NCBI GenBank assembly: GCA_963796285.1
Contig: CAWCKW010000012.1
Coordinates: 1,280,001 to 1,344,000 of the forward strand
Origin: Nitrospirota bacterium
Lineage (GTDB): Bacteria; Nitrospirota; UBA9217
Direction: 5' to 3'
DNA: 64,000 bases
Shown here: in pieces, positions 1-64,000 of the stretch
How positions within the stretch are numbered: position 1 is the first letter of the stretch
How the letters are laid out: each line of letters starts with the position of its first letter
Notes under the pieces: model-generated
The model's database searches: none
Seen by the model: only the letters and a program-made list of their open reading frames with translations
Told to the model about the DNA's origin: nothing
Translations under genes and position numbers: made by a program

Positions 1-1380
1 ACGAGCTACTCCGATGGAGCAATCTACCCCTTCACAGCTGACATCACGCTGTACGCTCAGTGGAGCGCGCTGCCCAACCACACCGTGACCTTCAACAGCA
101 ACGGCGGCACGGGCTCGATGAGTAACCAGATCGCCAATGTCCCGACGGCGCTGACAGCCAACACCTTCACGCGCACGGGCTACACCTTCAGCGGCTGGAA
201 CACCGCGGCTGACTGGCGGCGGCACGAGCTACGCCGATGGCGCAACCTACGCCTTCACAGCTGACATCACGCTGTACGCCCAGTGGACCGCGCTGCCCAA
301 CCACACCGTGACCTTCAACAGCAATGGCGGCACAGGCTCGATGAGTAACCAGATCGCCAATGTCCCGACGGCGCTGACAGCCAACACCTTCACGCGCACG
401 GGCTACACCTTCAGCGGCTGGAACACCGCGGCTAATGGCGGCGGCACGGCCTACGCCGATGGAGCAACCTACGCCTTCGCAGCTGACATCACGCTGTACG
501 CCCAGTGGACCGCGCTGCCCAACCACACCGTGACCTTCAACAGCAATGGCGGCACAGGCTCGATGAGTAACCAGATCGCCAACGTCCCGACGGCGCTGAC
601 AGCCAACACCTTCACGCGCACGGGCTACACCTTCAGCGGCTGGAACACCGCGGCTAATGGCGGCGGCACGACCTACGCCGATGGAGCAACCTACGCCTTC
701 ACGGCTGACATCACGCTGTACGCCCAGTGGAGCGCGCTGCCCAACCACACCGTGACCTTCAACAGCAATGGCGGCACAGGCTCGATGAGTAACCAGATCG
801 CCAATGTCCCGACGGCGCTGACAGCCAACACCTTCACGCGCACGGGCTACACCTTCAGCGGCTGGAACACCGCGGCTAATGGCGGCGGCACGACCTACGC
901 CGATGGAGCAACCTACGCCTTCGCAGCTGACATCACGCTGTACGCCCAATGGAGCGCGCTGCCCAACCACACCGTGACCTTCAACAGCAATGGCGGCACC
1001 GGCTCGATGAGTAACCAGATCGCCAATGTCCCGACGGCGCTGACAGCCAACACCTTCACGCGCACGGGCTACATCTTCAGCGGCTGGAACACCGCGGCTA
1101 ATGGCAGCGGCACGGCCTACGCCGATGGAGCAACCTACGCCTTCGCAGCTGACATCACGCTGTTCGCCCAATGGACCGCAAACCAACCACACCGTGACCT
1201 TCAACAGCAATGGCGGCAACCGGCTCGATGAGTAACCAGATCGCCAATGTCCCAGACGGCGACTGACAGCCAACACCTTCACCTCACGGGCTTCACCTTC
1301 AGCGGCTGGAACACCGCGGCTAATGGCAGCGGCACAGCCCTATGGAGCAATCTACCCCTTCGCAGCTAAATCGCCCTTTA
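1..1380 (+). repeat. About six near-identical 222-bp tandem repeats
   Basis: CACCGTGACCTTCAACAGCAA recurs at 81, 304, 526, 748, 970 and 1190. Confidence 0.95.
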
Positions 1381-1538
1381 CGCCAATGGTTGTAAGCTTT
1401 GCCTGCAATACGAACTTATATAGCCACAATGTCTCGCAGTACACGATCAGCGTTGATGGCTTGTTGACCCCCATGACACCCGTCCACGGTAGCGGCGGAT
1501 TCTGCTCCCTACTTCTCACCATTGTAGGTATCCATTAA
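1..1538 (+). CDS. Partial surface protein with tandem 74-aa InlB B-repeat/Listeria-Bacteroides-type repeats; starts before the window, frameshifted, degenerate tail
   Basis: ORF 308..1231 repeats TVTFNSNGGTGSM...TRTGYTFSGWNT...DITLYAQW; the same repeat continues in other frames at 1-300 and 1190-1380. Confidence 0.8.
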
Positions 1539-1776
1539 TAAACAGCGTCCTTCATATATCAAGACTATTTACTCTAATTCCCATGAAGTACATCCATCGG
1601 ATGGCCTCGGAATCATTGATTTTGCCAAAGGATACCTGAGTCGTCTTGAGGTCGTGGTGTCTTAACAGCATTTATGAAACGATCTCCAAGATAACCCTAT
1701 TCCGACTGGGTAAACGTGTCATCGAAGTATTTCCCGCTTCCCTCATAGCACGGTTCTCCTGTATAATCACTGCAAC

Positions 1777-2280
1777 ATGAAGAAACAAAACCTCGTCAAG
1801 AGAACTATCCGATTAATTCTAATCACCTTTGCTGCTGCCTGGATGCTCTTTGAGGATTGGGTATGGGATAGTCTGGTTGCCTTCATGCAAGTAGTGGGGC
1901 GACTGAAAATAGTCAACCGCTTTGAAACCTACCTCGCCAAACAGAATCAATATCTCTTGCTCACATTATTTATCTTCCCCTTTTTCATAATGATACCTGC
2001 AAAGGTATATGGGATTTATCTCATTACCAGCGGTAAGGTAATTCGGGGCGTTACGATCTTCGTGGTAGCAAAGGGCTTGATAACCCTTCTCGTCACCAGA
2101 TTGTTTATTGTCAGCAAGGATAGGCTTCTGCTGATAAAATCATTTGCCTCATTTTACTACTGGTTTACGGATAAGAAGGAATGGTTATATTCAGAAGTTC
2201 GCAAACTACCAGCATGGCAGATGGCAAGAGAATGGATTGCACAGCTAAAGATGCAATTACGCAATTTGCTCAGGAAATAA
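1777..2280 (+). CDS. Hypothetical membrane protein
   Basis: 167-aa ORF with several hydrophobic segments; TATAAT at 1762-1767. Confidence 0.75.
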   Translation: MKKQNLVKRTIRLILITFAAAWMLFEDWVWDSLVAFMQVVGRLKIVNRFETYLAKQNQYLLLTLFIFPFFIMIPAKVYGIYLITSGKVIRGVTIFVVAKGLITLLVTRLFIVSKDRLLLIKSFASFYYWFTDKKEWLYSEVRKLPAWQMAREWIAQLKMQLRNLLRK

Positions 2281-2437
2281 CGTCCCTAATATGTCCTCAT
2301 CTCCTCGAACCGAAACCAAGGGCTTAAGGCGGCTATGAGGCCTGTTTACATATTACTACGTGGGTGCTCAAATCACAGTTCAAACAAGAAAGAAAAAAAG
2401 GAACCTTAGTTAAGGGGATTGAAAATCCTTCGCTCCT

Positions 2438-3409
2438 CTATAGCTTCTGCTTTCTTCCCGTCATTACAATCGTGTCTCCAAGAGTGGTCTTTTTGATGCG
2501 CTTGAATCCCGTCTTTGTAAGCCAAGCCTTCATTTCCTGCATCGTATAGCACCTTCCTGCCGTAGTATTGACAAGCATGTTTACAGAAAAAAGAGCGCCG
2601 GGGACGGGGTGGGCGCGATCCTTTCCCAGGAAGAATTCCTGGATCGCGATCTTGCCTCCGGGGTTCATCGCGTCATACGATTTTTTCAGGAGCGCCGTAC
2701 TTTCATCAATCGAAAGTGAGTGTACGATCTGACTAATGAATACCAGGTCGTATCCGCTGCCGATATCATCGGAGTGGAAATCGCCGGCGATGCATTCTAC
2801 ATTCTTTACCTTTGATTCTCTCACGATCTTCCTCGCAACTCCCATGGTATTCGGCTGATCGAAGAGGGTAACGGAAATTCCGTGACGCGCCATCTCTATG
2901 CTGTACGTCCCCGGCCCGCCGCCGAGGTCGAGGGCCTTTTTTATACCACGGATGCCAACAACCTGTATCACATCCTTTGCGTGAAAGACCGCATTGTTAT
3001 GCATGGCCCTGATGAAAGATTCATGGTGACGCTCGCGCGTTCGGCTCGGCAGGCCGGTTTTCATGACCTCGTCGAGAGCCGACCAGCTTTTCCAGAGAGT
3101 GTCCGAGTGGCGAAGCATGTCTCCCTGATACCAATATGACTTTTTTACGAGAAATTTTGTTGCAAGAGACGAGTTCCTGTATTTCGAACCTCTTTTCTTG
3201 AGCAGGTCCAGGGCTGTCACGGCATCGAGAAGGATTTCCGTCGCGCGCGGATCGGTCTTGATCCTTTTGGCCAGAACGCCGGCTGTCTTCGGCGTCTTGA
3301 GGTGTTCAAACACGGCATAGTTGTTCGCGGTGAGGATCACACGCGAGGCTCGAAAGCCCCCGGAGAGTTGTCTGAATACGTGGAGCTGTTGAAGAAGATC
3401 GTTGTTCAT
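2438..3409 (-). CDS. SAM-dependent O-methyltransferase with dimerisation domain
   Basis: LDLGGGPG motif, GDF, SLNML-like C-terminal motif; ATG at 3409 (MNND) preceded by AAGGA. Confidence 0.9.
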   Translation of the reverse strand: MNNDLLQQLHVFRQLSGGFRASRVILTANNYAVFEHLKTPKTAGVLAKRIKTDPRATEILLDAVTALDLLKKRGSKYRNSSLATKFLVKKSYWYQGDMLRHSDTLWKSWSALDEVMKTGLPSRTRERHHESFIRAMHNNAVFHAKDVIQVVGIRGIKKALDLGGGPGTYSIEMARHGISVTLFDQPNTMGVARKIVRESKVKNVECIAGDFHSDDIGSGYDLVFISQIVHSLSIDESTALLKKSYDAMNPGGKIAIQEFFLGKDRAHPVPGALFSVNMLVNTTAGRCYTMQEMKAWLTKTGFKRIKKTTLGDTIVMTGRKQKL

Positions 3410-3562
3410 CGAGTAGTCCTTTCGCTGCGATGTGAAACTTTGGTGACGTTGTTTCTCACTATGCTTTTCTCCGCTCCGCTTCCGATCCACCCGCTCAAGC
3501 GCCATTCTCGGGGGAAAATTGGGAACATCTTATAATCCACGAAGTTGTTCTCAGATTACCGG

Positions 3563-4123
3563 TTATTTTCCTGAGCGTACCGGCCAGACGTAGTAGCTGA
3601 CGGCCTTTTTGCCCCAGTACGTGTGGCCGTCTGACAGGTTGACGTACCACGCGTCATCAGTCGAAGGGGCGTAGGTAGTAGCGGTCCAGTAGTGACCAGA
3701 CTGCACGCTACTAAACCCCTGACTATTGAGCCATGCTGCTATGTTTGATTGGCCTGCGTTCACCAGGCTTTCAAGCTCTCGAACATTGGGCACGCGCCAC
3801 TGCCCGGATGTGGATCCATCTGTCAATCCGCATTGACCGTTTGCAATGCTACCGACGTCTTTCAGCGCAGCAGTCCATGACACACCTAAGCAGTTCGCGT
3901 TTTTCAGCCATATTAGACCCGTAAGATTGTCTATAACTGTTCCGTTACTGTTGTCCGTGAACCTTGGGCTCGGCCAGGCAACACCTTTCTGAAGCGCTCC
4001 GTCGTCATTGCTCTCATAGCTTGAAGTCTGGCCGGTGCCGGGAAGCTGTACTGTACCTGCATAGGCGCACACCGGCAAGACCATGACTGTTAAAAGAATT
4101 ATCATAAACATAACTTTAGTCAT
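3563..4123 (-). CDS. Secreted DUF1566 (Lcl C-terminal, C-type-lectin-like) protein
   Basis: Signal peptide, TGQ motif, RFTDNxNGTVxDNLTGLIW, WRVPNVRELESL, YVWPVR at the C-terminus. Confidence 0.85.
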   Translation of the reverse strand: MTKVMFMIILLTVMVLPVCAYAGTVQLPGTGQTSSYESNDDGALQKGVAWPSPRFTDNSNGTVIDNLTGLIWLKNANCLGVSWTAALKDVGSIANGQCGLTDGSTSGQWRVPNVRELESLVNAGQSNIAAWLNSQGFSSVQSGHYWTATTYAPSTDDAWYVNLSDGHTYWGKKAVSYYVWPVRSGK

Positions 4124-4323
4124 ATCCTTTTCTCCTTTTTGTGTTTCTGTCTATTGCAATGGTGCACCTTTCAATTTCATTACTCAAAGCAGCAAAGCTT
4201 CTATAGGTTCACTTTTTATTTTTGTTGATATCAAATGATCAACTAACATGTTCGGATTGTAACGCAGACGAACCTGGCAAACCTTCAACCGCAAATTTCA
4301 GGAAGGATCAAACTCGGCATTCA

Positions 4324-4725
4324 TTAATGAACAGGCGCCTCCCGCATCAGCGGCAGACTGTTTTCAAGTATCGTTGCCTGCATTGTCAAAATCACCCTTG
4401 GCCTTTTCGGGTCGTTGCACACAACCTCGATCGTTTCCGTTATAAAACCCTTTTTCATCACGGTGGAAATCCTTCCTGTAATTCCCCCTTTTTCACCGGC
4501 TTTAAGATGGCTCGAACTAGCCACCACGGCTGCGCATCCTCAGGACGTATTGACCTCTTTTATGATGAGTTCATCGGACCCAGCATTAATGAATTCAAAG
4601 GTATATTCCAGTTGTGCTCCTCGAATTACTTTCCCGAAGTCATGTTTCTCGGCCGTAAATTCAAGGGCCGGCTGTGCCCAGGCAACTGCAGGAAACAATA
4701 ACAGGATGAGAATTATTTTCTTCAT
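4324..4725 (-). CDS. DUF1573-like exported protein with in-frame UGA (TS-U-GC); probable selenoprotein
   Basis: ORFs 4540..4758 and 4324..4527 are in the same frame and separated only by TGA at 4540-4542, which falls at the first Cys of the family SCGC motif; HDFG...F.F.N.G...L.I and CNDP motifs; hairpin just 3' of the UGA. Confidence 0.75.
4506..4525 (-). promoter_or_regulatory. Candidate bacterial SECIS hairpin
   Basis: Minus strand GGUGGCU-AGUUCG-AGCCAUC: 7-bp stem, G at loop position 2, loop 21 nt after the UGA. Confidence 0.6.
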
Positions 4726-4831
4726 AAATATATTATAGCATATTACGTTTTTATTCATTTAGAAAGACTACAAGATGGTAACAATTTGCTATAATTACGA
4801 TCAGGACGATGACTCAAAAGGAGGGGTTATC

Positions 4832-5266
4832 ATGAACAAAAAATTACTCATGGTGTTGGTTGCGGTCTTATTCACGATGTGCCCGGTCTATCACGTTGAG
4901 GCGGCGGATAAAACTCCGGAACAACTGGTAAAAGAAAGTAAAGCATTGATTAAAGAAGTATCGATCGATGATGTCAAAAAAATGATCGACACAAAGGAAA
5001 ATGTCATCATCCTCGATGTTACTGATAAGCACGAGTTTGAAGGAGGTCATCTCCCTGGAGCAATAAATATTTCACGAGGGATGTTAGAGTTTAAAGTGGC
5101 CCAGATCATACCTGACAAAAATTCAAAAATTGTTGTTTATTGCGGGCTGGATCTCCGAGGGCCGTTGGCCACCAAAACCTTAAACGATCTCGGTTATAAT
5201 AATGCAGTAAACATGGCTGGCGGTCTCAAAGCATGGAAAGCTGCGGGCTATCCCTTAGTCAAGTGA
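4832..5266 (+). CDS. Rhodanese-like domain protein with signal peptide
   Basis: ILDV...EFEGGHLPGAINI...VVYCGLDLR...GGLKAW; GGAGG RBS; extended -10 TGcTATAAT at 4787-4795. Confidence 0.9.
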   Translation: MNKKLLMVLVAVLFTMCPVYHVEAADKTPEQLVKESKALIKEVSIDDVKKMIDTKENVIILDVTDKHEFEGGHLPGAINISRGMLEFKVAQIIPDKNSKIVVYCGLDLRGPLATKTLNDLGYNNAVNMAGGLKAWKAAGYPLVK

Positions 5267-5310
5267 TTTTACACGGTCAGCTGCCCGGAACCCGATATCT
5301 GTTGCTATCA

Positions 5311-5406
5311 TCGGGGTCATGAGGGGCGAGTCTTTTTCGTTGCATTTCATCTTCACTAACGTAAGATCGGGGTAATTTCAATAAGAAAGATTTACCCTAA
5401 TGGTCC
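5311..5406. repeat. MITE-like dispersed repeat, copy 1 (copy 2 at 8779-8884)
   Basis: AGTCTTTTTCGTTGCATTTCATCTT...AATTTCAATAAGAAA...ACCCTAATGGTCC is shared; imperfect terminal inverted repeats. Confidence 0.7.
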
Positions 5407-5410
5407 CCGG

Positions 5411-5890
5411 TTATTTCTCCAGCTCCTTCATTGAATCCAGCATAAGTTTCTTGCCCTGAATCAACTTATTGACCAAGCAAAGGTCTTCCGGGTGCAGCCT
5501 GAACCATTCGATCATTTCGGTTATTTCAAGGATCGGCGTTGCGCATACGGCCGGTGGACCCTCTTTAACTGGCGCAGCTTTTACCGGCTCTTCTTTAAAG
5601 AGCTCTTCCTGGGCGGACTCAAGCGAGGGCTCGTGACCGGACAACATCCACTCAAGGCTGAGATGATGCTTCAAGCAAATATTATAAAGCAGCTCGGCAG
5701 TCGGCCGGACTTCACCTCGCTCGATCTTGCTGACCTCAGCCCGCGTTATGCCGAATTGTTTGGCGAAGTCCGCCTGAGTAGCAGTGCCCCGAACGTGCTT
5801 GATTTTGGACCCAAGCGCCTTATAGTCGATCGCAACATATTCTCCAGTCAGAGCGTCCGGCCCAATAGCTCCTTTTTCGTCTGTTGACAT
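5411..5890 (-). CDS. XRE-family helix-turn-helix transcriptional regulator
   Basis: LGSKIKHVR...TQADFA...VSKIERGE...SLEWML; GGAGG RBS. Confidence 0.85.
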   Translation of the reverse strand: MSTDEKGAIGPDALTGEYVAIDYKALGSKIKHVRGTATQADFAKQFGITRAEVSKIERGEVRPTAELLYNICLKHHLSLEWMLSGHEPSLESAQEELFKEEPVKAAPVKEGPPAVCATPILEITEMIEWFRLHPEDLCLVNKLIQGKKLMLDSMKELEK

Positions 5891-6061
5891 AGCGTGCCTC
5901 CTGTCACATATAATCCCGGAATGCGAATTCTGAAATCTTCACAATACCATTGTTGACCATATTCAGGCAGGAACGACTCCCTGTGTTAGAAGGATACGTT
6001 GACGAATTAATCGTCATCCTCGCGGGTAAAATCTTCATCCTCGGCAAAGAGCGCCGAAATA

Positions 6062-7951
6062 TCAAACTGCATTTGTGATTTCTTGATGCGCTTCCCTTTC
6101 CAGACGCGGTAGTTCAAGAGTGAATATCACGCCTCCTTCTGTGTTGTCCGCTGACAACTTCCCATGCATATGCTCTTCAACAATCACTTTCGACATGTAA
6201 AGCCCCAGGCCTGTCCCCTTTGTCGTCCCCTTGGTGGTAAAGTAAGGGTCGAAGATACTCCCCATTGCCTCAGGAGGGATCCCTCCTCCGTTGTCACTCA
6301 CTTTGATAATGACCTTGCCGTTCGTGTCATAAAAGTCAAAGGACAGGAGCCCCCTTTCTGATGCGATAATGCCTCCCCGAGCCTTCTTTTCGATGATGGC
6401 GTCCCGGGCATTGTTGACAAGGTTGAGTATGGCATGTTCAAATTCATTTCTGAAGCCTTCAACGGCTTTTTCAGCGCAGAAAACGACGTCGGCCTCGTTC
6501 TCGAACGTCTTCCCATGGGTATGGCAGGTGAGCCTATATACAATATTATCGGCCGCCAACTGCGCCGAGACCAGGGACAGCACGTCTCCGACGGCACGCA
6601 TCGCGTCGAAGACCGTCTTTTCTTTATCCGGCTTATAGAAGCTGCGAAAGTCGTCAATGGTCTTGGACATGTGAAGTATCTGCGACATGGCTTTTTCAAC
6701 CGTCTCCTCCAGATACTCCCTGTCCAATTTGCCGCGGGCATAGGCGTCTTCTATACGTTGTACAATGAGTCCCACCACATTGAGGGGCTGCCGCCATTGA
6801 TGAGCGATAGCGCCGAGCATTTCGCCCATTGCCGCCAGCTTGGACTGCTGCATCATCATCCGCTCGTTCTTCATCCGAACCGCGATCTCCTCCGCTACCT
6901 TCTTTTCGAGGTTCCTCGTCAGGTCCTCGAGCTGTCTCGTCTTTTCCTGCAAAGCCTGCTCCACCTGTTTTCGTTCCGTAATGTCCCGGATGACGCTGAA
7001 AATCACCTGCTTTCCGTTTAAACCCATCATCCTCGCGTTTATCTCCACTGGCATGACTGAACCGTCTTTTCTTACATGAGCCGACTCGAACGCTATCCGG
7101 CCGAATTGTTTCAAGCGCTCCATACGCTCTGGGATCATGGCGGCAAAAGATGGAGGATCCAGCTGGGACAGGTGGAGGGACAGCAGTTCCTCCCTGGTGT
7201 AACCCAGACGCTCGTAGGCGACGGCGTTGATGTCCAGGATATGCCCCTCCATGTCGACAATGAACAGAGCGTCGCTCGCGGATTCAAAAAGGGTCCGGAA
7301 CTTTTCTTCGCTTTGCTGCATCGACCATTCTATCTGCTTGCGTTCGGTGATGTCGCGGCCAACGGCAACCAATCCGATGACTGCGCCTCCGTCGTCCACC
7401 ATTGGGGCCTTAACCATGTCGAAATAGGAAACCGTGCCGTCCCTTCGGACAATCCGCTCCTCGGCCTGCGTCGGTACGCTCTGCCTCATCGCCTCTTCGT
7501 CGCTCTTCCTGCAGGCCGCGGCAGGACCGGGAGGCAACAGCTCCTCGATGGTTTTTCCCGTGATCTCGTCCCTGGCGTGGCCCGTGACTTCCTCTACCGC
7601 CCTGTTCACGACCACGTGCCGTCCGACCACATCCTTAAAGATGACCATGTCCGGAATCGTATTGATCAACGCCTGGAGCCTCGTATTTATGTCCGCGAAC
7701 GCTTCATTTGCCTTTTTTTCGTGGTCCCTAATCGCCTTAAAGATAAGGATCACAATGATGCTCACCATCAAGGCGACGACAAAGGCGTCCACGGCGCCGA
7801 TCAGGAGCAAGTCGAGGTCTATTCTTCCCCACCAGAGCAACCCCATGGCTGCATTCATGATGGCGGTGAATACCTCCGATAAAGCCAATGAAATCCAGAG
7901 CAGATTCCATAGCTTTATTATCTTAAGTTTTTGATAAATATTGCCCAACAT
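6062..7951 (-). CDS. Membrane PAS-PAS sensor histidine kinase
   Basis: Two TM helices, two PAS domains (RDITERK), H-box IAHQWRQPL, N box, DNGGG, FDPYFTTK, GTGLGL. Confidence 0.93.
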   Translation of the reverse strand: MLGNIYQKLKIIKLWNLLWISLALSEVFTAIMNAAMGLLWWGRIDLDLLLIGAVDAFVVALMVSIIVILIFKAIRDHEKKANEAFADINTRLQALINTIPDMVIFKDVVGRHVVVNRAVEEVTGHARDEITGKTIEELLPPGPAAACRKSDEEAMRQSVPTQAEERIVRRDGTVSYFDMVKAPMVDDGGAVIGLVAVGRDITERKQIEWSMQQSEEKFRTLFESASDALFIVDMEGHILDINAVAYERLGYTREELLSLHLSQLDPPSFAAMIPERMERLKQFGRIAFESAHVRKDGSVMPVEINARMMGLNGKQVIFSVIRDITERKQVEQALQEKTRQLEDLTRNLEKKVAEEIAVRMKNERMMMQQSKLAAMGEMLGAIAHQWRQPLNVVGLIVQRIEDAYARGKLDREYLEETVEKAMSQILHMSKTIDDFRSFYKPDKEKTVFDAMRAVGDVLSLVSAQLAADNIVYRLTCHTHGKTFENEADVVFCAEKAVEGFRNEFEHAILNLVNNARDAIIEKKARGGIIASERGLLSFDFYDTNGKVIIKVSDNGGGIPPEAMGSIFDPYFTTKGTTKGTGLGLYMSKVIVEEHMHGKLSADNTEGGVIFTLELPRLEREAHQEITNAV

Positions 7952-8373
7952 AAGCAATCCCCTTCAACATCTTCGGTCTCTGAAACGCCTTAAATCTTTT
8001 CTAGCATACACTATCGGCCTTGCGATGTACAAATCTTATCTGTTCAGCAATATGACCACGTTTGACATGGAAACCTTCGGGCCGTTTCGACCCGGTTCCG
8101 TCAGAGAGTCTTCGGCCGAAAGAGGGCGTCGTCTGCTCTCAACATGAAACGGTCGTCGGTATCGCCAACGCAGAGCCGGGCCACGCCAATACTGCACGTC
8201 ATTTGCCGGACTCCGGCAACCTCTCGGCTTTCGATCAGAAGATGCAATTTCTTCGCGTATCATCGCGCATTGTCCGCAGCGGTATTCCTTTTTCAACGCT
8301 TTCCGACTATGCTACGCCGATGACTTCAAGAACGCTGTAAGGACTACGCCTGAGATTTCCAAATTTTTTAAAG

Positions 8374-8763
8374 TCATAGTTTTGTTTTGCTATCCAGTGT
8401 GCGTACACCTTTTATCAAAGGGAAGCTTAGAAGAACCAGAACGGCTATATCAACTCCTACATTGAGAAAAACACCGTAGTAGAGAGAAAATGCACCTTCA
8501 ATGATAAGCCAGACAAGAATTCCTTTCAGAAGCGCCTTCATCAGCTCGGTATCATTTTTGCGAAAGGCGTGACGCCCAACAAAGAAAAAAGTTGCACTCA
8601 AACCAATCAACGTTGCTCCGTAGACACCGTTGCTCCACGGCACTAATAATTCTGGAGATACGATAGGAAGAACACCGAGACCAAAGAAAGAAAACACAAT
8701 ACCCCAAAGTACCCCGATTGTCGAGACGACGCTGAACCATAAGATTAATGTTTTATTGTTCAT
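8374..8763 (-). CDS. Hypothetical 4-TM membrane protein
   Basis: 129-aa hydrophobic ORF. Confidence 0.7.
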   Translation of the reverse strand: MNNKTLILWFSVVSTIGVLWGIVFSFFGLGVLPIVSPELLVPWSNGVYGATLIGLSATFFFVGRHAFRKNDTELMKALLKGILVWLIIEGAFSLYYGVFLNVGVDIAVLVLLSFPLIKGVRTLDSKTKL

Positions 8764-8778
8764 ATTTTAAAAGTTATT

Positions 8779-8884
8779 TCGGGGTCACCAGGGGTCACTT
8801 CGTCAAGTCTTTTTCGTTGCATTTCATCTTTAATAACTCAAGATCGAGATAATTTCAATAAGAAATAATTGACCCTAATGGTCC
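8779..8884. repeat. MITE-like dispersed repeat, copy 2
   Basis: Closely similar to 5311-5406. Confidence 0.7.
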
Positions 8885-9486
8885 TTTGAACGATTTATGA
8901 GAGCCTCAGCTTCAGCCTTTAGCGACTCAAGATCTCCTATGAGATTGTTTTCGTCCGCATATTCGCTCTTGTGAAATTGGATATCAGAGATCCGCCAGAT
9001 GCCGATCTCCCTTTCTAAAGACACTGTGGCATTTCTTGTTGTACCGGGATATTCTGTATTTGGTCCCCAGTGACAGACAACCTTAACGCGCGTTTGCCGT
9101 GTTGTTCTTGATGGCTTCAAGGTCTGACAGGTGGTAGGGTAATCCCAAGACGCAAGAAATGTACCGTTATCTGGTACCATGGGGTCCGGCCCTTCTACCT
9201 CGGGAAGTTTCCTGGCCTCAGTTACAGCTCTCGCTGAATCGACAAGCAATTTTCTCAAATTCGTAGTGAGCCACCTGTTTTGTGCTGAGGTATCGCTTGC
9301 GATATCGCTCTTTGGCATAAGCAAGTAATCGAAAAAGTCCTGAACCACCGACTCTTCCGATTGCTCATTTATTGGAGACGAGAGCGCAGTGGTGGCTGCA
9401 ATAAACAGGAATGCCAATCCAATTATATGAAATCCACGTGCATGTAGGGTCATTGCAGGCCTCCCCATAGTAATTAGGGTATGCAA
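8875..9486 (-). CDS. Hypothetical exported protein (possibly DUF3828/NTF2-like)
   Basis: Signal-like segment, V.DFFDYL, C-terminal WRISDI motif; the real start may be an internal Met. Confidence 0.6.
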   Translation of the reverse strand: MHTLITMGRPAMTLHARGFHIIGLAFLFIAATTALSSPINEQSEESVVQDFFDYLLMPKSDIASDTSAQNRWLTTNLRKLLVDSARAVTEARKLPEVEGPDPMVPDNGTFLASWDYPTTCQTLKPSRTTRQTRVKVVCHWGPNTEYPGTTRNATVSLEREIGIWRISDIQFHKSEYADENNLIGDLESLKAEAEALINRSKDH

Positions 9487-10080
9487 AATTCAGAGAGAAG
9501 AAAGCACTAACGGCTTTAACGGGTAATCTTTACTGCTCGCGCTTGTTTGCGTCCTTCGGCTGCACCTTCAACTGTGTGCTTTGAAGAAATAGCGACCATT
9601 ATCGATTCCTGAGTGAAACATACAATGCATAAACCCGACAGCTGTTTAAATGAAATGACGGATCGATTCTTTCACGGCTCCCCGGACATAAAAACAGGGT
9701 AATGGGAAGAAATAATCACACTTTAATCAAATGTCAGCCGCCGCTTCCAGCGGTTAGCTGGAAGCTCGAAAAAGCCATCGGGGACTTAGTTGTTACTGAG
9801 GATACTTTATTCTTTTCATAACGCGTAATTTGAGGGTACGCAATGTAGGAAAACAACCTGATATGTCTATTTCTGCATGTTGTGGAGATTATACAGGAGA
9901 ATCGTACCTTGAGGGAAACAAGATTCCTTCAGGATGCGTCACGCTTTCTTAAACATTCCCATTTATAAAGCCTACCCGTTTGAAATAAACATTCATTACT
10001 TTACAAAAACATGTTAATTAGCTATTATGTAGCCGTCTGTGGTTATCAATAATTATTGGTGTCTCGTGTGAGGTAATTAT

Positions 10081-10683
10081 ATGCCGAAATTAGGCGAAAT
10101 TCTTATAGGATCAAAACTTATTAATGAAAAACAATTAGAAGCGGCATTAGAGTATCAACATAAAAGAGGCGGTAAATTAGGGCAGACCATTACTGAATTA
10201 TACTTTGTTAAAGAAGTTGATATAGCTAGAGCAATTTCTCAACATATCAAAGTTCCTTATGTAAATATATTCTCTGAAGACTTTTCTGACGAAGAATTGA
10301 AAAAAGTAAATGAATCAATTGTACGCAAATACGGAGTTATTCCAGTTAGAAAAGTAGGCCATTTTCTTGAAGTTGCCATGTCCGACCCTTCTGATTTAGA
10401 TATTATTGCCGATGTTCAATTTGCTTTAGGTTGTAATATAAAACCATTACTCTCCCTTGAATCGGAAATTGAGGCATTTATTCGGCAATATTACAGTGAC
10501 TCTCTTGTTCATCGTAAATCAGCTAAATTAGATTTTCCGGAAGAAGTCGAATTGGTTCAACAAAAGAGTACTTGGGAAAATGCGCCGCAATTCCAAGCCA
10601 AAAAGAAAATTAAAGACTTAGTTACTCTCCTTGTGAAAAAAGGAGTATTAACAATTGAAGAAGCAGTAAATTTTATCGACTAA
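10081..10683 (+). CDS. Stand-alone MshEN/T2SSE_N-domain protein (no ATPase domain)
   Basis: KLGEILIGSKLINEKQLEAALEYQ...KLGQ; VAMSDPSDL; GAGG RBS; low GC. Confidence 0.85.
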   Translation: MPKLGEILIGSKLINEKQLEAALEYQHKRGGKLGQTITELYFVKEVDIARAISQHIKVPYVNIFSEDFSDEELKKVNESIVRKYGVIPVRKVGHFLEVAMSDPSDLDIIADVQFALGCNIKPLLSLESEIEAFIRQYYSDSLVHRKSAKLDFPEEVELVQQKSTWENAPQFQAKKKIKDLVTLLVKKGVLTIEEAVNFID

Positions 10684-10701
10684 CAGAGAGATAAAGAGAC
10701 C

Positions 10702-10796
10702 TTGGGGACATTATTTCTAAGATTGCCTTATCGTTTTGAGTCCGTTCAACTTTAAACAGGAAAACAAGTAAAGCAACGTAGGAAACAACGTCCAAA
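10702..10796. repeat. MITE-like element with imperfect ~24-bp terminal inverted repeats
   Basis: TTGGGGACATTATTTCTAAGATTGC versus GCAACGTAGGAAACAACGTCCAAA; related ends near 9778-9860. Confidence 0.55.
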
Positions 10797-10821
10797 TATA
10801 TTTTTTGCATCACCCCCCGCG

Positions 10822-11310
10822 TCATTTCATTTTTGCCAGATGCTGCAGAATTTCGTTTTTATGAAGACCTACATAGGCGCAGCTGGGCTCTTCGCGGCAC
10901 TTCCGGCATTTCAAATCATACGCGGAATTTATCGTCCCGCATTTTGGGCACGAGAAATGCTCCCTCATCTCGGCGAACCACGTTTCGTATCCGGCACTCC
11001 TGATTCGTTCCTGAGATTTCCACAGTTCGATCCGATGAGGCCTCTCTGCTTGAAACGCTTTCAAGTTTTCACAAGGATACTCCGGGCACTGACCGCAAAA
11101 ATCCACCCCTTTATCAGAAGCGCATTTCGCCATGGTGCAGATGCTCTTACAGTAAAAGCATCTTTTTTCCGTACGGCATCCATGACAATGTAATTCCTCA
11201 ACCGGACGCTGCATACGCTGAGCCATTACTTCCAGTCTTGCCGGCTCTTCCCTGGTCCCAATATATATCGTGCAGGCAGGGCAAAAGAGTCCGCAAACGG
11301 CGGCGAGTTC
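10822..11310 (-). CDS. DUF3795-like Cys-rich protein; 5' end lacks a clear start
   Basis: Frame extends upstream of ATG 11226 as ELAAVCGLFCPACTIY; CxGC, C...CA...FCGQCPEYPC motifs. Confidence 0.75.
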   Translation of the reverse strand, partial: ELAAVCGLFCPACTIYIGTREEPARLEVMAQRMQRPVEELHCHGCRTEKRCFYCKSICTMAKCASDKGVDFCGQCPEYPCENLKAFQAERPHRIELWKSQERIRSAGYETWFAEMREHFSCPKCGTINSAYDLKCRKCREEPSCAYVGLHKNEILQHLAKMK

Positions 11311-11811
11311 TATGGGATAACACTGAAACTGTTTTATATATGGGGGTTCCTCCAGAAAAATGCGAATTCATGCGTTGCGATGAGAACTTAATAAAAAAAA
11401 TGGCAACCGATGTTGCTTATAAGTTGGTTAATCCATTAGACAAAGGTAAATGAAATCTAAAAAGATATTATGGCACAATTTTCGGGGGGGGGGGTAGGTC
11501 CCAAGATATGGACCAATTGTGGATACCACTAAAAAAGCTCTTAGTAAAGTTGCAGCATTAAGCCGGTTTAAAGCGAAAAGAGTAAAAAGCTTTTACGATA
11601 TTGATGTAAATTAAATCCAGCATGCTAAAATTGTCTAAAAATGCGATAAGACTTATTCCAGGGGGTTAAACGCATCGATAGTGCGGACTAGCACGCAATT
11701 TTGACGCTTCAATAGTAGTCGCAAATGAAAACGTATAAAGAATTGTGCTAAAAATGTGCTAACGAAAGCCGATAGTGTAATTCGTAACCAACGCACCTAC
11801 AACTTACAAAT

Positions 11812-12009
11812 TCATTTGATTTTCTCACTGCCCTGCGAAACGGACTTGGTTGTATCTGTGGGCTCATCCTTTTCGTTCAATGCTTTTTTAAATTCCTTAA
11901 TACTTTTACCAAGTCCCTCCCCAAGTTGGGGCAACCTGCTCGGGCCAAATATAACTAGTGCAATAGCTAAAATAATGATCAAATGCATCGGCTGAAATAG
12001 TCCTTCCAT
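11812..12009 (-). CDS. tatA: Twin-arginine translocase TatA/TatE subunit
   Basis: TM helix, FGP hinge, [18 protein letters not shown] amphipathic helix; GAGGAGG RBS. Confidence 0.92.
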
Positions 12010-12129
12010 AAATGTCCTCCTCGCATATTATATTACAATTAGAAATAACCAATTAGTATAATATTAGCTCATCTCATTTAATAACTCAATCACATTCATC
12101 AAAACTAATTTTCAACTGGTTTCACGTGA

Positions 12130-12264
12130 TTATCCCTCGGTTATCACGGCCGTCGGCGTCACGAGGAGAAACAGTCCGCCGCCATCGAAGAGAGTGATCT
12201 TCTTCGCCTGAGGCTTAGCTTTTCTGATCTTTGCGTCCGATAGTCCTATAACTCGTTTCGGCAT
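12130..12264 (-). pseudogene. N-terminal stub (arm DNA-binding domain) of a P4/IntS-like tyrosine integrase
   Basis: MPKRVIGLSDAKIRKAKP...LFDGGGLFLLVTP then stop; GGAGG RBS; lies next to the tRNA 3' end. Confidence 0.85.
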
Positions 12265-12278
12265 AAAGTGTTCCTCCT

Positions 12279-12345
12279 TTTTGGGTGTACGCGAAGGGAC
12301 TCTTTCCGTTTTGGGTGTACCTGAAGGATAAATGTACACCCAAAA
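12279..12345. repeat. Putative integrase arm-type sites
   Basis: TTTTGGGTGTAC at 12279 and 12309, inverted copy GTACACCCAAAA at 12334. Confidence 0.6.
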
Positions 12346-12396
12346 ACACTGGATTTAAGTATATTACATCGGACGAGGAAAGGCAAGAGAAATGAG

Positions 12397-12423
12397 AAAA
12401 GCCCCTATTTTAAAGGGGCTTTT
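12397..12423 (-). terminator. Intrinsic terminator downstream of tRNA-Ala
   Basis: AAAAGCCCCT-ATTTTAA-AGGGGCTTTT hairpin with T runs on both strands. Confidence 0.7.
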
Positions 12424-12454
12424 GCACTTTGTGAGGCTTGGTTGGATGAAGAAT

Positions 12455-12530
12455 TGGTGGACGAGAAGGGGATCGAACCCTCGGCCCCCGCATTGCGAAC
12501 GCGGTGCTCTCCCAGCTGAGCTACTCGCCC
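12455..12530 (-). tRNA. tRNA-Ala (anticodon CGC)
   Basis: 76 nt, GGGCGAG/CTCGTCC acceptor stem with G3:U70, TAGCTCAG D arm, CCGCG-TTCGCAA-TGCGG anticodon arm, GTTCGA, encoded CCA. Confidence 0.97.
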
Positions 12531-12671
12531 CCAGTTTTAACGCGGGTTCAATGTAATCCATCGGACGGAATAAATCAAGAAGAAAATGGGAACAGAGGCC
12601 GGAAGACAGACGGACGGAACGCAAACGAATTCCCCTGATATCCTCTCCGTCCTTCTGTCCTCGGGAACATA

Positions 12672-12700
12672 TTGACAAATCGGTCCATCTTCGTTATAGT
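12672..12700 (+). promoter_or_regulatory. Sigma70-type promoter
   Basis: TTGACA-17 bp-TATAGT. Confidence 0.7.
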
Positions 12701-12745
12701 GTGCAGGCTTAGAATACATATTTTCGTTCAAAGGAGAACCACCCC

Positions 12746-12856
12746 ATGCGTGAAAGACAAAAAGAATTGAAACGCAAACGTAAACGCCAAGACGAGACCC
12801 AGAAGGCCAAGACCAAAGCGATTTTAGCCGAGGTAGCGGCAAAAAAAGGGAAGTAA
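12746..12856 (+). CDS. 36-aa highly basic small protein (below the ORF-track cutoff)
   Basis: MRERQKELKRKRKRQDETQKAKTKAILAEVAAKKGK; AAGGAGA RBS; stop 3 nt before the next ATG. Confidence 0.65.
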   Translation: MRERQKELKRKRKRQDETQKAKTKAILAEVAAKKGK

Positions 12857-12859
12857 CGT

Positions 12860-14786
12860 ATGCCGTTCCGGCGTATTCGCTCCACATCAGCGCTCCTCCT
12901 GTCCTTGCTTGTCTTCCTGTCCGTGCTGATCCCCGCGGGTTGCGTGCCAAAACTGGCTCCGGAACCGGCGTGGGAAAAAGATGCCCGCGAACTCCTTGAC
13001 CAAGCCGACTCCCTGTTTGCCAAAAAACAGTACGATCAGTCCGTGAAGACAGTAGAGGTTTTTTTCGCCCGTTTCCCGAAGAGCATACACCGGGACCGGG
13101 CGCTCTATCGTCTGGGAGAAGTGCGCCTGACGCAGCGAAACTACCCCCAGGCGCTCAGTGATTACAAGGAGATCATCGAGAAGTTCCCTTCCTCGCCGTT
13201 CATTGTCCAGTCGCGCTACAAACTCGGTCTGTGCTACTTTGAAATCAAGGAATATGACCTCGCCATCGCCAACCTTGAGGACCGGAGCAAGATCACCGAT
13301 CCGGCGCAGCTCAAGCGTATCGCGGAGATCCTCTCCATCGCATATGCGGCCAAAAAGGACTTTCCGCACGCGGTAAGGGAACTCACCTCGCTTGCCGAGA
13401 CCGAGCAGAACGACCGAAATAAGACGGGATACCGGGACAGGATCCGCGAGATCGTCGACAAGAACCTGACGGAAGCGGAACTCAGGACCCTTGCCGATGG
13501 GTCCAAGTACCCTTCGGACATCGCCCGGCTGCGGCTTGCCGCGCTGTTGATCGAACTGCGGCGGTACCGGGAAGCCGTATCAATAAGCAAGGACTTCCTC
13601 GAAAAATTCCCTGCTCACCCCGAGCGGATGAGGGGGGAGATGCTCCTGAGCGAGGCCACGTCCAAGCTCTCCTCGCCAAGGTACTATCTGGCCGCCCTCC
13701 TGCCTCAATCGGGCCAGCTTGCCTTCTTCGGCGACCGGGTGCTGAAAGGCATCCAGCTCGCGGTGCATACATACAATCTCCAGGCGCCCGAAAGCCGGGT
13801 CGAGCTTCTGGTGAAGGACACCGAGGGCTCGCCGGACAAGGCCGTTGCCGCGCTCACCGAACTCTCATCCAAAGACATCGTCGCGGCCATCGGGCCTTTG
13901 CTCACCAAGGAGGCGGAAGCGCTCGTCCCCTTCCTCGAAAAGCTGAAGGTCCCCGTCATCACACCGGCGGCGTCCGGCGAAAACATCGGAACGCTCAGCC
14001 CCTGGCTGTTCCGAAACGCGCTCACGAATTCGACCCAGGCAGCGGCGGCCGCCCAGTTCGCGCTCGGGCATCAACCTCAAAAAGTTCGTGGTCCTCTATC
14101 CGGACGATGCCTACGGCAGGGACCTGGCGCGCCTCTTCACCAGGGATTTGGAACAGAAGGCCGAGATCCTCGCTGCCATGGCCTACCCGCCTGAGGTCAA
14201 GGACTTCGGCCCCTACGTGCGGAAGATCATCGAGATCGATCTCCGCTCCCGGAGGATCGTCATCCCGGAGGACGACCTCGAAAGGAAAAAGCTCTTCGAT
14301 GATTTTACTCCGAGCTTCGATGCGCTCTATCTCCCCGGCCATGCCGAGGAGGTCGGCTTGCTCATCCCGCAGCTCGCTTTTTACAACATCAAGGACATGG
14401 CCATGATCGGTTCGAACAACTGGCATGCCCCCGATCTGATCGAACGTGCCGGCCGGTACGCGGAGGGAGCGGTCTTCATAGACGGGTTCTTCCCCGAGAG
14501 CACGGACCCCGTGATCAAACCGGTCATCGAGGCCTACCGCTCCGCATACCAGGAAGAACCGGACATCCTCGCGGCACAGGCCTACGACGCCGCCATGATG
14601 GTGCTCACGCTCATCAAGGAACATAAGGACACCCCGCAGGCGGTCCGGGACGGCCTGATCGCGATGAAAGACTATCCCGGCATCTCGGGAGTGACCACCT
14701 TCTCCGGGAACGGCGAGGCACTGAAGAAGCTATTCATCATCAAGATCCAGAATGGAAAATTCGTGCCTTATTCCAACGGGAAATAG
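12860..14786 (+). CDS. LpoA-like lipoprotein (TPR/BamD-like N-terminus plus periplasmic binding-protein domain); frameshift near 14080
   Basis: Lipobox-like PAGC, TPR helices, LLPQSG, AIGPL, AAQAYDA; ORFs 12860..14194 and 14088..14786. Confidence 0.85.
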
Positions 14787-14805
14787 CCCCCTGCCCTGTT
14801 TTTCC

Positions 14806-14835
14806 TTGACAAGGCCCCGTGCTTTCTTTTAGTAT
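14806..14835 (+). promoter_or_regulatory. Sigma70-type promoter
   Basis: TTGACA-18 bp-TAGTAT. Confidence 0.55.
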
Positions 14836-14877
14836 CAAGTCCTCTTTTACGTCCCGATTCGGAGAAAAAACCTTCCC

Positions 14878-15560
14878 ATGGAAGAACTGAATATCATACA
14901 AAAGATCGTTGTCATGGCGCCGCCGCTCGTGTTCGCCATCGTGCTGCACGAAGTGGCGCACGGCTGGGTTGCGGAAAAGCTCGGCGACAACACGGCCCGC
15001 AGCATGGGCAGGCTCACGCTGAACCCCATCTCGCACATCGATCTCTTCGGTACGATCATCATGCCGCTCATGCTTTTTGTGCTCACGAACGGCAAGATGG
15101 TGTTCGGCTATGCCAAACCGGTGCCGATCAATCCCTACAACTTCAAAGACCCGAAAAAAGGCATGGCGCTCTCGTCGCATTGCCGGACCGGGGATCAACC
15201 TGATCATGGCCTTGTCGTTCTCGCTTCATCCTGCGCGTGGTCATTCCCTCTGCTGGAGGGCTTGGTTCCGAAGACAGCATGGGACATGTTTGTGCTGCCC
15301 ATCGCCCTGATGCTGGGTTATGGGGTCGTCATCAATGTCGTGCTTGCCGTGCTGAACATGATCCCCATTCCGCCGCTCGACGGGAGCAGGGTCGTTTACT
15401 GGCTTCTCCCAGACAAACCAGCAGCTGTCTATTACCGTCTCGAACCCTATGGCATGCTCATTCTTATGATGCTCATCATGCTTCGGTGCGCTCGGCAAGA
15501 TCATGACGCCCATCCTCCGGCCGATCCTGTACGCTGCTTCTGGGCGGGGATATTATGTGA
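14878..15560 (+). CDS. Site-2 protease family (M50) membrane metalloprotease; frameshifted
   Basis: LHEVAHG, GRLTLNP, AKPVP, AGP (alternate frame), NMIPIPPLDG. Confidence 0.9.
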
Positions 15561-15562
15561 AC

Positions 15563-15634
15563 CAGGATACAGGAGTTCAGGGTACAGAGTTCAGAATTCT
15601 GCTTTTAATCCGTGACATCTGACTCCAGACTGCT
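15563..15634. repeat. Inverted arrays of degenerate heptamers
   Basis: CAGGATA/CAGGAGT/CAGAGTT/CAGAATT versus TGACATC/TGACTCC/AGACTGC. Confidence 0.5.
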
Positions 15635-15650
15635 TAATAAAGGACTTCCT

Positions 15651-16638
15651 ATGACCAAACAACGTGTCTTAAGCGGCATGCAGCCGAGCGGTCTCCTGCA
15701 CCTCGGGAACCTCATGGGCGCCCTGAACAACTGGCGCAAGCTCCAGGACCAGTACGAGTGCTACTACTTCATCGCAGACTGGCACGCCCTCACCACGAGC
15801 TACGCCGACCCGTCGAACATCCGCACGCACAGCCGCGAAATGGTGATCGACTGGCTCGCTGCCGGCCTCGATCCGGAGAAGGCCGTGCTCTTCCAGCAGT
15901 CTCTCGTTCCCGAGCACGCCGTGCTGCATCTGCTTTTGTCCATGTCCACGCCGCTTCCCTGGCTCGAGCGCGTACCGACCTACAAGGAAAAAATGGACCA
16001 GATCCAGGACCGGGACATGAACACCTACGGGTTCCTCGGCTATCCCGTGCTCCAGGCCGCCGACATCCTCATCTACAAGGCGAACTTTGTGCCGGTCGGC
16101 ACCGACCAGCTCCCCCACCTGGAACTCACGCGCGAGATCTGCCGCCGCTTCAACCAGTTCTACGGCGAGGTCTTCCCCGAACCCCAGCCGCTCATGACCG
16201 AGTACCCCAAGCTGCCGGGCACCGATGGCCGCAAAATGAGCAAAAGCTACGGGAACTGCCTCTACCTTTCGGACAGCCCCGAAGACATCACCAAAAAGGT
16301 GATGCAGATGATCACCGACCCGGCACGCGTCCGGCGGCAGGACCCCGGCAATCCCGATATCTGTCCCCTCTTCGCGCTCGACAAGATCTTCGCTCCCAAA
16401 GAGTGGTGCGATCATGTCAACGTGGAGTGCAGGCGCGCCGGCATCGGATGCGTGGACGACAAGAAGGAACTGTTGAAGCACCTCCTCGCCTATCTAGCGC
16501 CCATGCAGGAGCGCAGAAGATCGCTCGTTGCCGATCCCGGAGAAGATCACCGAGATCATCCAGGAGGGATCGCGCAAGGCCCGCGTCATTGCCGCGAAAA
16601 CGCTCGTTGAAGCGAATGAGGCGATGAAGCTGTTATAA
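15651..16638 (+). CDS. trpS: Tryptophan--tRNA ligase; frameshift near 16540
   Basis: SGMQPSG..HLGN, YPVLQAADIL, VPVGxDQ, KMSKS. Confidence 0.97.
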
Positions 16639-16672
16639 ACTATTTTTCAACTTTTCTCCGCCACAAAAAACC

Positions 16673-16701
16673 TTGACAATGATCTTTGTCTCCCCTATTA
16701 T
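16673..16701 (+). promoter_or_regulatory. Sigma70-type promoter
   Basis: TTGACA-17 bp-TATTAT. Confidence 0.7.
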
Positions 16702-16731
16702 CAAATCAGAGATATTTCAGGAAAAAACCGC

Positions 16732-17715
16732 ATGACAACTACCCTTCAGGACGTTTTAAAAGAGTACAAATCCGACATGGAGCGCATGGAACACAGGCTC
16801 CATGAGAGCCTGGGCACCGATGTCCCGCTCATCCAGCAGGTCAGCAAATATATCCTCGGCGCGGGCGGCAAACGCTTCCGTCCTTTGCTGCATCTGCTCT
16901 CGGCCCGGCTTTGCGGTTTCCGTGAACACAACGCGGAATACATCCTTGGCAGCGTTGTGGAATATATCCACACTGCATCGCTTCTGCACGACGACGTCGT
17001 TGACGAGGCAAAGGTCCGCCGCGGCCGCGCCTCTGCGAACTCCATCTGGGGGAACCAGGCGAGCGTTCTCGTCGGCGACTACCTCTACTCCAAGGCGCTC
17101 TTTCATGCGGTGCGGCTCCAGAACCAGCGGGTCATGGACGTTCTCTCCGAGACTACGACCACCATGTCCGAGGGAGAGGTGCTCCAGCTCATGCAGATCC
17201 AGAACGCGGACCTCACCGAGGCGGACTATTTCCGGCTCGTGGAGTGCAAGACCGGGGTGCTCATTTCCGCCGCGTGCCGGCTCGGCGCCATCATCAGCAA
17301 GGCGCCGCTCTCGCAGGAGGACGCCCTCACCGCCTACGGAAAAAAGCTCGGCCTTTCGTTCCAGATCACCGACGATACCCTCGATTACGCGGCCGACCAG
17401 AAGCAGCTCGGCAAAACCCTCGGCAAGGACCTGGATGAAGGCAAAGTCACCCTCCCCCTCATCTACCTCATGCGCAAAGCGGACGCCGGGGAGAAGGACA
17501 ATCTGAGGAATATCCTGAATGCCGATGTGGTCAGCGAGGGCGATCTGTCGTACACGCTGGGGCTGATGAAGAAGCACGGTGCTGTTGAAGAGGCGCTCGG
17601 TCTCGCGCAAACGCTCTCCAATGATGCGAAGAACGCCCTGTTCCTGTTCCCCGATTCACTGCCGCGCCGGGCGCTCATGGCCCTTGCCGACTACGTGGTG
17701 CAGCGGGAGATGTGA
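16732..17715 (+). CDS. ispB: Polyprenyl (octaprenyl-like) diphosphate synthase
   Basis: [38 protein letters not shown]. Confidence 0.9.
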
Positions 17716-17716
17716 G

Positions 17717-18232
17717 ATGCATCCTCTTGTCAAGCTGGCAAAGGACACCGTCGAGCTGTACGTCCGCGAGGGGAAGCTGCTGCCGGTTCCCGATAAGGAC
17801 CTCACCCCGGAAATGAAAGAGCAAGCCGGGGTCTTCGTGTGCCTGAAAATACGGGGCATGCTTCGGGGATGCATCGGGACCTTCCTGCCGATGGAGTGTG
17901 ATGTTGCGCACGAAGTGGTCCGAAACGCCATCAGCGCCGCGACCTGCGACCCCCGTTTCCCGGCCGTGCGCGTTGGGGAACTGGACACCATCGAGTATTC
18001 GGTGGACGTGCTCACCCCCCCGGAAAGGGTCAAGGATACCGGAGAACTCGATCCCCGCCGCTACGGAGTGATCGTGCAGTCAGGCGGCCGCCGTGGCCTG
18101 CTTCTGCCTGACCTCGAAGGCGTGGACACCGTGGATTACCAGATCAGCATCGCCATGCAGAAAGCCGGGATCCCGCCCGGAACGCCGGTCGAGCTTTCAC
18201 GGTTTGAAGTAAAACGATATCATGAACAATAA
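17717..18232 (+). CDS. amrA: AmmeMemoRadiSam system protein A (AMMECR1 domain)
   Basis: GVFV..K..G.LRGCIGT, DPRF, GLLLPDL. Confidence 0.9.
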
Positions 18233-18272
18233 CATCTCGAATACATTTACCTTAAGGAGGGCATGAAAACTG

Positions 18273-18617
18273 ATGGAAAGACCGGACAGGACCGAAAAAG
18301 ACGATGCACAGAAGGCAAAGCTCATATTTTTTTCACTTGCAGCGCTGGTGACCATTCTGCTCATCTGGAGCTTTTATACGGCGAACAGCGCCAGACGTGA
18401 ACGCGACCAGGCAAGACAGGAAATCGACCAGGCTAAACAGGATAATGCCAAGCTTGAGCAAATGCTGAAGGACCAGAACCAGATGAACGACGAACTCAAG
18501 AATAAGCTGCAGCTCTGCGAAGACAAATTAAAAGCAAAACCTGTGGCGGTGGTGAAGAAGCCCGTTGTTGCCAAAAAAACCGCAAAGAAGACATACCAAA
18601 CACAAAAAAAAGACTAA
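18273..18617 (+). CDS. Hypothetical single-TM coiled-coil protein with Lys-rich tail
   Basis: AAGGAGG RBS, one TM helix, heptad-like segment. Confidence 0.7.
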   Translation: MERPDRTEKDDAQKAKLIFFSLAALVTILLIWSFYTANSARRERDQARQEIDQAKQDNAKLEQMLKDQNQMNDELKNKLQLCEDKLKAKPVAVVKKPVVAKKTAKKTYQTQKKD

Positions 18618-18708
18618 GTAGTCGGAGACCGGCCGCAGAGTCCGGGGCAACGCCCATCGGGACGCGTTCTCCGTGTTTTGTTATGCAGTATCGAGAATGG
18701 AGAACATC

Positions 18709-19249
18709 ATGAATAAACAGCAGGCCATCCGTTCCTTTGAGTATAAAAATGATTATCTGTACATCGTCATCCGCCAGGCGCCTGAACAGGGACCGAAGGC
18801 CTACGTTTACTGCTGCGGGATCAACATCGCCCGGTTCGATCCCATTTGCTGGGGCAAGGCGGGTATCTGCTCGAACCCCGCATTCAAGGGTCTGCAGCTT
18901 GCTGCGGGCTGATGTCTCGGCGTTCGGGCTGAAACTGGGCATCCAGACGAAAAATGCCGAACAGATCCCCTGCGGTCCCCTGTCCCCGCAGAAAGGGAAC
19001 GGATGGTACCGTGAGAACGCCCTCTTGATCGTCGAGGCGACTCCAACAGCCGTTCAGAAGATCCTGGAGTTCAGCGTCCGGGACCTGGTGCAAACGGTCC
19101 TGGCTGTCTGCGCCGCCGATGCAAAGCTCCCGGCCAAGCTTCCGAACTCGCCGCAGATGCAGAAGTATCTTGAGTCCCTGAGCGTAAAAAATTACAGGGA
19201 AATGGCGCCGCCGCCGATCGCGAGAAAGCAGGACCAGGAAAAAAACTAA
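18709..19249 (+). CDS. Hypothetical protein, probably one gene with a frameshift near 18850-18900
   Basis: ORFs 18673..18912 and 18737..19249 overlap; GGAG RBS before ATG 18709. Confidence 0.55.
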
Positions 19250-19365
19250 CAGCTCATCGGCTGTAAAAATCTCCCGCCTTACCTTTGATGAACACAAAAA
19301 ACATTTATTCACCGCCGAGAACGCGGTGCTGTAAAATTGATGATCCCGCAAGAACGTCTATTTTT

Positions 19366-19447
19366 CACACGAAGCCACAAAGACACGAAGAAAAAACTAT
19401 TGATTATAAGAGGGTATTACCTCTCCGTGGTTTCGTGACTCAGTGTG
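19366..19447. repeat. Inverted-arm element, CACGAAG/CACAAAG variant (empty)
   Basis: CACACGAAGCCACAAAGACACGAAG ... CTCCGTGGTTTCGTGACTCAGTGTG. Confidence 0.6.
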
Positions 19448-19525
19448 GCCCTCGTCTTGGCCATTGTGTGAGCAAGGACTTTTTACGACTTTATCAAAAT
19501 TGCCCTGCTGCCGAACGTTAAGATC

Positions 19526-20571
19526 ATGTCCTCCCTTGCGCTCATCAAAGACGACCGTTACCTGGAGCATGACCCCGGCGACGGCCATCCCGAAAGCCCG
19601 GACCGGCTGCGCGTGATCCACGGGCTCATCGACCGGGAATTCAGCGGCCTGCCGCTTATCCCTCCGCGCCTCGCGACACAGAGCGAACTCGCCCTGGTCC
19701 ACGACCCGTCCTACATTCAGGCCGTAGCGAACACGCTGGACGGACACACTCCCAGCTCGATCCCGATACCGGTCTTTCCGCGCGGTCATATGAGATCGCC
19801 TGCCTCGCGGCCGGCGGCCTGCTCAACGGTGTAGATGCTTTGCTCAATCCGCAATCCGAAATCCGCAATCCGAAATCGATCTTCGCCCTTGTCCGTCCCC
19901 CCGGCCACCACGCCGAGCCCGAGCGCGGCATGGGATTCTGCCTCTTCAACAATGTGGCCATCGCCGCGGCGTACGCAAAAGAACAATACGGATTGAAAAG
20001 GATCTTGATCGTGGACTGGGACCTGCACCACGGCAATGGCACCCAGCGCGCGTTCTTTGACGACCCGGGTGTGCTTTTTTTCTCGTCCCACCAGTATCCA
20101 TACTATCCGGGCAGCGGCGGCGTCCATGAGGTCGGGAGCGGCAAGGGAGAGGGCTACACCGTGAACGCGCCTTTCCCCACCGGGTTCGGCGACGCTGAGT
20201 ACGTCTCCGTGTATACTAAAATTCTCACACCCATCGCGCTCGAGTATAAGCCCGAACTTGTCCTCGTATCCGCCGGTTTCGACCCGTTCGTCAAGGACCC
20301 GCTCGGCGGCATGAAACTGACCGGGGAAGGCTTCGGCGCTCTTGCCGGCATTGTGCAGGACATCGCGCGCCAGGCCTGTGACGGCAAGGTCCTGATGACC
20401 CTCGAAGGCGGGTACAATCCCGAAGGACTGCGGAACGGCGTCCGGGCCGTACTCCAGACGCTCATCGGCCGGCCCGCTCCCGCTCCGACGAATGCCCCGT
20501 CGGCAGACGCTGATGAGGTGATTGCGCGGATCGTCAGCGTTCATAAAAAATACTGGCAGAGCCTGAAATAG
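19526..20571 (+). CDS. Histone deacetylase family protein; frameshift near 19735
   Basis: HPESPDRL, RPPGHHA, GFCLFNN, DWDLHHGNG, SAGFD, LEGGY. Confidence 0.93.
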
Positions 20572-20628
20572 ATCCTCAATCACGCCGGAACAGACCTCCT
20601 GAACGCGCCTCTCACTATATTCGCTTTG

Positions 20629-20658
20629 TTGACATTTGTCGCCCTCTTCTGGTATTAT
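20629..20658 (+). promoter_or_regulatory. Sigma70-type promoter, probably leaderless transcript
   Basis: TTGACA-18 bp-TATTAT ending 5 nt before ATG 20664, no SD. Confidence 0.6.
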
Positions 20659-20663
20659 CACGC

Positions 20664-21855
20664 ATGCCTTTTTTCACCTATAAAGCCGTACGCGAAGACG
20701 GCACCTCGGTCATCGACGAGGCCATGGCGGGGAATGCCGCGGAACTCCGGCACGAGCTCGAGGACCGGGGCTACCTGGTACTGAACCTCGAGAAAAAACG
20801 CGCGGCGCTGAAGGGCGGCCGCGGGAGCGCAAAGGAATTTCCTCATCTTCAACCAGGAATTCGCCACCCTCATCAAGGCGGGGCTGCCCATTCTCCAGGC
20901 GATCGAACTATTGCACAAGCGGACGGAAAACCCGGGGTTCCGGAGCACCATCGAGAGCATCATCCACGACATCAAGGGCGGATCAGCGCTCTCGGACGCC
21001 ATGGCCCGTCACCCGGCCTACTTCTCTCCCCTCTACACCTCCACGGTGCGGGCCGGCGAGAAAAGCGGCGCACTCGTCGAAGTGCTGAAGCGCTTCATTG
21101 CGTACCAGAAAAGAATGATCGCCGTGCTGAGCAAGTTGAAAATGGCGCTCGCCTACCCGATCTTTCTGGTCATCGCGCTGATAGCGGTTCTCTTGCTCTT
21201 TTTCCTCTATATCATTCCGAACTTCACCCAGATGTACAGCGACCAGGCCGGCTCGCTCCCCTTTCTGACTAATCTCCTGGTGGCATTCACTACCGCGCTC
21301 ACCCGGTACGCGCCGTTTATCTTCATCGGTCTCTTCGGCGCCGGCGCGGGAATACACTTCTGGCAGAGGACGGAGAACGGCAGGGAGACGATCGACGGCC
21401 TGAAGCTCAGGATCCCGCTTCTGAAGTCGATCATGCTGCAGTATCTGCTCGCACAGATCACGCGGACCCTCGCCACCGTGCTCCGGGGCGGCATCCCGCT
21501 GGTGCAGGCCCTCGATACCACCGCGGGAGTGATCAGCAACAGGGTCATGGCGCGGCAATTGGCGGAGGCCCGGGCGCTCGTGACCGAAGGCGTGAGCCTC
21601 GCCGATGCATTCGAACGCACCCGGCTCGCGCCCGATATGACCATACGCATGATCGAGGTGGGAGAGTCGTCCGGCGACCTTCCGCAGATGCTCGAGGACG
21701 TGGCGGATTTCTACGACCAGGAGGTTGAGAACAGGTTGACGGTGCTGACGACCATGATCGAGCCGGTATTGATGCTGTCCATGGGGATCGTGATGGCCGT
21801 GATCGTGGTGGCTCTCTACCTCCCGATATTCGAAATGGGGGCGCATCTTAAATGA
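20664..21855 (+). CDS. Type II secretion/T4P inner-membrane platform protein (GspF/PilC family); frameshift near 20835
   Basis: MPFFTYKA, GEKSGAL, ALAYP, GESSGDL, IEPVLM, LYLPIF. Confidence 0.92.
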
Positions 21856-23576
21856 CATCGTTTAGAAGAAGACGTTTAGGAGAGATTCTCTCCGCTAAAG
21901 GGATCATGACCGAAGAGCAGATCAATGAGTTCCTGCGCCGGTCCAACGGAAGCCAGAAGCGCATCGGAGAGTGCCTGATCGACGAGCGCCTGATCACCGA
22001 AGAGGTCCTCGCTCAGGCACTGGCGGAGCAGCGCGGCCTGCGCTACGCGGACCTCACGGACTTCCGCATCACGCCGGCGTTCTTTGAAACCATATCCGTG
22101 GAATTGATGCAGCGCTACCAGTTCGTGCCGATGGAAGATACGGGAGACGTGTACATCCTGGCCATGACCGACCCCAACAACATCCGCGCCATCGACGAAC
22201 TCGAGATGATCCTGGACCGGCAGATCGAGATCTGCGTGAGCACGCCCTCAGCCATCCAGGCTGTTCTGAAACGGAGCGGCAGCTCGGAACAGGTGATGCA
22301 CGCAGTCTCGGAGGACTTCAAATTGCACCTCGTCAAGGAGCAGGAGAACGGCGAGGGTGAGGAGGTCCTGTCGCTCGAGAGCATTGACAAGGACGAGAGC
22401 CCGATCATCAAGCTCATGCATACGACCATCTTCGACGCCATCCAGCGCCGGGCAAGCGACATCCATATCGAATCCACGGACAAGAATGTCCTGATCAAGT
22501 ACCGCATCGACGGCGTACTCTATCTCGCCACCGAGCCCATCGACAACAAGTTCCACAGCTCCATAGTGTCCCGCATCAAGGTCATGAGCGACCTCGACAT
22601 CGCCGAGCGCCGCGTGCCGCAGGACGGCAGGTTCAAGCTCCGGACCGGCGGCAAGACCATCGATTTCCGCGTCTCGATCCTGCCCTCTGCCTTCGGGGAG
22701 GACGTGGTCATTCGCATCCTGGACAAGGAATCCATCACTGCCGGTGTGAACACACTCAAGCTCGAGAGCCTCGGGTTCGACGAAAACGACCTGCGCAGGT
22801 TCCGGAAGAGCATCCGCGAGCCCTATGGCATGGTGCTCGTTACCGGACCGACCGGAAGCGGCAAGACCACGACCCTGTACGCCGCCCTGACGGAGATCAA
22901 CACCGGCGAGGACAAGTTCATCACGATCGAGGACCCGGTGGAGTATCAGCTGCGGGGCGTTGTGCAGATCCCGGTGAACGAGAAAAAAGGCCTCACCTTC
23001 GCGCGGGGTCTCCGGTCGATCCTGCGGCACGATCCGGACAAGATCATGGTCGGCGAGATCCGCGACGCCGAGACCGGCCAGATCGCGGTCCAGTCGGCGC
23101 TCACCGGCCACCTTGTCTTCACCACCGTGCATGCCAACAACGCCTTCGACGTGCTCGGCCGGTTCCTGAACATGGGCATCGAGCCCTACAACTTCGTTTC
23201 ATCGCTCAACTGCATCCTGGCTCAGCGGCTCGTGAGGATCCTCTGTCCCCGGTGCAAAAAACCGGTCAAGCTTTCTCGAAAAGAGTTCGAGGAATCGGGA
23301 CTGGACTACGAACAACATAAGGACCGGCAGTTCTACGAGGCAGGTGGGTGCAAGGACTGCAACTTCACCGGATTCCGGGGCAGGAAGGCCATCACGGAAT
23401 TTCTCGATCTCTCCGACCATGTCCGGGAGATGATCCTCGAAAAACGGCCGTCGTCTGAGATCCGCAAGGCCGCCATCGCGGAGGGCATGACCACTCTCCG
23501 TCAGTCCGCCACCGCCAAGATCCTTGCCGGCGATACGACCTTGAAGGAGATCAACCGGGTAACGTTTATAGAATAG
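21852..23576 (+). CDS. GspE/PilB-family assembly ATPase with N-terminal MshEN domain
   Basis: RLGEIL, ASDIHIE, PQDGR, GPTGSGKTT, TIEDPVE, LRHDPD, tetra-Cys motif. Confidence 0.95.
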   Translation: MTSFRRRRLGEILSAKGIMTEEQINEFLRRSNGSQKRIGECLIDERLITEEVLAQALAEQRGLRYADLTDFRITPAFFETISVELMQRYQFVPMEDTGDVYILAMTDPNNIRAIDELEMILDRQIEICVSTPSAIQAVLKRSGSSEQVMHAVSEDFKLHLVKEQENGEGEEVLSLESIDKDESPIIKLMHTTIFDAIQRRASDIHIESTDKNVLIKYRIDGVLYLATEPIDNKFHSSIVSRIKVMSDLDIAERRVPQDGRFKLRTGGKTIDFRVSILPSAFGEDVVIRILDKESITAGVNTLKLESLGFDENDLRRFRKSIREPYGMVLVTGPTGSGKTTTLYAALTEINTGEDKFITIEDPVEYQLRGVVQIPVNEKKGLTFARGLRSILRHDPDKIMVGEIRDAETGQIAVQSALTGHLVFTTVHANNAFDVLGRFLNMGIEPYNFVSSLNCILAQRLVRILCPRCKKPVKLSRKEFEESGLDYEQHKDRQFYEAGGCKDCNFTGFRGRKAITEFLDLSDHVREMILEKRPSSEIRKAAIAEGMTTLRQSATAKILAGDTTLKEINRVTFIE

Positions 23577-23585
23577 AGTGGCCAG

Positions 23586-24941
23586 ATGATCATATTCCTA
23601 TTAAACATAAAGAATTTTTTTGCAGCCGCCGTGCTGCTTTGCTTTTTCACTCTTCTCGTTTTTCCGTTCATTGCTGATTCGACAGAAAGCAACGCACTCC
23701 CCCCACTACAGTTGAGCGGAGAACTCGACAACACCCCGCGGACCGTCATGCTCTGTAAGCCCCTGACGATCCAGTTCAGCGTCAAGAATACCGGCAATGT
23801 CCCCATTTCCTACGGCACGATCGGTCTCTCTATCAAGGCAGCAGGCACAAGACAGCCTATCTTTGCACGGCAGCTCCCTTTCACCACGAAGACTAACTCG
23901 ATCAGGATCGAGAACGTGACCTTTCCACAGGGCGAGTATACACTTACCCTGAAGGCATCGGTTGTGAAGAGCGAGGACTCGATCAATCGTGAATACACGC
24001 TCATCGAGCAGCCGTTGACGGTATCTGCGCCAATCCTGGTAAAAAGGGCGGACAGTTCCGTCCCCCGCGTGCTCCTCTGGCTCAGCCGGACCGGCAACCC
24101 GGTCCAGCGGGTATTTGCCGAAAAGATCGTCAAGGAGGCATTTGCAGGGGACGGCGTCTATACCATGATTGTCGACACGGCGGAGGCTTTCACGAACCAG
24201 GCCATGAGCGGGGATTTCAATACTGCCGTGCTGTTCGAGACCGATGAACTCCTCGATCGGACTGATTGGCTGCAGGACAACGTCGCGCGCGGGATGGGGC
24301 TGGTGGTCATTGGTCCTGAAGACAAGACCAGAATGACCGCAGAGACCTTCGGCTTCAAGTTCCTGGAGATGCCTGCCACGACGCCGGCCATGCTCCTGCT
24401 CACCGAAGACTCGGGAATGGAGCTTTCGGGCACCGTCCCCGTAAGCGGCCGGATCCTGCTGCCACAGAAGAAAAACGCGAAACCGGCGGCCCTGTTGGGC
24501 GGAGATAAAAAGCCCGCCATGCTTATCGATACGGTAGGGAACGGGAACGTGATCGTGATGCCTTTTTCCTTAATTCGCTCCGCGCTCGATGCGGGAACGA
24601 CCTCGCTTTACAGCCTGTTGCTCCGCGCAGCCGTCCATACCGCCGCACCGGAGAGCGATGAGCTGACCGGCGTATCCTCGATCGAGCTGCTGGTCTCGGC
24701 GCCCTCGGGTCCGGTCGGGGCACACGTGGTGGAAACACTTCCCGCGGGGACCAGGGTCATCTGGACGAACGCCGAGGGGACCGTGAAGAACAATACCCTG
24801 CTCTATGACCTGATCGCCGACAAAGAGCCTCAGAAGCTCCTGTACGTGTACCAGCCTCCGGCCGGCAGCAAGACCCCGGCCTTCTCCGAGGTGTTCTTCG
24901 AATGCAACGGGAACTTCGTAAGCCAGGGAAAGATTGAATGA
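23586..24941 (+). CDS. Hypothetical exported protein (Ig/CARDB-like N-terminal part)
   Basis: 451 aa, N-terminal hydrophobic segment, VKNTGNV motif; stop overlaps the next start. Confidence 0.7.
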   Translation: MIIFLLNIKNFFAAAVLLCFFTLLVFPFIADSTESNALPPLQLSGELDNTPRTVMLCKPLTIQFSVKNTGNVPISYGTIGLSIKAAGTRQPIFARQLPFTTKTNSIRIENVTFPQGEYTLTLKASVVKSEDSINREYTLIEQPLTVSAPILVKRADSSVPRVLLWLSRTGNPVQRVFAEKIVKEAFAGDGVYTMIVDTAEAFTNQAMSGDFNTAVLFETDELLDRTDWLQDNVARGMGLVVIGPEDKTRMTAETFGFKFLEMPATTPAMLLLTEDSGMELSGTVPVSGRILLPQKKNAKPAALLGGDKKPAMLIDTVGNGNVIVMPFSLIRSALDAGTTSLYSLLLRAAVHTAAPESDELTGVSSIELLVSAPSGPVGAHVVETLPAGTRVIWTNAEGTVKNNTLLYDLIADKEPQKLLYVYQPPAGSKTPAFSEVFFECNGNFVSQGKIE

Positions 24942-25564
24942 GCAGTTCAGCGTTCAACGTTCAACGTTCAAAGGGTCACCTGCTCCGCAATCCGAAATCC
25001 GCTAACTACAATTTCCGAGGTTTCGCCTACATTGCACTGCTTGTTGCCATCACTATCATTGGGATCAGTCTTGGGGCTGCGGGCAAGTACTGGAGCAACG
25101 TGATGATCCGAGATAAGGAGGAAGAGTTGCTCTACCGGGGCGACCAGTATCGCAGGGCCATCGAGCATTATGTTTCAGCGATCCCCGGCAGGCAGGATTA
25201 TCCCCAAAGCATCGAAGACCTGCTCAAGGACGATCGCACAGCGATAGGCAAACGACACCTGCGCCAGAAATATAAAGATCCGATCAGCGGCGAGGATTTT
25301 GTGGAAATACGGAACACGCTTACCAAACGCATCATCGGTGTGCACAGTCCGAGTGAAAAGGAGCCTCTCAAAAAGGCGGGCTTTCCGGATGTATATAACA
25401 CGACGCAGGTTGTCGCACAGCCCGGTTTTCCGGAAACTTATAATAACTTCTCAGATAAAATGAAATACAGCGAGTGGCTTTTTGTTGCAACCATCAAGTC
25501 GGCACAGACTCCGACGACAGGCACGAGGCCTGTTTTGACCCGTTCAGCTCCTACCTTTAAATAA
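24938..25564 (+). CDS. Type II secretion pseudopilin-like protein
   Basis: RG|FAYIALLVAITIIG prepilin motif, KEEELL..G, YP.SIEDLL.D, HLRQKYKDP. Confidence 0.85.
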   Translation: MSSSAFNVQRSKGHLLRNPKSANYNFRGFAYIALLVAITIIGISLGAAGKYWSNVMIRDKEEELLYRGDQYRRAIEHYVSAIPGRQDYPQSIEDLLKDDRTAIGKRHLRQKYKDPISGEDFVEIRNTLTKRIIGVHSPSEKEPLKKAGFPDVYNTTQVVAQPGFPETYNNFSDKMKYSEWLFVATIKSAQTPTTGTRPVLTRSAPTFK

Positions 25565-25668
25565 TCTTTTTTTTCAATTATCATGACAGTACCTCTAATC
25601 GACCTGCGGGTCCATGGCATTGTCTCTTGCCTGGACAAAAACCGGTCTACTCCCGTGACGCGAGCCCG

Positions 25669-26427
25669 CTACAGGTCCCCTTTCATCGAATACCATGCAA
25701 AACTGATATATTCTGAGAGGGCGACAGCTGATGTGGAAAGGCCAGCGGCGCTGGGGATGAAGGAGTACCGCGATACTGGTTGAGACAGTGCGAGGTATCC
25801 TGTCGGGGATGGAACAACATCGAATCCCTGCTTCTTGAACAGTGCCACAGACCTCTTCATGTGAAATGCCGATGTCACCAGGATGATACGCTTCCCCTTG
25901 AGCAGACCCCTGACCGCCCTGGCGCTCTCCAGGGTATTTCTGGATTTATTTTCAATAACAATATCCTGCTTCGGTATACCAAGGGCCACCGCTGCGCGTG
26001 CCATGGCATCGGCCTCCGCTATTTCAGAATGTATCAGCGAACCACTCCCACCGGTAATAATGAGCGGCCTCCGTAAATCGCGATAAAGCATCACGCCCTT
26101 GACCAGTCGTTCCAGGGAAAGATCCGACGGCTCAGGTTCAAGACCGAGCCGCGAAAGATCACTGACCCCTCCGGTGAGTACCACGATCGCGTCGGCATGG
26201 ACCGTCTTGTCCTTGAGCGGTGGATAACTTGTCTCAAGCGGTACGATCAACGAATTGATGACCGGACCAGAGCTCAAACCGTACAGGAGCAGGAAACCAA
26301 GGACGATTAAGCCCCATCCAACCATGCGCTTCTGCCTGACGATCACAAAACCTGCGGCCATCAGCAGCAAGATACTGGACGGCGGCAGGACCAGGTAGAG
26401 CAGGACCTTCGATATGATAAATAACAT
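25669..26427 (-). CDS. YdcF/ElyC (DUF218) family protein
   Basis: AIVVLTGG, IITGG, SRNTLESA, LVTSAFHMKRS. Confidence 0.9.
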   Translation of the reverse strand: MLFIISKVLLYLVLPPSSILLLMAAGFVIVRQKRMVGWGLIVLGFLLLYGLSSGPVINSLIVPLETSYPPLKDKTVHADAIVVLTGGVSDLSRLGLEPEPSDLSLERLVKGVMLYRDLRRPLIITGGSGSLIHSEIAEADAMARAAVALGIPKQDIVIENKSRNTLESARAVRGLLKGKRIILVTSAFHMKRSVALFKKQGFDVVPSPTGYLALSQPVSRYSFIPSAAGLSTSAVALSEYISFAWYSMKGDL

Positions 26428-26510
26428 AGTGAAATACCCCTCTGATTTGTCAGAACATCGCTCCTGGAAAGCGGCGGTCTCCTTTTACCGGGTGGACTGA
26501 TGTCCCGCGT

Positions 26511-29052
26511 TCACGCGGGATGCGCCATTTTTAACACCTCGAACCATACTATGCTCATGACACCGGCAGCAACGCAGATGAAGATATCGAACGGGTGCAG
26601 GACCGAGAACCGGAACAGGCCCCGAAGGAATGGAACATACAGCACCAGTCCGAGAAACACGACTGCGCCACCCGTCACCCACCACAGCGCGGTATTCGGC
26701 GAACGCAGCGTGGCCAGGACCGTGCGCGACCACGAGCGGTTCACAAAGATAAGGCCGAGGTTCGCGATGATGAGCGTGGCAAAGGTGAGCGCCCGGGAGT
26801 CCTCCTCGCTCTGTCCCCGCTTGAGCGAAACAACGTACACGAACACGAGCATGGCGAGCACGCTCAGACCCTGGAGCAGGCTTATGGTCACGGTCCTCTT
26901 CCCGAACAAGGGCGCATCGGGCCGGCGCGGAGGCCGGGTCATCACGTCCGCTTCCTCGGGTTCGGCCTCGAACACAACGGAACATGCCGGGTCGATGATG
27001 AGTTCGAGGAACACGATGTGCATGGGCAGGAGCACCAGCGGCCACTTGAACAGCACCGGGATGAGTGACATGCCCGCGATCGGCACGTGCACGGCAAAAA
27101 TATAGGCCACGGCCTTCTTGAGGTTGTCGAAGATCCTGCGGCCCATGCGCACGGCCTGTACGATGGATGAAAAATCGTCGTCGAGCAGCACGAGCGCCGA
27201 GGCCTCGCGCGCCACGTCCGTACCGCGTCCTCCCATGGCGATGCCGATGTGAGCGGCCTTGAGCGCCGGCGCATCGTTCACCCCGTCGCCGGTCATGGCC
27301 ACGACCTCGCCGATGCCCTTGAAGGCGTTCACGATCCTGAGCTTTTGCTCGGGCACGACCCGCGCGAAGATGTTCACGTTCCTGATACGGTCCCGAAGAC
27401 GCTCCTCATCCATGCTGTCGAGCTCGGGCCCGGTGATGACCTGATCGCTGTTCCGCAGGCCGATCTGGCCGGCGATGTTCGCGGCCGTCCCCGGGTAGTC
27501 GCCCGTGATCATTACGACCCTGATGCCGGCGGTATGACATTCCTTTACCGCCTCGGCCACGCCGGGCCGCACGGGGTCGGCAAGCCCCACTAGCCCCAGG
27601 AACTCGAAGATGAAGTCGTGCTGTTCTCCGGGCAGGTCGGTTACCGTGAAATAGGCCTTGGCCACGCCAAGGATGCGCAGCCCCTTGTTTGCCATGATCT
27701 CGATCGCGCCGGAGATCTCCCGTGTACGCGGAGCATCACAATGGCACAGGTCGGCGATCGCCTCGGGCGATCCCTTGGTCGCGATCACATACTCGCTGCC
27801 TCCGGGCGACTTCCAGACATGGGACAGCGCAAGCAGGCTGTTCGAGAGCGGATATTCCCGGACAAGGGTCCAGTCGTCATGGAGATGTTCGGTGCGGGTA
27901 AGATAATGGCTGCCGAGCTCTTTGAACGCCTTCTCCATGGGATCGAACGGGTCCTTATGGCTTGCAAGGATGCTGAACTCTATGACCTCATGGAAGTCCT
28001 CGGGGATGGTCTTCTCCGCAAGGTAATCCACATCATAGAACGCACCGTGTGAGTATATGGTGCTTGACCGACATGCGGTTCTGGGTGATCGTCCCGGTCT
28101 TGTCCACGCAGAGCACCGTGGCCGCGCCCAGGGTCTCGACCGCCGGCACGCGACGGGTGAGCACGCGCTTCTGCGAGATGCGCCACGCGCCCAGGGCCAG
28201 GAAGATCGTGAGCACAACGGGAAATTCCTCGGGCAGCAAGGCCATGGCGAGCGTTATGCCGGCGAGGAAGCCGTTCAGCCAGTTCCCTCGTGTAAGCCCG
28301 TACACAACGATCACGAGGCAGCACATGAACAGGCCGATGAACGCCAGGTTCCGTACGATCTTCCGGGTCTCCGTCTGGAGCGGCGTTTCCTCGATCTCCA
28401 CGCTCTGGAGCGCCTTCCCGATCTTGCCCATCTCCGTGTGCACGCCCGTGGCCAGTACCGTTGCGATCCCCTGCCCCTTTACCACGAGCGTGCCGGAATA
28501 CACAAAGGGCAGGTCCTCGCCCCCGGGACGGGTCATCGCGGGGATCTGGTCGCACGCGGTCTTGCGGACGGAAACCGACTCGCCGGTCAGGAGCGATTCG
28601 TCGATCGAGAGGTTCGAGCAGGACAGGATCGCGGCATCAGCAGGGACCCGGTCGCCTTCGCTCAGGACAATGACATCTCCCCGCGCCACCTCGCGCCCGG
28701 CAATACGATGCTGTTTTCCGTCGCGAATTACCAGGGCACGCGGGCTCGACAGGTCGCGGAGTGCCTCGAGGGCGCGTTCGGTCTTGCGCTCCTGGTAGAG
28801 CGTTATCCCGACGACCACGAACACAAAGCCGAGCAGCATGATCGCTTCCCGCAGGTCACCGAGTATTAGGTAGATCGCCCCGCAGATGACGAGAAGCAGG
28901 AACATCGGTTCCCGCACCACGTCAAACGCAATGGCAAAGATGCTGCGCTGCTTTGACGAAGGCAGTTCATTGAACCCTTCGCGCCTGAGCCGTGCGGCTG
29001 CTTCCTGTTCGGAAAGTCCGGTTATGGTATTGATATCGAAAGGAGGGATCAA
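26511..29052 (-). CDS. Cation-translocating P-type ATPase (Ca2+/cation type); frameshift near 28060
   Basis: DESLLTGES, PEE, DKTGT, MITGD, TGDGVNDAPAL. Confidence 0.95.
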
Positions 29053-29267
29053 ATCAGGTTCCTTAACAGATTAAGTATATGTCCTGCTCAAAGTATACTT
29101 AAATAGCATTGGATTGGGAAGGGATATTTCTCAGGCATCAGGACATACAGTCACGCATGAAAAGGCTGCGAAAATAAATATTTGAATTTTGCTCGATATG
29201 ATATAGTTAGCCGGCAATCAGTCTGTCCGGACGGCAAGAAAAGCGATCGAATGGACCCCGATTAACA

Positions 29268-29392
29268 GATTGTTGAAAAAGGCCAATGTCACAAACACGC
29301 ACCCTGAAGGGTGCGGCTACCTAATTAAATAATCATTGTCTATGTTTTGGTAGCCGCAGGCTTCAGCCTGCGAAAAGGTTATTCAACAACCT
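29268..29392. repeat. REPIN-like element: two inverted GTAG-type REPs within outer inverted repeats
   Basis: CGCACCCTGAAGGGTGCGGCTAC (29298-29320) and GTAGCCGCAGGCTTCAGCCTGCG (29350-29372); outer TTGTTGAA/TTCAACAA. Confidence 0.75.
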
Positions 29393-29507
29393 ATTAAACA
29401 GCTTCCGGTGAAATCTGAAGCTTGACATACCTTGACGAATCTGCTTTATTATAGGCTTAAGACAGCTGACGGTGACAGTATAAAATCTTTATAGCGCGGA
29501 GAGTATT

Positions 29508-30008
29508 ATGGATACGTCAAAAAAAGAAGATACGGGCATGCATATCAAATCAGCCATAGGGCAAGAGCTGCTTGTGCGGGATGTGATGACCAAGGGGGTC
29601 ATCTCCATTTCAAAATTCGAACCCGTTATGCAGGTGGCGGACATCTTGACGGAAAAAAATATCAGCGGCCTTCCGGTGGTGGACAAGGAAAAAAAAGTGA
29701 TCGGCATCATTACTCAGGCCGATATCCTCTCCATGATCGGGGTGAGCAGGGACCACACGTTCAAAGATCTGTTAAAACACATGCTGGGAGAAACACTGCC
29801 GGAACGCAGGATCGGGGACCATGTCGGGGACATAATGACGTCCCCGGCACACACCATAAAACCCGATGCAAATATTGCCGAAGCAGTGCGGATCATGGAT
29901 GAAAAAAAGATCAGAAGGCTGACCGTGACGGATGAAAAAGGCATACTCATCGGGATCCTGACACGGGCTGACATTTTAAAGGCCGTCATAATCAAAATAA
30001 GGTCTTAG
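29508..30008 (+). CDS. CBS-domain pair protein
   Basis: VRDVMT, ISGLPVVD, GIITQADIL, VGDIMT, GILTRADIL. Confidence 0.92.
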   Translation: MDTSKKEDTGMHIKSAIGQELLVRDVMTKGVISISKFEPVMQVADILTEKNISGLPVVDKEKKVIGIITQADILSMIGVSRDHTFKDLLKHMLGETLPERRIGDHVGDIMTSPAHTIKPDANIAEAVRIMDEKKIRRLTVTDEKGILIGILTRADILKAVIIKIRS

Positions 30009-30049
30009 CAACCAAGGAACCAAATTCTTTACAAAACGGCACGAAATTA

Positions 30050-30156
30050 TCTCGCAGAGGCGCAGAGGACGCAGAGTTAAAGCAAAACATTTTCGTCATG
30101 GTTTTAACCCGGAATATTTTTAATCTTTTCTCCGCGAACTCTGCGCCTCTGCGAGA
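30050..30156. repeat. Inverted-arm element, CGCAGAG variant (empty)
   Basis: TCTCGCAGAGGCGCAGAGGACGCAGAG ... CTCCGCGAACTCTGCGCCTCTGCGAGA. Confidence 0.8.
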
Positions 30157-30172
30157 GACGCCCTTTAAAATT

Positions 30173-30388
30173 ATGGAATATATCTCGAAATTACCGTGGG
30201 GGCTCGTCATTCTCGCCTGCCTGACCCTCGGGCTCGCCCCCTTCTCCCCGCCCCATATCTGGGAAAAGCTCCAGATGTTGATGAAGGGGCAACTCGTCAG
30301 GCCGATCGACTGGTTCGACTTTGTGCTGCATGGAACACCCTGGGTGGTGCTTGTTCTGAAGGGCATTGTTTCTTTGATGAAGAAATAA
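30173..30388 (+). CDS. Small membrane protein (LGLAPF..PH.WEKL family)
   Basis: 71 aa, LTLGLAPFSPPHIWEKL...IDWFDFVLHG. Confidence 0.75.
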   Translation: MEYISKLPWGLVILACLTLGLAPFSPPHIWEKLQMLMKGQLVRPIDWFDFVLHGTPWVVLVLKGIVSLMKK

Positions 30389-30515
30389 AAACGGGAACAA
30401 AAGATAGATCGAACTGCTTCGGAACCAGCATTTGTATCAGTTGGAATTTGCATTTTCAAGCATATAAAAACAGCCTTCGGTCTTACAGCCCGCAATCTGA
30501 ATTGTTACTTTTAAT

Positions 30516-31083
30516 TTAGAAATCCAGCGGACTCTTCCTCTCTTTCGCGGTTCTGCTCGGCACACAGTGAGTATAAATCATCGTCGTCCTGACATCCGAA
30601 TGGCCCAGCATTTCCTGGATCGTGCGGATGTCGTAATTGGCCTGGAGCAGATGGGTCGCGAAGGAATGGCGGAAGGTGTGCGTGGTTACTCGCTTGGTGA
30701 GCTGTGCTCTCTTGACGGCAAAATACATCGCATCCTGGAAACGCGCATCATGAACGTGATATCGCCGCTTCTGTCCGGACGACGCGACAGCAGTCAATGA
30801 TGCCTGCGGAAAGAACCACTGCCATTGAAACTCTTTGGGCGCGTTCGGATATTTCTTTTCCAGCTGGTCTTCCAGAAATACGCCGGAATAGCCGGCGGAT
30901 ATGTCATCGATATGCAGTTTTTTCACGAACGCCATCTGTGCGAGCAATTCCGGTACGATCGTGTTCGGCAGGGGCACTGTCCTGCTCTTACCGCCTTTTC
31001 CCTTGACCGTAAGCAGACCGGCATCGAAATTGAAATCCTTCACGCGCACTTTCACCACTTCAAAACAGCGGAGGCCGCAACTG
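30516..31083 (-). pseudogene. intI: Integron integrase, C-terminal half only
   Basis: CGLR, KGKGGKSR, HTFRHSFATHLL, LGH, TTMIYTH and the integron-specific insertion KKYPNA..FQWQWFFP...RRYHVH; N-terminal half missing. Confidence 0.88.
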
Positions 31084-31109
31084 GTGAGTGCCCTGGTAGC
31101 AGAAACTGA

Positions 31110-31138
31110 TTGATAAACAGTTGCCATATTGTTATAAT
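31110..31138 (+). promoter_or_regulatory. Promoter of the toxin-antitoxin cassette
   Basis: TTGATA-17 bp-TATAAT. Confidence 0.7.
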
Positions 31139-31184
31139 TGCGTCAGAATAACAGTCAATAAACGGATCGTGAGGTTTGGTAACT

Positions 31185-31391
31185 ATGAGCCCGACAAAAA
31201 CTATAATTTCAAAAGCCTTAAACCTTAAACCAGCGGAAAAATCCCTTCTTATAGAAGCCTTACTTCGGAGCCTAGATGTAGCCGATCCAAAAATTGAAAA
31301 GATATGGGCAGTTGAAGCCGAGAAAAGACTCAAAGCATACAAGGCCGGCAAGATTAAAACGGTATCTTTCGAGGATATGTTCGCTAAATGA
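31185..31391 (+). CDS. Addiction-module antitoxin
   Basis: AL.L.P.EK..L.E.LL.SL...W..EAE.R...Y..G; overlaps the toxin start. Confidence 0.85.
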   Translation: MSPTKTIISKALNLKPAEKSLLIEALLRSLDVADPKIEKIWAVEAEKRLKAYKAGKIKTVSFEDMFAK

Positions 31392-31681
31392 AAATGGAGA
31401 TTCTCGAAATTGCCCGTCGAGAATATGATGAGGCTAAAGAGTTTTATGAGACAGAACAACCCGGTTTAGGGTCCCAATTCACGGAACAAATCAGGCATTC
31501 CCTTCGCCGCATTCAACAATACCCTCAAGCATGGCCGCCGGAGCGTAAGGAAATCCGGCGATACATCGTCCACAAATTCCCCTATAAGATTCTCTATTCC
31601 ATTCAAGCTGATAAAATAGTCGTTCTTGCATTCGCGCATTTACACCGCCAACCGGACTACTGGGTTGATAGACAGAAGTAG
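31388..31681 (+). CDS. RelE/ParE-family toxin
   Basis: A..EY.EA..FY....GLG..F, FPYKILY, AFAHLHRQPDYW. Confidence 0.9.
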   Translation: MKMEILEIARREYDEAKEFYETEQPGLGSQFTEQIRHSLRRIQQYPQAWPPERKEIRRYIVHKFPYKILYSIQADKIVVLAFAHLHRQPDYWVDRQK

Positions 31682-31725
31682 CATCTCTTGTTTGAGCGGA
31701 CCGGGGCTGTAATGTCGTACTACTA

Positions 31726-31784
31726 CTTCAACATGCGCCTCGACAGCGACGCGCCAGAGGCGGCGCGTCAGGCGCGCGTTCATG
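31726..31784 (+). mobile_element. Degenerate attC-like site (59 bp)
   Basis: CTTCAAC-ATGCGCCT-C-GAC...GTC-AGGCGCGC-GTTCATG imperfect palindrome with an extrahelical base, just after the TA pair. Confidence 0.55.
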
Positions 31785-32190
31785 TGTCAGTTTCAACCAG
31801 TAGTTCGCAGCACTATCAGCATTGCTTCGGTACACAGTAGTAGGTGAAAGGTTGCTACGAGTTGTTTTTTTCATTTTCCCCTCAACCTCCCCCTTTCCCC
31901 TCTTACTTATTTTGCTCTTCCTCTAATATCTCTTCCAATATCTCCGCCGCATCCTGGACGAACTTTGGACAGCGCCTCATGAAGTTTTGCTTTTTCAGAA
32001 GCGGCTTTTATCCCCAAATACCTGCTGATTTTTCCTTCATCCCGTACTACTCCCACGGCTCATTGGCGAAAAACAGAATTGCAAGCGACGGCCCGCCCGG
32101 CGCCTTGCCATTTTTCCCCTTGATTTATTTCAATGCTTACATTAGATTATATTCCTGTTTACCGATCCCTTCACGGGCTCGCAAGGAGGC

Positions 32191-33072
32191 ATGTCAATGG
32201 CAGAAGCGGACTTCTCGAAAAAAGAAAAAAATTATTATACGGACATCCCGCAAAAGAGCGAAGCTTTTTTCCTGAAAGGATCGAACGCCTATGACTGGGG
32301 CATGAAGAACAGGCTGGCCCGCATCTTCAATCCCCGGTCCGGGAAGACCGTGATGCTGGCCTTCGACCATGGGTATTTCCAGGGCCCCACGACCGGTCTC
32401 GAGCGCGTTGACGTAACGATCCGGCCACTCATACCCTACGCCGACGCCCTGATGCTGACGCGCGGCATCCTGCGCTCCGTCATCGAACCGTCGTCGACCA
32501 ACGCGGTGGTCATGCGCGCAAGCGGCGGGCCGAGCATCCTGAAAGAGCTTTCCAACGAGCATATCGCCGTGGACATCGAGGACGCTTTGCGCATGAACGT
32601 GAGCGCAGTGGCGGTGCAGGTCTTTATCGGCGGCCCTCACGAGACCCAGACGGTCAATAACATGACCCGGCTCGTCGATATGGGCATGCGCTACGGCATG
32701 CCGGTGCTCGGGGTCACGGCGGTCGGTACGGAGCTTGTCCGCGATGCCCGGTATATCGGACTGGCAACGCGCATCCTGGCAGAACTCGGGGTCTCGATCG
32801 TCAAAACCTATTTTGTCCCGGGGTTCGAGCAGGTCGCCGCCGCGTGTCCCGTGCCGATCGTGATCGCGGGCGGAAAAAAACTTCCCGAACGCGAGGCGCT
32901 TCAGATGGCCAGGGATGCGATCAACCAGGGCGCCTCCGGTGTGGACATGGGCAGGAACATTTTTCAATCCGATTCGCCGGTTGCCATGATCAGTGCCGTG
33001 CGCATGGTCGTGCACGACAACGCCACGGTGAATGAGGCTTACGAATACTACCAGGATATGAAGAACAAATAA
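32191..33072 (+). CDS. lsrF: LsrF-like thiolase (class I aldolase family)
   Basis: [44 protein letters not shown]. Confidence 0.88.
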
Positions 33073-33091
33073 AGAGGATCAATGTCGTTGG

Positions 33092-33162
33092 CACTGATAT
33101 TCACTGATAAAGCCTATGAAGAATCATGTTTTTTCATAGCCGTTATCCGCCCTTAATCTGTG
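33092..33162. repeat. Inverted-arm element, CACTGAT variant (degenerate)
   Basis: CACTGATATTCACTGAT ... ATCCGCCCTTAATCTGTG. Confidence 0.4.
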
Positions 33163-33237
33163 TCAAAGGTTATGCATCGTTGCAGTTTATTGTTTCCCGC
33201 TTCCAGCTTTTCCGTTTCGGGTGATAGGTAATTTGAC

Positions 33238-34266
33238 TTGAAAACAGGCGTCTACTATCGCAACAGCGACGTCCGGGTGGAAGAGCGTCCGGAGCCGAAG
33301 GCCGGCGACCGCGACATCGTGGTCAAGGTCATGGCCTGCGGTCTGTGCGGGTCCGATCTCATGGAATGGTACCGGATCAAGCGGGCGCCGCTGGTGCTGG
33401 GCCACGAGCCGGCCGGCATTGTTGTCGAAGCAGGAAAACTCGTCAGCACCGTCAAACCGGGAGACCGCGTCTTTGTCACCCACCATGTCCCCTGCAATTC
33501 CTGCTATCACTGCCGTAGCGGACACGAAACCGCCTGCACGACCTTCCAGAGCACAAATAATTTCGATCCCGGCGGTTTTTCACAACTCCTGCGCGTGACC
33601 GGAAAAAGCGTTGAGACCGGTACCTTCGTGCTTCCCGACTCCGTGAGTTTCGAACAGGCGACCTTTATCGAACCGCTGGGGACCGCGGTGAGGGCGCTCC
33701 GGACCGTGGGACTGAAACCAGCCCAGAGCGTGCTCGTCTGCGGCAGCGGCGTTGCCGGCCTGCTCATCATCAAACTGGCGCGTGCCATGGGAGCAGGCGT
33801 CATCATCGCGACCGATGTGAGCCCGTACCGTCTTGAGAAGGCCCGTGAATACGGGGCCACGCACACGATCGAAGCCCACGAAGACGTCCCCGCGTTCATC
33901 AGAACAGTCAATGAAGGCCGATTGGCGGACATCGCCATCCTGTGCGCCGGCGCGCTTCCTGCCGCGCGCACCACGCTTCAATCCGCCGAGCGCGGAGGCA
34001 CCATCCTGTTCTTCGCAGTGCCGAAACCGGGCGAGACCGTTGCTGTGGATTTCAATCCCTTCTGGCGTGACGATATCACGATCAAGACCTGCTACGGCGC
34101 CGCCCCCATCGACAACCTGCAGGCCCTCGATCTCATCCAGCACGGCACAGTGACGGTGACCGACATGGTGACGCACCGGTTCGGCATCGACAGGATCGGC
34201 GAGGGATTTCTGACCGGCGCCCGGCCCGACGGCTGCGTGAAGGTCATTATCGAGCCGAACCAGTAA
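33238..34266 (+). CDS. Zinc-dependent alcohol dehydrogenase family protein
   Basis: CGLCGSD, GHE, CxxCxxC...C, GSGVAG. Confidence 0.92.
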   Translation: MKTGVYYRNSDVRVEERPEPKAGDRDIVVKVMACGLCGSDLMEWYRIKRAPLVLGHEPAGIVVEAGKLVSTVKPGDRVFVTHHVPCNSCYHCRSGHETACTTFQSTNNFDPGGFSQLLRVTGKSVETGTFVLPDSVSFEQATFIEPLGTAVRALRTVGLKPAQSVLVCGSGVAGLLIIKLARAMGAGVIIATDVSPYRLEKAREYGATHTIEAHEDVPAFIRTVNEGRLADIAILCAGALPAARTTLQSAERGGTILFFAVPKPGETVAVDFNPFWRDDITIKTCYGAAPIDNLQALDLIQHGTVTVTDMVTHRFGIDRIGEGFLTGARPDGCVKVIIEPNQ

Positions 34267-34294
34267 TATTGTACGAGGCGTTGCCTCGGAAAAT

Positions 34295-34378
34295 CCCCCT
34301 CACCCCCGCCCTCTCCCCGTTGGGGCGAGGGAGTTTTTTATTTCCTCTCCCATCAGGGGAGAGGATTAAGGTGAGGGG
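34295..34378. repeat. Branched palindromic repeat (CCCTCTCCC type)
   Basis: Outer CCCCTCACC/GGTGAGGGG enclosing two hairpins, CCCTCTCCCC..GGGGCGAGGG and CCTCTCCC..GGGGAGAGG. Confidence 0.7.
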
Positions 34379-34415
34379 TGGTTGTTCCGGCGTCCTATTT
34401 AGATCGGAGAACCGT

Positions 34416-35657
34416 GTGAAACAGCAAACCACAACTAATCTCCGCCATATTCTCAGCCTGCCGGTCATCGTAGCCTCACTCGGCTACTTCGTCGATATTT
34501 ACGACCTGGTGCTCTTCAGCATCGTCCGGGTGCCGAGCCTGAGATCGCTCGGACTTTCCGGGCAGGACCTGATCGACAACGGCGTGTTTCTTCTCAATAT
34601 GCAGATGGCGGGCATGCTCATCGGCGGCATTCTCTGGGGCGTCCTGGGTGACCGGAAGGGCCGGCTGAAGATCATGTTCGGCTCGATCTTCCTGTACTCC
34701 ATCGCGAACATCGCGAACGGGATGGCCACGTCCCTTCCCGCCTACGCGGCCCTGCGCTTCATCGCCGGCATCGGGCTGGCCGGCGAGCTCGGGGCGGGGA
34801 TCACCCTCGTGTCCGAGGTCCTGCATACCAGCATCCGGGGGTACGGCACGATGCTCGTGGCCTCCGTGGGCGTCTCGGGCGCCATCCTCGCGAACATCAT
34901 CGCCAATACCTATGACTGGCGGAACGCCTTCATCATCGGCGGCGTACTCGGCCTCGTGCTGCTCATCACCCGGATCAGCGTGGCCGAGTCCGGCATGTTC
35001 CGGGCCATGAACAGGAAGGCCGGGGTCAGCAGGGGGAACCTGCTTGCCCTCTTTTCCGAACGGAAGCGTTTCCTCCGCTATCTCAACTCGATCCTGATCG
35101 GCGTCCCGATCTGGTTCGTCGTCGCTGTCCTGATCACCTTCTCGCCGGAGTTCGCCAAATCATTCGGGACGACCGGACCGGTCTCCGCCGGAAACGCGGT
35201 CATGTTCTGCTACCTGGGGCTGGTCTTCGGCGATCTTTCGAGCGGCCTGCTGAGCCAGGTCCTGAAGAGCAGGAAAAAGGTGGTCTTGCTGTTCATGCTC
35301 CTGAGCCTTGTTGCCATCGGCATCTACTTCCTGCAGGGGAGCAGGAGCCCGGAATTCTTTTACGGGGTGTGCCTCGTACTCGGATTTGCCAGCGGCTACT
35401 GGGCCATCTTCGTGACCATTGCCGCCGAGCAGTTCGGCACGAACCTGCGCGCGACGGTCGCGACAACCGTGCCGAACTTCGTGCGCGGGATGGTGGTCCC
35501 CATCACGCTTCTATTCCAGTTCTTTCGCCAATACTTCGGCCTTGAGGGCGGCGCTCTTGCTGTCGGGGCCATCTGCGTGGTTGCAGGCTTCTTTGCGCTT
35601 GCCTCCCTGGAAGAGACGTTTCATAAGGACCTGGATTATTATGAGGAGTTTCCCTGA
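34416..35657 (+). CDS. MFS transporter
   Basis: About 12 TM segments, GVLGDRKGR motif A, AEQFGTNLRA; GGAG RBS before GTG 34416. Confidence 0.92.
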   Translation: MKQQTTTNLRHILSLPVIVASLGYFVDIYDLVLFSIVRVPSLRSLGLSGQDLIDNGVFLLNMQMAGMLIGGILWGVLGDRKGRLKIMFGSIFLYSIANIANGMATSLPAYAALRFIAGIGLAGELGAGITLVSEVLHTSIRGYGTMLVASVGVSGAILANIIANTYDWRNAFIIGGVLGLVLLITRISVAESGMFRAMNRKAGVSRGNLLALFSERKRFLRYLNSILIGVPIWFVVAVLITFSPEFAKSFGTTGPVSAGNAVMFCYLGLVFGDLSSGLLSQVLKSRKKVVLLFMLLSLVAIGIYFLQGSRSPEFFYGVCLVLGFASGYWAIFVTIAAEQFGTNLRATVATTVPNFVRGMVVPITLLFQFFRQYFGLEGGALAVGAICVVAGFFALASLEETFHKDLDYYEEFP

Positions 35658-35680
35658 CACAGGACAAGAGCTTAAAATCG

Positions 35681-35804
35681 TTTCTCGCAAAGACGCAAAG
35701 GTCGCAAAGGAAAGCATTACTAAACAACTAAAGCAAAGCATTAGCCTTTGTCTTAAAGCAAAGGATTTAGCCCTTCTTTGCGTACTTTGCGTCTTTGCGA
35801 GAAA
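35681..35804. repeat. Inverted-arm element, CGCAAAG variant (empty, 66-bp AT-rich spacer)
   Basis: TTTCTCGCAAAGACGCAAAGGTCGCAAAG ... CTTTGCGTACTTTGCGTCTTTGCGAGAAA. Confidence 0.85.
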
Positions 35805-35837
35805 TAGCCTTAGATTCGACGCTTTCTTACAATTCTT

Positions 35838-35866
35838 TTGACTCTTCCCTCCATTCCCTTTATAAT
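35838..35866 (+). promoter_or_regulatory. Sigma70-type promoter for gpsA, near-leaderless
   Basis: TTGACT-17 bp-TATAAT, 9 nt before the ATG. Confidence 0.7.
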
Positions 35867-35875
35867 TCACGAACT

Positions 35876-36878
35876 ATGACTGATAAGATCGGTGTGATCG
35901 GCGCAGGGGCATGGGGCACGGCCCTTGCTATGCTTCTTGCCGACAAAGGGTACGACGTGACCCTCTGGATGTATGAAAAGGACCTTGCCGAAGAGACGGC
36001 TCGCACGAGAGAGAACCGCGTCTATCTCCCCGGGTTTCCCTTGACCGGCTCCATCCAGGTGACCTCTGCTCTTGAAACCGCTGTCAGGAACAAGCCGGTC
36101 ATTCTGTCCGTCGTCCCCTCCCACACGGTCCGTACTGTAGCAAAACAGTTTGCCCCCTTTCTATCGGAGAACGCCATCATCATCAGCGCTTCCAAGGGCA
36201 TTGAGACCGACACTCTCATGCCGCTCTCAGAGGTGTTCAAGGACATCCTGCCCGAAAGGGTTTCATGACCGGCTCTGCTTTCTTTCCGGCCCGAGCTTTG
36301 CGAAAGAGGTCGCCCAGAAGATGCCCACCGCTGTTGCCCTCGCTTCGTACGACCCGGCAGTGGGCAAGAAGGCCCAGGAGGTCTTCAGCAACGCCTACTT
36401 CCGTGTCTATACGAATCCCGATGTCCTCGGCGTGGAGCTCGCGGGTGCGCTCAAGAACGTCGTGGCCATTGCTGCGGGCGTGCTCGAAGGCATGGGCTTC
36501 GGATATAACACCATGGCCGCCCTGCTCACCCGCGGGCTCGCGGAAATGGCTCGCCTCGGCGTGGCCATGGGAGGAGAACTCCAAACCTTCTCCGGCCTTG
36601 CAGGCATGGGAGATCTGGTCCTTACTTGTACAGGAGGCCTGTCGAGGAACCGAACCCTTGGATCGCGGCTCGGCAAAGGCGAGAAACTGGACGATATCAT
36701 GCGAGGGACAAAGACCGTGGCCGAAGGCGTCAAGACCGCCCGGGCCGCGCGTGACCTAGCACAAAAATACAATATCGCAATGCCGATCGTCGAGGAGGTC
36801 TATCAGCTCCTCTACGAAGGCAAGGACCCGAAGCTCGCCGTGAAGGACCTGATGAACCGTGAGCTCAGAGCAGAGTGA
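35876..36878 (+). CDS. gpsA: NAD(P)H-dependent glycerol-3-phosphate dehydrogenase; frameshift near 36260
   Basis: GAGAWGTALA, SKGIE, LSGPSFA, ALKNV, GLAGMGDLVLTC, SRN. Confidence 0.95.
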
Positions 36879-36906
36879 TCGTTTAGCGGGAATACGATGA
36901 CGGACA

Positions 36907-37752
36907 ATGAATACATCAAAACTCACCAAGCTTCTCCAAAGCGTTAGGTCCGGCAAGATCGATGTCGAAACCGCTCTCAACCGGCTCAAGCACCTGCCCT
37001 TCGAGGACGTGACATACGCCAACATCGACCATCATCGCCACTTGCGCCACGGCATGCCCGAGGTCATCTACTGCGAAGGGAAGACCCTGGAGCAGGTCGT
37101 CGGCATCACGAGGCGCATGCTCAAGGCCGGGAGCGACATCCTCGCCACCCGCGCGTCGGAAGCGGTCTATAAAGCAGTTAAGAAACTCGATCGCCGCGCG
37201 GTATATCACAAAGCCTCACGCGCCATCGTGGTACAGGACAAGAAGAAGACACTGACCAGCGGTATTGTGCTCGTCCTGACCGCAGGCACATCGGATATCC
37301 CCGTTGCCGAGGAGGCCGCCGTGACCGCGGGGATGCTCGGCAGCACTGTACAGACCGTATACGACGTGGGCGTGGCAGGGATCCACCGCATCCTGAGCAA
37401 ACGGGAAACGCTCGACTCCGCCAGGGTGATCGTCGTGGTAGCGGGCATGGACGGCGCGCTCCCATCGGTCGTGGGCGGGCTCGTGGACAAACCAGTGATC
37501 GCCGTTCCCACGAGCGTCGGCTACGGCGCCGGGTTCAAGGGACTGGCCCCGCTCCTCACCATGCTCAACTCCTGCGCGTCAGGCATCGCGGTCATGAACA
37601 TCGACAACGGCTTCGGCGCCGGAGTGCTGGCGCACAGGATAAATCTATTGGGAGAAAATAATCAAGAAGCGCCCCCTCCTTCGAAATCGGGGAGAATCCC
37701 GGGAAATGAAAAAGGATGGATCAGCGTTAAGAGAATTTCAGGTAATCGCTGA
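36907..37752 (+). CDS. larB: Nickel-pincer cofactor biosynthesis protein LarB
   Basis: DHHR..R.G.PEVI, AGTSDIPVAEEA, DVGVAGIHR, AGMDGALPS, PTSVGYG, NIDNGFGA. Confidence 0.95.
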   Translation: MNTSKLTKLLQSVRSGKIDVETALNRLKHLPFEDVTYANIDHHRHLRHGMPEVIYCEGKTLEQVVGITRRMLKAGSDILATRASEAVYKAVKKLDRRAVYHKASRAIVVQDKKKTLTSGIVLVLTAGTSDIPVAEEAAVTAGMLGSTVQTVYDVGVAGIHRILSKRETLDSARVIVVVAGMDGALPSVVGGLVDKPVIAVPTSVGYGAGFKGLAPLLTMLNSCASGIAVMNIDNGFGAGVLAHRINLLGENNQEAPPPSKSGRIPGNEKGWISVKRISGNR

Positions 37753-37849
37753 CCAATTCAATCAGCATACGCTTTACTGGAACAGATTGCATGACTGAGC
37801 ACCGTTTGCACAGTGCAAACGCGTCCCACCATTAGGAGGCCATCCCTGC

Positions 37850-40047
37850 ATGGAAATCGAGTTACTTATTCCGATTCTGGCTCTCGGTACTCAGCTAGTG
37901 TCGGTTTATTTTGCGATTCGATTGTTGCGATATGCCAAAATGCGGGTTATTGCGGTCGTATTTATTCTCGCGGTCTCTCTCATGGCGTTGCGCCGGATGT
38001 TTTCACTGGTTCCGAATTATGTTCCGAGCGACATGACAGGAGGCGCGTTCTCGGATACCGTCGCGCTTTTCATTTCACTCCTGATCCTGTACGTGGTCCG
38101 CTCGCTTGGCCGTATTTTCATGTCGGAGGAGGCGAATATGAATGCCGCGCTGTCCGCTGAAAAGCGCTATCGAACATTGTTCAACCAATCTCCGGACGGC
38201 GTCCTGCTGATTAATGCTAAGGGCGACATTGTTGATTTCAACAATGAAGTCAACCGTCAACTTGGATACACGCGCGAAGAATTCAGCAAACTGCGGATAT
38301 CGGACATCGATCCCGTTGAAAATGAGGCTGACGTCGGGTCACGTCTGGCGAAAGTCCTGAAGGTCGGTAAGGATGACTTTGAGGTAAAGCACAAAACCAA
38401 GCAGGGTGAGATACGGGATGTTCTTGTTATTGTCCAGCCCCTCGATTTGTCCGGTCAAACATTCTTCCACACTATCTGGCGCGATGTCACAGAGAGCAAG
38501 AAAGCAGAGGAGGAGCTAAAAAGGAACGAAATATTCATCAGGAGCATTCTTGAAAGTATAGATGAGGGGTTTGTCGTCGTAGGCAGGGATTATCGGATCA
38601 TTTCGGCGAACAAGGCTTATTGCGATCATGCCGGGATTACAATGGAAAATGCAATTGGCCAATATTGCCATGTCGTGTCCCACCACAGCGACAAACCATG
38701 TTTTGAAGCCGGGGAGCAGTGCCCCGTGAAGTATACCTTTGATACGGGAGAACCTGCCCAATTTTTACACATACATTACGATAAACACGGGAACCCCTCG
38801 TTCGTTGATACAAAGGCGTATGCCATGCGGGATGCAGCGGGCACTGTGACCGCCGCAATCGAGATAGTAATGGACGTCACTGATAGAAAAAAATTGGAGG
38901 ACCAGTACCGCCAAGCCCAGAAAATGGAGGCGATCGGTCAGCTTGCCGGCGGTGTGGCTCACGATTTCAACAACATTCTGTCCGCGATCATCGGCTATGG
39001 CCACCTTTCCCTGATGAAACTGCGAGACGATGATCCGGTGAGGCACTTTATCGACCAGATTCTGCAATCTTCGGACCGCGCAGCCGTTTTGACGCAGAGC
39101 CTGCTCGCATTCAGCAGAAAGCAGCCCCTGAAAAAAGAGCTTAATGATTTGAACGCGGTGATCAAGAATTTCGAGAAATTCCTTCTCCGTCTGCTGCGCG
39201 AGGACATCGAAATGAAGATCCGGTACTCGGACGACCAGCCCGTGGTCATGGCGGATAGTGGGCAGGTCGAGCAAGTGATCATGAATCTCGCTTCGAACGC
39301 ACGCGATGCCATGCCGAACAATGGGAAGCTGACTATCGATACCAGTGTCACTAATATGGACGAGGCGTTCATCCGGTTGAACGGTTACGGGAAGCTGGGA
39401 GAATACGCCGTAATGTCGGTGTCGGATACTGGCGTCGGAATGAACAAAGAGACCCAAAAGAAAATTTTCGAGCCGTTCTTCACGACCAAGGAAGTGGGGA
39501 AAGGGACCGGTCTCGGACTGGCCACGGTGTATGGAATAGTGAAAGCGCACGATGGATTCATCAATGTGTATTCCGAGCCGGGGAAAGGGACAACCTTTCA
39601 TGTTTATTTCCCCCTTGCTCGAACAAAGAATGCAGTGCCTAGATGTTGCGGAGCGAACCCCGGTCCAAGCTCAAGGGCGGCAGCGAAACGATCCTGCTTG
39701 CCGAGGACGACGCGAGTCTCCGCGAAATGACGTCGGCCATTCTCCGAGACATGGGTTACACGGTGATTGATGCGGAGGACGGAAATAGGGCGGTTGTCCG
39801 GTTTAAAGAGAACCGCGCCGCGATCAAACTCGTAATATTGGACGCTGTCATGCCGAAGAAGAACGGTTTGGAAGCGTATCGGGAGATCAGTGCTCTCAGC
39901 CCGAAGGTCCGCTGCATTTTCATGAGCGGCTATACCGGAGAAGTATTCGCCGAGGACGGCCCGCCGGCCGGTACGGAGTTTTTACCTAAGCCTCTTCAAC
40001 CCCGGATGCTTTTGTCCAAGGTCAGGGAAATGCTTGACCGGGAGTAG
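37850..40047 (+). CDS. Hybrid PAS sensor histidine kinase/response regulator; frameshift near 39640
   Basis: TM helices, two PAS domains, VAHDFNN, GTGLGL; receiver domain (ILLAEDD, ILDAVMP, FLPKP) in the next frame. Confidence 0.92.
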
Positions 40048-40242
40048 AAAGGGGCAACGGGCAAGGAATGAGTTCCTCGCTTTCAACTCATCGCGCGTGC
40101 AACCTTCATCCCGAATTTGCTGGTCGTTTCAAACAATGAGAACTGCACAATTGCAGGTATATGCGGTAAAGTTCATGCGCGCAGAAGGATGCATGTTTTC
40201 AGGTTGAAATATGACTATTGATGGCAACCAAATAATAAACCT

Positions 40243-41436
40243 ATGACCCTCGCTTACTTCGACTGCTTTTCCGGGATATCCGGCGACATGACCCTCGGCG
40301 CGCTTGTTGACGCGGGTGTCTCCATCGACGCCCTGCGCGCCGAGCTGGCCAGGCTCAATCTCCCCGGCTACGAGCTCAAGGCAGAAAAGGTCAAACGCTC
40401 CGGCATTGCCGCGACCAAGGTCCATGTCATCATCGACCAGAAGGACCAGAACGCGCGCCATCTTGCCGACATTTTGAGCATTATTGAAGCCTCCACCCTT
40501 TCTCCAACCGTGAAGGAGAAAAGCAGCCGGATATTTACACGCCTTGCTGATGCGGAGGCAAAGGTGCACGGCACAACACCCGACAAGGTCCACTTCCATG
40601 AGGTCGGCGCTGTGGACTCCATCGTGGACAATGTCGGGGCTGTTATCGGACTGGAGCTGCTGGGAATCAAGCGGGTCATGGCATCGGCGATCAATGTGGG
40701 TTCAGGCATGGTCAAAACCTCTCACGGCATGCTTCCGGTACCCGCACCCGCCACGGCGGAGCTGCTTACCAACATCCCCTTTTATCAATCGTCGTCACAA
40801 TTCGAGCTCACCACACCGACCGGCGCGGTCATCATCAGCACTCTCGCTTCCTCCTTCGGCCCCATGCCGGCGATGAAGGTCGAGCGGGTCGCCTATGGCG
40901 CGGGCGACAAGGATTTCCCGGGTCAGCCGAATGTCCTGAGGCTCATGATCGGACAGCCCATAGCGGGTTATGAAGAAGACACGTCCATCGTCATCGAGAC
41001 GAACATCGACGACATGAGCCCGCAGGTCTATGACTACCTCATCGAGAAGCTCATGCAGCAGGGCGCGCAGGACGTTTATCTCACACCCATTATCATGAAA
41101 AAAGGAAGACCCGCGATCCTGCTCTCGGTGCTTACTGATAAGACAAAGACAGATGCCGTGCTCGATACGATCTTCCGGGAAACGACCAGCATCGGCGTCC
41201 GTATCCATGAAGTTGGCAGAAAGAAGCTCACGCGGGACATCCGGGAAGTCGATACGGTTTATGGCAAGATCAGAATAAAGATAAGCAGGCGGGCTGATGA
41301 AGTAGTGACGATAACACCGGAGTATGAGGACTGCAGAAGGATCGCGGAAAAAATGCAGATACCTTTAAAGCAAATCATGGAAGAAGCGAAAGACATGTTT
41401 TCTCGCAAAGACGCAAAGGGCGCAAAGGAAAGCTAA
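40243..41436 (+). CDS. larC: Nickel-pincer cofactor biosynthesis protein LarC (fused C1-C2)
   Basis: YFDCFSGISGDM, VHFHEVGAVD, PVPAPAT, TPTGA, ETNIDD, MKKGRP, PEYED. Confidence 0.95.
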   Translation: MTLAYFDCFSGISGDMTLGALVDAGVSIDALRAELARLNLPGYELKAEKVKRSGIAATKVHVIIDQKDQNARHLADILSIIEASTLSPTVKEKSSRIFTRLADAEAKVHGTTPDKVHFHEVGAVDSIVDNVGAVIGLELLGIKRVMASAINVGSGMVKTSHGMLPVPAPATAELLTNIPFYQSSSQFELTTPTGAVIISTLASSFGPMPAMKVERVAYGAGDKDFPGQPNVLRLMIGQPIAGYEEDTSIVIETNIDDMSPQVYDYLIEKLMQQGAQDVYLTPIIMKKGRPAILLSVLTDKTKTDAVLDTIFRETTSIGVRIHEVGRKKLTRDIREVDTVYGKIRIKISRRADEVVTITPEYEDCRRIAEKMQIPLKQIMEEAKDMFSRKDAKGAKES

Positions 41437-41878
41437 AAGTATTGGGCTGTATGACTGAAAACGAAATAGCTAAAATCGTTGTTGATCTGTGTGTTAAAAT
41501 TCATAAGACTCTTGGTCCGGGGCTCTTGGAGTCTGTTTATGAAGCAGCTCTCGTGTACGAGCTTAAAAAACTCGGCATTCCTGTGGAGCAACAAATTGAC
41601 ATTCCCGTGGAATATGATCATTTATATTTGGACATTGGGTTCAGGGCAGATTTGATAATCGACAACAAAGTCATCGTGGAACTAAAATCAGTTGAGACAT
41701 TACTTGCTGTTCATAAAAAACAGCTTCTGACCTATTTAAAGCTTTCAAAATATAAGCTTGGCCTTCTGGCCAATTTTAATGTCGACCTAATGAAAGATGG
41801 CATTACCCGTTTCGCGAATGGCCTTTGATTTTAATCCGGAATCACGCCTTTCTTTGCGTCCTTTGCGTCTTTGCGAGA
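41401..41878. mobile_element. GxxExxY gene bracketed by 27-bp inverted arms (CGCAAAG x3)
   Basis: Left arm TCTCGCAAAGACGCAAAGGGCGCAAAG (41401-41427); right arm 41852-41878 is its reverse complement with one mismatch. Confidence 0.7.
41451..41828 (+). CDS. GxxExxY protein (PD-(D/E)xK nuclease-like)
   Basis: LGPGLLESVY, FRADLII..KVIVELKS, QLLTYL, GLLANF; lower GC than its neighbours. Confidence 0.93.
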   Translation: MTENEIAKIVVDLCVKIHKTLGPGLLESVYEAALVYELKKLGIPVEQQIDIPVEYDHLYLDIGFRADLIIDNKVIVELKSVETLLAVHKKQLLTYLKLSKYKLGLLANFNVDLMKDGITRFANGL

Positions 41879-41921
41879 GATGCTTTTCGTGTTGACTTTG
41901 TAATTGTTGAGCGACAAACTT

Positions 41922-43634
41922 ATGAGAACAATACGCATTTCCATGGCCCAGATCAACCCTATTGTCGGCGACCTCGCGGGCAACCGCGATAAGATCATCG
42001 ACGCTATCAAGAGCGCGAAAAAGCTCGGTGCCGACATTGTCGCGCTGCCTGAGCTTGCCGTGACCGGCTATCCGCCCGAGGACCTGATCCTGAAGCCCCG
42101 GTTCGTGAAGGACAATATCAAGACGCTCACAGATATTCAGCAGGCGACGAGGGGGATCGTCGCGATCGTCGGATTCGTTGACAGCAACCACGATTGCCTC
42201 TTCAATGCCGCCGCAGTGCTGGCCAACGGAGAGCATATCTACACCTATCGCAAGATATTCCTGCCGAACTATGGGGTGTTCGATGAACACCGGTACTTCA
42301 GCCCGGGAGGACGCTATCCCGTCTTTACCGTCAAAGGCGTCGGCGTGGGCGTGAACATCTGCGAGGATATCTGGTATGAAGAAGGGCCTGCGCGCGTCCA
42401 GGCATTGGCAGGCGCCGAAGTGATCGTCAATATCAACGCGTCTCCCTACCATAAAGGCAAGGGGAAAGAGCGCCTGAAAATGCTTTCCCAACGCGCGAAA
42501 GAGAATGACATCGTCATCTCCTACACCAATACCGTAGGCGGTCAGGACGAGCTCGTATTTGACGGCCAGAGCATGGTACTGGACCGGAAAGGAAACGTGG
42601 TCGCCCTGGGGAAACAGTTCGAGGAAGACATGCTGACCGAGGACATTGCTGTCCCCGGGGACAGGATCCCGTTTCCCGAGGACCGGGAGCAGTTCAGCGA
42701 CTTCATGGACTACGTCTCCCTCTCCGGACGACCGAAAGGGAAAAAGAAGCCGCTTCCCGCCGTACGCTCGGCCAAACCACTCGCGGTGTGCGAGGAGGTG
42801 TACCGCGCCCTTGTGCTCGGGACCGGGGATTATATGCGCAAGAACGGCTTCAAGTCCGCGGTCATCGGTCTGTCGGGCGGCATCGATTCATCCCTCGTTG
42901 CAGCTGTTGCGGTGGCAGCCATGGGGAAAGAGAACGTGACCGGCGTGTTCATGCCGTCGCAGTACAGCTCGAACGAGAGCTGCGAAGACGCGTATGATCT
43001 TGCCCATAACCTCGGCATCAGGATCCTGGAGATCCCCGTCAACCAGACCTTTGAATCGTATCTGACAACGCTCCGCGGCGTCTTCGCGAGGACAAAGATA
43101 GACGTGACCGAAGAGAACCTCCAGGCCAGGATACGGGGAAACATCCTCATGGCCCTCTCGAACAAGTTCGGCTGGCTCGTGCTCACGACGGGCAACAAGA
43201 GCGAGATGTCCGTGGGTTATGCAACGCTATACGGCGACATGGCCGGCGGTTTTGCCGTGATCAAGGACGTGCCCAAGACCCTGGTCTACGAAGTGTCACG
43301 ATGCGTGAACAAGCTTGCGGGGAAGACCGTGATCCCGAAGCGGGTCATGACCAAAGCCCCGACCGCGGAACTTCGGCCGAACCAGAAGGACAGCGATTCC
43401 CTGCCTCTTTATTCCGTTCTTGACCCGATCCTGAAGGCCTATGTGGAGGATGACAAGGATCGGAACGAGATCATCAAGATGGGGTTTGACCCCAGGACCG
43501 TGGAGCGCGTGGTCCGGCTCGTGGACTCCAGTGAGTACAAGCGCCGCCAGGCGCCGCCAGGCGTCAAGATAACTCAACGGGGATTGGGAAAAGACCGAAG
43601 GTTCCCGATAACGAATAGATATAAAAGTTCTTAA
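41922..43634 (+). CDS. nadE: Glutamine-dependent NAD+ synthetase
   Basis: Nitrilase domain (PEL, K, ICED) plus GLSGGIDS, ENLQARIRG, TGNKSE, EYKRRQ. Confidence 0.96.
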   Translation: MRTIRISMAQINPIVGDLAGNRDKIIDAIKSAKKLGADIVALPELAVTGYPPEDLILKPRFVKDNIKTLTDIQQATRGIVAIVGFVDSNHDCLFNAAAVLANGEHIYTYRKIFLPNYGVFDEHRYFSPGGRYPVFTVKGVGVGVNICEDIWYEEGPARVQALAGAEVIVNINASPYHKGKGKERLKMLSQRAKENDIVISYTNTVGGQDELVFDGQSMVLDRKGNVVALGKQFEEDMLTEDIAVPGDRIPFPEDREQFSDFMDYVSLSGRPKGKKKPLPAVRSAKPLAVCEEVYRALVLGTGDYMRKNGFKSAVIGLSGGIDSSLVAAVAVAAMGKENVTGVFMPSQYSSNESCEDAYDLAHNLGIRILEIPVNQTFESYLTTLRGVFARTKIDVTEENLQARIRGNILMALSNKFGWLVLTTGNKSEMSVGYATLYGDMAGGFAVIKDVPKTLVYEVSRCVNKLAGKTVIPKRVMTKAPTAELRPNQKDSDSLPLYSVLDPILKAYVEDDKDRNEIIKMGFDPRTVERVVRLVDSSEYKRRQAPPGVKITQRGLGKDRRFPITNRYKSS

Positions 43635-43699
43635 ATCCGGTTTCGAGAGGCGCAGAAGTCAGAGAAAAGCATAAAGCTGACTTTTCGATTAGAAGCATT

Positions 43700-44225
43700 C
43701 TGCATAGGCGTAATGGGGAGATATCTCACGAAATAGGCTGGCAGATGTAAACGAGAAAAGCACTGGTGAATCTATGCCGACTTCGCACAAGTGCTGATCA
43801 AAATCGCCAGGGAGTTGTAAGCAAAAGAAATTTTTAGCCTGGAGTTGAAGAATACCGTCTACGCTTTCGATTAAACAACCATCGATCTCTGTCTTTCGGT
43901 TTTTCCCTGAGCAAAGGTACGCAAAGCGAAAGCTGCGGTGAAGCTTCATACGCTATTGGATCTCCAGGGTAAGAGCCCTGTTATGATCAGCATTACCAGT
44001 GGAAAAATAGGCGATGTCAGCGCGCTCGACGATCTCATCTTCGAAGCCGGGGCGATCTATATTTTCGACCGGGGTTACATCGATTTCTCCCGGCTCTATC
44101 GGATTCATCAATCTCTTGCGTTCTTCGTAACTCGCGCGAAGAGCGATTTTGTTTTCAAACGTCTCTACTCTCAACCGGTGGACAAATCGACCGGTGTACG
44201 GTCAGACCAGATCATTAACAACTAA
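43700..44225 (+). pseudogene. IS4-family transposase remnant
   Basis: VKLHTLLDL, YIFDRGYIDF, FFVTRAK, VDKSTGVRSDQ; stops and frameshifts upstream. Confidence 0.85.
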
Positions 44226-44247
44226 GGCTTTTCTTAAAAATTCTTTT

Positions 44248-44274
44248 CTTAGCGTACTTTGCGTCTTTGCGAGA
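44248..44274. repeat. Orphan right arm of the CGCAAAG element
   Basis: CTTAGCGTACTTTGCGTCTTTGCGAGA. Confidence 0.75.
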
Positions 44275-44331
44275 GACGGATTTTGATTTTTAATTTTTAC
44301 GACCTTTCAGCCTCTGCGAGAGATAGGTCTC

Positions 44332-45215
44332 ATGACATCTGGTGTTCTCTACATAGTCGCCACCCCCATCGGGAACCTCGAGGACATCACCCTCAGGGCG
44401 ATCCGCGTACTGAAGGAAGCCGACCTCGTCGCCGCCGAGGACACCGTCATACCAGGCACCTGCTCGACCGGTATCAGATAGAGACACAGCTCACCAGCTA
44501 CCACGACCACAACAAGGAAGAAAAGGCCCCGGTCCTCGTTGCGAGAATGCTCGAAGGAAAGAACGTGGCCCTCGTGTCCGACGCGGGGACTCCCGGCATC
44601 TCGGACCCCGGTTATTTCCTGATCAACCTCGCCATAGACCAAAAAATTGCCGTTGTCCCCATCCCCGGGGCAACCGCTGCGATTGCCGCGCTTTCGGTCT
44701 CGGGAATACCGACCGACCGATTTGTCTTTGAAGGTTTTCTACCGGCAAAACATCTGGCCCGTCTCAAGCGTTTGCAGGAACTTGCCAAGGAAGAACGCAC
44801 CATTGTCTTTTATGAAGCGCCACACAAGATAATCAGGGCAGTCGAAGACATGGTCGAGGTCTTCGGCGATCGCCGCATCGTGATAACCCGCGAGCTGACC
44901 AAGATCCATGAAGAGACAATACGGGGAACATTTTCGGAATGCCTCAAACGCCTTCACGAGGGGACCATCAAAGGCGAGTTCACCGTCATTGTCCACGGCG
45001 CAACGACTGGGATCCTGGCACAGGATATCGACACTGCCGAGTATCTTAAAAATCTCATCCTCCACCGCGGCCTGAGCAGAAAAGAAGCTGTTTCAGTTGC
45101 GGCGGAGGAACTCGGGTTACCAAAGAAGGAAGTATATAAGGAAAGTCTGAAGCTGGAGAACACGCCCGGTGCGAATGCAAAAGGCAATGAAGAGAGAGAA
45201 GGGAAGATATCGTGA
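44332..45215 (+). CDS. rsmI: 16S rRNA (cytidine1402-2'-O)-methyltransferase; frameshift near 44445
   Basis: [52 protein letters not shown]. Confidence 0.95.
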
Positions 45216-45228
45216 GAGATCGACCGTC

Positions 45229-45682
45229 TCAGAGCATACACCCCGATCCCGATTACGACATTTACGAGATAAAGGCAGAGAATGGCAATGCCGAGAACGA
45301 AATGGGGAGTACGATAGGGAGAGTCAGGGCCTTTGATGTCCGTGATATTCTAAGTCGCTATCAGCAGACAACGATGGTGACCCGGTGAAGAGGATGGTTA
45401 GCCAAACCCTTCCCGTATCAAGAAGGACAAGGGTGAGCCCTCCAGAATCCGAGCCCACCCAGGATCACAAGACAGGCCCCATCCTCCGGTGACGCTTGAT
45501 AGCCGGAACGGCAGCGGAGCATGTGCCCTTCTATCACGCCGAATCCTGAAGCCCGAGCCATCCCTGATACAGGAAGAGCAGCATCACGATCGAATTATCA
45601 AACACCGTGCGCCGACCGGAGATCCGCAAGCAACTGCCTGTCGATCAAAGGATATTGCATTGTTGAACCAGTAGAGCGATGT
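45229..45682 (-). pseudogene. DUF4079-like membrane protein with multiple frameshifts (possibly read errors)
   Basis: Fragments VMLLFLYQGWLG, IKRHRRMGP, HPLH and PHFVLGIAILCLYLVNVVIG in shifting frames. Confidence 0.45.
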
Positions 45683-45711
45683 CCATCCGCTTTCGGCTGC
45701 CTTTATCCTCC

Positions 45712-46212
45712 CTATTCCACCACCTCTATCATACCCTCCATGCCCCGGTCCCTATGGCTCTTGAAGAACAAGAGTTTCTTGTCGCAATACATAGGATACT
45801 TTCCGACCTTCGTTGGAGTAAATTTGACTATTTCCGGTTTTTTAGAGTCCAGATCTACTTTAAAGTCGATACCGGCTTCCGGCGATTTCACTAACATATT
45901 GTGGGGGATGTATCCTGATTCTTTCTTGACCGTCAGTTCGACCGGTTTATTCACCTTCACCACAATGTAGTTTGGATCGAAATAGTACTCACCACCGATA
46001 ACCTCTACGCGCTGCACGCCATCGGCGTCTACGGTAGCGACCACGCGATTTACCTTCCCCTTCGCATGATCATGCTGCACTGCCTCTGCTGTCGGCGTCA
46101 TTGCCGATTTTACATCTTCTTTCATCCGTGGCGTTGCTTCATCACCAAATGCAGTGAAACCGATCGGCAACAAAAGTACCAGCGCAATTACCAAATACTT
46201 GACGACCTTCAT
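45712..46212 (-). CDS. Exported cupredoxin-like domain protein
   Basis: Signal peptide, YYFDP..IVV, PHN, FTPTKVGKYPMYC......H...GMEG; GGGAGG RBS. Confidence 0.85.
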   Translation of the reverse strand: MKVVKYLVIALVLLLPIGFTAFGDEATPRMKEDVKSAMTPTAEAVQHDHAKGKVNRVVATVDADGVQRVEVIGGEYYFDPNYIVVKVNKPVELTVKKESGYIPHNMLVKSPEAGIDFKVDLDSKKPEIVKFTPTKVGKYPMYCDKKLLFFKSHRDRGMEGMIEVVE

Positions 46213-46294
46213 ATTGTTCCTCCCTAGCAAATAAAATTAAGTGCTTGTTGACTCATAGTATAGCAGCAAGTTCATCCATTTGCATTTTTCCCCA

Positions 46295-47497
46295 TCAGCA
46301 TATGGGATATTTACCTTTGCTCAGCGCCGTACAGAACCGGGAGATCGCGGCAAACTCCCGCTCAAAGACCTCCTCGGCCGGCGCGACGATCTCGCTCACC
46401 TTTCTCCCCCGCTCGAGCAGGACCTGCGCCGTGGCCACCTGCGGCCTGTTGATCGGCGTACCGATGCGGCTCAGAAGCAGGACATACACCTCTCGGATCC
46501 CCTGGATATGTTCATACAGGTTTTTTGCGATCTTGTGCGCAAGCACATTGTAGATCTTGCCGACGTGGCTCACGGGATTTTTGCCTGCCGCGGCCTCGGT
46601 GCCCATGGGCCGGTTCAGGGAAATAAGCCCGTTCACCCGGTTCCCGCGCCCCACCTGGCCGGAGTCCGCGTCTTCCGCGGATGTCCCGAGGAGGCTCAGG
46701 TACACGCCTCCGAGTCCCCGACCCTTCTCGTCAAGTGTATTATAGTTTATTCGAATGTCCTTGAACCCTCCGGACCGCATAACATAGCTATGCATCTCCT
46801 GCATGAGCATTGCTTTGGTCTCAAAATAAGCGCCTTCGGAGCGGATCGATCTGCAGATCAGCGGCATGGCAACCGTGAGGTCCAGCACCTTTCCCGTCCT
46901 CAGGCCCATCACCTTGATGTCCTCGCCGGTCTCTGGATGCCTCTGTTTGAAGCGCGGTGAATTGAGATGCCGCTCCAGCCCGAGCACGACCTGTTCACAG
47001 GGGCTGAGCGGATAATAGCCCACGGCCGCGGATGTATCATTTGCGCCTCGCACCCGGCCCGAGCGGGCAAAAATGTCCGTCAGTTCTTCCGATCCCGGAG
47101 AGAGCACAACCCGGTACTTTACATGCTTCTTCGGATCAACAAAACGCATGTTCCGCTTCAACCATGCCTGTGCCGCGTCCACGGCAATGTCAGCGACAGG
47201 GACCTTTTTCCTGCCGACGGAGAAGGTGGCCCGGTCGCCGATGGTCAGTTCCATGGGTGCCACCACCCTGCCCCCTCCGAATCTTTTCTCGACCCGGCCC
47301 GCTGCAAGCAGCCCTTTGTCGATATTGTGATGCAGGATGGTCCCGAACTCCCGCATATACTCCTTCGAGAGCTCGATGGAAATCGCCTCCATGATGGAGT
47401 CACACAGATAATCGGGATGGCCCAGGCCCTTCCGCTCCACGATCTCCACCTGGTGCTCTGCAACCGGCGTCCCCCGGTATGGCTCGATGACGATCAT
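46295..47497 (-). CDS. Archaeal-type methionine adenosyltransferase (SAM synthetase)
   Basis: EIVERKGLGHPD, HHNIDK, ANDTS, GEDIKVMG, GTSAE..DSGQVGRGNR, AGKNPVSHVGKIYN. Confidence 0.93.
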   Translation of the reverse strand: MIVIEPYRGTPVAEHQVEIVERKGLGHPDYLCDSIMEAISIELSKEYMREFGTILHHNIDKGLLAAGRVEKRFGGGRVVAPMELTIGDRATFSVGRKKVPVADIAVDAAQAWLKRNMRFVDPKKHVKYRVVLSPGSEELTDIFARSGRVRGANDTSAAVGYYPLSPCEQVVLGLERHLNSPRFKQRHPETGEDIKVMGLRTGKVLDLTVAMPLICRSIRSEGAYFETKAMLMQEMHSYVMRSGGFKDIRINYNTLDEKGRGLGGVYLSLLGTSAEDADSGQVGRGNRVNGLISLNRPMGTEAAAGKNPVSHVGKIYNVLAHKIAKNLYEHIQGIREVYVLLLSRIGTPINRPQVATAQVLLERGRKVSEIVAPAEEVFEREFAAISRFCTALSKGKYPIC

Positions 47498-47669
47498 GAT
47501 ATTAGTGTAGCATACTGTCGGTACCTTTAAGATTATTAACCATGAATTCTGTATGACAATTTGCAGCTTGACTTTAAAAGGGTAATTCTTTACCTTAACC
47601 ACCAGGAGTCCAAATTGATTGTCGATGACGAACCCGATATCGTAACTCGTCCGGCGTACACATGATAAA

Positions 47670-49409
47670 ATGAAACAAGGCATCTTCAAACGCATATTCA
47701 TCCTCTACGGCGCCATCCTCTTCCTTTCAGTGCTCATCACGGAAGTATTCGTCACCGGAGCCGTCAGAACAAGCTACATCAACACGCTGCATGACAATCT
47801 ATCGACCCAGGCGGTGCTCATCTCGCATGACGTCGCGTTTCAGTCTACCGCTCCAATGGACAGCCTCTGCCGGCAGTTGAAAGAAATAACCCGCGCTCGC
47901 GTAACGATCCTCGCCATGAACGGCAGTGTCATCGGTGATTCAGACCACGATGCAGCCACGATGGCCAATCACCGCGACCGGGTCGAGCTCCAGCAGGCGA
48001 TGCTCACGGGTTCAGGCATGGCAATCCGTAAAAGCGATACGCTGAAGTACGATCTCCTCTACGTTGCCAGCAAGATCATGCAGGGCGACAAGGCGCAGGG
48101 GTTCATCAGGCTCAGTGTGCCCCTCAAAGACGTCGATGCCGCGGTCAATCTGCTCAGGATGCAGATCGTTCTCGTGGTGAGCCTCGTTCTGCTGGCAACG
48201 GGCGTGCTTTCATTCTGGCAGGTAGACCGGCTCAGGCGGCTGACGAACCGGATAAGGGATTTTTCTTCTTCCCTCGCCCGGGGGGAACTCGGCAGACGGT
48301 TGTTCATAAGCCATGCCGGCGAATTCGACGAGATCGCCGACAGCCTCAACACCATGTCCGAGGAGTTGAAGCTCCGCATCGTGGCGAGTGAAGAGGAAAA
48401 ACACCGCTTCGATGTGGTCCTGCGAAGTATCCCGGATGCCCTGTTCATTATGGATGCACATGGCATAATTCTGCTCTCGAATCCCGCAGCCAGAAAATCG
48501 TTCGGAGAGAACGCCCTGCAGGGAAAGCCGTTTATCGAGGTCGTCCGGAACGCCGAGGTCCAGTCACTCGTAGAAAAAGTGCGGAAGGATCAGGCGGCCG
48601 GAAGCATCGAATTAAAGATCGATTCTCCGCTGGAACAATACTACGTGGTCCAGGTATCCCCCCTCTTCTATACAGAACGCGAACTGTCGGGATTTGTCGC
48701 CGTGTTCCACGACATCACCCGGCTCCAGAGGCTTGAACAGACGAGAAAGGATTTCGTTGCCAATATCTCCCATGAGATCAAGACGCCGATCACCGCGATC
48801 AGCGGATTCGCCGAGATCCTGATGGACGGGACGCTCCATGATAAAACCAACGCCGTGAAATTCATTGAGACCATCAGATCGAACAGTGAACGGATCAACA
48901 GGCTTGTGGATGACCTCATGATGATCTCGAAGATAGAACTGGGGGCCGTCACGGTGAAGAAGGGTCCCGTTCATATCGAAGAGATCATGGAGCAGGTCAT
49001 TGACACGTTGGGCGATAAGGCATCGGAAAAGGGGCTCGCCCTTACCTGGTCGATCGTTCCACCCGTGAAAGAAATCAATGCGGACAAGGACAGACTGATC
49101 CAGATACTGACCAATCTGACGGACAATGCGATAAAGTTCACGGAGAAAGGCAAGGTTGTGATTGGTGTGGCTGACGAGGATGGGAAGACCGTTCTGTTCG
49201 TGGAAGACACCGGTATCGGCATCCCGCAGAAACACCTGACAAGGCTCGGTGAACGATTCTACCGGGTGGATCCCAGTCGTTCACGGCAGATGGGCGGCAC
49301 CGGTCTCGGCCTAGCCATCGTGAAGCATCTGGTCAAAGCGCACGAATGGGATATACGGATAGTGAGTACGCCGGGAAAAGGGACGACAATCAAGATTTAT
49401 GTTCAGTAG
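47670..49409 (+). CDS. phoR: PhoR-like HAMP/PAS sensor histidine kinase
   Basis: RKDFVANISHEIKTP, ERFYRVDPSRSR..GGTGLGL; periplasmic NH.DR.E motif. Confidence 0.8.
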   Translation: MKQGIFKRIFILYGAILFLSVLITEVFVTGAVRTSYINTLHDNLSTQAVLISHDVAFQSTAPMDSLCRQLKEITRARVTILAMNGSVIGDSDHDAATMANHRDRVELQQAMLTGSGMAIRKSDTLKYDLLYVASKIMQGDKAQGFIRLSVPLKDVDAAVNLLRMQIVLVVSLVLLATGVLSFWQVDRLRRLTNRIRDFSSSLARGELGRRLFISHAGEFDEIADSLNTMSEELKLRIVASEEEKHRFDVVLRSIPDALFIMDAHGIILLSNPAARKSFGENALQGKPFIEVVRNAEVQSLVEKVRKDQAAGSIELKIDSPLEQYYVVQVSPLFYTERELSGFVAVFHDITRLQRLEQTRKDFVANISHEIKTPITAISGFAEILMDGTLHDKTNAVKFIETIRSNSERINRLVDDLMMISKIELGAVTVKKGPVHIEEIMEQVIDTLGDKASEKGLALTWSIVPPVKEINADKDRLIQILTNLTDNAIKFTEKGKVVIGVADEDGKTVLFVEDTGIGIPQKHLTRLGERFYRVDPSRSRQMGGTGLGLAIVKHLVKAHEWDIRIVSTPGKGTTIKIYVQ

Positions 49410-49517
49410 TGCCCTCTGCGATCGAGACAGGCTTTTGGAAAAATAATGGCGACGGCAAACGCAACATGCAGACACGTAGGATGATCTTCAATTCGTGGAA
49501 TGCTCCGGTAATCCTTG

Positions 49518-51446
49518 TTAAACTGTTGCCCGAACGACCGGCAAATAGACCGTGAAGGTCGTTCCCCGTCCTGGACGACTATCAACAAGCAGGTAGCCGT
49601 CGTGCTGCTCCACGATCCCGAACACGATCGCCAGACCGAGCCCGGTGCCTTTCCCGACCGCCTTTGTCGTAAAGAACGGCTCGAACATTTTTTCCTGGAT
49701 GTCCCCATCAATACCTGTGCCCGTGTCAATCACGGACAGGGCGGCATACCGGCCGGATTTCCCAATGGGCCGTAATTTGAAAAATTCCGCGGTAAGTTCT
49801 ACCACCGATGTCTTGATCGTCAATACGCCTCCGTCAGGCATGGCGTCCCTGGCGTTTGTCGCCAGGTTCATAAGCACCTGCCCGATCTGACCGCTGTCAG
49901 CCATCACGATCACCTCAACATCGGTCAGGACCGTCTTGAATTCTATCTTTTCGCCGATAAGCGGGAGCAGCAGGCTCTCCGCGCTTTTAACGATCGCATT
50001 CAGACGGGTGGGCTTCGGATCGATCAACTGTTTTCTGCTGAAGGATAGCAGGCCCCGGGTCAGATCCACCGCTCGCGATGAGGAGGTAAGAATATTTTCA
50101 AGGAACTTCCTTGACTGCGGGTCATCCTTCAATCGTTTCAATGCCAGGTTCCCATATCCAATTATGGCAGTGAGAATATTATTGAAATCGTGAGCAATGC
50201 CGCCTGCGAGGACGCCGATGGCCTCCATTTTCTGGACATGGAAAAGCTGTTTCTGAAGTTTGCCTTTTTCCACTTCGGTACGCGTCCGATCGGCGATCTC
50301 CTGTTCGAGTTCTTCGTTCATTGCCCGGAGTTGTGCGGTCCTCTCCAGGACCGTCGCCTCCAGATCTCCCTGGGACGCCTGTAATTTCACCTGGGCCATA
50401 GAAAGCCTGCGGTTCAGCCTCATGACATGCCCTGCTGTCAGTGTGGCGAAGAGCAGCATCAGTGCGGAGAGAACGATCCAGGGCCAATACTCCCGCATCA
50501 CGCGATGCAACGTGATCTTTTCGTAATCCCGGTACGGTCCCACTCGCAGTTCCTTCATGAGATCATGGACAGGCTGATAGTCGAGCGGGATGGTCCAGCC
50601 GGCGCTCCTTGATGCCTCCGCAACAGGGCCATCGGATGGCATGCTCAACAATGCGATCACGACCTTCTGGGCAAGGTCATCGGGTGTCGTCTTGATCTTT
50701 GCGAATGGCCACTCCGGATACAGCCGAGTGCTTAACGCATACGGGAAGTCTTTTTCGAGCTTCTGATTCAGGATACGAAACACAGTAGGATCGATCAGGC
50801 CGGATTCTTTCATCCTCTCAAGCGTGTCGGTGCGGACCGTCCCGGCGTCCACTGTGCCGTCGCGGACAGCGTAGACCACGGCATCATGCGTGTTCGCGAA
50901 CTCAAGTTTGTCGAAATCCCGATAGGGATCGATCCCCGCTGCTTTGAATTCACGCCACGCCGCCTGCCACCCGCCCAAAGATGTCTCCTCGACAGCCATG
51001 AAGGTTTTGCCTTTGATGTCATGGAGGTCTCGTATATCCTGCCGGTCGTCCCGGCAGAAGATGACGCCGCCGAACACCGTTAACCTGTTCGAATCCCGTT
51101 TGTTCTTCAGCGTTGCGATCCTGCTTACGCCATACGTGGACTCAAGCTCAACATAGAAGGAGGTGTTCGTCACAACAAAGGCAATGTCGCCGTTGCCGAC
51201 AGCAGGTCCCATTTCATGGAAATCGAGGGGAACAATGGTGAAGGTATAGCCGGGGATGCGGCGGGTGAGGTATTGCGCGGTCGGAGACCACATTTTCATT
51301 GCCTGATCCTTGCCCCGGTAAGCAAGGACACCAATCCTGACCATGTCATTCTGCCCGTACACAACCGGCGACAGGAAGAGGCTCGCGATAAGGACCGCGG
51401 AGAATGCCAGAAGCGATATGCGGGATTTTTTTTTCTGAAGAATCAT
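49518..51446 (-). CDS. Histidine kinase with PhnD/SsuA-like periplasmic sensor domain
   Basis: [37 protein letters not shown]; IAHDFNN, GTGLGL. Confidence 0.9.
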
Positions 51447-51600
51447 ACGTTCAGGAATTACGGTCCAATCGGGGTAAAACAATGTTTTCGAGCCGGATGT
51501 TCGGTTAAATCTATACCATTCATCAGCACTTGTCAATCGCTGTTACAGTCACAGTCTATGAGCCATTGAATCGCGAAAGATCCAAAACCCGGCCAGATCC

Positions 51601-51993
51601 TTGTTGCCGCGTATCGTCGAGCGCGCCATGGAGCTGCTCGATGAACCGCCGCTCAAACCCTATATCGACATCCCGCGCATGGCTGAAGCAGCCCAGAAAA
51701 TGCTCAAGGAAAGCCTTGATGCCTTTGTGTCGCAGGACGCTGACCATGCCATGAACGTCTGCGAGGCGGATGATTTCGTGGACAACCTGAACGTGCAGAT
51801 ATTCAACGAACTGCTCGTATATATGCTCCAGGACCCGAAAAACATTTCCCGCGCCGTGCGCCTGACATACATTGCAAAGTACCTGGAGCGTATTGGGGAC
51901 CATGCCACCAACATTGCCGAGATGGTTGTGTATCTGGTCAAGGGAAAGGTCATCCGTCACATGGCTTGCGAGACCATACGCAAAATACGATGA
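51601..51993 (+). pseudogene. phoU: PhoU, C-terminal half only
   Basis: ERAMEL..EP.LKPYIDIPRM, DDFVD, KYLERIGDHATNIAEMVVY; first PhoU repeat absent. Confidence 0.85.
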
Positions 51994-52104
51994 AACACTT
52001 AGGTGCGCTTCTCCACACATCCGACGCCGCTGTCCAAACCGTCCCGATCAGCGTTGTTACGCAGCCCGAGCGCCTGTAACTCCTTGAGTGAAAAGATAAA
52101 ATGT

Positions 52105-52133
52105 TTGACAAACCCCGCCGCACGATGTAGAAT
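52105..52133 (+). promoter_or_regulatory. Sigma70-type promoter of the arn operon
   Basis: TTGACA-17 bp-TAGAAT. Confidence 0.7.
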
Positions 52134-52306
52134 CAATTTCCGTAATTTCCGCTTATTGGGCCGGAACGGGGGTAACCAGAATGCTTTCCCCCGGACACCT
52201 TCACGCCGTTAGACAAGACAATGATGAACACCATTTTTACAATCAATACAAAACCTTGTTCTTTGGCGGAGTACACGTCCATTTCTATGAGAAGTGAACT
52301 GCATAC

Positions 52307-53995
52307 ATGACTTCAATCACCAGACAAACAGGACGGCTTGAGATGCGGGACCTCATGATCCTGACCGTCCTGATCTGCCTCTTCTTTACCTTCATGCTCG
52401 GGAACCGTCCCCTGTCCGTGCCGGACGAAGGCAGGTATGTCGAGATCCCCCGCGAGATGGTGGCCACGGGGAACTATCTTACCCCCCGTTTGAACGGCGT
52501 CAAATACTTTGAAAAACCCGTTTTCTTCTACTGGCTCGAGGCCTTTTCGATCAAACTCTTCGGGCTGAACGAATTTACCCTTCGGCTCTGGCCTGCGCTG
52601 TTCGCGCTCTTCGGCTGCCTTGCCCTTGCCGTTGCCGGCGCGCGCCTGTTCGGACGCCTGACCGGCCTGCTTGGTGCAGCGGTTCTTGCCACGAGCCTCC
52701 TGTATTACGGCCTGAGCCGTGCGATCATCCTCGACATGCCCGTTTCCATTATGCTTACCCTGGCGCTCCTCTCCTTTCTTATGGGCACTCGCGAGGCCCC
52801 GGGGCTGAAACGCAGGCTCTATTTGTGGGGTTTCTACGCCTTTGCCGCGCTGGCGGTACTGACCAAAGGACTGATCGGCATCTTCCTTCCCGGAATGGTG
52901 GTCGGCGCCTGGATCCTGCTCCTGGGTGAATGGCGAATGCTCAAGACTCTATATGTCCCGTCGGGCCTTGCCCTGTTCCTGCTCATCGCAGCGCCGTGGC
53001 ATATCATGGTGGGCAATGCCAACCCCGGGTTTTACCAGTTCTACTTCATCCACGAGCACTTTGAGCGCTTCTTGACCAAGGTACATGGCCGGTACAAACC
53101 GTTCTGGTATTTTATCCCCATCGTGCTGCTGGGGCTGTTTCCCTGGAGCGCCTTTCTTGTTCAAGCGATCAAACATAACCTCCCGTCGACCTGGCGGGAA
53201 CGCCATGAACACCGGGACACGCTGTTTCTGATGCTCTGGGCCGGGCTCGTTTTTCTCTTTTTCTCGGCATCAGACTCGAAACTTGTTCCCTATATCCTGC
53301 CGGTCTTCCCGCCCCTTGCGCTTTTGATCGGACGCTATCTTGCCGCAGCCTGGGACAGCCGGGATTTCCCCGGCCTCCGCACAGGATTCTCGGTCTTCCT
53401 GGTTGCCTCGCTGCTGCTTGCCGCGGCGTTCATTGGCATGCCCTACTACTGGCCCATACCCGCCCAGGCGCATATACTCGGCGTGTACGGATATTCCATT
53501 GCCTTCACACTTGCCATCGGCGGCGCTGTCGCGTGGGTCCTGGCGCGGAAGCTCGTTTTCGGACCGGCCATGATCGCCGTGGCCATCACCTCGGTGCTGT
53601 TTCTCGTACAGGTAAACGCCGCTGCGCCCCGTGTCGATACCAAGTCGGTCAAACAGCTTGCGCTCGAGCTCAAGACCCGCCTCAAACCCGGGGACGAAGT
53701 GGCCAGCTACCAGGAATACTATCAGGACCTTCCGGTGTACCTTGAGCAGCGCATCACGGTGGTGGACTGGGGAGGCGAACTCAATTTCGGTATCAGCTTG
53801 GAAGATACCACGAAGGCGTGGATGACCGATGGCGACACGTTCTGGAAACGCTGGCAGGGACCAGCAACAATGTATGTGCTGACTAGAATGGAGAATTACG
53901 AAGCGCTGAAACAATCGATGCCGCGTCTTCCGTTGTTCCCGATCGCCCAGAACCGAAGGAATATCGTGCTGTCCAATAGAGAGGTCAAACCGTGA
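52307..53995 (+). CDS. arnT: L-Ara4N transferase (GT83/PMT-like)
   Basis: PDEGRY.EI.REM, YFEKP, LTKG, SKLVPYILP; many TM segments. Confidence 0.88.
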   Translation: MTSITRQTGRLEMRDLMILTVLICLFFTFMLGNRPLSVPDEGRYVEIPREMVATGNYLTPRLNGVKYFEKPVFFYWLEAFSIKLFGLNEFTLRLWPALFALFGCLALAVAGARLFGRLTGLLGAAVLATSLLYYGLSRAIILDMPVSIMLTLALLSFLMGTREAPGLKRRLYLWGFYAFAALAVLTKGLIGIFLPGMVVGAWILLLGEWRMLKTLYVPSGLALFLLIAAPWHIMVGNANPGFYQFYFIHEHFERFLTKVHGRYKPFWYFIPIVLLGLFPWSAFLVQAIKHNLPSTWRERHEHRDTLFLMLWAGLVFLFFSASDSKLVPYILPVFPPLALLIGRYLAAAWDSRDFPGLRTGFSVFLVASLLLAAAFIGMPYYWPIPAQAHILGVYGYSIAFTLAIGGAVAWVLARKLVFGPAMIAVAITSVLFLVQVNAAAPRVDTKSVKQLALELKTRLKPGDEVASYQEYYQDLPVYLEQRITVVDWGGELNFGISLEDTTKAWMTDGDTFWKRWQGPATMYVLTRMENYEALKQSMPRLPLFPIAQNRRNIVLSNREVKP

Positions 53996-54357
53996 GCTAT
54001 CTTCCCCTGATCATGCTCGGCGTGCTGCTGAACGCCGCTGCGCAGTTATTCCTCAAAGAGGGAATGCGCAGGATAGGACACTTCGAATTTATCTGGGCCA
54101 ATGCCGTTCCGATCGCCATGCAGGTTGCGGGAAATGTCTTCGTCCTGGGCGGCCTGCTCTGCTATGTCATCAGCGTCGCGGTCTGGCTCCTGGTCCTGTC
54201 GCGGGTCGAAGTGAGCTTCGCCTATCCCCTCTTAAGCGTGGGATATATCGTGAACGCCGTGGCGGGGTACTACCTGTTCCAGGAGAACCTTTCGATCATG
54301 CGCATTACGGGGATCTTGATCATCTGCGTGGGCGTGTATTTTGTGACGAAGAGTTAA
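53992..54357 (+). CDS. EamA/SMR-like flippase subunit (ArnE/ArnF-like)
   Basis: 4 TM, AQLFLK.G, WLLVLSRVEVSFAYP. Confidence 0.85.
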   Translation: MSYLPLIMLGVLLNAAAQLFLKEGMRRIGHFEFIWANAVPIAMQVAGNVFVLGGLLCYVISVAVWLLVLSRVEVSFAYPLLSVGYIVNAVAGYYLFQENLSIMRITGILIICVGVYFVTKS

Positions 54358-54374
54358 CGAAGAGTTAACAGATA

Positions 54375-54483
54375 GTCTCACGTCTCAAAGTTTAAAGTCT
54401 CAAGTTAGTTACGAACCTACGACCTAAGACTTGAAACTAAACTTGAAACCTGAGACTTGAAACTTGAACTTGTAACTTTGTAA
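54375..54483. repeat. Inverted heptamer arrays
   Basis: GTCTCAC/GTCTCAA/GTTTAAA/GTCTCAA versus ACTTGAA/CCTGAGA/CTTGAAA/CTTGAAC. Confidence 0.7.
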
Positions 54484-54500
54484 TTCGTAAAGGATAACCA

Positions 54501-55664
54501 ATGTCGAACGAAGAATTTTTGCCCTTCTCACGGCCATCCATCAGCCAGGCTGCCATCGATGAAGTGGTGACGTGCCTGAAATCGGGTTGGATCACCACCG
54601 GGCCACGGGTCAAGCAGTTCGAGGCGGATCTGAAATCTTACCTCGGCGCTCCGCACGTGCTTGCGCTCACGTCGGCCACGGCGGGCCTGCACCTCGTGCT
54701 TGTTGCACTGAACCTGACACCGGGGGACGAAGTGATCACCACTCCCATGACCTTTGCCGCGACTTTGAACACTATCGTGCTCGCCGGCGGTAAACCGGTC
54801 CTCGTGGACGTGGAGCCCGGCACCTACAACATGGATGTGACAAAGATAGAGAAAGCGATCACGAAGCGCACGCGCGCCATCATGCCGGTGCACTTTGCGG
54901 GACTGCCCGTTGACCTCGATCCGCTCTACGCGATCGCGAAAAAGCACAACCTGCGCGTGATCGAGGACGCGGCGCACGCCATCGGCACGGAGTATAAGGG
55001 CAGGCGCATCGGCAGCTTCGGCGATGTCCAGGTCTTCAGCTTCCACCCCAACAAGAACATGACCACCGGCGAGGGCGGGTGCGTAGCAACGCGGGACGAG
55101 AAACTTGCCTCCGATGTAGCGCTTCTGCGCTTCCACGGCATGGACCGTGAGGCATGGAACCGCTTCGGCAAAAAAGGCACCCAGCACTACGAGATCATTA
55201 CGCCGGGGTACAAGTATAACATGATGGACATCCAGGCCGCGCTCGGCCTGCACCAGCTCAAGCAGCTCGAAGGCTTTATCAAGCGACGTACCACGATCGC
55301 CCTGCGCTATCAAGAGGCCCTTGCGGACTGGCCGCAGTGGACCCTGACCAGGGCGCCTGCGTATCCGCATCTTCATGCGTGGCACCTGTATACGCCGCTC
55401 ATTAATCCCGATGTCGCGAAGATGGACCGCGACGCCTTCATGGAGGGCATGAAAGAGCGCAATATCGGCACGGGCCTGCACTATCAGGCCGTGCACCTCT
55501 ATCCTTACTACCGTGAGCACTTCGGCTTCAAGCGCGGCGATTTTCCGAATGCCGAAACAATTTCAGACCGCATCGTTAGCCTGCCGCTCTTCCCGGCCAT
55601 GACCGATGCGGACCAGGACCGCGTGATCAAGGCCATGGCAGATCTGTTCGGGAGGAAAGATTAA
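54501..55664 (+). CDS. arnB: UDP-Ara4O aminotransferase (DegT/DnrJ family)
   Basis: FLPFSRP, SGWITTGP, IEDAAHA, SFHPNKNMTTGEGG. Confidence 0.88.
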   Translation: MSNEEFLPFSRPSISQAAIDEVVTCLKSGWITTGPRVKQFEADLKSYLGAPHVLALTSATAGLHLVLVALNLTPGDEVITTPMTFAATLNTIVLAGGKPVLVDVEPGTYNMDVTKIEKAITKRTRAIMPVHFAGLPVDLDPLYAIAKKHNLRVIEDAAHAIGTEYKGRRIGSFGDVQVFSFHPNKNMTTGEGGCVATRDEKLASDVALLRFHGMDREAWNRFGKKGTQHYEIITPGYKYNMMDIQAALGLHQLKQLEGFIKRRTTIALRYQEALADWPQWTLTRAPAYPHLHAWHLYTPLINPDVAKMDRDAFMEGMKERNIGTGLHYQAVHLYPYYREHFGFKRGDFPNAETISDRIVSLPLFPAMTDADQDRVIKAMADLFGRKD

Positions 55665-55671
55665 GTCGTCA

Positions 55672-55753
55672 TCACGAATAACACGAATGGTCGAATTGCA
55701 CGAAGCAAAACTTAGACCTTTTCGTGAAATTCGTATCTTCGTGCAATTCGTGT
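55672..55753. repeat. Inverted-arm element, CACGAA variant
   Basis: TCACGAATAACACGAATGGTCGAATTGCACGAA ... TTCGTGAAATTCGTATCTTCGTGCAATTCGTGT. Confidence 0.8.
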
Positions 55754-55795
55754 TAACGCTTTGCTTTGGCTTATTCAGTTGAGGAGAAGCAGTCC

Positions 55796-56738
55796 ATGGT
55801 AAAACCATATGTCAGCATCGTGATCCCGGTTTACAATGAGCAGGAGAACCTCGAAGCGCTTTACTCGCGCCTGATCGCCGTCATGGACAAGATCGGGAAA
55901 CCCTTTGAGATCCTGTTCACAAACGACGGCAGTCGCGACCACTCCGGTGCGATGCTGAAGGAATTTCACCACCGCCGTCCGAAAGAGGTGCGCGTCATCG
56001 ACTTTAACGGGAACTTCGGCCAGCACATGGCCATCATGGCCGCCTTCGAGCGGGTGCGCGGCGATGTCGTCGTGACGCTCGATGCAGACCTCCAGAACCC
56101 GCCCGAAGAGATCCCCAAGCTGCTCGCCGCGATCGAGGCGGGCCACGATGTGGTAGGCGGCTATCGTAAAGATCGGAAGGACACCTTCTTTCGGAAATAT
56201 GCTTCAAAGATGATCAACGGCATCCGCGCCAGGATAACGAACATCCGCATGAAGGACCAGGGGTGCATGCTTCGCGCGTACCGGAAGAACATCGTGGAAA
56301 GCATCATTGCAAGCGGCGAGACCTCGACCTTCATTCCTGCCCTCGCGTACAGCTTTGCAGCCAACCCTGCCGAGGTGGAGGTCGAGCACGCGGCGCGCAC
56401 AGCGGGAGAATCAAAGTACCGGCTCTATGACCTGATCCGGTCTGAACTTCGATCTCATGACCGGGTTCTCCGTCGTACCGCTCCAGATGTTCACGCTCTT
56501 CGGCATGGTCGTGTCATGCCTGAGCATTCTGTTCGTGATCTACCTGTTCATCCGTCGTCTGATGATCGGTCCCGAGGCCGAGGGTCTGTTCACCCTCTTT
56601 GCGATCCTCTACTTCCTCGTGGGCGTCGGCATCATGGGCCTCGGCATTATCGGCGAATACATCGGCCGAATCTATAAGGAAGTGAGGCGCAGACCGCGGT
56701 TCGTGATCCGCGAAGTCTACGAAAAGCTCAATGACTAA
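55796..56738 (+). CDS. arnC: Undecaprenyl-phosphate Ara4FN transferase (GT2); frameshift near 56440
   Basis: IPVYNE, NDGS, NFGQH.A, DADLQNPPEEI, D.GCMLRAY, GEYIGRIY. Confidence 0.88.
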
Positions 56739-57632
56739 ACCCGCACTACTCGTTTTCGCGTACCACGATGTCGGCTATGAATGCCTGGATGCCCTGATCC
56801 AGAACGACGAGTACATTCTCGCCGTCATCACCCACAAGGACAATCCGGAGGAGGAGATCTGGTTTCGGTCCGTGGCGAAGCTGGCCAAGAAGTACGATAT
56901 CCCCGTGCATACGCCCGAGTCGATGAACACGCCCGACTGGATCGAGCGGATACGTTCATGGGCGCCGGACCTCATTCTTCTCGTTCTACTACCGCAACAT
57001 GATACATGAGGAGATCCTGAAGATCCCGCGCCTCGGCGCCTTCAACATGCACGGTTCACTCCTCCCGAAGTACCGCGGCCGCGTACCGATCAACTGGGCC
57101 ATACTGCACGGAGAAAAAACAACCGGCGTGACGCTTCATCACATGGTCAAGCGCGCCGACGCCGGAGACATCGTTGATCAGGAGGCGGTACCCATCGGTC
57201 CTGATGACACGGCACAGGAGGTGTTCAGCAAGTGCGTAACGGCGGCGCGCCTCGTACTCCTGCGCCAGATCGAAGCGCTGACCACGGGGACAGCCCCGCG
57301 GCGCGCACAGGACGAATCGCAGGCGACCTATTTCGGCGGCAGGAAACCCGAGGACGGACAGATCGACTGGACTCAGAGCGCGGAAAATATATATAACCTC
57401 ATTCGCGCCGTGACCCAACCTTATCCCGGGGCCTTCACGCAGGTGGATGGGAGCAAGCTGTTCATCTGGTGGGCAAAGCCGCTCAAGGAATCCGAGCGGC
57501 GCGCCGGGACAGGTCATCTCAACCGATCCTCTGATCATCGCGACTGGTGCCGGAAGCCTTGAGATCGTGAACTATGAGTGGGAGGATGAAGAAGAGCGCG
57601 AATTGAAAGCGGGCCAGGTACTGGGTACCTAG
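56731..57632 (+). CDS. Formyltransferase (stand-alone ArnA N-terminal half); frameshifts near 56980 and 57500
   Basis: VFAYHDVG, NMHGSLLPKYRGR.P, DAGDI, RAVT.PYPGA. Confidence 0.88.
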
Positions 57633-57697
57633 TTCCGCTACCGGCAGCCAATACTTATCCACACCTGACCCGGACAAGTTGGAACCCTAATCTTTTA

Positions 57698-57782
57698 ACA
57701 CGAATTTCACGAATGATCCGAAGGCCACGAAGAGAAAATTCTTGCTTTATTCGTGTAATTCGTCCATTCGTGCCATTCGTGA
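57698..57782. repeat. Inverted-arm element, CACGAA variant
   Basis: ACACGAATTTCACGAATGATCCGAAGGCCACGAA ... TTCGTGTAATTCGTCCATTCGTGCCATTCGTGA. Confidence 0.8.
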
Positions 57783-57893
57783 TAACGTTTGCGTGATGTT
57801 CTTATCACTTTAGAATAATTTGATTCATAACCACCTGACTTCCCATCACTGGGGAGGCAAGCACTACATGAACAGAAAAGAATGGAGCAAATC

Positions 57894-58934
57894 ATGAGCC
57901 TCAAGATATTGATCCTCGGCGTAAACGGTTTTATTGGAAGCAGCTTGACCGAACACATCCTGAACAACAGGGACTGGGAAGTCTACGGCATGGACATGGC
58001 CGCGGACAAGATTGATCAGTGCCTGGGGCATGATCGATTTCATTTTGTCGAAGGCGATATCACGATCAACAAAGAATGGATCGAGTATCATGTAAAGAAA
58101 TGTGACGTCGTATTGCCCCTCGTGGCCATTGCGACGCCGGCGACCTACGTGATCGATCCGTTGCGCGTGTTCGAGCTGGATTTTGAGGCCAACCTGGACA
58201 TCGTGCGCAAATGCGTGCGCTATAAAAAGCGGGTCCTCTTCCCGTCCACGTCGGAAGTGTATGGCATGAGCACGGACAGGGAATTCGATGAAGAGACCTC
58301 GAACTTCGTACTCGGTCCCATCAACAAGCAGCGCTGGATCTATGCCTGTTCCAAACAGCTCATGGACCGGGTCATCCACGCCTACGGCATGAAGCAAGGG
58401 CTCACGTATACGCTCTTCCGGCCCTTCAACTGGGTCGGTCCCAAGCTCGACAACATCCTTGAACCCAAGGAGGGCAGCTCGCGCGTGCTCACCCAATTCA
58501 TCGGCAACATCCTGCGCAGCAGGGACATCCAGCTTGTGGACGGCGGCCTGCAGCGCCGCAGCTTCACCTATATCGACGACGGGATCGACGCCCTGATCCG
58601 CATCATCGAGAACAAGGACCATGCGGCCGACAGCCGCATCTTCAACATCGGGAATCCGAAAAACGACATATCCATCAGGGAGCTTGCTGAAACACTGATC
58701 GAGCTCATCAAGACCTACCCGAAATACGCAACACTCGCCGAAAAAGTAAAGCTCGTCACGATCAAATCAGGTGCATATTACGGTGATGGCTATCAGGACA
58801 TCCAGACCCGTGTGCCATCCATCAAGAACGCGGAGACATATCTGGGCTGGAAACCGACCACGGACCTGAAGACGGCGCTCCGGAAAACCCTGGACTATCA
58901 CCTCGGCAGGCCATCGAGCGAGCTGAGCGAATAG
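57894..58934 (+). CDS. arnA: UDP-glucuronate oxidative decarboxylase (stand-alone ArnA C-terminal half)
   Basis: [47 protein letters not shown]. Confidence 0.92.
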
Positions 58935-58977
58935 TCGTTCCCCTCACCTGACCGTAGAATCAGGCAAATACCTTTGC

Positions 58978-59058
58978 ACCGCGAAGGCGAGAACGAGTGC
59001 GAAGGGTTAACGTCAAATTAATTGAGGCTTTTCTTCGCAACCGTTGCGACTTTTCGGT
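58978..59058. repeat. Inverted-arm element, CGCGAAG variant (degenerate)
   Basis: ACCGCGAAGGCGAGAACGAGTGCGAAG ... CTTCGCAACCGTTGCGACTTTTCGGT. Confidence 0.6.
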
Positions 59059-59095
59059 AAATTTTGTTCGTTTTTTAGAGATATCCGAACGCGAT

Positions 59096-59999
59096 ATGAC
59101 CACTCCCCTTCTCGCCATCAAGATCGACGTCGACACCGACCGGGGCACGCGCATCGGCGTGCCGAATCTCCTTGACCTCTTTGACGAGTTCAACATCAAG
59201 GCCACGTTCCTCTTCTCCCTCGGCCCCGACAACACCGGCCGCGCGATCAAGCGCATCTTTCGTCCCGGGTTCCTGAGCAAGGTCAGCCGCACCAGCGTGG
59301 TTTCCACCTACGGCACTCCGCACGCTTCTGAACGGCGTGCTTCTGCCTGGTCCGCACGTCGGCCGCCGGAACGAAGGCGTCATGCGCCTTGCGCGCGACA
59401 GGGGTCATGAGGTCGGCATCCATTGCTACGACCATATCCGCTGGCAGGACGGCCTCGCGAAAATGACCCGCGATGAGGTGTACGAGGAGTTCGGCAAGGC
59501 CCGGAAGGAATTCGAACGGATCTTCGGGGAGCCGGCAAAGACCGCGGGCGCCGCAGGGTGGCAGGCAAACAGCTTCAGTCTTGCAGCCTACGACGACGCA
59601 CAGCTTCTTTACGCAAGCGACGCGCGTGGTACGCATCCATTCATCCCCCGCTGTGGCGGAACGGTATACAAGACACTCCAGATACCGACCACGCTTCCGA
59701 CGCTGGATGAACTGCTCGGCAGGCCTGAATATCCCGAGGAACGCATCGCAGAGTATTACCTTTCGCTACTGGTGCCGAACAAATTGAACGTCCTCACCAT
59801 CCACGCCGAGCTCGAAGGCATGAGGCAGATCACCCTGTTCAGGTCTTTGCTCGAACAGGTCCGGGAACGCCAGATACAAGTCAAAAAACTCGATGACCTT
59901 GCCGTCAACCTTCTTAAAAACCCATCTTCCATACCCATGTGCGACCTTATCTCCGGCACGGTTGACGGAAGAAGCGGCACGCTGGCTGTGCAGGCATAG
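59096..59999 (+). CDS. arnD: Undecaprenyl-P-Ara4FN deformylase; frameshift near 59315
   Basis: KIDVDT..GT..GVP, FSLGPDNTGR, HEVGIH..DH..WQ, PTTLPTLDE, TIHAELEG. Confidence 0.9.
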
Positions 60000-60437
60000 T
60001 GATGCCCGTTCACCTGATCAGCTGTCAAGCCGCATGCAGTTTCTAAGCAGAGCATCAAGCCATAGCGAACTGAATATTATTATTTGTAACATTGAGTTTG
60101 TGATATAGTTCGTCTTGCAATGACTTCTTCCTGAAGTTGATAATTGCCATTATTCGTAACACATCAAGTATCATCCAATAACTGTTAACATCTGCCCGTA
60201 ATACACCTGCTTGATCTCGTTGACATATCACAACAGAAAGCATATATTCGTGGCATAATGTAACAATAATAACAATCGGCAAATCTGACTACCTGACTAT
60301 GCACTCATTTTGCGTTGCTCAGTAGGGGGTCTACTCAATAATTGGTTAGACAATTTGTTTTACCGCTAACATCTGCTTCAGTATTCCTGAGAAGTGTTAC
60401 CGCATATCTTAAATTGGAATTACTGTGAGGTGAGTAA

Positions 60438-61140
60438 ATGGGAGAGAGCCCTTCAGAAAGTGCCTGGGAAGTGACAGCTGCGCGTTACGTTGCGTATTTT
60501 GACATTATGGGTTTTAAAGACATGGTATTACGCATATCCCATAATGAAATATACGAAATGATGAAAAAAATCGGCATAAGAATAAAAGCTCCACAAAAGT
60601 ATACAATGGCAAGGCTTACCCAAAGAACTTATAAAAACTACTAGCTATTCTGACAGCATCATTATTTATTCAAAAGATAATAGTGATGATTCAAAATACG
60701 CATTATTCGCTACAGTTGCCGGATTAACTAATGATTTGCTTAGCGAAGCCATTCCTCATAAGGGAGCCGTTGCTTTCGGGATGATGACATTAGATTCGGA
60801 TATTTCAATTTTTTTTGGCCAGCCGTTAATTGATGCTTATCTTTTACAAGAAGAATTAAACTTTTATGGAGTTGTTGTTCACGCTACCGCTGAGCAAGAA
60901 GTTGAGAAGAGCAAGGGTGGATTGGTACCATTTTATGCAAGCTACGATTGTCAATTTAAAAAAGGGCATTCAACTCATATGGTAATCGCTCCGGGCTTTG
61001 TGGTTGCAAGTACACCAGAATACCAGCCGTATTGTGATAAACTTTTCGCATCATTTAAACAATTGCGATTCAAAACCTCAGGACACCTTAGAACGTACAT
61101 AGATAATACCGAATTGTATACTCACTACTATAAAGAATAA
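60438..61140 (+). CDS. Hypothetical protein with nucleotidyl-cyclase-like motifs; frameshift near 60600-60640
   Basis: YVAYFDIMGF ... YSDSIIIY ... HKGAVAFG ... FGQPLIDAYLLQE; low GC; GAGGTG RBS. Confidence 0.6.
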
Positions 61141-61196
61141 ATTTAAAATCACGTAAAGATCTTGCAGCAATACCAAGGAATACTTTCCGAAAAATA

Positions 61197-61251
61197 TATA
61201 AACAATCGTTCCAGGACGAGCGCTACGCGGTATGTGAACTCGTCGTTATGT
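61197..61251 (+). mobile_element. Degenerate attC-like site
   Basis: TATAAAC-AATCGTTCCA...GCGCTACGCG...TGAACTCGTC-GTTATGT. Confidence 0.4.
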
Positions 61252-61584
61252 GCAAGTTATTACCAGTATTTGACAATTGTTTTCGTTGACTGAAATTACA
61301 CTGTAGTAGGTGTTCATAACAGGGCTTTGATCTGATAGAGTCGAAGAATATCGTTTGAAACATGCAGTGCGTGATTCTTCCTGTACTAAACAACAGTTGC
61401 ATCTTTTGGAAAGTGCAGTTTTTTCATCTAGAAGTTGTTAGCGCATGCCTCATAACTTTCCTTTTTATTTTGTTGTTTTCCTTCTTGGCAACTGATGAAT
61501 AATCAACCAGAACTCATTAGTGTATACCATTAAAATACCCAATCGGCTTGACAAATCCTCATGTCTGTGCTTGTATCTAAGTAG

Positions 61585-61667
61585 TTCTCGATAAAGCCAA
61601 ACCCTTCGCGAGAGGGGGACGGAAAACAACGGGTCTTAGAAATCCAAGACGGCCGAGCTACCGAAGG
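61585..61667 (+). ncRNA. Cyclic di-GMP-I (GEMM) riboswitch aptamer
   Basis: CC-AAA-CCCTTC-GCGA-GAGGGG-GAC-GG-AAA P2 with GNRA loop, GGTCTT...AAGAC..CC P3, 3' GCTACCGA; upstream of a lipoprotein gene. Confidence 0.9.
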
Positions 61668-61696
61668 ATGTTATATGAGGTAGGTTCGGCTTTTTT
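61652..61696 (+). terminator. Riboswitch-controlled intrinsic terminator
   Basis: GCCGAGCTACC (61652-61662) pairs with GGTAGGTTCGGC (61679-61690), followed by TTTTTT. Confidence 0.75.
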
Positions 61697-61735
61697 ATTT
61701 GGATCCTGGCGGTCTAAATAAAAAAGGAGGAAGAT

Positions 61736-63616
61736 ATGAAGATTACATCGCTTGGTTTGACGACGGTGGCCATGCTGTGTGTATTTATTTTGTCGGATTG
61801 CGGAGGCGGCGGAGGCGGATCATCAGGAGGCAATACATCAACCGGCAAGGACTCCGTCGCAGCGGCAGTACAGAATACAGCGCCCGCAGACGTTTGTCCA
61901 AATGGCGGCATTACCGTACAGACGGGAATTGATACAAGCGGCAACGGCATCCTCGATCCGTCGGAAGTTCAGAACACGCAGTATGTCTGTAACGGGACAG
62001 GCGGCACGAACGGCCAAACGGCCCTGGTGTCCGTCACGAGCGAACCGAGCGGTACCAACTGCTCCGCCGGAGGCAAAAAGGTGAACGTGGGACTGGATAC
62101 GAATGGGAACGGTATTCTCGACGCATCAGAGGTAACATCCACGAATTACATCTGCAACGGTACGAATGGAGCGAACGGTCTCAATTCCCTGACAAGCATA
62201 GTGACCGAGCCTTCGGGGTCCAATTGCTCTTACGGCGGGTTGAAGATCACCTCGGGGCTTGATACCGACGGGAATGGGGCACTAGATCCCGGAGAGGTTA
62301 CCTCTACGAGCTATTCATGCAGCAGCGACTTCGCGCCGGTCATCGAAAGCATCACTATCTATCCCCAGCCGGTCCTGACCTCTGCGAACCTCCTGGCGAA
62401 CGTCTTTGACCAGAACGGAGACAGCCTTACCTACTCCTGGACCATTGGAGGGACCGGTATTGCAACAGGAGCGAGCGCGATCTGGAATTCACCGGGCATC
62501 CCGGGCTATTATCTTGTGGGTCTCGCGGTGAGCGACGGAACTTACACAATAAACGGAACGAGCGGTATCAGTGTTGGCAGCGCCAGCCCCTGGCCTAAAT
62601 TTCACCGGGATGTTCAATCAACCGGCATAAGCCCCGTAGATACAAGTGCTACTGCAGGCACGCTCAAGTGGAGCTATATGACTGGAAACGCTGTGTACTC
62701 CTCCCCTGCCATCGCCGCGGATGGAACCGTGTACGTGGGGTCGTATGATAATAGGCTCTATGCCATAAATCCCAACGGCACGCTCAAGTGGAGCTATACG
62801 ACAGGATTCTGTTTATTTTCCTCCCCTGCCATCGGCGCGGACGGGACCGTGTACGTGGGGTCGTTGGATAATAAGCTTTATGCCATAAACCCCAACGGCA
62901 CGCTCAAGTGGAGCTATGCAACAGGAAACTGTATTGTGTACTCCTCCCCTGCCATCGGCGCGGATGGAACCGTGTACATGGGGTCGGATAAGCTTTATGC
63001 CATAAACCCCAACGGCACGCTCAAGTGGAGCTATATAACAGGAGACAGTGTGTACTTATCCTCCCCTGCCATCGGCGCGGATGGAACCGTGTACGTGGGG
63101 TCGTTGGATAATAAGCTTTATGCCATAAACCCCAACGGCACGCTCAAGTGGAGCTATACGACAGGAAATGTTATTGTGTCATCTTCCCCTGCCATCGGCG
63201 CGGACGGGACCGTGTATGTGGGGTCGGATGATAATAAACTATATGCCATAAACCCCAATGGCACGCTCAACTGGAGCTATACGACAGGATTCGATGTGGA
63301 ATCCTCCCCTGCCATCGGCGCGGATGGAACTGTGTACGTGGGGTCGAATGATAGTAAGCTCTATGCCATAAATCCCAACGGCACGCTCAAGTGGAGCTAT
63401 ACGACAAGAAATATTGTGTCGTCCTCCCCTGCCATCGGCGCGGATGGAACCGTGTACGTGGGGTCGGATGATAATAAGCTCTATGCCATAAATCCCAACG
63501 GCACGCTCAAGTGGAGCTATACGACAGGATTCGCCGTGTCATCCTCCCCTGCCATCGGCGCGGATGGAACCGTGTACGTGGGGTCGAATGATAGTAAGCT
63601 CTATGCCATAAAATGA
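61736..63616 (+). CDS. Lipoprotein with three DxNGNG-loop Cys-containing repeats, an Ig/PKD-like domain and an 8-blade PQQ-like beta-propeller
   Basis: Signal ending LSDC-GGGGGG, repeated C..GG....G.D..GNG.LD..EV, WPKFHRD, eight SSPAIGADGTVYVGS..KLYAINPNGTLKW repeats; AGGAGG RBS. Confidence 0.9.
   Translation: MKITSLGLTTVAMLCVFILSDCGGGGGGSSGGNTSTGKDSVAAAVQNTAPADVCPNGGITVQTGIDTSGNGILDPSEVQNTQYVCNGTGGTNGQTALVSVTSEPSGTNCSAGGKKVNVGLDTNGNGILDASEVTSTNYICNGTNGANGLNSLTSIVTEPSGSNCSYGGLKITSGLDTDGNGALDPGEVTSTSYSCSSDFAPVIESITIYPQPVLTSANLLANVFDQNGDSLTYSWTIGGTGIATGASAIWNSPGIPGYYLVGLAVSDGTYTINGTSGISVGSASPWPKFHRDVQSTGISPVDTSATAGTLKWSYMTGNAVYSSPAIAADGTVYVGSYDNRLYAINPNGTLKWSYTTGFCLFSSPAIGADGTVYVGSLDNKLYAINPNGTLKWSYATGNCIVYSSPAIGADGTVYMGSDKLYAINPNGTLKWSYITGDSVYLSSPAIGADGTVYVGSLDNKLYAINPNGTLKWSYTTGNVIVSSSPAIGADGTVYVGSDDNKLYAINPNGTLNWSYTTGFDVESSPAIGADGTVYVGSNDSKLYAINPNGTLKWSYTTRNIVSSSPAIGADGTVYVGSDDNKLYAINPNGTLKWSYTTGFAVSSSPAIGADGTVYVGSNDSKLYAIK
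62657..63613 (+). repeat. Eight tandem 117-123 bp near-identical repeats
   Basis: GGCACGCTCAA(G/C)TGGAGCTAT at 62657, 62777, 62897, 63014, 63137, 63260, 63380 and 63500. Confidence 0.95.
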
Positions 63617-64000
63617 ACAAAGACGTTCTGGATGAGGCGGGGGATGGCCCCGCCTCTTCGTATAGACATGGTGCTCAAAGAGTCACTTTTCGATGCTTGA
63701 CAAATATCAGTCTTAAATTGGAGCCTTGGACTGATAATCGCCCTCGGAATCTTTCGGGTACTATTACAATGCTGATAATGAGCAGCATTCTGAGTATTTC
63801 TCTACCGAAAATGAATTGATTAGTATTATTGATCGGTGGAATGTTTATAAGTACAAATTGCTTATGGGCTATGAAAACGACAAGGAATGAACATTGCCCG
63901 GACGTACCGCACGAAGTGAACTTACGATCCCGACGATTATAGGAGAACCTCGATAGCATGTTTCAACCGATATTTGATAATTATTTCGCTTTACCAAAGT

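Follow-up and report, generated by a model that had tools for sequence, protein, structure and literature searches.

A probable DUF1573 selenoprotein gene with an in-frame UGA in a Nitrospirota genome

Are two short open reading frames on either side of a TGA two genes, the remains of one, or a single gene whose internal UGA is translated? This question is raised by positions 4324 to 4725 of the window, the whole 64,000-nucleotide stretch of a Nitrospirota genome that was analysed. The first-pass annotation of this DNA had joined the two frames through the TGA at 4540-4542 and had proposed an exported, DUF1573-like protein containing selenocysteine (Sec, U). The gene is on the minus strand; no strand had been given in that annotation. 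From the comparison of the locus with its relatives, it is very likely that 4324-4725 is one real gene and that its UGA is read as Sec.

The gene and its product

When the reverse complement of 4324-4758 is translated with TGA as U, a single open frame is obtained that contains ...IIKEVNTS-U-GCAAVVASSSHLK... Translation table 11 cuts this frame into an ORF of 72 aa that opens at an upstream ATG (4540-4758) and an ORF of 67 aa (4324-4527). Read-through translation gives the joined 133-aa protein that had been proposed (...EVNTS-U-GCAAVV...). Its coding sequence (4324..4725, minus strand) begins with the ATG at 4723-4725 and ends with the TAA at 4324-4326. The in-frame UGA read as Sec is residue U62 (4540..4542, minus strand; the plus strand shows TCA). 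It opens the motif U62-G63-C64 (4534..4542, minus strand), which corresponds to the CGC of DUF1573 proteins with Sec in place of the first Cys.

Relatives of the gene were sought by a six-frame search of 64 genomes of the window's order, and a match was found in 58. An in-frame TGA is present in 69 of the 76 matches listed (hand count); the seven listed matches that lack it are five fragments of broken copies and two distant DUF1573 proteins. The loci extracted for comparison number 31, namely the window locus, a paralogue in the same genome and 29 further loci of the order. All 31 have [S/T]-U-G-C at the same column, at protein identities of 27-81%, and they split into two clades. Clade A, the window's clade, consists of L019 and L021-L028 (52-81% identity for the seven aligned) and has the pattern NTSUGC[AG]AV.ASSSHLK...SNDPKRP. 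Clade B (32-39% identity) includes the second copy in the same genome (G000:C1:124390-124707), which carries the same TGA and the same downstream hairpin. Both clades are represented in alignment A2, which leaves out L028 because of its frameshift and L037 as a near-duplicate of L020. The U-G-C columns are invariant in this alignment.

A sample of the phylum gave a match in 129 of 301 genomes, and about 38 of the 150 rows listed have no internal stop (hand count). Twelve places were fetched from this sample, eight 'no stop' forms and four further TGA forms. Each of the eight has Cys at the site (T-S-C-G-C-T-A-A), and each of the four has U. Across both searches, the column reads U-G-C in 35/35 UGA forms and C-G-C in 8/8 Cys forms. 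Alternation of Cys and UGA among homologues, which the first-pass annotation had suggested looking for, is therefore present. A pattern scan of named genomes returned one true orthologue, in a MAG labelled Nitrospirota (77% identity), which is the nearest named relative. Two Cys-type matches at 35% came from Bacteroidota MAGs, and the remaining 11 of the 14 matches were rejected as covering the signal peptide only. A second, C-terminal Sec was considered in L022 (...PP-TGA-TGC-TGC) and L023 (...LP-TGA-TGC-TGA) and was also rejected. These terminal TGAs are ordinary stops, because no shared hairpin follows them and L023 has a terminator-like stem.

Where does translation begin? All nine clade A orthologues have an ATG 61-63 codons before U, and L026 carries a stop codon four codons upstream of this ATG. 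The upstream ATG at 4758, which would give a 144-aa form, was rejected, since the conserved 'LCYN' among its extra residues is a conserved DNA box, TGCTATAAT, read as protein. For these reasons, the start is placed at ATG 4725. The N-terminus encoded from there, MKKIILILLLFPAVAWA followed by Q, looks by eye like a Sec-type signal peptide (residues 1-17; 4675..4725, minus strand; predicted cleavage after AWA), in agreement with the signal peptide that had been claimed. A hydrophobic N-terminus is found in every homologue of alignment A2. The 17-residue peptide would be removed from the mature product.

The domain assignment runs across the TGA. In the 144-aa form, PF07610 (DUF1573) covers residues 32-129 with positions 1-97 of its 98-position profile (E 6.5e-20), and the score of 71.4 bits is well above the cut-off of 26.1. 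With U62-G63-C64 present, the product is indeed a DUF1573-like protein with a UxC motif. A HYDIN/VesB Ig-like model also matches. An AlphaFold model based on alignment A2 has a single domain of eight strands and no helix, with a mean pLDDT of 87.2, values above 94 in most of the core and 53 for residues 1-10 in the signal-peptide region. In this model, the turn that carries U62-G63-C64 joins strand 53-60 to strand 65-69. Foldseek ranked PapD/ASH/HYDIN-type Ig-like domains best. The top match was 2qsv (E 2.9e-07, TM 0.70), an uncharacterised protein of Porphyromonas gingivalis whose aligned domain is without the CGC motif; 2qsv was also the only match in a sequence search of solved structures (E 0.071). 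The mature product is thus predicted to be an Ig-like beta-sandwich carrying U-G-C on a turn.

The hairpin downstream of the UGA

The first-pass annotation had also described a 7-bp hairpin with the loop AGUUCG, 14 nt downstream of the UGA. This element was confirmed at 4506..4525 (minus strand), where 4519-4525 pairs with 4506-4512 around the loop at 4513-4518. In a single-sequence fold, GGUGGCU/AGUUCG/AGCCAUC is the minimum-energy element 14 nt past the UGA. The 66 nt after the UGA, folded alone, are not unusually stable relative to shuffled sequences (z = -0.21), and the case for the hairpin therefore rests on comparison with relatives.

This comparison was made in a gapless alignment anchored at the TGA, in which columns 18-24 pair with columns 31-37. 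Standard pairs fill 98.6% of the 217 cells. Both sides have changed in five of the seven pairs, with GC replaced by AU 15 times, UA by CG 13 and 7 times, and GC by AU 6 times. The covariation score was reached by none of 500 shuffles, and when the 3' arm was slid by 1-3 columns as a control, pairing fell to 19-47%. The same helix was predicted by RNAalifold, which alone added a weak lower element of 2 bp. These paired changes alter the protein: one arm has Ala replaced by Ile or Val, and the other has Ser replaced by Asp or Asn. Pairing in the RNA has therefore been preserved at a cost to the protein.

The helix follows the UGA. Its energy at the fixed position is -6.6 to -13.5 kcal/mol in 35/35 UGA forms (mean -10.4), as against +3.3 to +8.0 kcal/mol in 8/8 Cys forms (mean +5.6), from which it is absent. 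With 35/35 in the one group and 0/8 in the other, the hairpin alternates together with the codon. The loop reads [A/G]-G-U-[U/C]-C-N; no variation is seen at its G (column 26) or its U (column 27), and the second base is G in 31/31. Conservation of the loop is weak evidence by itself, being confounded by coding: AGUUC specifies a conserved Ser-Ser as well, and it is seen again in some Cys forms. As a remnant in those forms, it hints that Sec was converted to Cys.

On the comparative sequence evidence, the hairpin is tied to the UGA, and the recoding that this indicates is site-specific Sec insertion. In the bSECISearch model of bacterial SECIS elements, the apical loop begins 16-37 nt after the UGA, and one of its first two bases is G. 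The apical loop of the window hairpin starts 21 nt after the UGA and has its G at the second base, in line with both features. In the E. coli fdhF element, the G-U of the apical loop is the determinant of SelB binding. By extension from the E. coli mechanism, we infer that the window hairpin is bound by SelB. A ribosome arriving at UGA 62 would meet the hairpin 14 nt downstream, and this element, with its invariant loop G-U, would act as the SECIS. Recruitment of SelB with Sec-tRNA(Sec) would then lead to insertion of selenocysteine instead of termination.

Decoding of the UGA

The machinery for such decoding had been named as something to look for in the genome, and all four components are present. 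These are selA (511 bits), the selB wing domain (78.5 bits, the single such match in the genome), selD (350 bits, with an in-frame TGA of its own) and tRNA-Sec (64 bits), the last on contig C12 within a few kb of selA and selB. TGA also serves as the commonest stop codon in the window, ending 23 of the 41 ORFs of at least 250 aa, and it ends the neighbouring rhodanese gene as well.

Could the UGA be decoded as something other than Sec? The genome holds two extra tRNA-Sec-like genes with the anticodon UCA, G000:C12:1201224-1201314 (53.3 bits) and C3:325140-325231 (44.2 bits; both against the Rfam tRNA-Sec model). They are nearly identical and have about 360 bp of flanking sequence in common; a compensatory swap in the acceptor stem sets the one apart from the other. 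Read by eye, both end in ...GUC-U-CCA, which gives an apparent U73 in an acceptor-stem register that is ambiguous. In tRNA-Sec-like shape, UCA anticodon and apparent U73, they may belong with the selC* tRNA-Cys described in anaerobes that keep the full Sec machinery, the Nitrospirae included (Mukai et al., 2017; PMC5389517). In that study, Cys insertion at UGA by such tRNAs was shown in E. coli. The UGA of the window gene might therefore be read wholly or partly as Cys, for example when selenium is scarce, to yield the CGC form of the protein. The naturally occurring Cys forms are evidently functional and would fit such a reading.

This possibility is nonetheless very unlikely. The covarying hairpin is kept in every UGA form, which is expected only if SelB-dependent decoding has been selected. 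A second selB (selB*) or a cysS (cysS*) was found beside neither extra tRNA; the neighbours are an HflX-type GTPase, a zinc ribbon, PmbA/TldD and DUF4149. The genome also has only the one SelB wing-domain match. The conserved SECIS argues that selection maintains Sec insertion at this UGA.

A nonsense mutation, or a sequencing or assembly error, in a Cys-type DUF1573 gene would also produce a frame that table 11 splits. The genome is a draft in 13 contigs with 5% contamination, and the orthologue L028 has a frameshift. Such a pseudogene or artefact is scarcely credible, given a TGA shared by all 31 loci across their whole range of identity, purifying selection on both sides of it, the linkage of the hairpin to the codon and a paralogue in the same genome with both features. 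The letters at 4540-4542 were themselves open to checking against contigs from other runs. No RNA run was listed among the 22 public runs retrieved. Contigs from three other runs in three studies cover the codon, and one of these runs may be the source sample; the site is unchanged among the differences listed, a listing that excludes 25 less-supported ones. Contig X1 has zero differences over 4412-4562, X2 spans 4533-4793 and X9 is in four pieces. Since the assemblies differ, a systematic assembly artefact is implausible.

Equally hard to credit is the reading of the locus as a pair of small proteins, one of 61-72 aa and one of 67 aa, or of TGA as Trp or Gly under an alternative code: the public calls favour it, with 37 of half length and a full-length one with W at the site, but the Pfam domain and the predicted beta-sandwich cross the TGA, the second half would begin at a GTG within a strand, the homologous residue is Cys in all eight non-UGA forms, and TGA is a normal stop in the window, which excludes an alternative genetic code (code 4 or 25 is not in use). 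The interpretation of the product as a Sec-containing exported DUF1573 protein is supported by the Sec machinery, the conserved TGA and the UGA-linked hairpin together.

Neighbourhood, possible function and known systems

The selenoprotein gene has a divergent neighbour on the plus strand (4832..5266) that encodes an exported single-domain rhodanese of 144 aa (PF00581, E 1.6e-20). This gene is preceded by GGAGG at 4820-4824, and its product has the loop C104-G-L-D-L-R, with C104 invariant in 9/9. A divergent rhodanese gene adjoins the selenoprotein gene in 8/8 clade A orthologues of the family (L021-L028). Among eight relatives from other families, none has a rhodanese within about 2.5 kb. The neighbours there have no common theme and include MotA/ExbB, Smr, PCMT (two loci), an integrase, HlyD, SmpB, a PPIase, an SSF transporter and YceD, as identified among the 17 of 32 ORFs that were scanned.

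The region between the two genes contains putative promoters. A probable extended -10 box, TGCTATAAT (4732..4740, minus strand), ends 6 nt before the ATG of the selenoprotein gene, judged by sequence and conservation. A TATAAT-like hexamer is found at the same distance in 9/9 orthologues, with TGn before it in eight. A second TGCTATAAT box (4787..4795, plus strand) points in the opposite direction and would serve the rhodanese gene downstream of it; its reverse complement corresponds to the '..ATAGCAA..' block conserved upstream in orthologues. In a consensus promoter scan of 4150-4900, neither box was listed, and the box at 4732-4740 was without a -35 match. The same scan gave no terminator and one plus-strand promoter-like site, at chance level. 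No Shine-Dalgarno sequence is visible between the TGCTATAAT box and ATG 4725, and the selenoprotein mRNA is therefore probably leaderless or nearly so.

DUF1573 occurs widely in anaerobes and Bacteroidota and has, to our knowledge, no known function. A first indication comes from domain fusions. By eye, seven of the eight fetched Cys forms and one Sec form have the two CxxCH motifs of a cytochrome c domain at their C-terminus, and Pfam confirmed Cytochrome_CBB3 in one Cys form and one Sec form. This fusion in other lineages points to envelope redox chemistry. CXC motifs can mimic disulfide isomerase, and in E. coli disulfide chemistry can be fed by PspE, a rhodanese of the periplasm. Because of the rhodanese neighbour and the cytochrome c fusion, the U-G-C pair may be an envelope redox or sulfur/selenium-transfer centre, a reading that we put forward tentatively. 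The pair would cycle between the selenol/thiol and selenenyl-sulfide states in the cell envelope, and its likely partner would be the exported rhodanese encoded divergently next door. The periplasmic redox or metal-binding role proposed in the first-pass annotation likewise stays putative. Points against this functional reading are the non-thioredoxin fold, the missing motif in 2qsv and the rhodanese missing from all eight relatives of other families.

A more elaborate proposal can be made, which we regard as speculative and improbable. The two genes would form a dedicated envelope module, in which a persulfide or perselenide on rhodanese Cys104 passes sulfane sulfur or selenium to U62-C64, or in which one protein reduces the other. 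Back-to-back extended -10 promoters would drive the pair, with a leaderless mRNA for the selenoprotein, and at low selenium the UGA would also be read as Cys by the two selC*-like tRNA(UCA). If this is true, the availability of selenium decides whether the one gene yields a Sec enzyme or a Cys enzyme.

The family of the window protein has been published before. OS_HP2 was one of six new selenoprotein families from the metagenome of the Olavius algarvensis symbionts, and it was then represented by two Sec sequences with no Cys homologues known, according to the family's entry in that paper (Zhang and Gladyshev, 2007; PMC1976440). For OS_HP2, the Global Ocean Sampling (GOS) study of 2008 gives the assignment pfam07610 and the motif UxC, and it counts 354 Cys homologues beside two Sec sequences (Zhang and Gladyshev, 2008; PMC2398784). 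The DUF1573 selenoprotein is also covered in reviews of 2022 and 2026 (PMC9312934, PMC13188914), and across these listings its motif is given as UxC or UGC (PMC2398784, PMC9312934, PMC13188914). In their passages on OS_HP2, the papers on this family say nothing of function, structure or gene neighbourhood. In the literature searched for DUF1573, the passages on the domain likewise contain no earlier report of the fold, of a pairing with rhodanese or of a fusion to cytochrome c. The family is thus already published as OS_HP2, the DUF1573 UGC selenoprotein, and the window gene is a new member of it. New here are the rhodanese pairing, the cytochrome c fusion, the predicted Ig-like fold and the probable leaderless start.

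How is such a gene represented in current collections? The best NCBIfam match is NF041425, 'OS_HP2 family (seleno)protein' (model positions 3-97 of 98), against which the window protein scores 65.1 bits with a curated cut-off of 100. When 11 relatives are scored along with the window protein, the twelve proteins, drawn from both clades, span 65-86 bits, and none reaches the cut-off. The window protein is therefore placed outside the curated subfamily and filed under the wider DUF1573 selenoprotein family. As a consequence of the clade's position below the NCBIfam cut-off, public collections hold half-genes or a W at the UGA. The close relatives in a collection of 5.8 billion proteins are half-length calls of 44-72 aa, and the single full-length call (81% identity) is a TGA=W gene call. 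The suggestion that standard gene callers split this gene was borne out by these 37 fragments. The second paralogue, which was present in most of the 64 order genomes searched, is probably mis-annotated in the same way. A lower NF041425 cut-off or a new model would recover the split DUF1573 genes. Knowledge of Sec decoding itself is unchanged by the finding. For DUF1573, the combination of Sec/Cys alternation on an Ig-like scaffold, cytochrome c fusion and rhodanese pairing provides a first testable hypothesis, namely redox chemistry or chalcogen transfer in the envelope.

The locus can be compared with several known systems. With the fdhF-type SECIS of E. coli, the window hairpin shares its place within the coding sequence directly after the UGA, the covariation of its stem and the invariant G-U of the apical loop. 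It differs from that element in its short stem of 7 bp and in having no bulged U evident. With the UxxC selenoproteins of the thioredoxin fold, the window protein shares a Sec with a nearby Cys, presumably able to form a selenenyl-sulfide, and an exported redox context. Its motif, in contrast, is U-x-C with one spacer, and its predicted fold is all-beta and Ig-like; given the model and the Foldseek matches, it is not a thioredoxin-fold selenoprotein. The same PapD/ASH/HYDIN-type beta-sandwich is predicted for the window protein as is found for Cys-type DUF1573 proteins and 2qsv. The Cys-type proteins differ in lacking the hairpin, and many of them carry the C-terminal di-CxxCH cytochrome c domain, which the window protein is without. 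The closest likeness is to the OS_HP2 family, in the PF07610 domain, in a Sec in UGC that aligns with the first Cys of CGC in the Cys homologues, in a SECIS-like hairpin just 3' of the UGA and in an occurrence among anaerobes with large selenoproteomes. From the curated model of that family (NF041425), the window's clade is set apart as a separate, rhodanese-paired group that scores below the cut-off.

Intergenic boxes and neighbouring genes

The DUF1573 selenoprotein gene and the divergent rhodanese gene are separated by a 106-bp spacer that holds two identical TGCTATAAT boxes in opposite outward orientation, one on the minus strand (4732-4740) and one on the plus strand (4787-4795). Both are kept in the orthologues. 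The box at 4732-4740 ends 6 nt before the selenoprotein ATG, which suggests that the selenoprotein mRNA is leaderless. Downstream, on the same minus strand as the selenoprotein, lie genes encoding an exported Lcl C-terminal-domain (DUF1566-type) protein (3563-4123) and an O-methyltransferase (2438-3505). Neither gene was found within the 1.5-kb flanks of the selenoprotein orthologues.

Related DUF1573 genes

The same genome encodes a second DUF1573 selenoprotein (L020:1444-1836; G000:C1:124390-124707) that shares 35% identity with the first and has the same UGC motif and hairpin. This paralogue is flanked by an MshEN-domain gene upstream and a class-V aminotransferase gene downstream, and it is the clade of this paralogue, not that of the gene in the window, that most genomes of the order carry. 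In one orthologue from the latter clade (L028, G029:C27:13433-13827), the reading frame shifts past ...GEKGV, through either an assembly error or pseudogenization; its TGA and hairpin are undamaged. In other families of the same phylum (L050-L057 and L061), DUF1573 is fused at its C-terminal end to a cytochrome c domain that carries two CxxCH motifs. These fusions comprise Cys forms and one Sec form. In some Cys forms the loop letters AGUUC persist together with weak A/U stems, possible relics of a SECIS that has been lost.

Repeated selD and additional tRNA-Sec-like genes

The gene selD occurs two or three times in the genome (C1:101902-102822, C8:19066-19986 and C9:16273-17201). Two copies have equal scores and one in-frame TGA apiece, and the C9 copy is split over three frames. 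This repetition may reflect assembly redundancy (contamination is 5%) or genuine duplication. Two near-identical extra tRNA-Sec-like genes, each contained in a repeat of ~360 bp, have a UCA anticodon, an apparent U73 and an encoded CCA. They are located on the minus strand of C12 (1201224-1201314; L003:1497-1591) and the plus strand of C3 (325140-325231; L004:1501-1592), and their acceptor stems differ by a compensatory swap. Among the neighbouring genes examined, no selB* or cysS* adjoins either copy. These extra tRNAs look similar to the opal suppressors published as selC* tRNA-Cys.

What the first reader, a model, noticed from the sequence alone, without database searches (positions are those of the whole stretch)
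41401..41878. Candidate minimal mobile system: GxxExxY nuclease between inverted triple-repeat arms, with empty and variant copies across the window
Seen: the gene is enclosed by 27-bp inverted arms made of three CGCAAAG units (one mismatch between arms). Almost the same arms enclose only 66 bp of AT-rich DNA at 35681-35804, and a lone right arm is at 44248-44274. The same architecture with other core words occurs at 30050-30156 (CGCAGAG), 19366-19447 (CACGAAG/CACAAAG), 55672-55753 and 57698-57782 (CACGAA), 58978-59058 (CGCGAAG) and 33092-33162 (CACTGAT), both arms changing together. Most lie just after stop codons, and the left arm here forms the last codons of larC (SRKDAKGAKES). Known: GxxExxY proteins are PD-(D/E)xK-fold proteins of unknown function; this one has D...ELK. 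Inference: a ~480-bp element that needs no classical transposase, with non-autonomous derivatives or excision scars and possibly subfamily-specific arm words.
Basis: partly seen in the sequence, partly recalled or inferred. Interest (0 to 1): 0.8.

Follow-up and report, generated by a model that had tools for sequence, protein, structure and literature searches.

The report
Nuclease gene cassette with heptamer-repeat arms
A small nuclease gene sits between two mirror-image arms, each built from three copies of a 7-base word; the same package occurs in many bacterial phyla and looks like an undescribed kind of selfish DNA related to the gene-carrying inserts of ribosomal RNA.

Summary
At 41401-41878 a GxxExxY (PD-(D/E)XK) gene lies between 33-nt inverted arms (91% complementary), each three CGCAAAG words. 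All 3 GxxExxY genes of this genome, 30 of 31 in relatives and 67 of 78 from many other phyla have such arms. The genome holds about 110 arrays of these words and 87 paired elements, 74 with loops of 20-122 nt. Related genomes show gene-bearing, gene-less and empty states at larC-nadE, and a cassette swap in this lineage. Word arrays co-occur with GxxExxY genes in the family: 21 of 21 against 0 of 6.

The reading is only partly supported. Four-helix-bundle genes, the family known from 23S rRNA intervening sequences, have the same architecture (28 of 30 rows), so a nuclease is not needed for the design. Gene-less copies share only the arms with the cassette. That the nuclease moves the arms is inference.

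I found no description of the GxxExxY cassette in print. The Coxiella intervening sequence is the nearest published relative (PMC4990558). This scan has noted the same design on other DNA: 262 notes in at least 235 genomes.

The parts
41401..41433 (+). left arm: TCT + three CGCAAAG words (periods 8 and 9 nt) + GAAAGC. It also encodes the last 11 codons of larC.
41454..41828 (+). GxxExxY gene (124 aa), a PD-(D/E)XK mini-nuclease with G23xxE26xxY29, D66, E76-x-K78 and Q90xxxY94
41846..41878 (+). right arm: three CTTTGCG words + AGA, complementary to the left arm
40243..41436 (+). larC (nickel insertion protein), the upstream host gene. Its reading frame runs into the left arm.
41922..43634 (+). 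nadE (NAD synthase), the downstream host gene
35681..35804 (.). gene-less hairpin with nearly the same CGCAAAG arms and a 66-nt loop. The copies at the same site in G004 and G005 have a homologous loop but CGCAGAG words.
30050..30156 (.). gene-less hairpin with CGCAGAG words, also present in G004. G005 has other words at the same site.
55667..55758 (.). gene-less hairpin with CACGAAT words. Absent from the same site in G004 and G006, present in G005.
57695..57785 (.). gene-less hairpin with CACGAAT words inside a longer composite repeat. The whole composite is absent in G004.
19366..19447 (.). decayed hairpin: the left arm CACGAAG/CACAAAG is good, the right arm is degenerate
58978..59058 (.). 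decayed hairpin with CGCGAAG-type words
43641..44274 (.). broken element after nadE: decayed left arm (about 43641-43670), DDE-transposase fragment (43938-44225), intact CGCAAAG-type right arm (44248-44274)

Best explanation
The 478-bp unit at 41401-41878 is a hairpin cassette. It is a GxxExxY gene (a minimal RecB/Cas4-like PD-(D/E)XK nuclease) enclosed by inverted arms, each built of three CGCAAAG heptamers. It belongs to a very large family of selfish cassettes found across phyla, with the same architecture as the ORF-bearing intervening sequences of 23S rRNA. The roughly 100 gene-less hairpins in this genome with the same kind of arms belong to the same system.

Shown: gene and arms travel and are conserved together; the protein is under purifying selection; elements are gained, lost and swapped at fixed intergenic sites; word arrays co-occur with the gene.

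Inferred mechanism: the arms fold back on themselves, as a DNA hairpin or cruciform and as a stem of about 36 bp in the larC-nadE transcript. The nuclease, probably as a dimer, recognises the repeated words in the folded or single-stranded arms and cuts. Repair from another copy then copies the arms, with or without the gene, into the cut site. This would be homing-like conversion, and it would explain swaps at one site and the rewriting of all six words together. A cassette with a 420-nt loop would extrude poorly and so escape its own enzyme. In RNA the stem is a likely RNase III substrate, which would make insertion in operons tolerable, as in rRNA.
For: - Unit and conservation: flanking inverted arms of tandem words at 3 of 3 own GxxExxY genes, 30 of 31 in the phylum sample and 67 of 78 loci drawn from many phyla. 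In 60 of those cross-phylum loci third codon positions are saturated (identity 0.318), yet 55 of 104 cassettes keep CGCNAAG words on both sides.
- Active enzyme kept: G23, E26, D66, E76, K78 and Q90 are invariant in 21 of 21 sequences. dN/dS is 0.10 and 0.06. The model has pLDDT 92.4 and only nuclease folds as neighbours.
- Mobility: at larC-nadE, G000 against G004 has flanks 92.5% and 95.3% identical but the element 75.7%. Against G015 the flanks are 78.7% and 78.9% and the element 84.9%. A cassette 94% identical in protein sits at the same site in a genome whose flanking proteins are 80% and 72% identical. Relatives of the second cassette lie at other loci in G004, G008, G003 and G014.
- States at one site among 17 genomes: gene-bearing 9, gene-less hairpins or arm arrays 5, none 2, an unrelated ORF 1. 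The gene-less element at 55672 is absent in G004 and G006.
- A dispersed copy whose likeness ends at the arm termini.
- Link of arrays to the nuclease: in family f1, 21 of 21 genomes with the gene have 7 or more arrays and 6 of 6 without it have at most 1, with both states inside genera g23 and g25.
- The dominant exact word matches the cassette type at larC-nadE in 5 of 6 genomes.
- Words of the four-helix-bundle cassettes of this genome have at most 8 arrays, against 109 for the GxxExxY-type words.
- All six words switched together at 35681 while the loop stayed homologous.
- The RNA stem is predicted (z -5.4).
- Two-domain tandem forms exist, which fits a dimer.
Against: - Four-helix-bundle genes, which have no nuclease fold, have the same arm design: 28 of 30 rows, which is 27 of 29 distinct loci. 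Some use CACAGAG/CACAAAG words as GxxExxY cassettes do.
- Most word families of this genome (CGCAGAG, CACGGAG, CACGAAG, CACGAAT, CGCAGAT) have no resident cognate gene.
- Outside family f1 some genomes have arrays without a detected gene: G023 22, G089 53, G095 21, G081 12, G038 10. The last four are 70-93% complete.
- Gene-less copies share only the arms with the cassette.
- No target-site duplication was seen.
- Arm mismatches show no bias to G.U on the sense strand (84 against 69, and 36 against 30), so selection at the RNA level is not shown.
- Word-protein covariation and the co-occurrence counts are also expected from shared descent, and related genomes are not independent.
- No cleavage, binding, excision product or RNA data exist.
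Confidence: 0.5

Rival explanations
1. The hairpin is the vehicle and the ORFs are passengers. On this view the heptamer-armed hairpins are the selected or mobile entity, like REP or IVS modules. They are moved or maintained by host functions such as recombination at palindromes, replication slippage or RNase III tolerance. GxxExxY and four-helix-bundle genes are alternative cargo that play no part in movement.
For: - Two unrelated ORF families share the architecture, and partly the same words.
- Word families exist without a resident gene, and some genomes have arrays without the gene.
- Loops of gene-less copies are unrelated to the cassette.
- The Coxiella IVS has the same design, is cut by RNase III, and its ORF seems not to be expressed (PMC4990558, passages read).
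Against: - A passenger with no role would not keep invariant catalytic residues and dN/dS near 0.1 across phyla.
- It would not keep the same heptamer beside it while synonymous sites saturate.
- Arrays of GxxExxY-type words far outnumber those of the four-helix-bundle words of this genome (109 against at most 8), and they vanish with the gene inside genera.
Confidence: 0.3
2. Ordinary MITEs driven in trans by a classical transposase encoded elsewhere in the genome. The GxxExxY gene would merely be trapped inside one copy.
For: - Short inverted-repeat elements in high copy number.
- One 190-nt composite subfamily has constant outer flanks.
- An 8-nt direct repeat, CACCTGAC, flanks the copy at 57698.
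Against: - No transposase lies between arm pairs up to 1.5 kb apart. The long pairs enclose housekeeping genes.
- No consistent target duplication at 82 elements or at 8 composite copies.
- The gene is enclosed by arms in 67 of 78 loci across phyla, which chance trapping cannot give.
- The only transposase piece nearby (43938-44225) interrupts an element and is not bounded by it.
Confidence: 0.05
3. Vertically inherited host regulatory hairpins (terminators or mRNA stabilisers between genes) with no mobility. On this view the gene is an old resident of larC-nadE.
For: - Position after genes is enriched: 31 of 82 against 11% at random.
- A small terminator-like hairpin followed by a T run lies at the right end.
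- The cassette is present at larC-nadE in 9 of 17 related genomes.
Against: - Discordant identities between element and flanks.
- Empty sites in the closest relatives.
- The same cassette lineage lies at other loci.
- Near-identical architecture in many phyla at 56-68% protein identity.
Confidence: 0.07
4. A defence or toxin-type nuclease whose arms are only a regulatory or expression feature.
For: - Nuclease fold.
- A weak match to a Cas4-like phage family: PHROG_1706, E 1.2e-5.
Against: - No PADLOC family matches.
- It is a single small gene with no partner gene inside the arms.
- 0 matches in 50,697 phage records and 6 in 72,556 plasmid records.
- A defence role does not explain the gene-less hairpins.
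Confidence: 0.03

Closest known systems
ORF-bearing intervening sequences (IVS) of 23S rRNA (Coxiella burnetii helix 45; by citation Leptospira, Xanthomonas, Brucella)
   Same: A unit of about 0.45 kb. Terminal inverted repeats form a stem of about 28 bp. Three tandem heptamers lie in the arm next to the start codon. One small ORF sits in the loop. It is regarded as a selfish element of unknown mobility (PMC4990558, passages read). In this genome and its relatives the IVS-type four-helix-bundle genes have the same arms outside rRNA.
   Different: This unit is not in rRNA but between larC and nadE. Its ORF is a PD-(D/E)XK nuclease, not S23p. Gene-less copies are dispersed about 100 times. RNase III cutting is not tested here.
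REP/REPIN sequences with RAYT transposases (REPtrons)
   Same: A single small gene is flanked by inverted copies of the genome's own dispersed palindromic repeat. There are many gene-less copies. Repeat families differ between genomes. (The layout of REPtrons is recalled; PMC3116915 was seen only as a search listing.)
   Different: The enzyme is a PD-(D/E)XK fold, not a Y1/HUH transposase. The arms are built of tandem heptamers. Several word families have no resident gene. The system spreads across phyla.
Homing endonuclease genes
   Same: A nuclease ORF sits at a site that also exists without it. There is allele replacement, and the phylogeny of the insert disagrees with that of the flanks.
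   Different: No intron or intein is involved. Homology with the gene-less form is only about 30 nt per side. The recognition site is unknown. The target would be a repeated hairpin, not a unique gene.
Cas4 / RecB-family and Hjc-type PD-(D/E)XK nucleases
   Same: The core fold and the active-site motifs E...D...ExK...QxxxY. Structural neighbours include BglII (Z 7.3), NucS (Z 6.8), Cas4 SSO0001 (Z 6.3) and Hjc (Z 6.1). The best Foldseek row is Cas4 (E 0.034).
   Different: No match stands out: all have Z below 8. There is no Fe-S cluster domain and no sequence match to any solved chain. The protein has only 124 residues.

Membership tests
GxxExxY protein family (TIGR04256 / PF13366 PDDEXK_3) | match to the family models above their curated cut-offs | tested here: met
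   PF13366 137.4 bits (cut-off 22); TIGR04256 140.8 bits (cut-off 35)
GxxExxY protein family (TIGR04256 / PF13366 PDDEXK_3) | GxxExxY motif and the PD-(D/E)XK catalytic residues | tested here: met
   G23, E26, D66, E76 and K78 are invariant and Y29 nearly so in 21 sequences. The model is a nuclease fold with pLDDT 92.4.
REP/RAYT system (REPtron) | the gene encodes a Y1 (HUH) REP-associated tyrosine transposase | tested here: not met
   PF13366 is the only Pfam family matched
REP/RAYT system (REPtron) | the gene is flanked by inverted copies of a palindromic repeat that is dispersed in the same genome | tested here: met
ORF-bearing 23S rRNA intervening sequence | inserted in a helix of the 23S rRNA gene | tested here: not met
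   It lies between larC and nadE. There is no Rfam match in 29800-44600.
ORF-bearing 23S rRNA intervening sequence | terminal inverted repeats that form a long stem and contain tandem heptamers | tested here: met
   33-nt arms of three heptamers. A stem of about 36 bp in the predicted RNA fold. Compare the 28-bp stem and three GACAGAT repeats in PMC4990558.
ORF-bearing 23S rRNA intervening sequence | the ORF belongs to the S23p / four-helix-bundle family (TIGR02436) | tested here: not met
   The ORF is GxxExxY. Sister cassettes with TIGR02436 genes exist in the same genome.
ORF-bearing 23S rRNA intervening sequence | excised from the transcript by RNase III | not testable with these tools
   no RNA run is listed for this stretch
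Transposase-driven MITE | terminal repeats shared with an autonomous IS of the genome | tested here: inconclusive
   No transposase lies between arm pairs up to 1.5 kb apart. The ends of all IS copies in the genome were not compared.
Transposase-driven MITE | target-site duplication | tested here: inconclusive
   None is consistent at 82 elements or at 8 composite copies. One 8-nt direct repeat is seen at 57698.
Homing endonuclease gene | the enzyme cuts the allele that lacks the gene | not testable with these tools
   needs a biochemical assay
Homing endonuclease gene | gene-bearing and gene-less alleles at one site, and an insert history that differs from that of the flanks | tested here: met

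The most novel reading that the evidence does not exclude
GxxExxY proteins are the enzymes of a new class of minimal mobile element, consisting of one 124-residue nuclease plus a hairpin built of heptamer words. The enzyme reads its words in extruded short-loop hairpins and cuts them. Repair from another copy spreads the arms and sometimes the gene, and the cassette's own long loop protects it. This would explain the hundreds of gene-less hairpins per genome, the rewriting of all six words of an element in place, and the spread of one protein family (18,750 cluster representatives at 50% identity) over many phyla. It would also give the first mechanism for the old puzzle of ORF-bearing rRNA intervening sequences.
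Probability: 0.3. Interest if true: 0.9.

Novelty: new variant of a known kind. Interest (0 to 1): 0.7.

Why it matters
GxxExxY (PF13366) is a very large family with no known function: 18,750 cluster representatives at E up to 0.001. It is listed as 'Unknown' in the PD-(D/E)XK survey PMC3424549 (passage read). The data here tie the family to a defined DNA architecture that travels with it across phyla. They also tie it to abundant short palindromic repeats that are usually left unexplained in genome annotation.

The same architecture around four-helix-bundle genes links the cassette to the ORF-carrying intervening sequences of 23S rRNA. Their origin and mobility have been open since the 1990s (PMC4990558, discussion passages read).

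If the nuclease acts on its arms, this would be a new and very small mobile system with a short, programmable-looking recognition word. If it does not, the hairpins are a vehicle that captures small genes, which would be just as unexplained. Either way it is directly testable with one purified protein and synthetic hairpins.

Tried and rejected
- Homodimer prediction (collected): no verdict, so it is not used. Earlier hand-ins met a full queue.
- Sequencing runs: no RNA holder is listed. 20 DNA holders were listed, all with partial shares.
- Laying contigs of 4 runs:
  - No contig joined larC directly to nadE.
  - The many 'joints' of 401-433 nt are other short hairpins that share the arms. 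They are not excision products.
  - In run X1 the arms are far deeper (130-289) than the gene interior (5.7), but contig depths cannot be ranked.
- Rfam on 29800-44600: no family.
- PDB by sequence: nothing below E 0.79.
- Foldseek against PDB: nothing at E up to 0.001.
- PADLOC: nothing.
- Phage records: no match.
I used the single protein instead, so the 80 cross-phylum loci are the query's nearest subclade only.
- RNA against DNA selection from G.T and A.C mismatches: no strand bias, so uninformative.
- Arm identity with an end-free global aligner: the baseline with shuffled arms was 0.715 against 0.813 observed. I dropped this measure.
- Word logo from a regex: biased by the pattern, so not used.
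- Target-site duplications: none consistent.
- Deletion origin of the gene-less copies: rejected.
- Sigma-70 promoter for the gene: 1 site inside the ORF, no more than in shuffles.
Full report
**What is there.** Window 41401-41878 holds two 33-nt arms, 91% complementary and 412 nt apart. Each arm is three copies of CGCAAAG (CTTTGCG on the right), separated by 1-2 nt, with the outer ends TCTCGC.../...GCGAGA. Between the arms lies one ORF, 41454-41828. It matches PF13366 PDDEXK_3 (E 3.5e-40) and TIGR04256 GxxExxY (E 2.3e-41). larC (40243-41436) reads into the left arm and ends ...SRKDAKGAKES. nadE starts at 41922. In relatives without a cassette larC stops about a dozen codons earlier.

**The protein.** In 21 diverse relatives G23, E26, D66, E76, K78 and Q90 are invariant, and Y29 and Y94 nearly so. 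This gives the pattern E...D...ExK...QxxxY. I recall that pattern as the RecB/Cas4 type; that label comes from no call. The AlphaFold model is confident (pLDDT 92.4). Its structural neighbours are all PD-(D/E)XK nucleases: BglII Z 7.3, NucS 6.8, Cas4 6.3, Hjc 6.1, and none stands out. Foldseek gives nothing at E up to 0.001, with Cas4 as the best row. No solved chain matches by sequence. A Cas4-like phage family matches weakly and no PADLOC model matches. dN/dS is 0.10 between the G006 and G005 copies and 0.06 between this copy and L087. The family is very large: 18,750 representatives of 50% clusters at E up to 0.001 and 5,949 at 1e-10. Two-domain tandem forms exist, and so does a NUDIX fusion.

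**The arms are a genome-wide family.**
- Exact triple 6-mer arrays merge to 89, against 2 in a shuffled genome.
- Allowing one mismatch there are 354 arrays, and 193 of them hold words of the type CRCNRAK.
- The pattern CRCRRAG x3 gives 61+49 matches, against 1+0 for its reversed control.
- 87 arm pairs were found. 74 have loops of 20-122 nt.
- All three GxxExxY genes of the genome sit in such pairs: this one, C12:332565-333040 (CGCGAAG/CGCAAAG) and a frameshifted one at C1:83665-84120 (ACAGGAT).
- The longer pairs enclose housekeeping genes that happen to lie between two neighbouring hairpins. None holds a transposase.

**Generality.**
- In a sample of the phylum, 30 of 31 GxxExxY genes have a flanking inverted repeat that scores above all 30 shuffles. 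The arms are made of 2-3 tandem words.
- The single-protein search found 492 relatives. The best 80 loci come from Planctomycetota, Bacteroidota, Chlorobiota, Cyanobacteria, Acidobacteriota, Chloroflexota and others, at 56-68% identity, with one at 94%.
- 67 of the 78 testable loci have such arms, nearly all with CGCAAAG-like words.
- Third codon positions among 60 of these loci are 0.318 identical, which is saturated, yet the heptamer persists.
- The commonest layout is one hairpin round the gene (29 of 75). In 6 loci the gene lies between two complete hairpins.
- On a tree of 104 proteins the arm-word class changes 25 times, against at least 43 in 200 shuffles. Shared descent alone predicts this as well.

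**Turnover.** At larC-nadE I compared 17 related genomes:
- CGCAAAG-armed cassettes in G000, G015, G016, G013 and G012.
- A different GxxExxY with CGCAGAG arms in G001, G004, G005 and G006.
- Gene-less hairpins or bare arm arrays of other words in G003, G014, G007, G017 and G018.
- Nothing in G009 and G011.
- An unrelated ORF in G008.

G000 and G004 have flanks 92.5% and 95.3% identical but elements only 75.7% identical. Against G015, which belongs to another genus, the element (84.9%) is closer than the flanks (78.7% and 78.9%). L087 carries a 94% identical protein at the same site, but its flanking proteins are 80% and 72% identical. So the cassette was exchanged at a fixed site. Relatives of the second cassette lie at other loci in G004, G008, G003 and G014.

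Gene-less elements also come and go:
- The one at 55672 is absent in G004 and G006, where 21 and 19 nt separate the two genes. It is present in G005.
- The composite at 57698 is absent in G004.
- One dispersed pair of copies is alike only between the arm termini (92.6%). Their flanks align only in the opposite orientation, so the segment bounded by the arms flips. The same flip is seen at 35681 in G006 and G003.

**Concerted words.** At 35681 the loop and flanks are homologous in G000, G004 and G005. All six words read CGCAAAG in G000 and CGCAGAG or CGCGGAG in the others, and the change is at the same word position on both arms. Exact triple arrays, CGCAAAG against CGCAGAG, number:
- 39 and 11 in G000.
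- 17 and 3 in G015.
- 2 and 23 in G005.
- 4 and 19 in G006.
- 5 and 11 in G001.
- 20 and 10 in G004.

The dominant word fits the cassette type at larC-nadE in 5 of 6 genomes. G004 is mixed, and it holds a second, CGCAAAG-armed cassette elsewhere.

**Co-occurrence.** In family f1, 21 of 21 genomes with the gene have 7-215 arrays. 6 of 6 genomes without it have 0-1. Both states occur inside genera g23 and g25. Outside f1 the link is looser:
- Arrays without a detected gene: G023 22, G089 53, G095 21, G081 12, G038 10.
- Genes with other words and none of these arrays: G019, G037, G039, G119, G135.

**The complication.** TIGR02436 four-helix-bundle genes show the same design in 28 of 30 rows. One own locus was counted twice, so this is 27 of 29 distinct loci. 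This is the family first seen in 23S rRNA intervening sequences. Their words are mostly different, but some are CACAGAG/CACAAAG. This genome has 7 matches, 2 of them intact, and arms are detectable at 4. Their words form at most 8 triple arrays, against 109 for GxxExxY-type words.

The Coxiella IVS paper describes the following (PMC4990558, passages read):
- a 28-bp terminal stem;
- three tandem GACAGAT heptamers before the S23p ORF;
- RNase III cuts in mid-stem;
- an unresolved origin.

So the architecture is published for rRNA. The GxxExxY version and its gene-less swarm are not. Searches for GxxExxY, PDDEXK_3, PF13366 and TIGR04256 found 5 papers, none on this subject. A further word search found nothing relevant.

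**How it most likely works.** Three things are shown. Gene and arms are one selected unit. The unit moves. The arrays go with the gene. The rest is inferred, and I put it at about 0.5.
- The nuclease recognises the repeated words in folded or single-stranded arms and cuts them.
- Repair from another copy spreads the arms and sometimes the gene.
- This accounts for swaps at one site, flips, and the rewriting of words in place.
- The predicted RNA stem would make the insert tolerable inside the larC-nadE transcript, as in rRNA.

The main rival (0.3) is that the hairpin is the vehicle and both ORF families are cargo. Classical MITEs, fixed regulatory hairpins and a defence role fit poorly; see the rival explanations.

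**Limits.**
- The genome is a 13-contig assembly, 96% complete with 5% contamination.
- Some relatives are fragmented, and their frameshifts (G004, G015, G001) may be assembly errors.
- Related genomes are not independent samples.
- The cross-phylum loci are the query's nearest subclade only.

**Earlier notes of this scan.** They report the same design on other DNA: 262 notes in at least 235 genomes. They also report the four-helix-bundle version. I reached both from my own calls before reading them, and they agree with my results. One note places this genome in Nitrospirota. I did not check that.

Noticed in passing
G000:C12:140498-140896 as example; in the window 57660-57830 and the left flank of 30050: About 20-25 hairpins sit inside a longer composite repeat of about 190 nt. 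It has constant outer flanks: a left flank beginning TTAGTAACTAAGGAAT and a right flank ending GGTTCCGGCTTGTCCGGGTTAGG. The two flanks are weakly complementary to each other. The same left flank precedes hairpins with different words.
   Followed up: partly
window 37647-40231: The PAS histidine kinase and response regulator genes (37850-40047) have no counterpart at the syntenic place in the closest relative G004, where 124 nt stand instead of 2584.
   Followed up: no
window 33068-33248: This 180-nt intergenic stretch is found in G000 only. G004, G001 and G006 have 15 nt there. G005 and G003 hold a different GC-rich palindromic repeat at the same place.
   Followed up: no
window 43938-44225: A fragment of a DDE transposase (PF01609, 95 aa) lies inside a broken heptamer-armed element after nadE. 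G004, G005, G006 and G001 carry hairpins of AGGGT/GGTTCA-type words at this site.
   Followed up: partly
G000:C12:1825010-1825289 and C12:1217561-1217776: The loops of two mid-size elements hold another widespread palindromic repeat, GTCATTCC...GGAATCC...GGATGACG, so different repeat families are nested in each other.
   Followed up: no
L016 (G012), larC-nadE: After the cassette the right arm and its flank are repeated in tandem three to four times with a period of about 100 nt.
   Followed up: no
proteins P0001-P0003 and P0132: Natural proteins exist with two GxxExxY domains in tandem (266-295 aa), and one with a NUDIX domain fused in front of a GxxExxY domain. The fusion may be a host gene that reads into a cassette.
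   Followed up: partly
window 34291-34385: A 95-nt stretch recurs at 94-97% identity on several contigs of G003, G004, G005 and G006. It may be a tRNA or another repeat. I did not look.
   Followed up: no
G042:C44:248215-248434: A decayed remnant of a GxxExxY C-terminus with 3 stops lies between CACAAAG arms. This is an intermediate of cassette decay.
   Followed up: no
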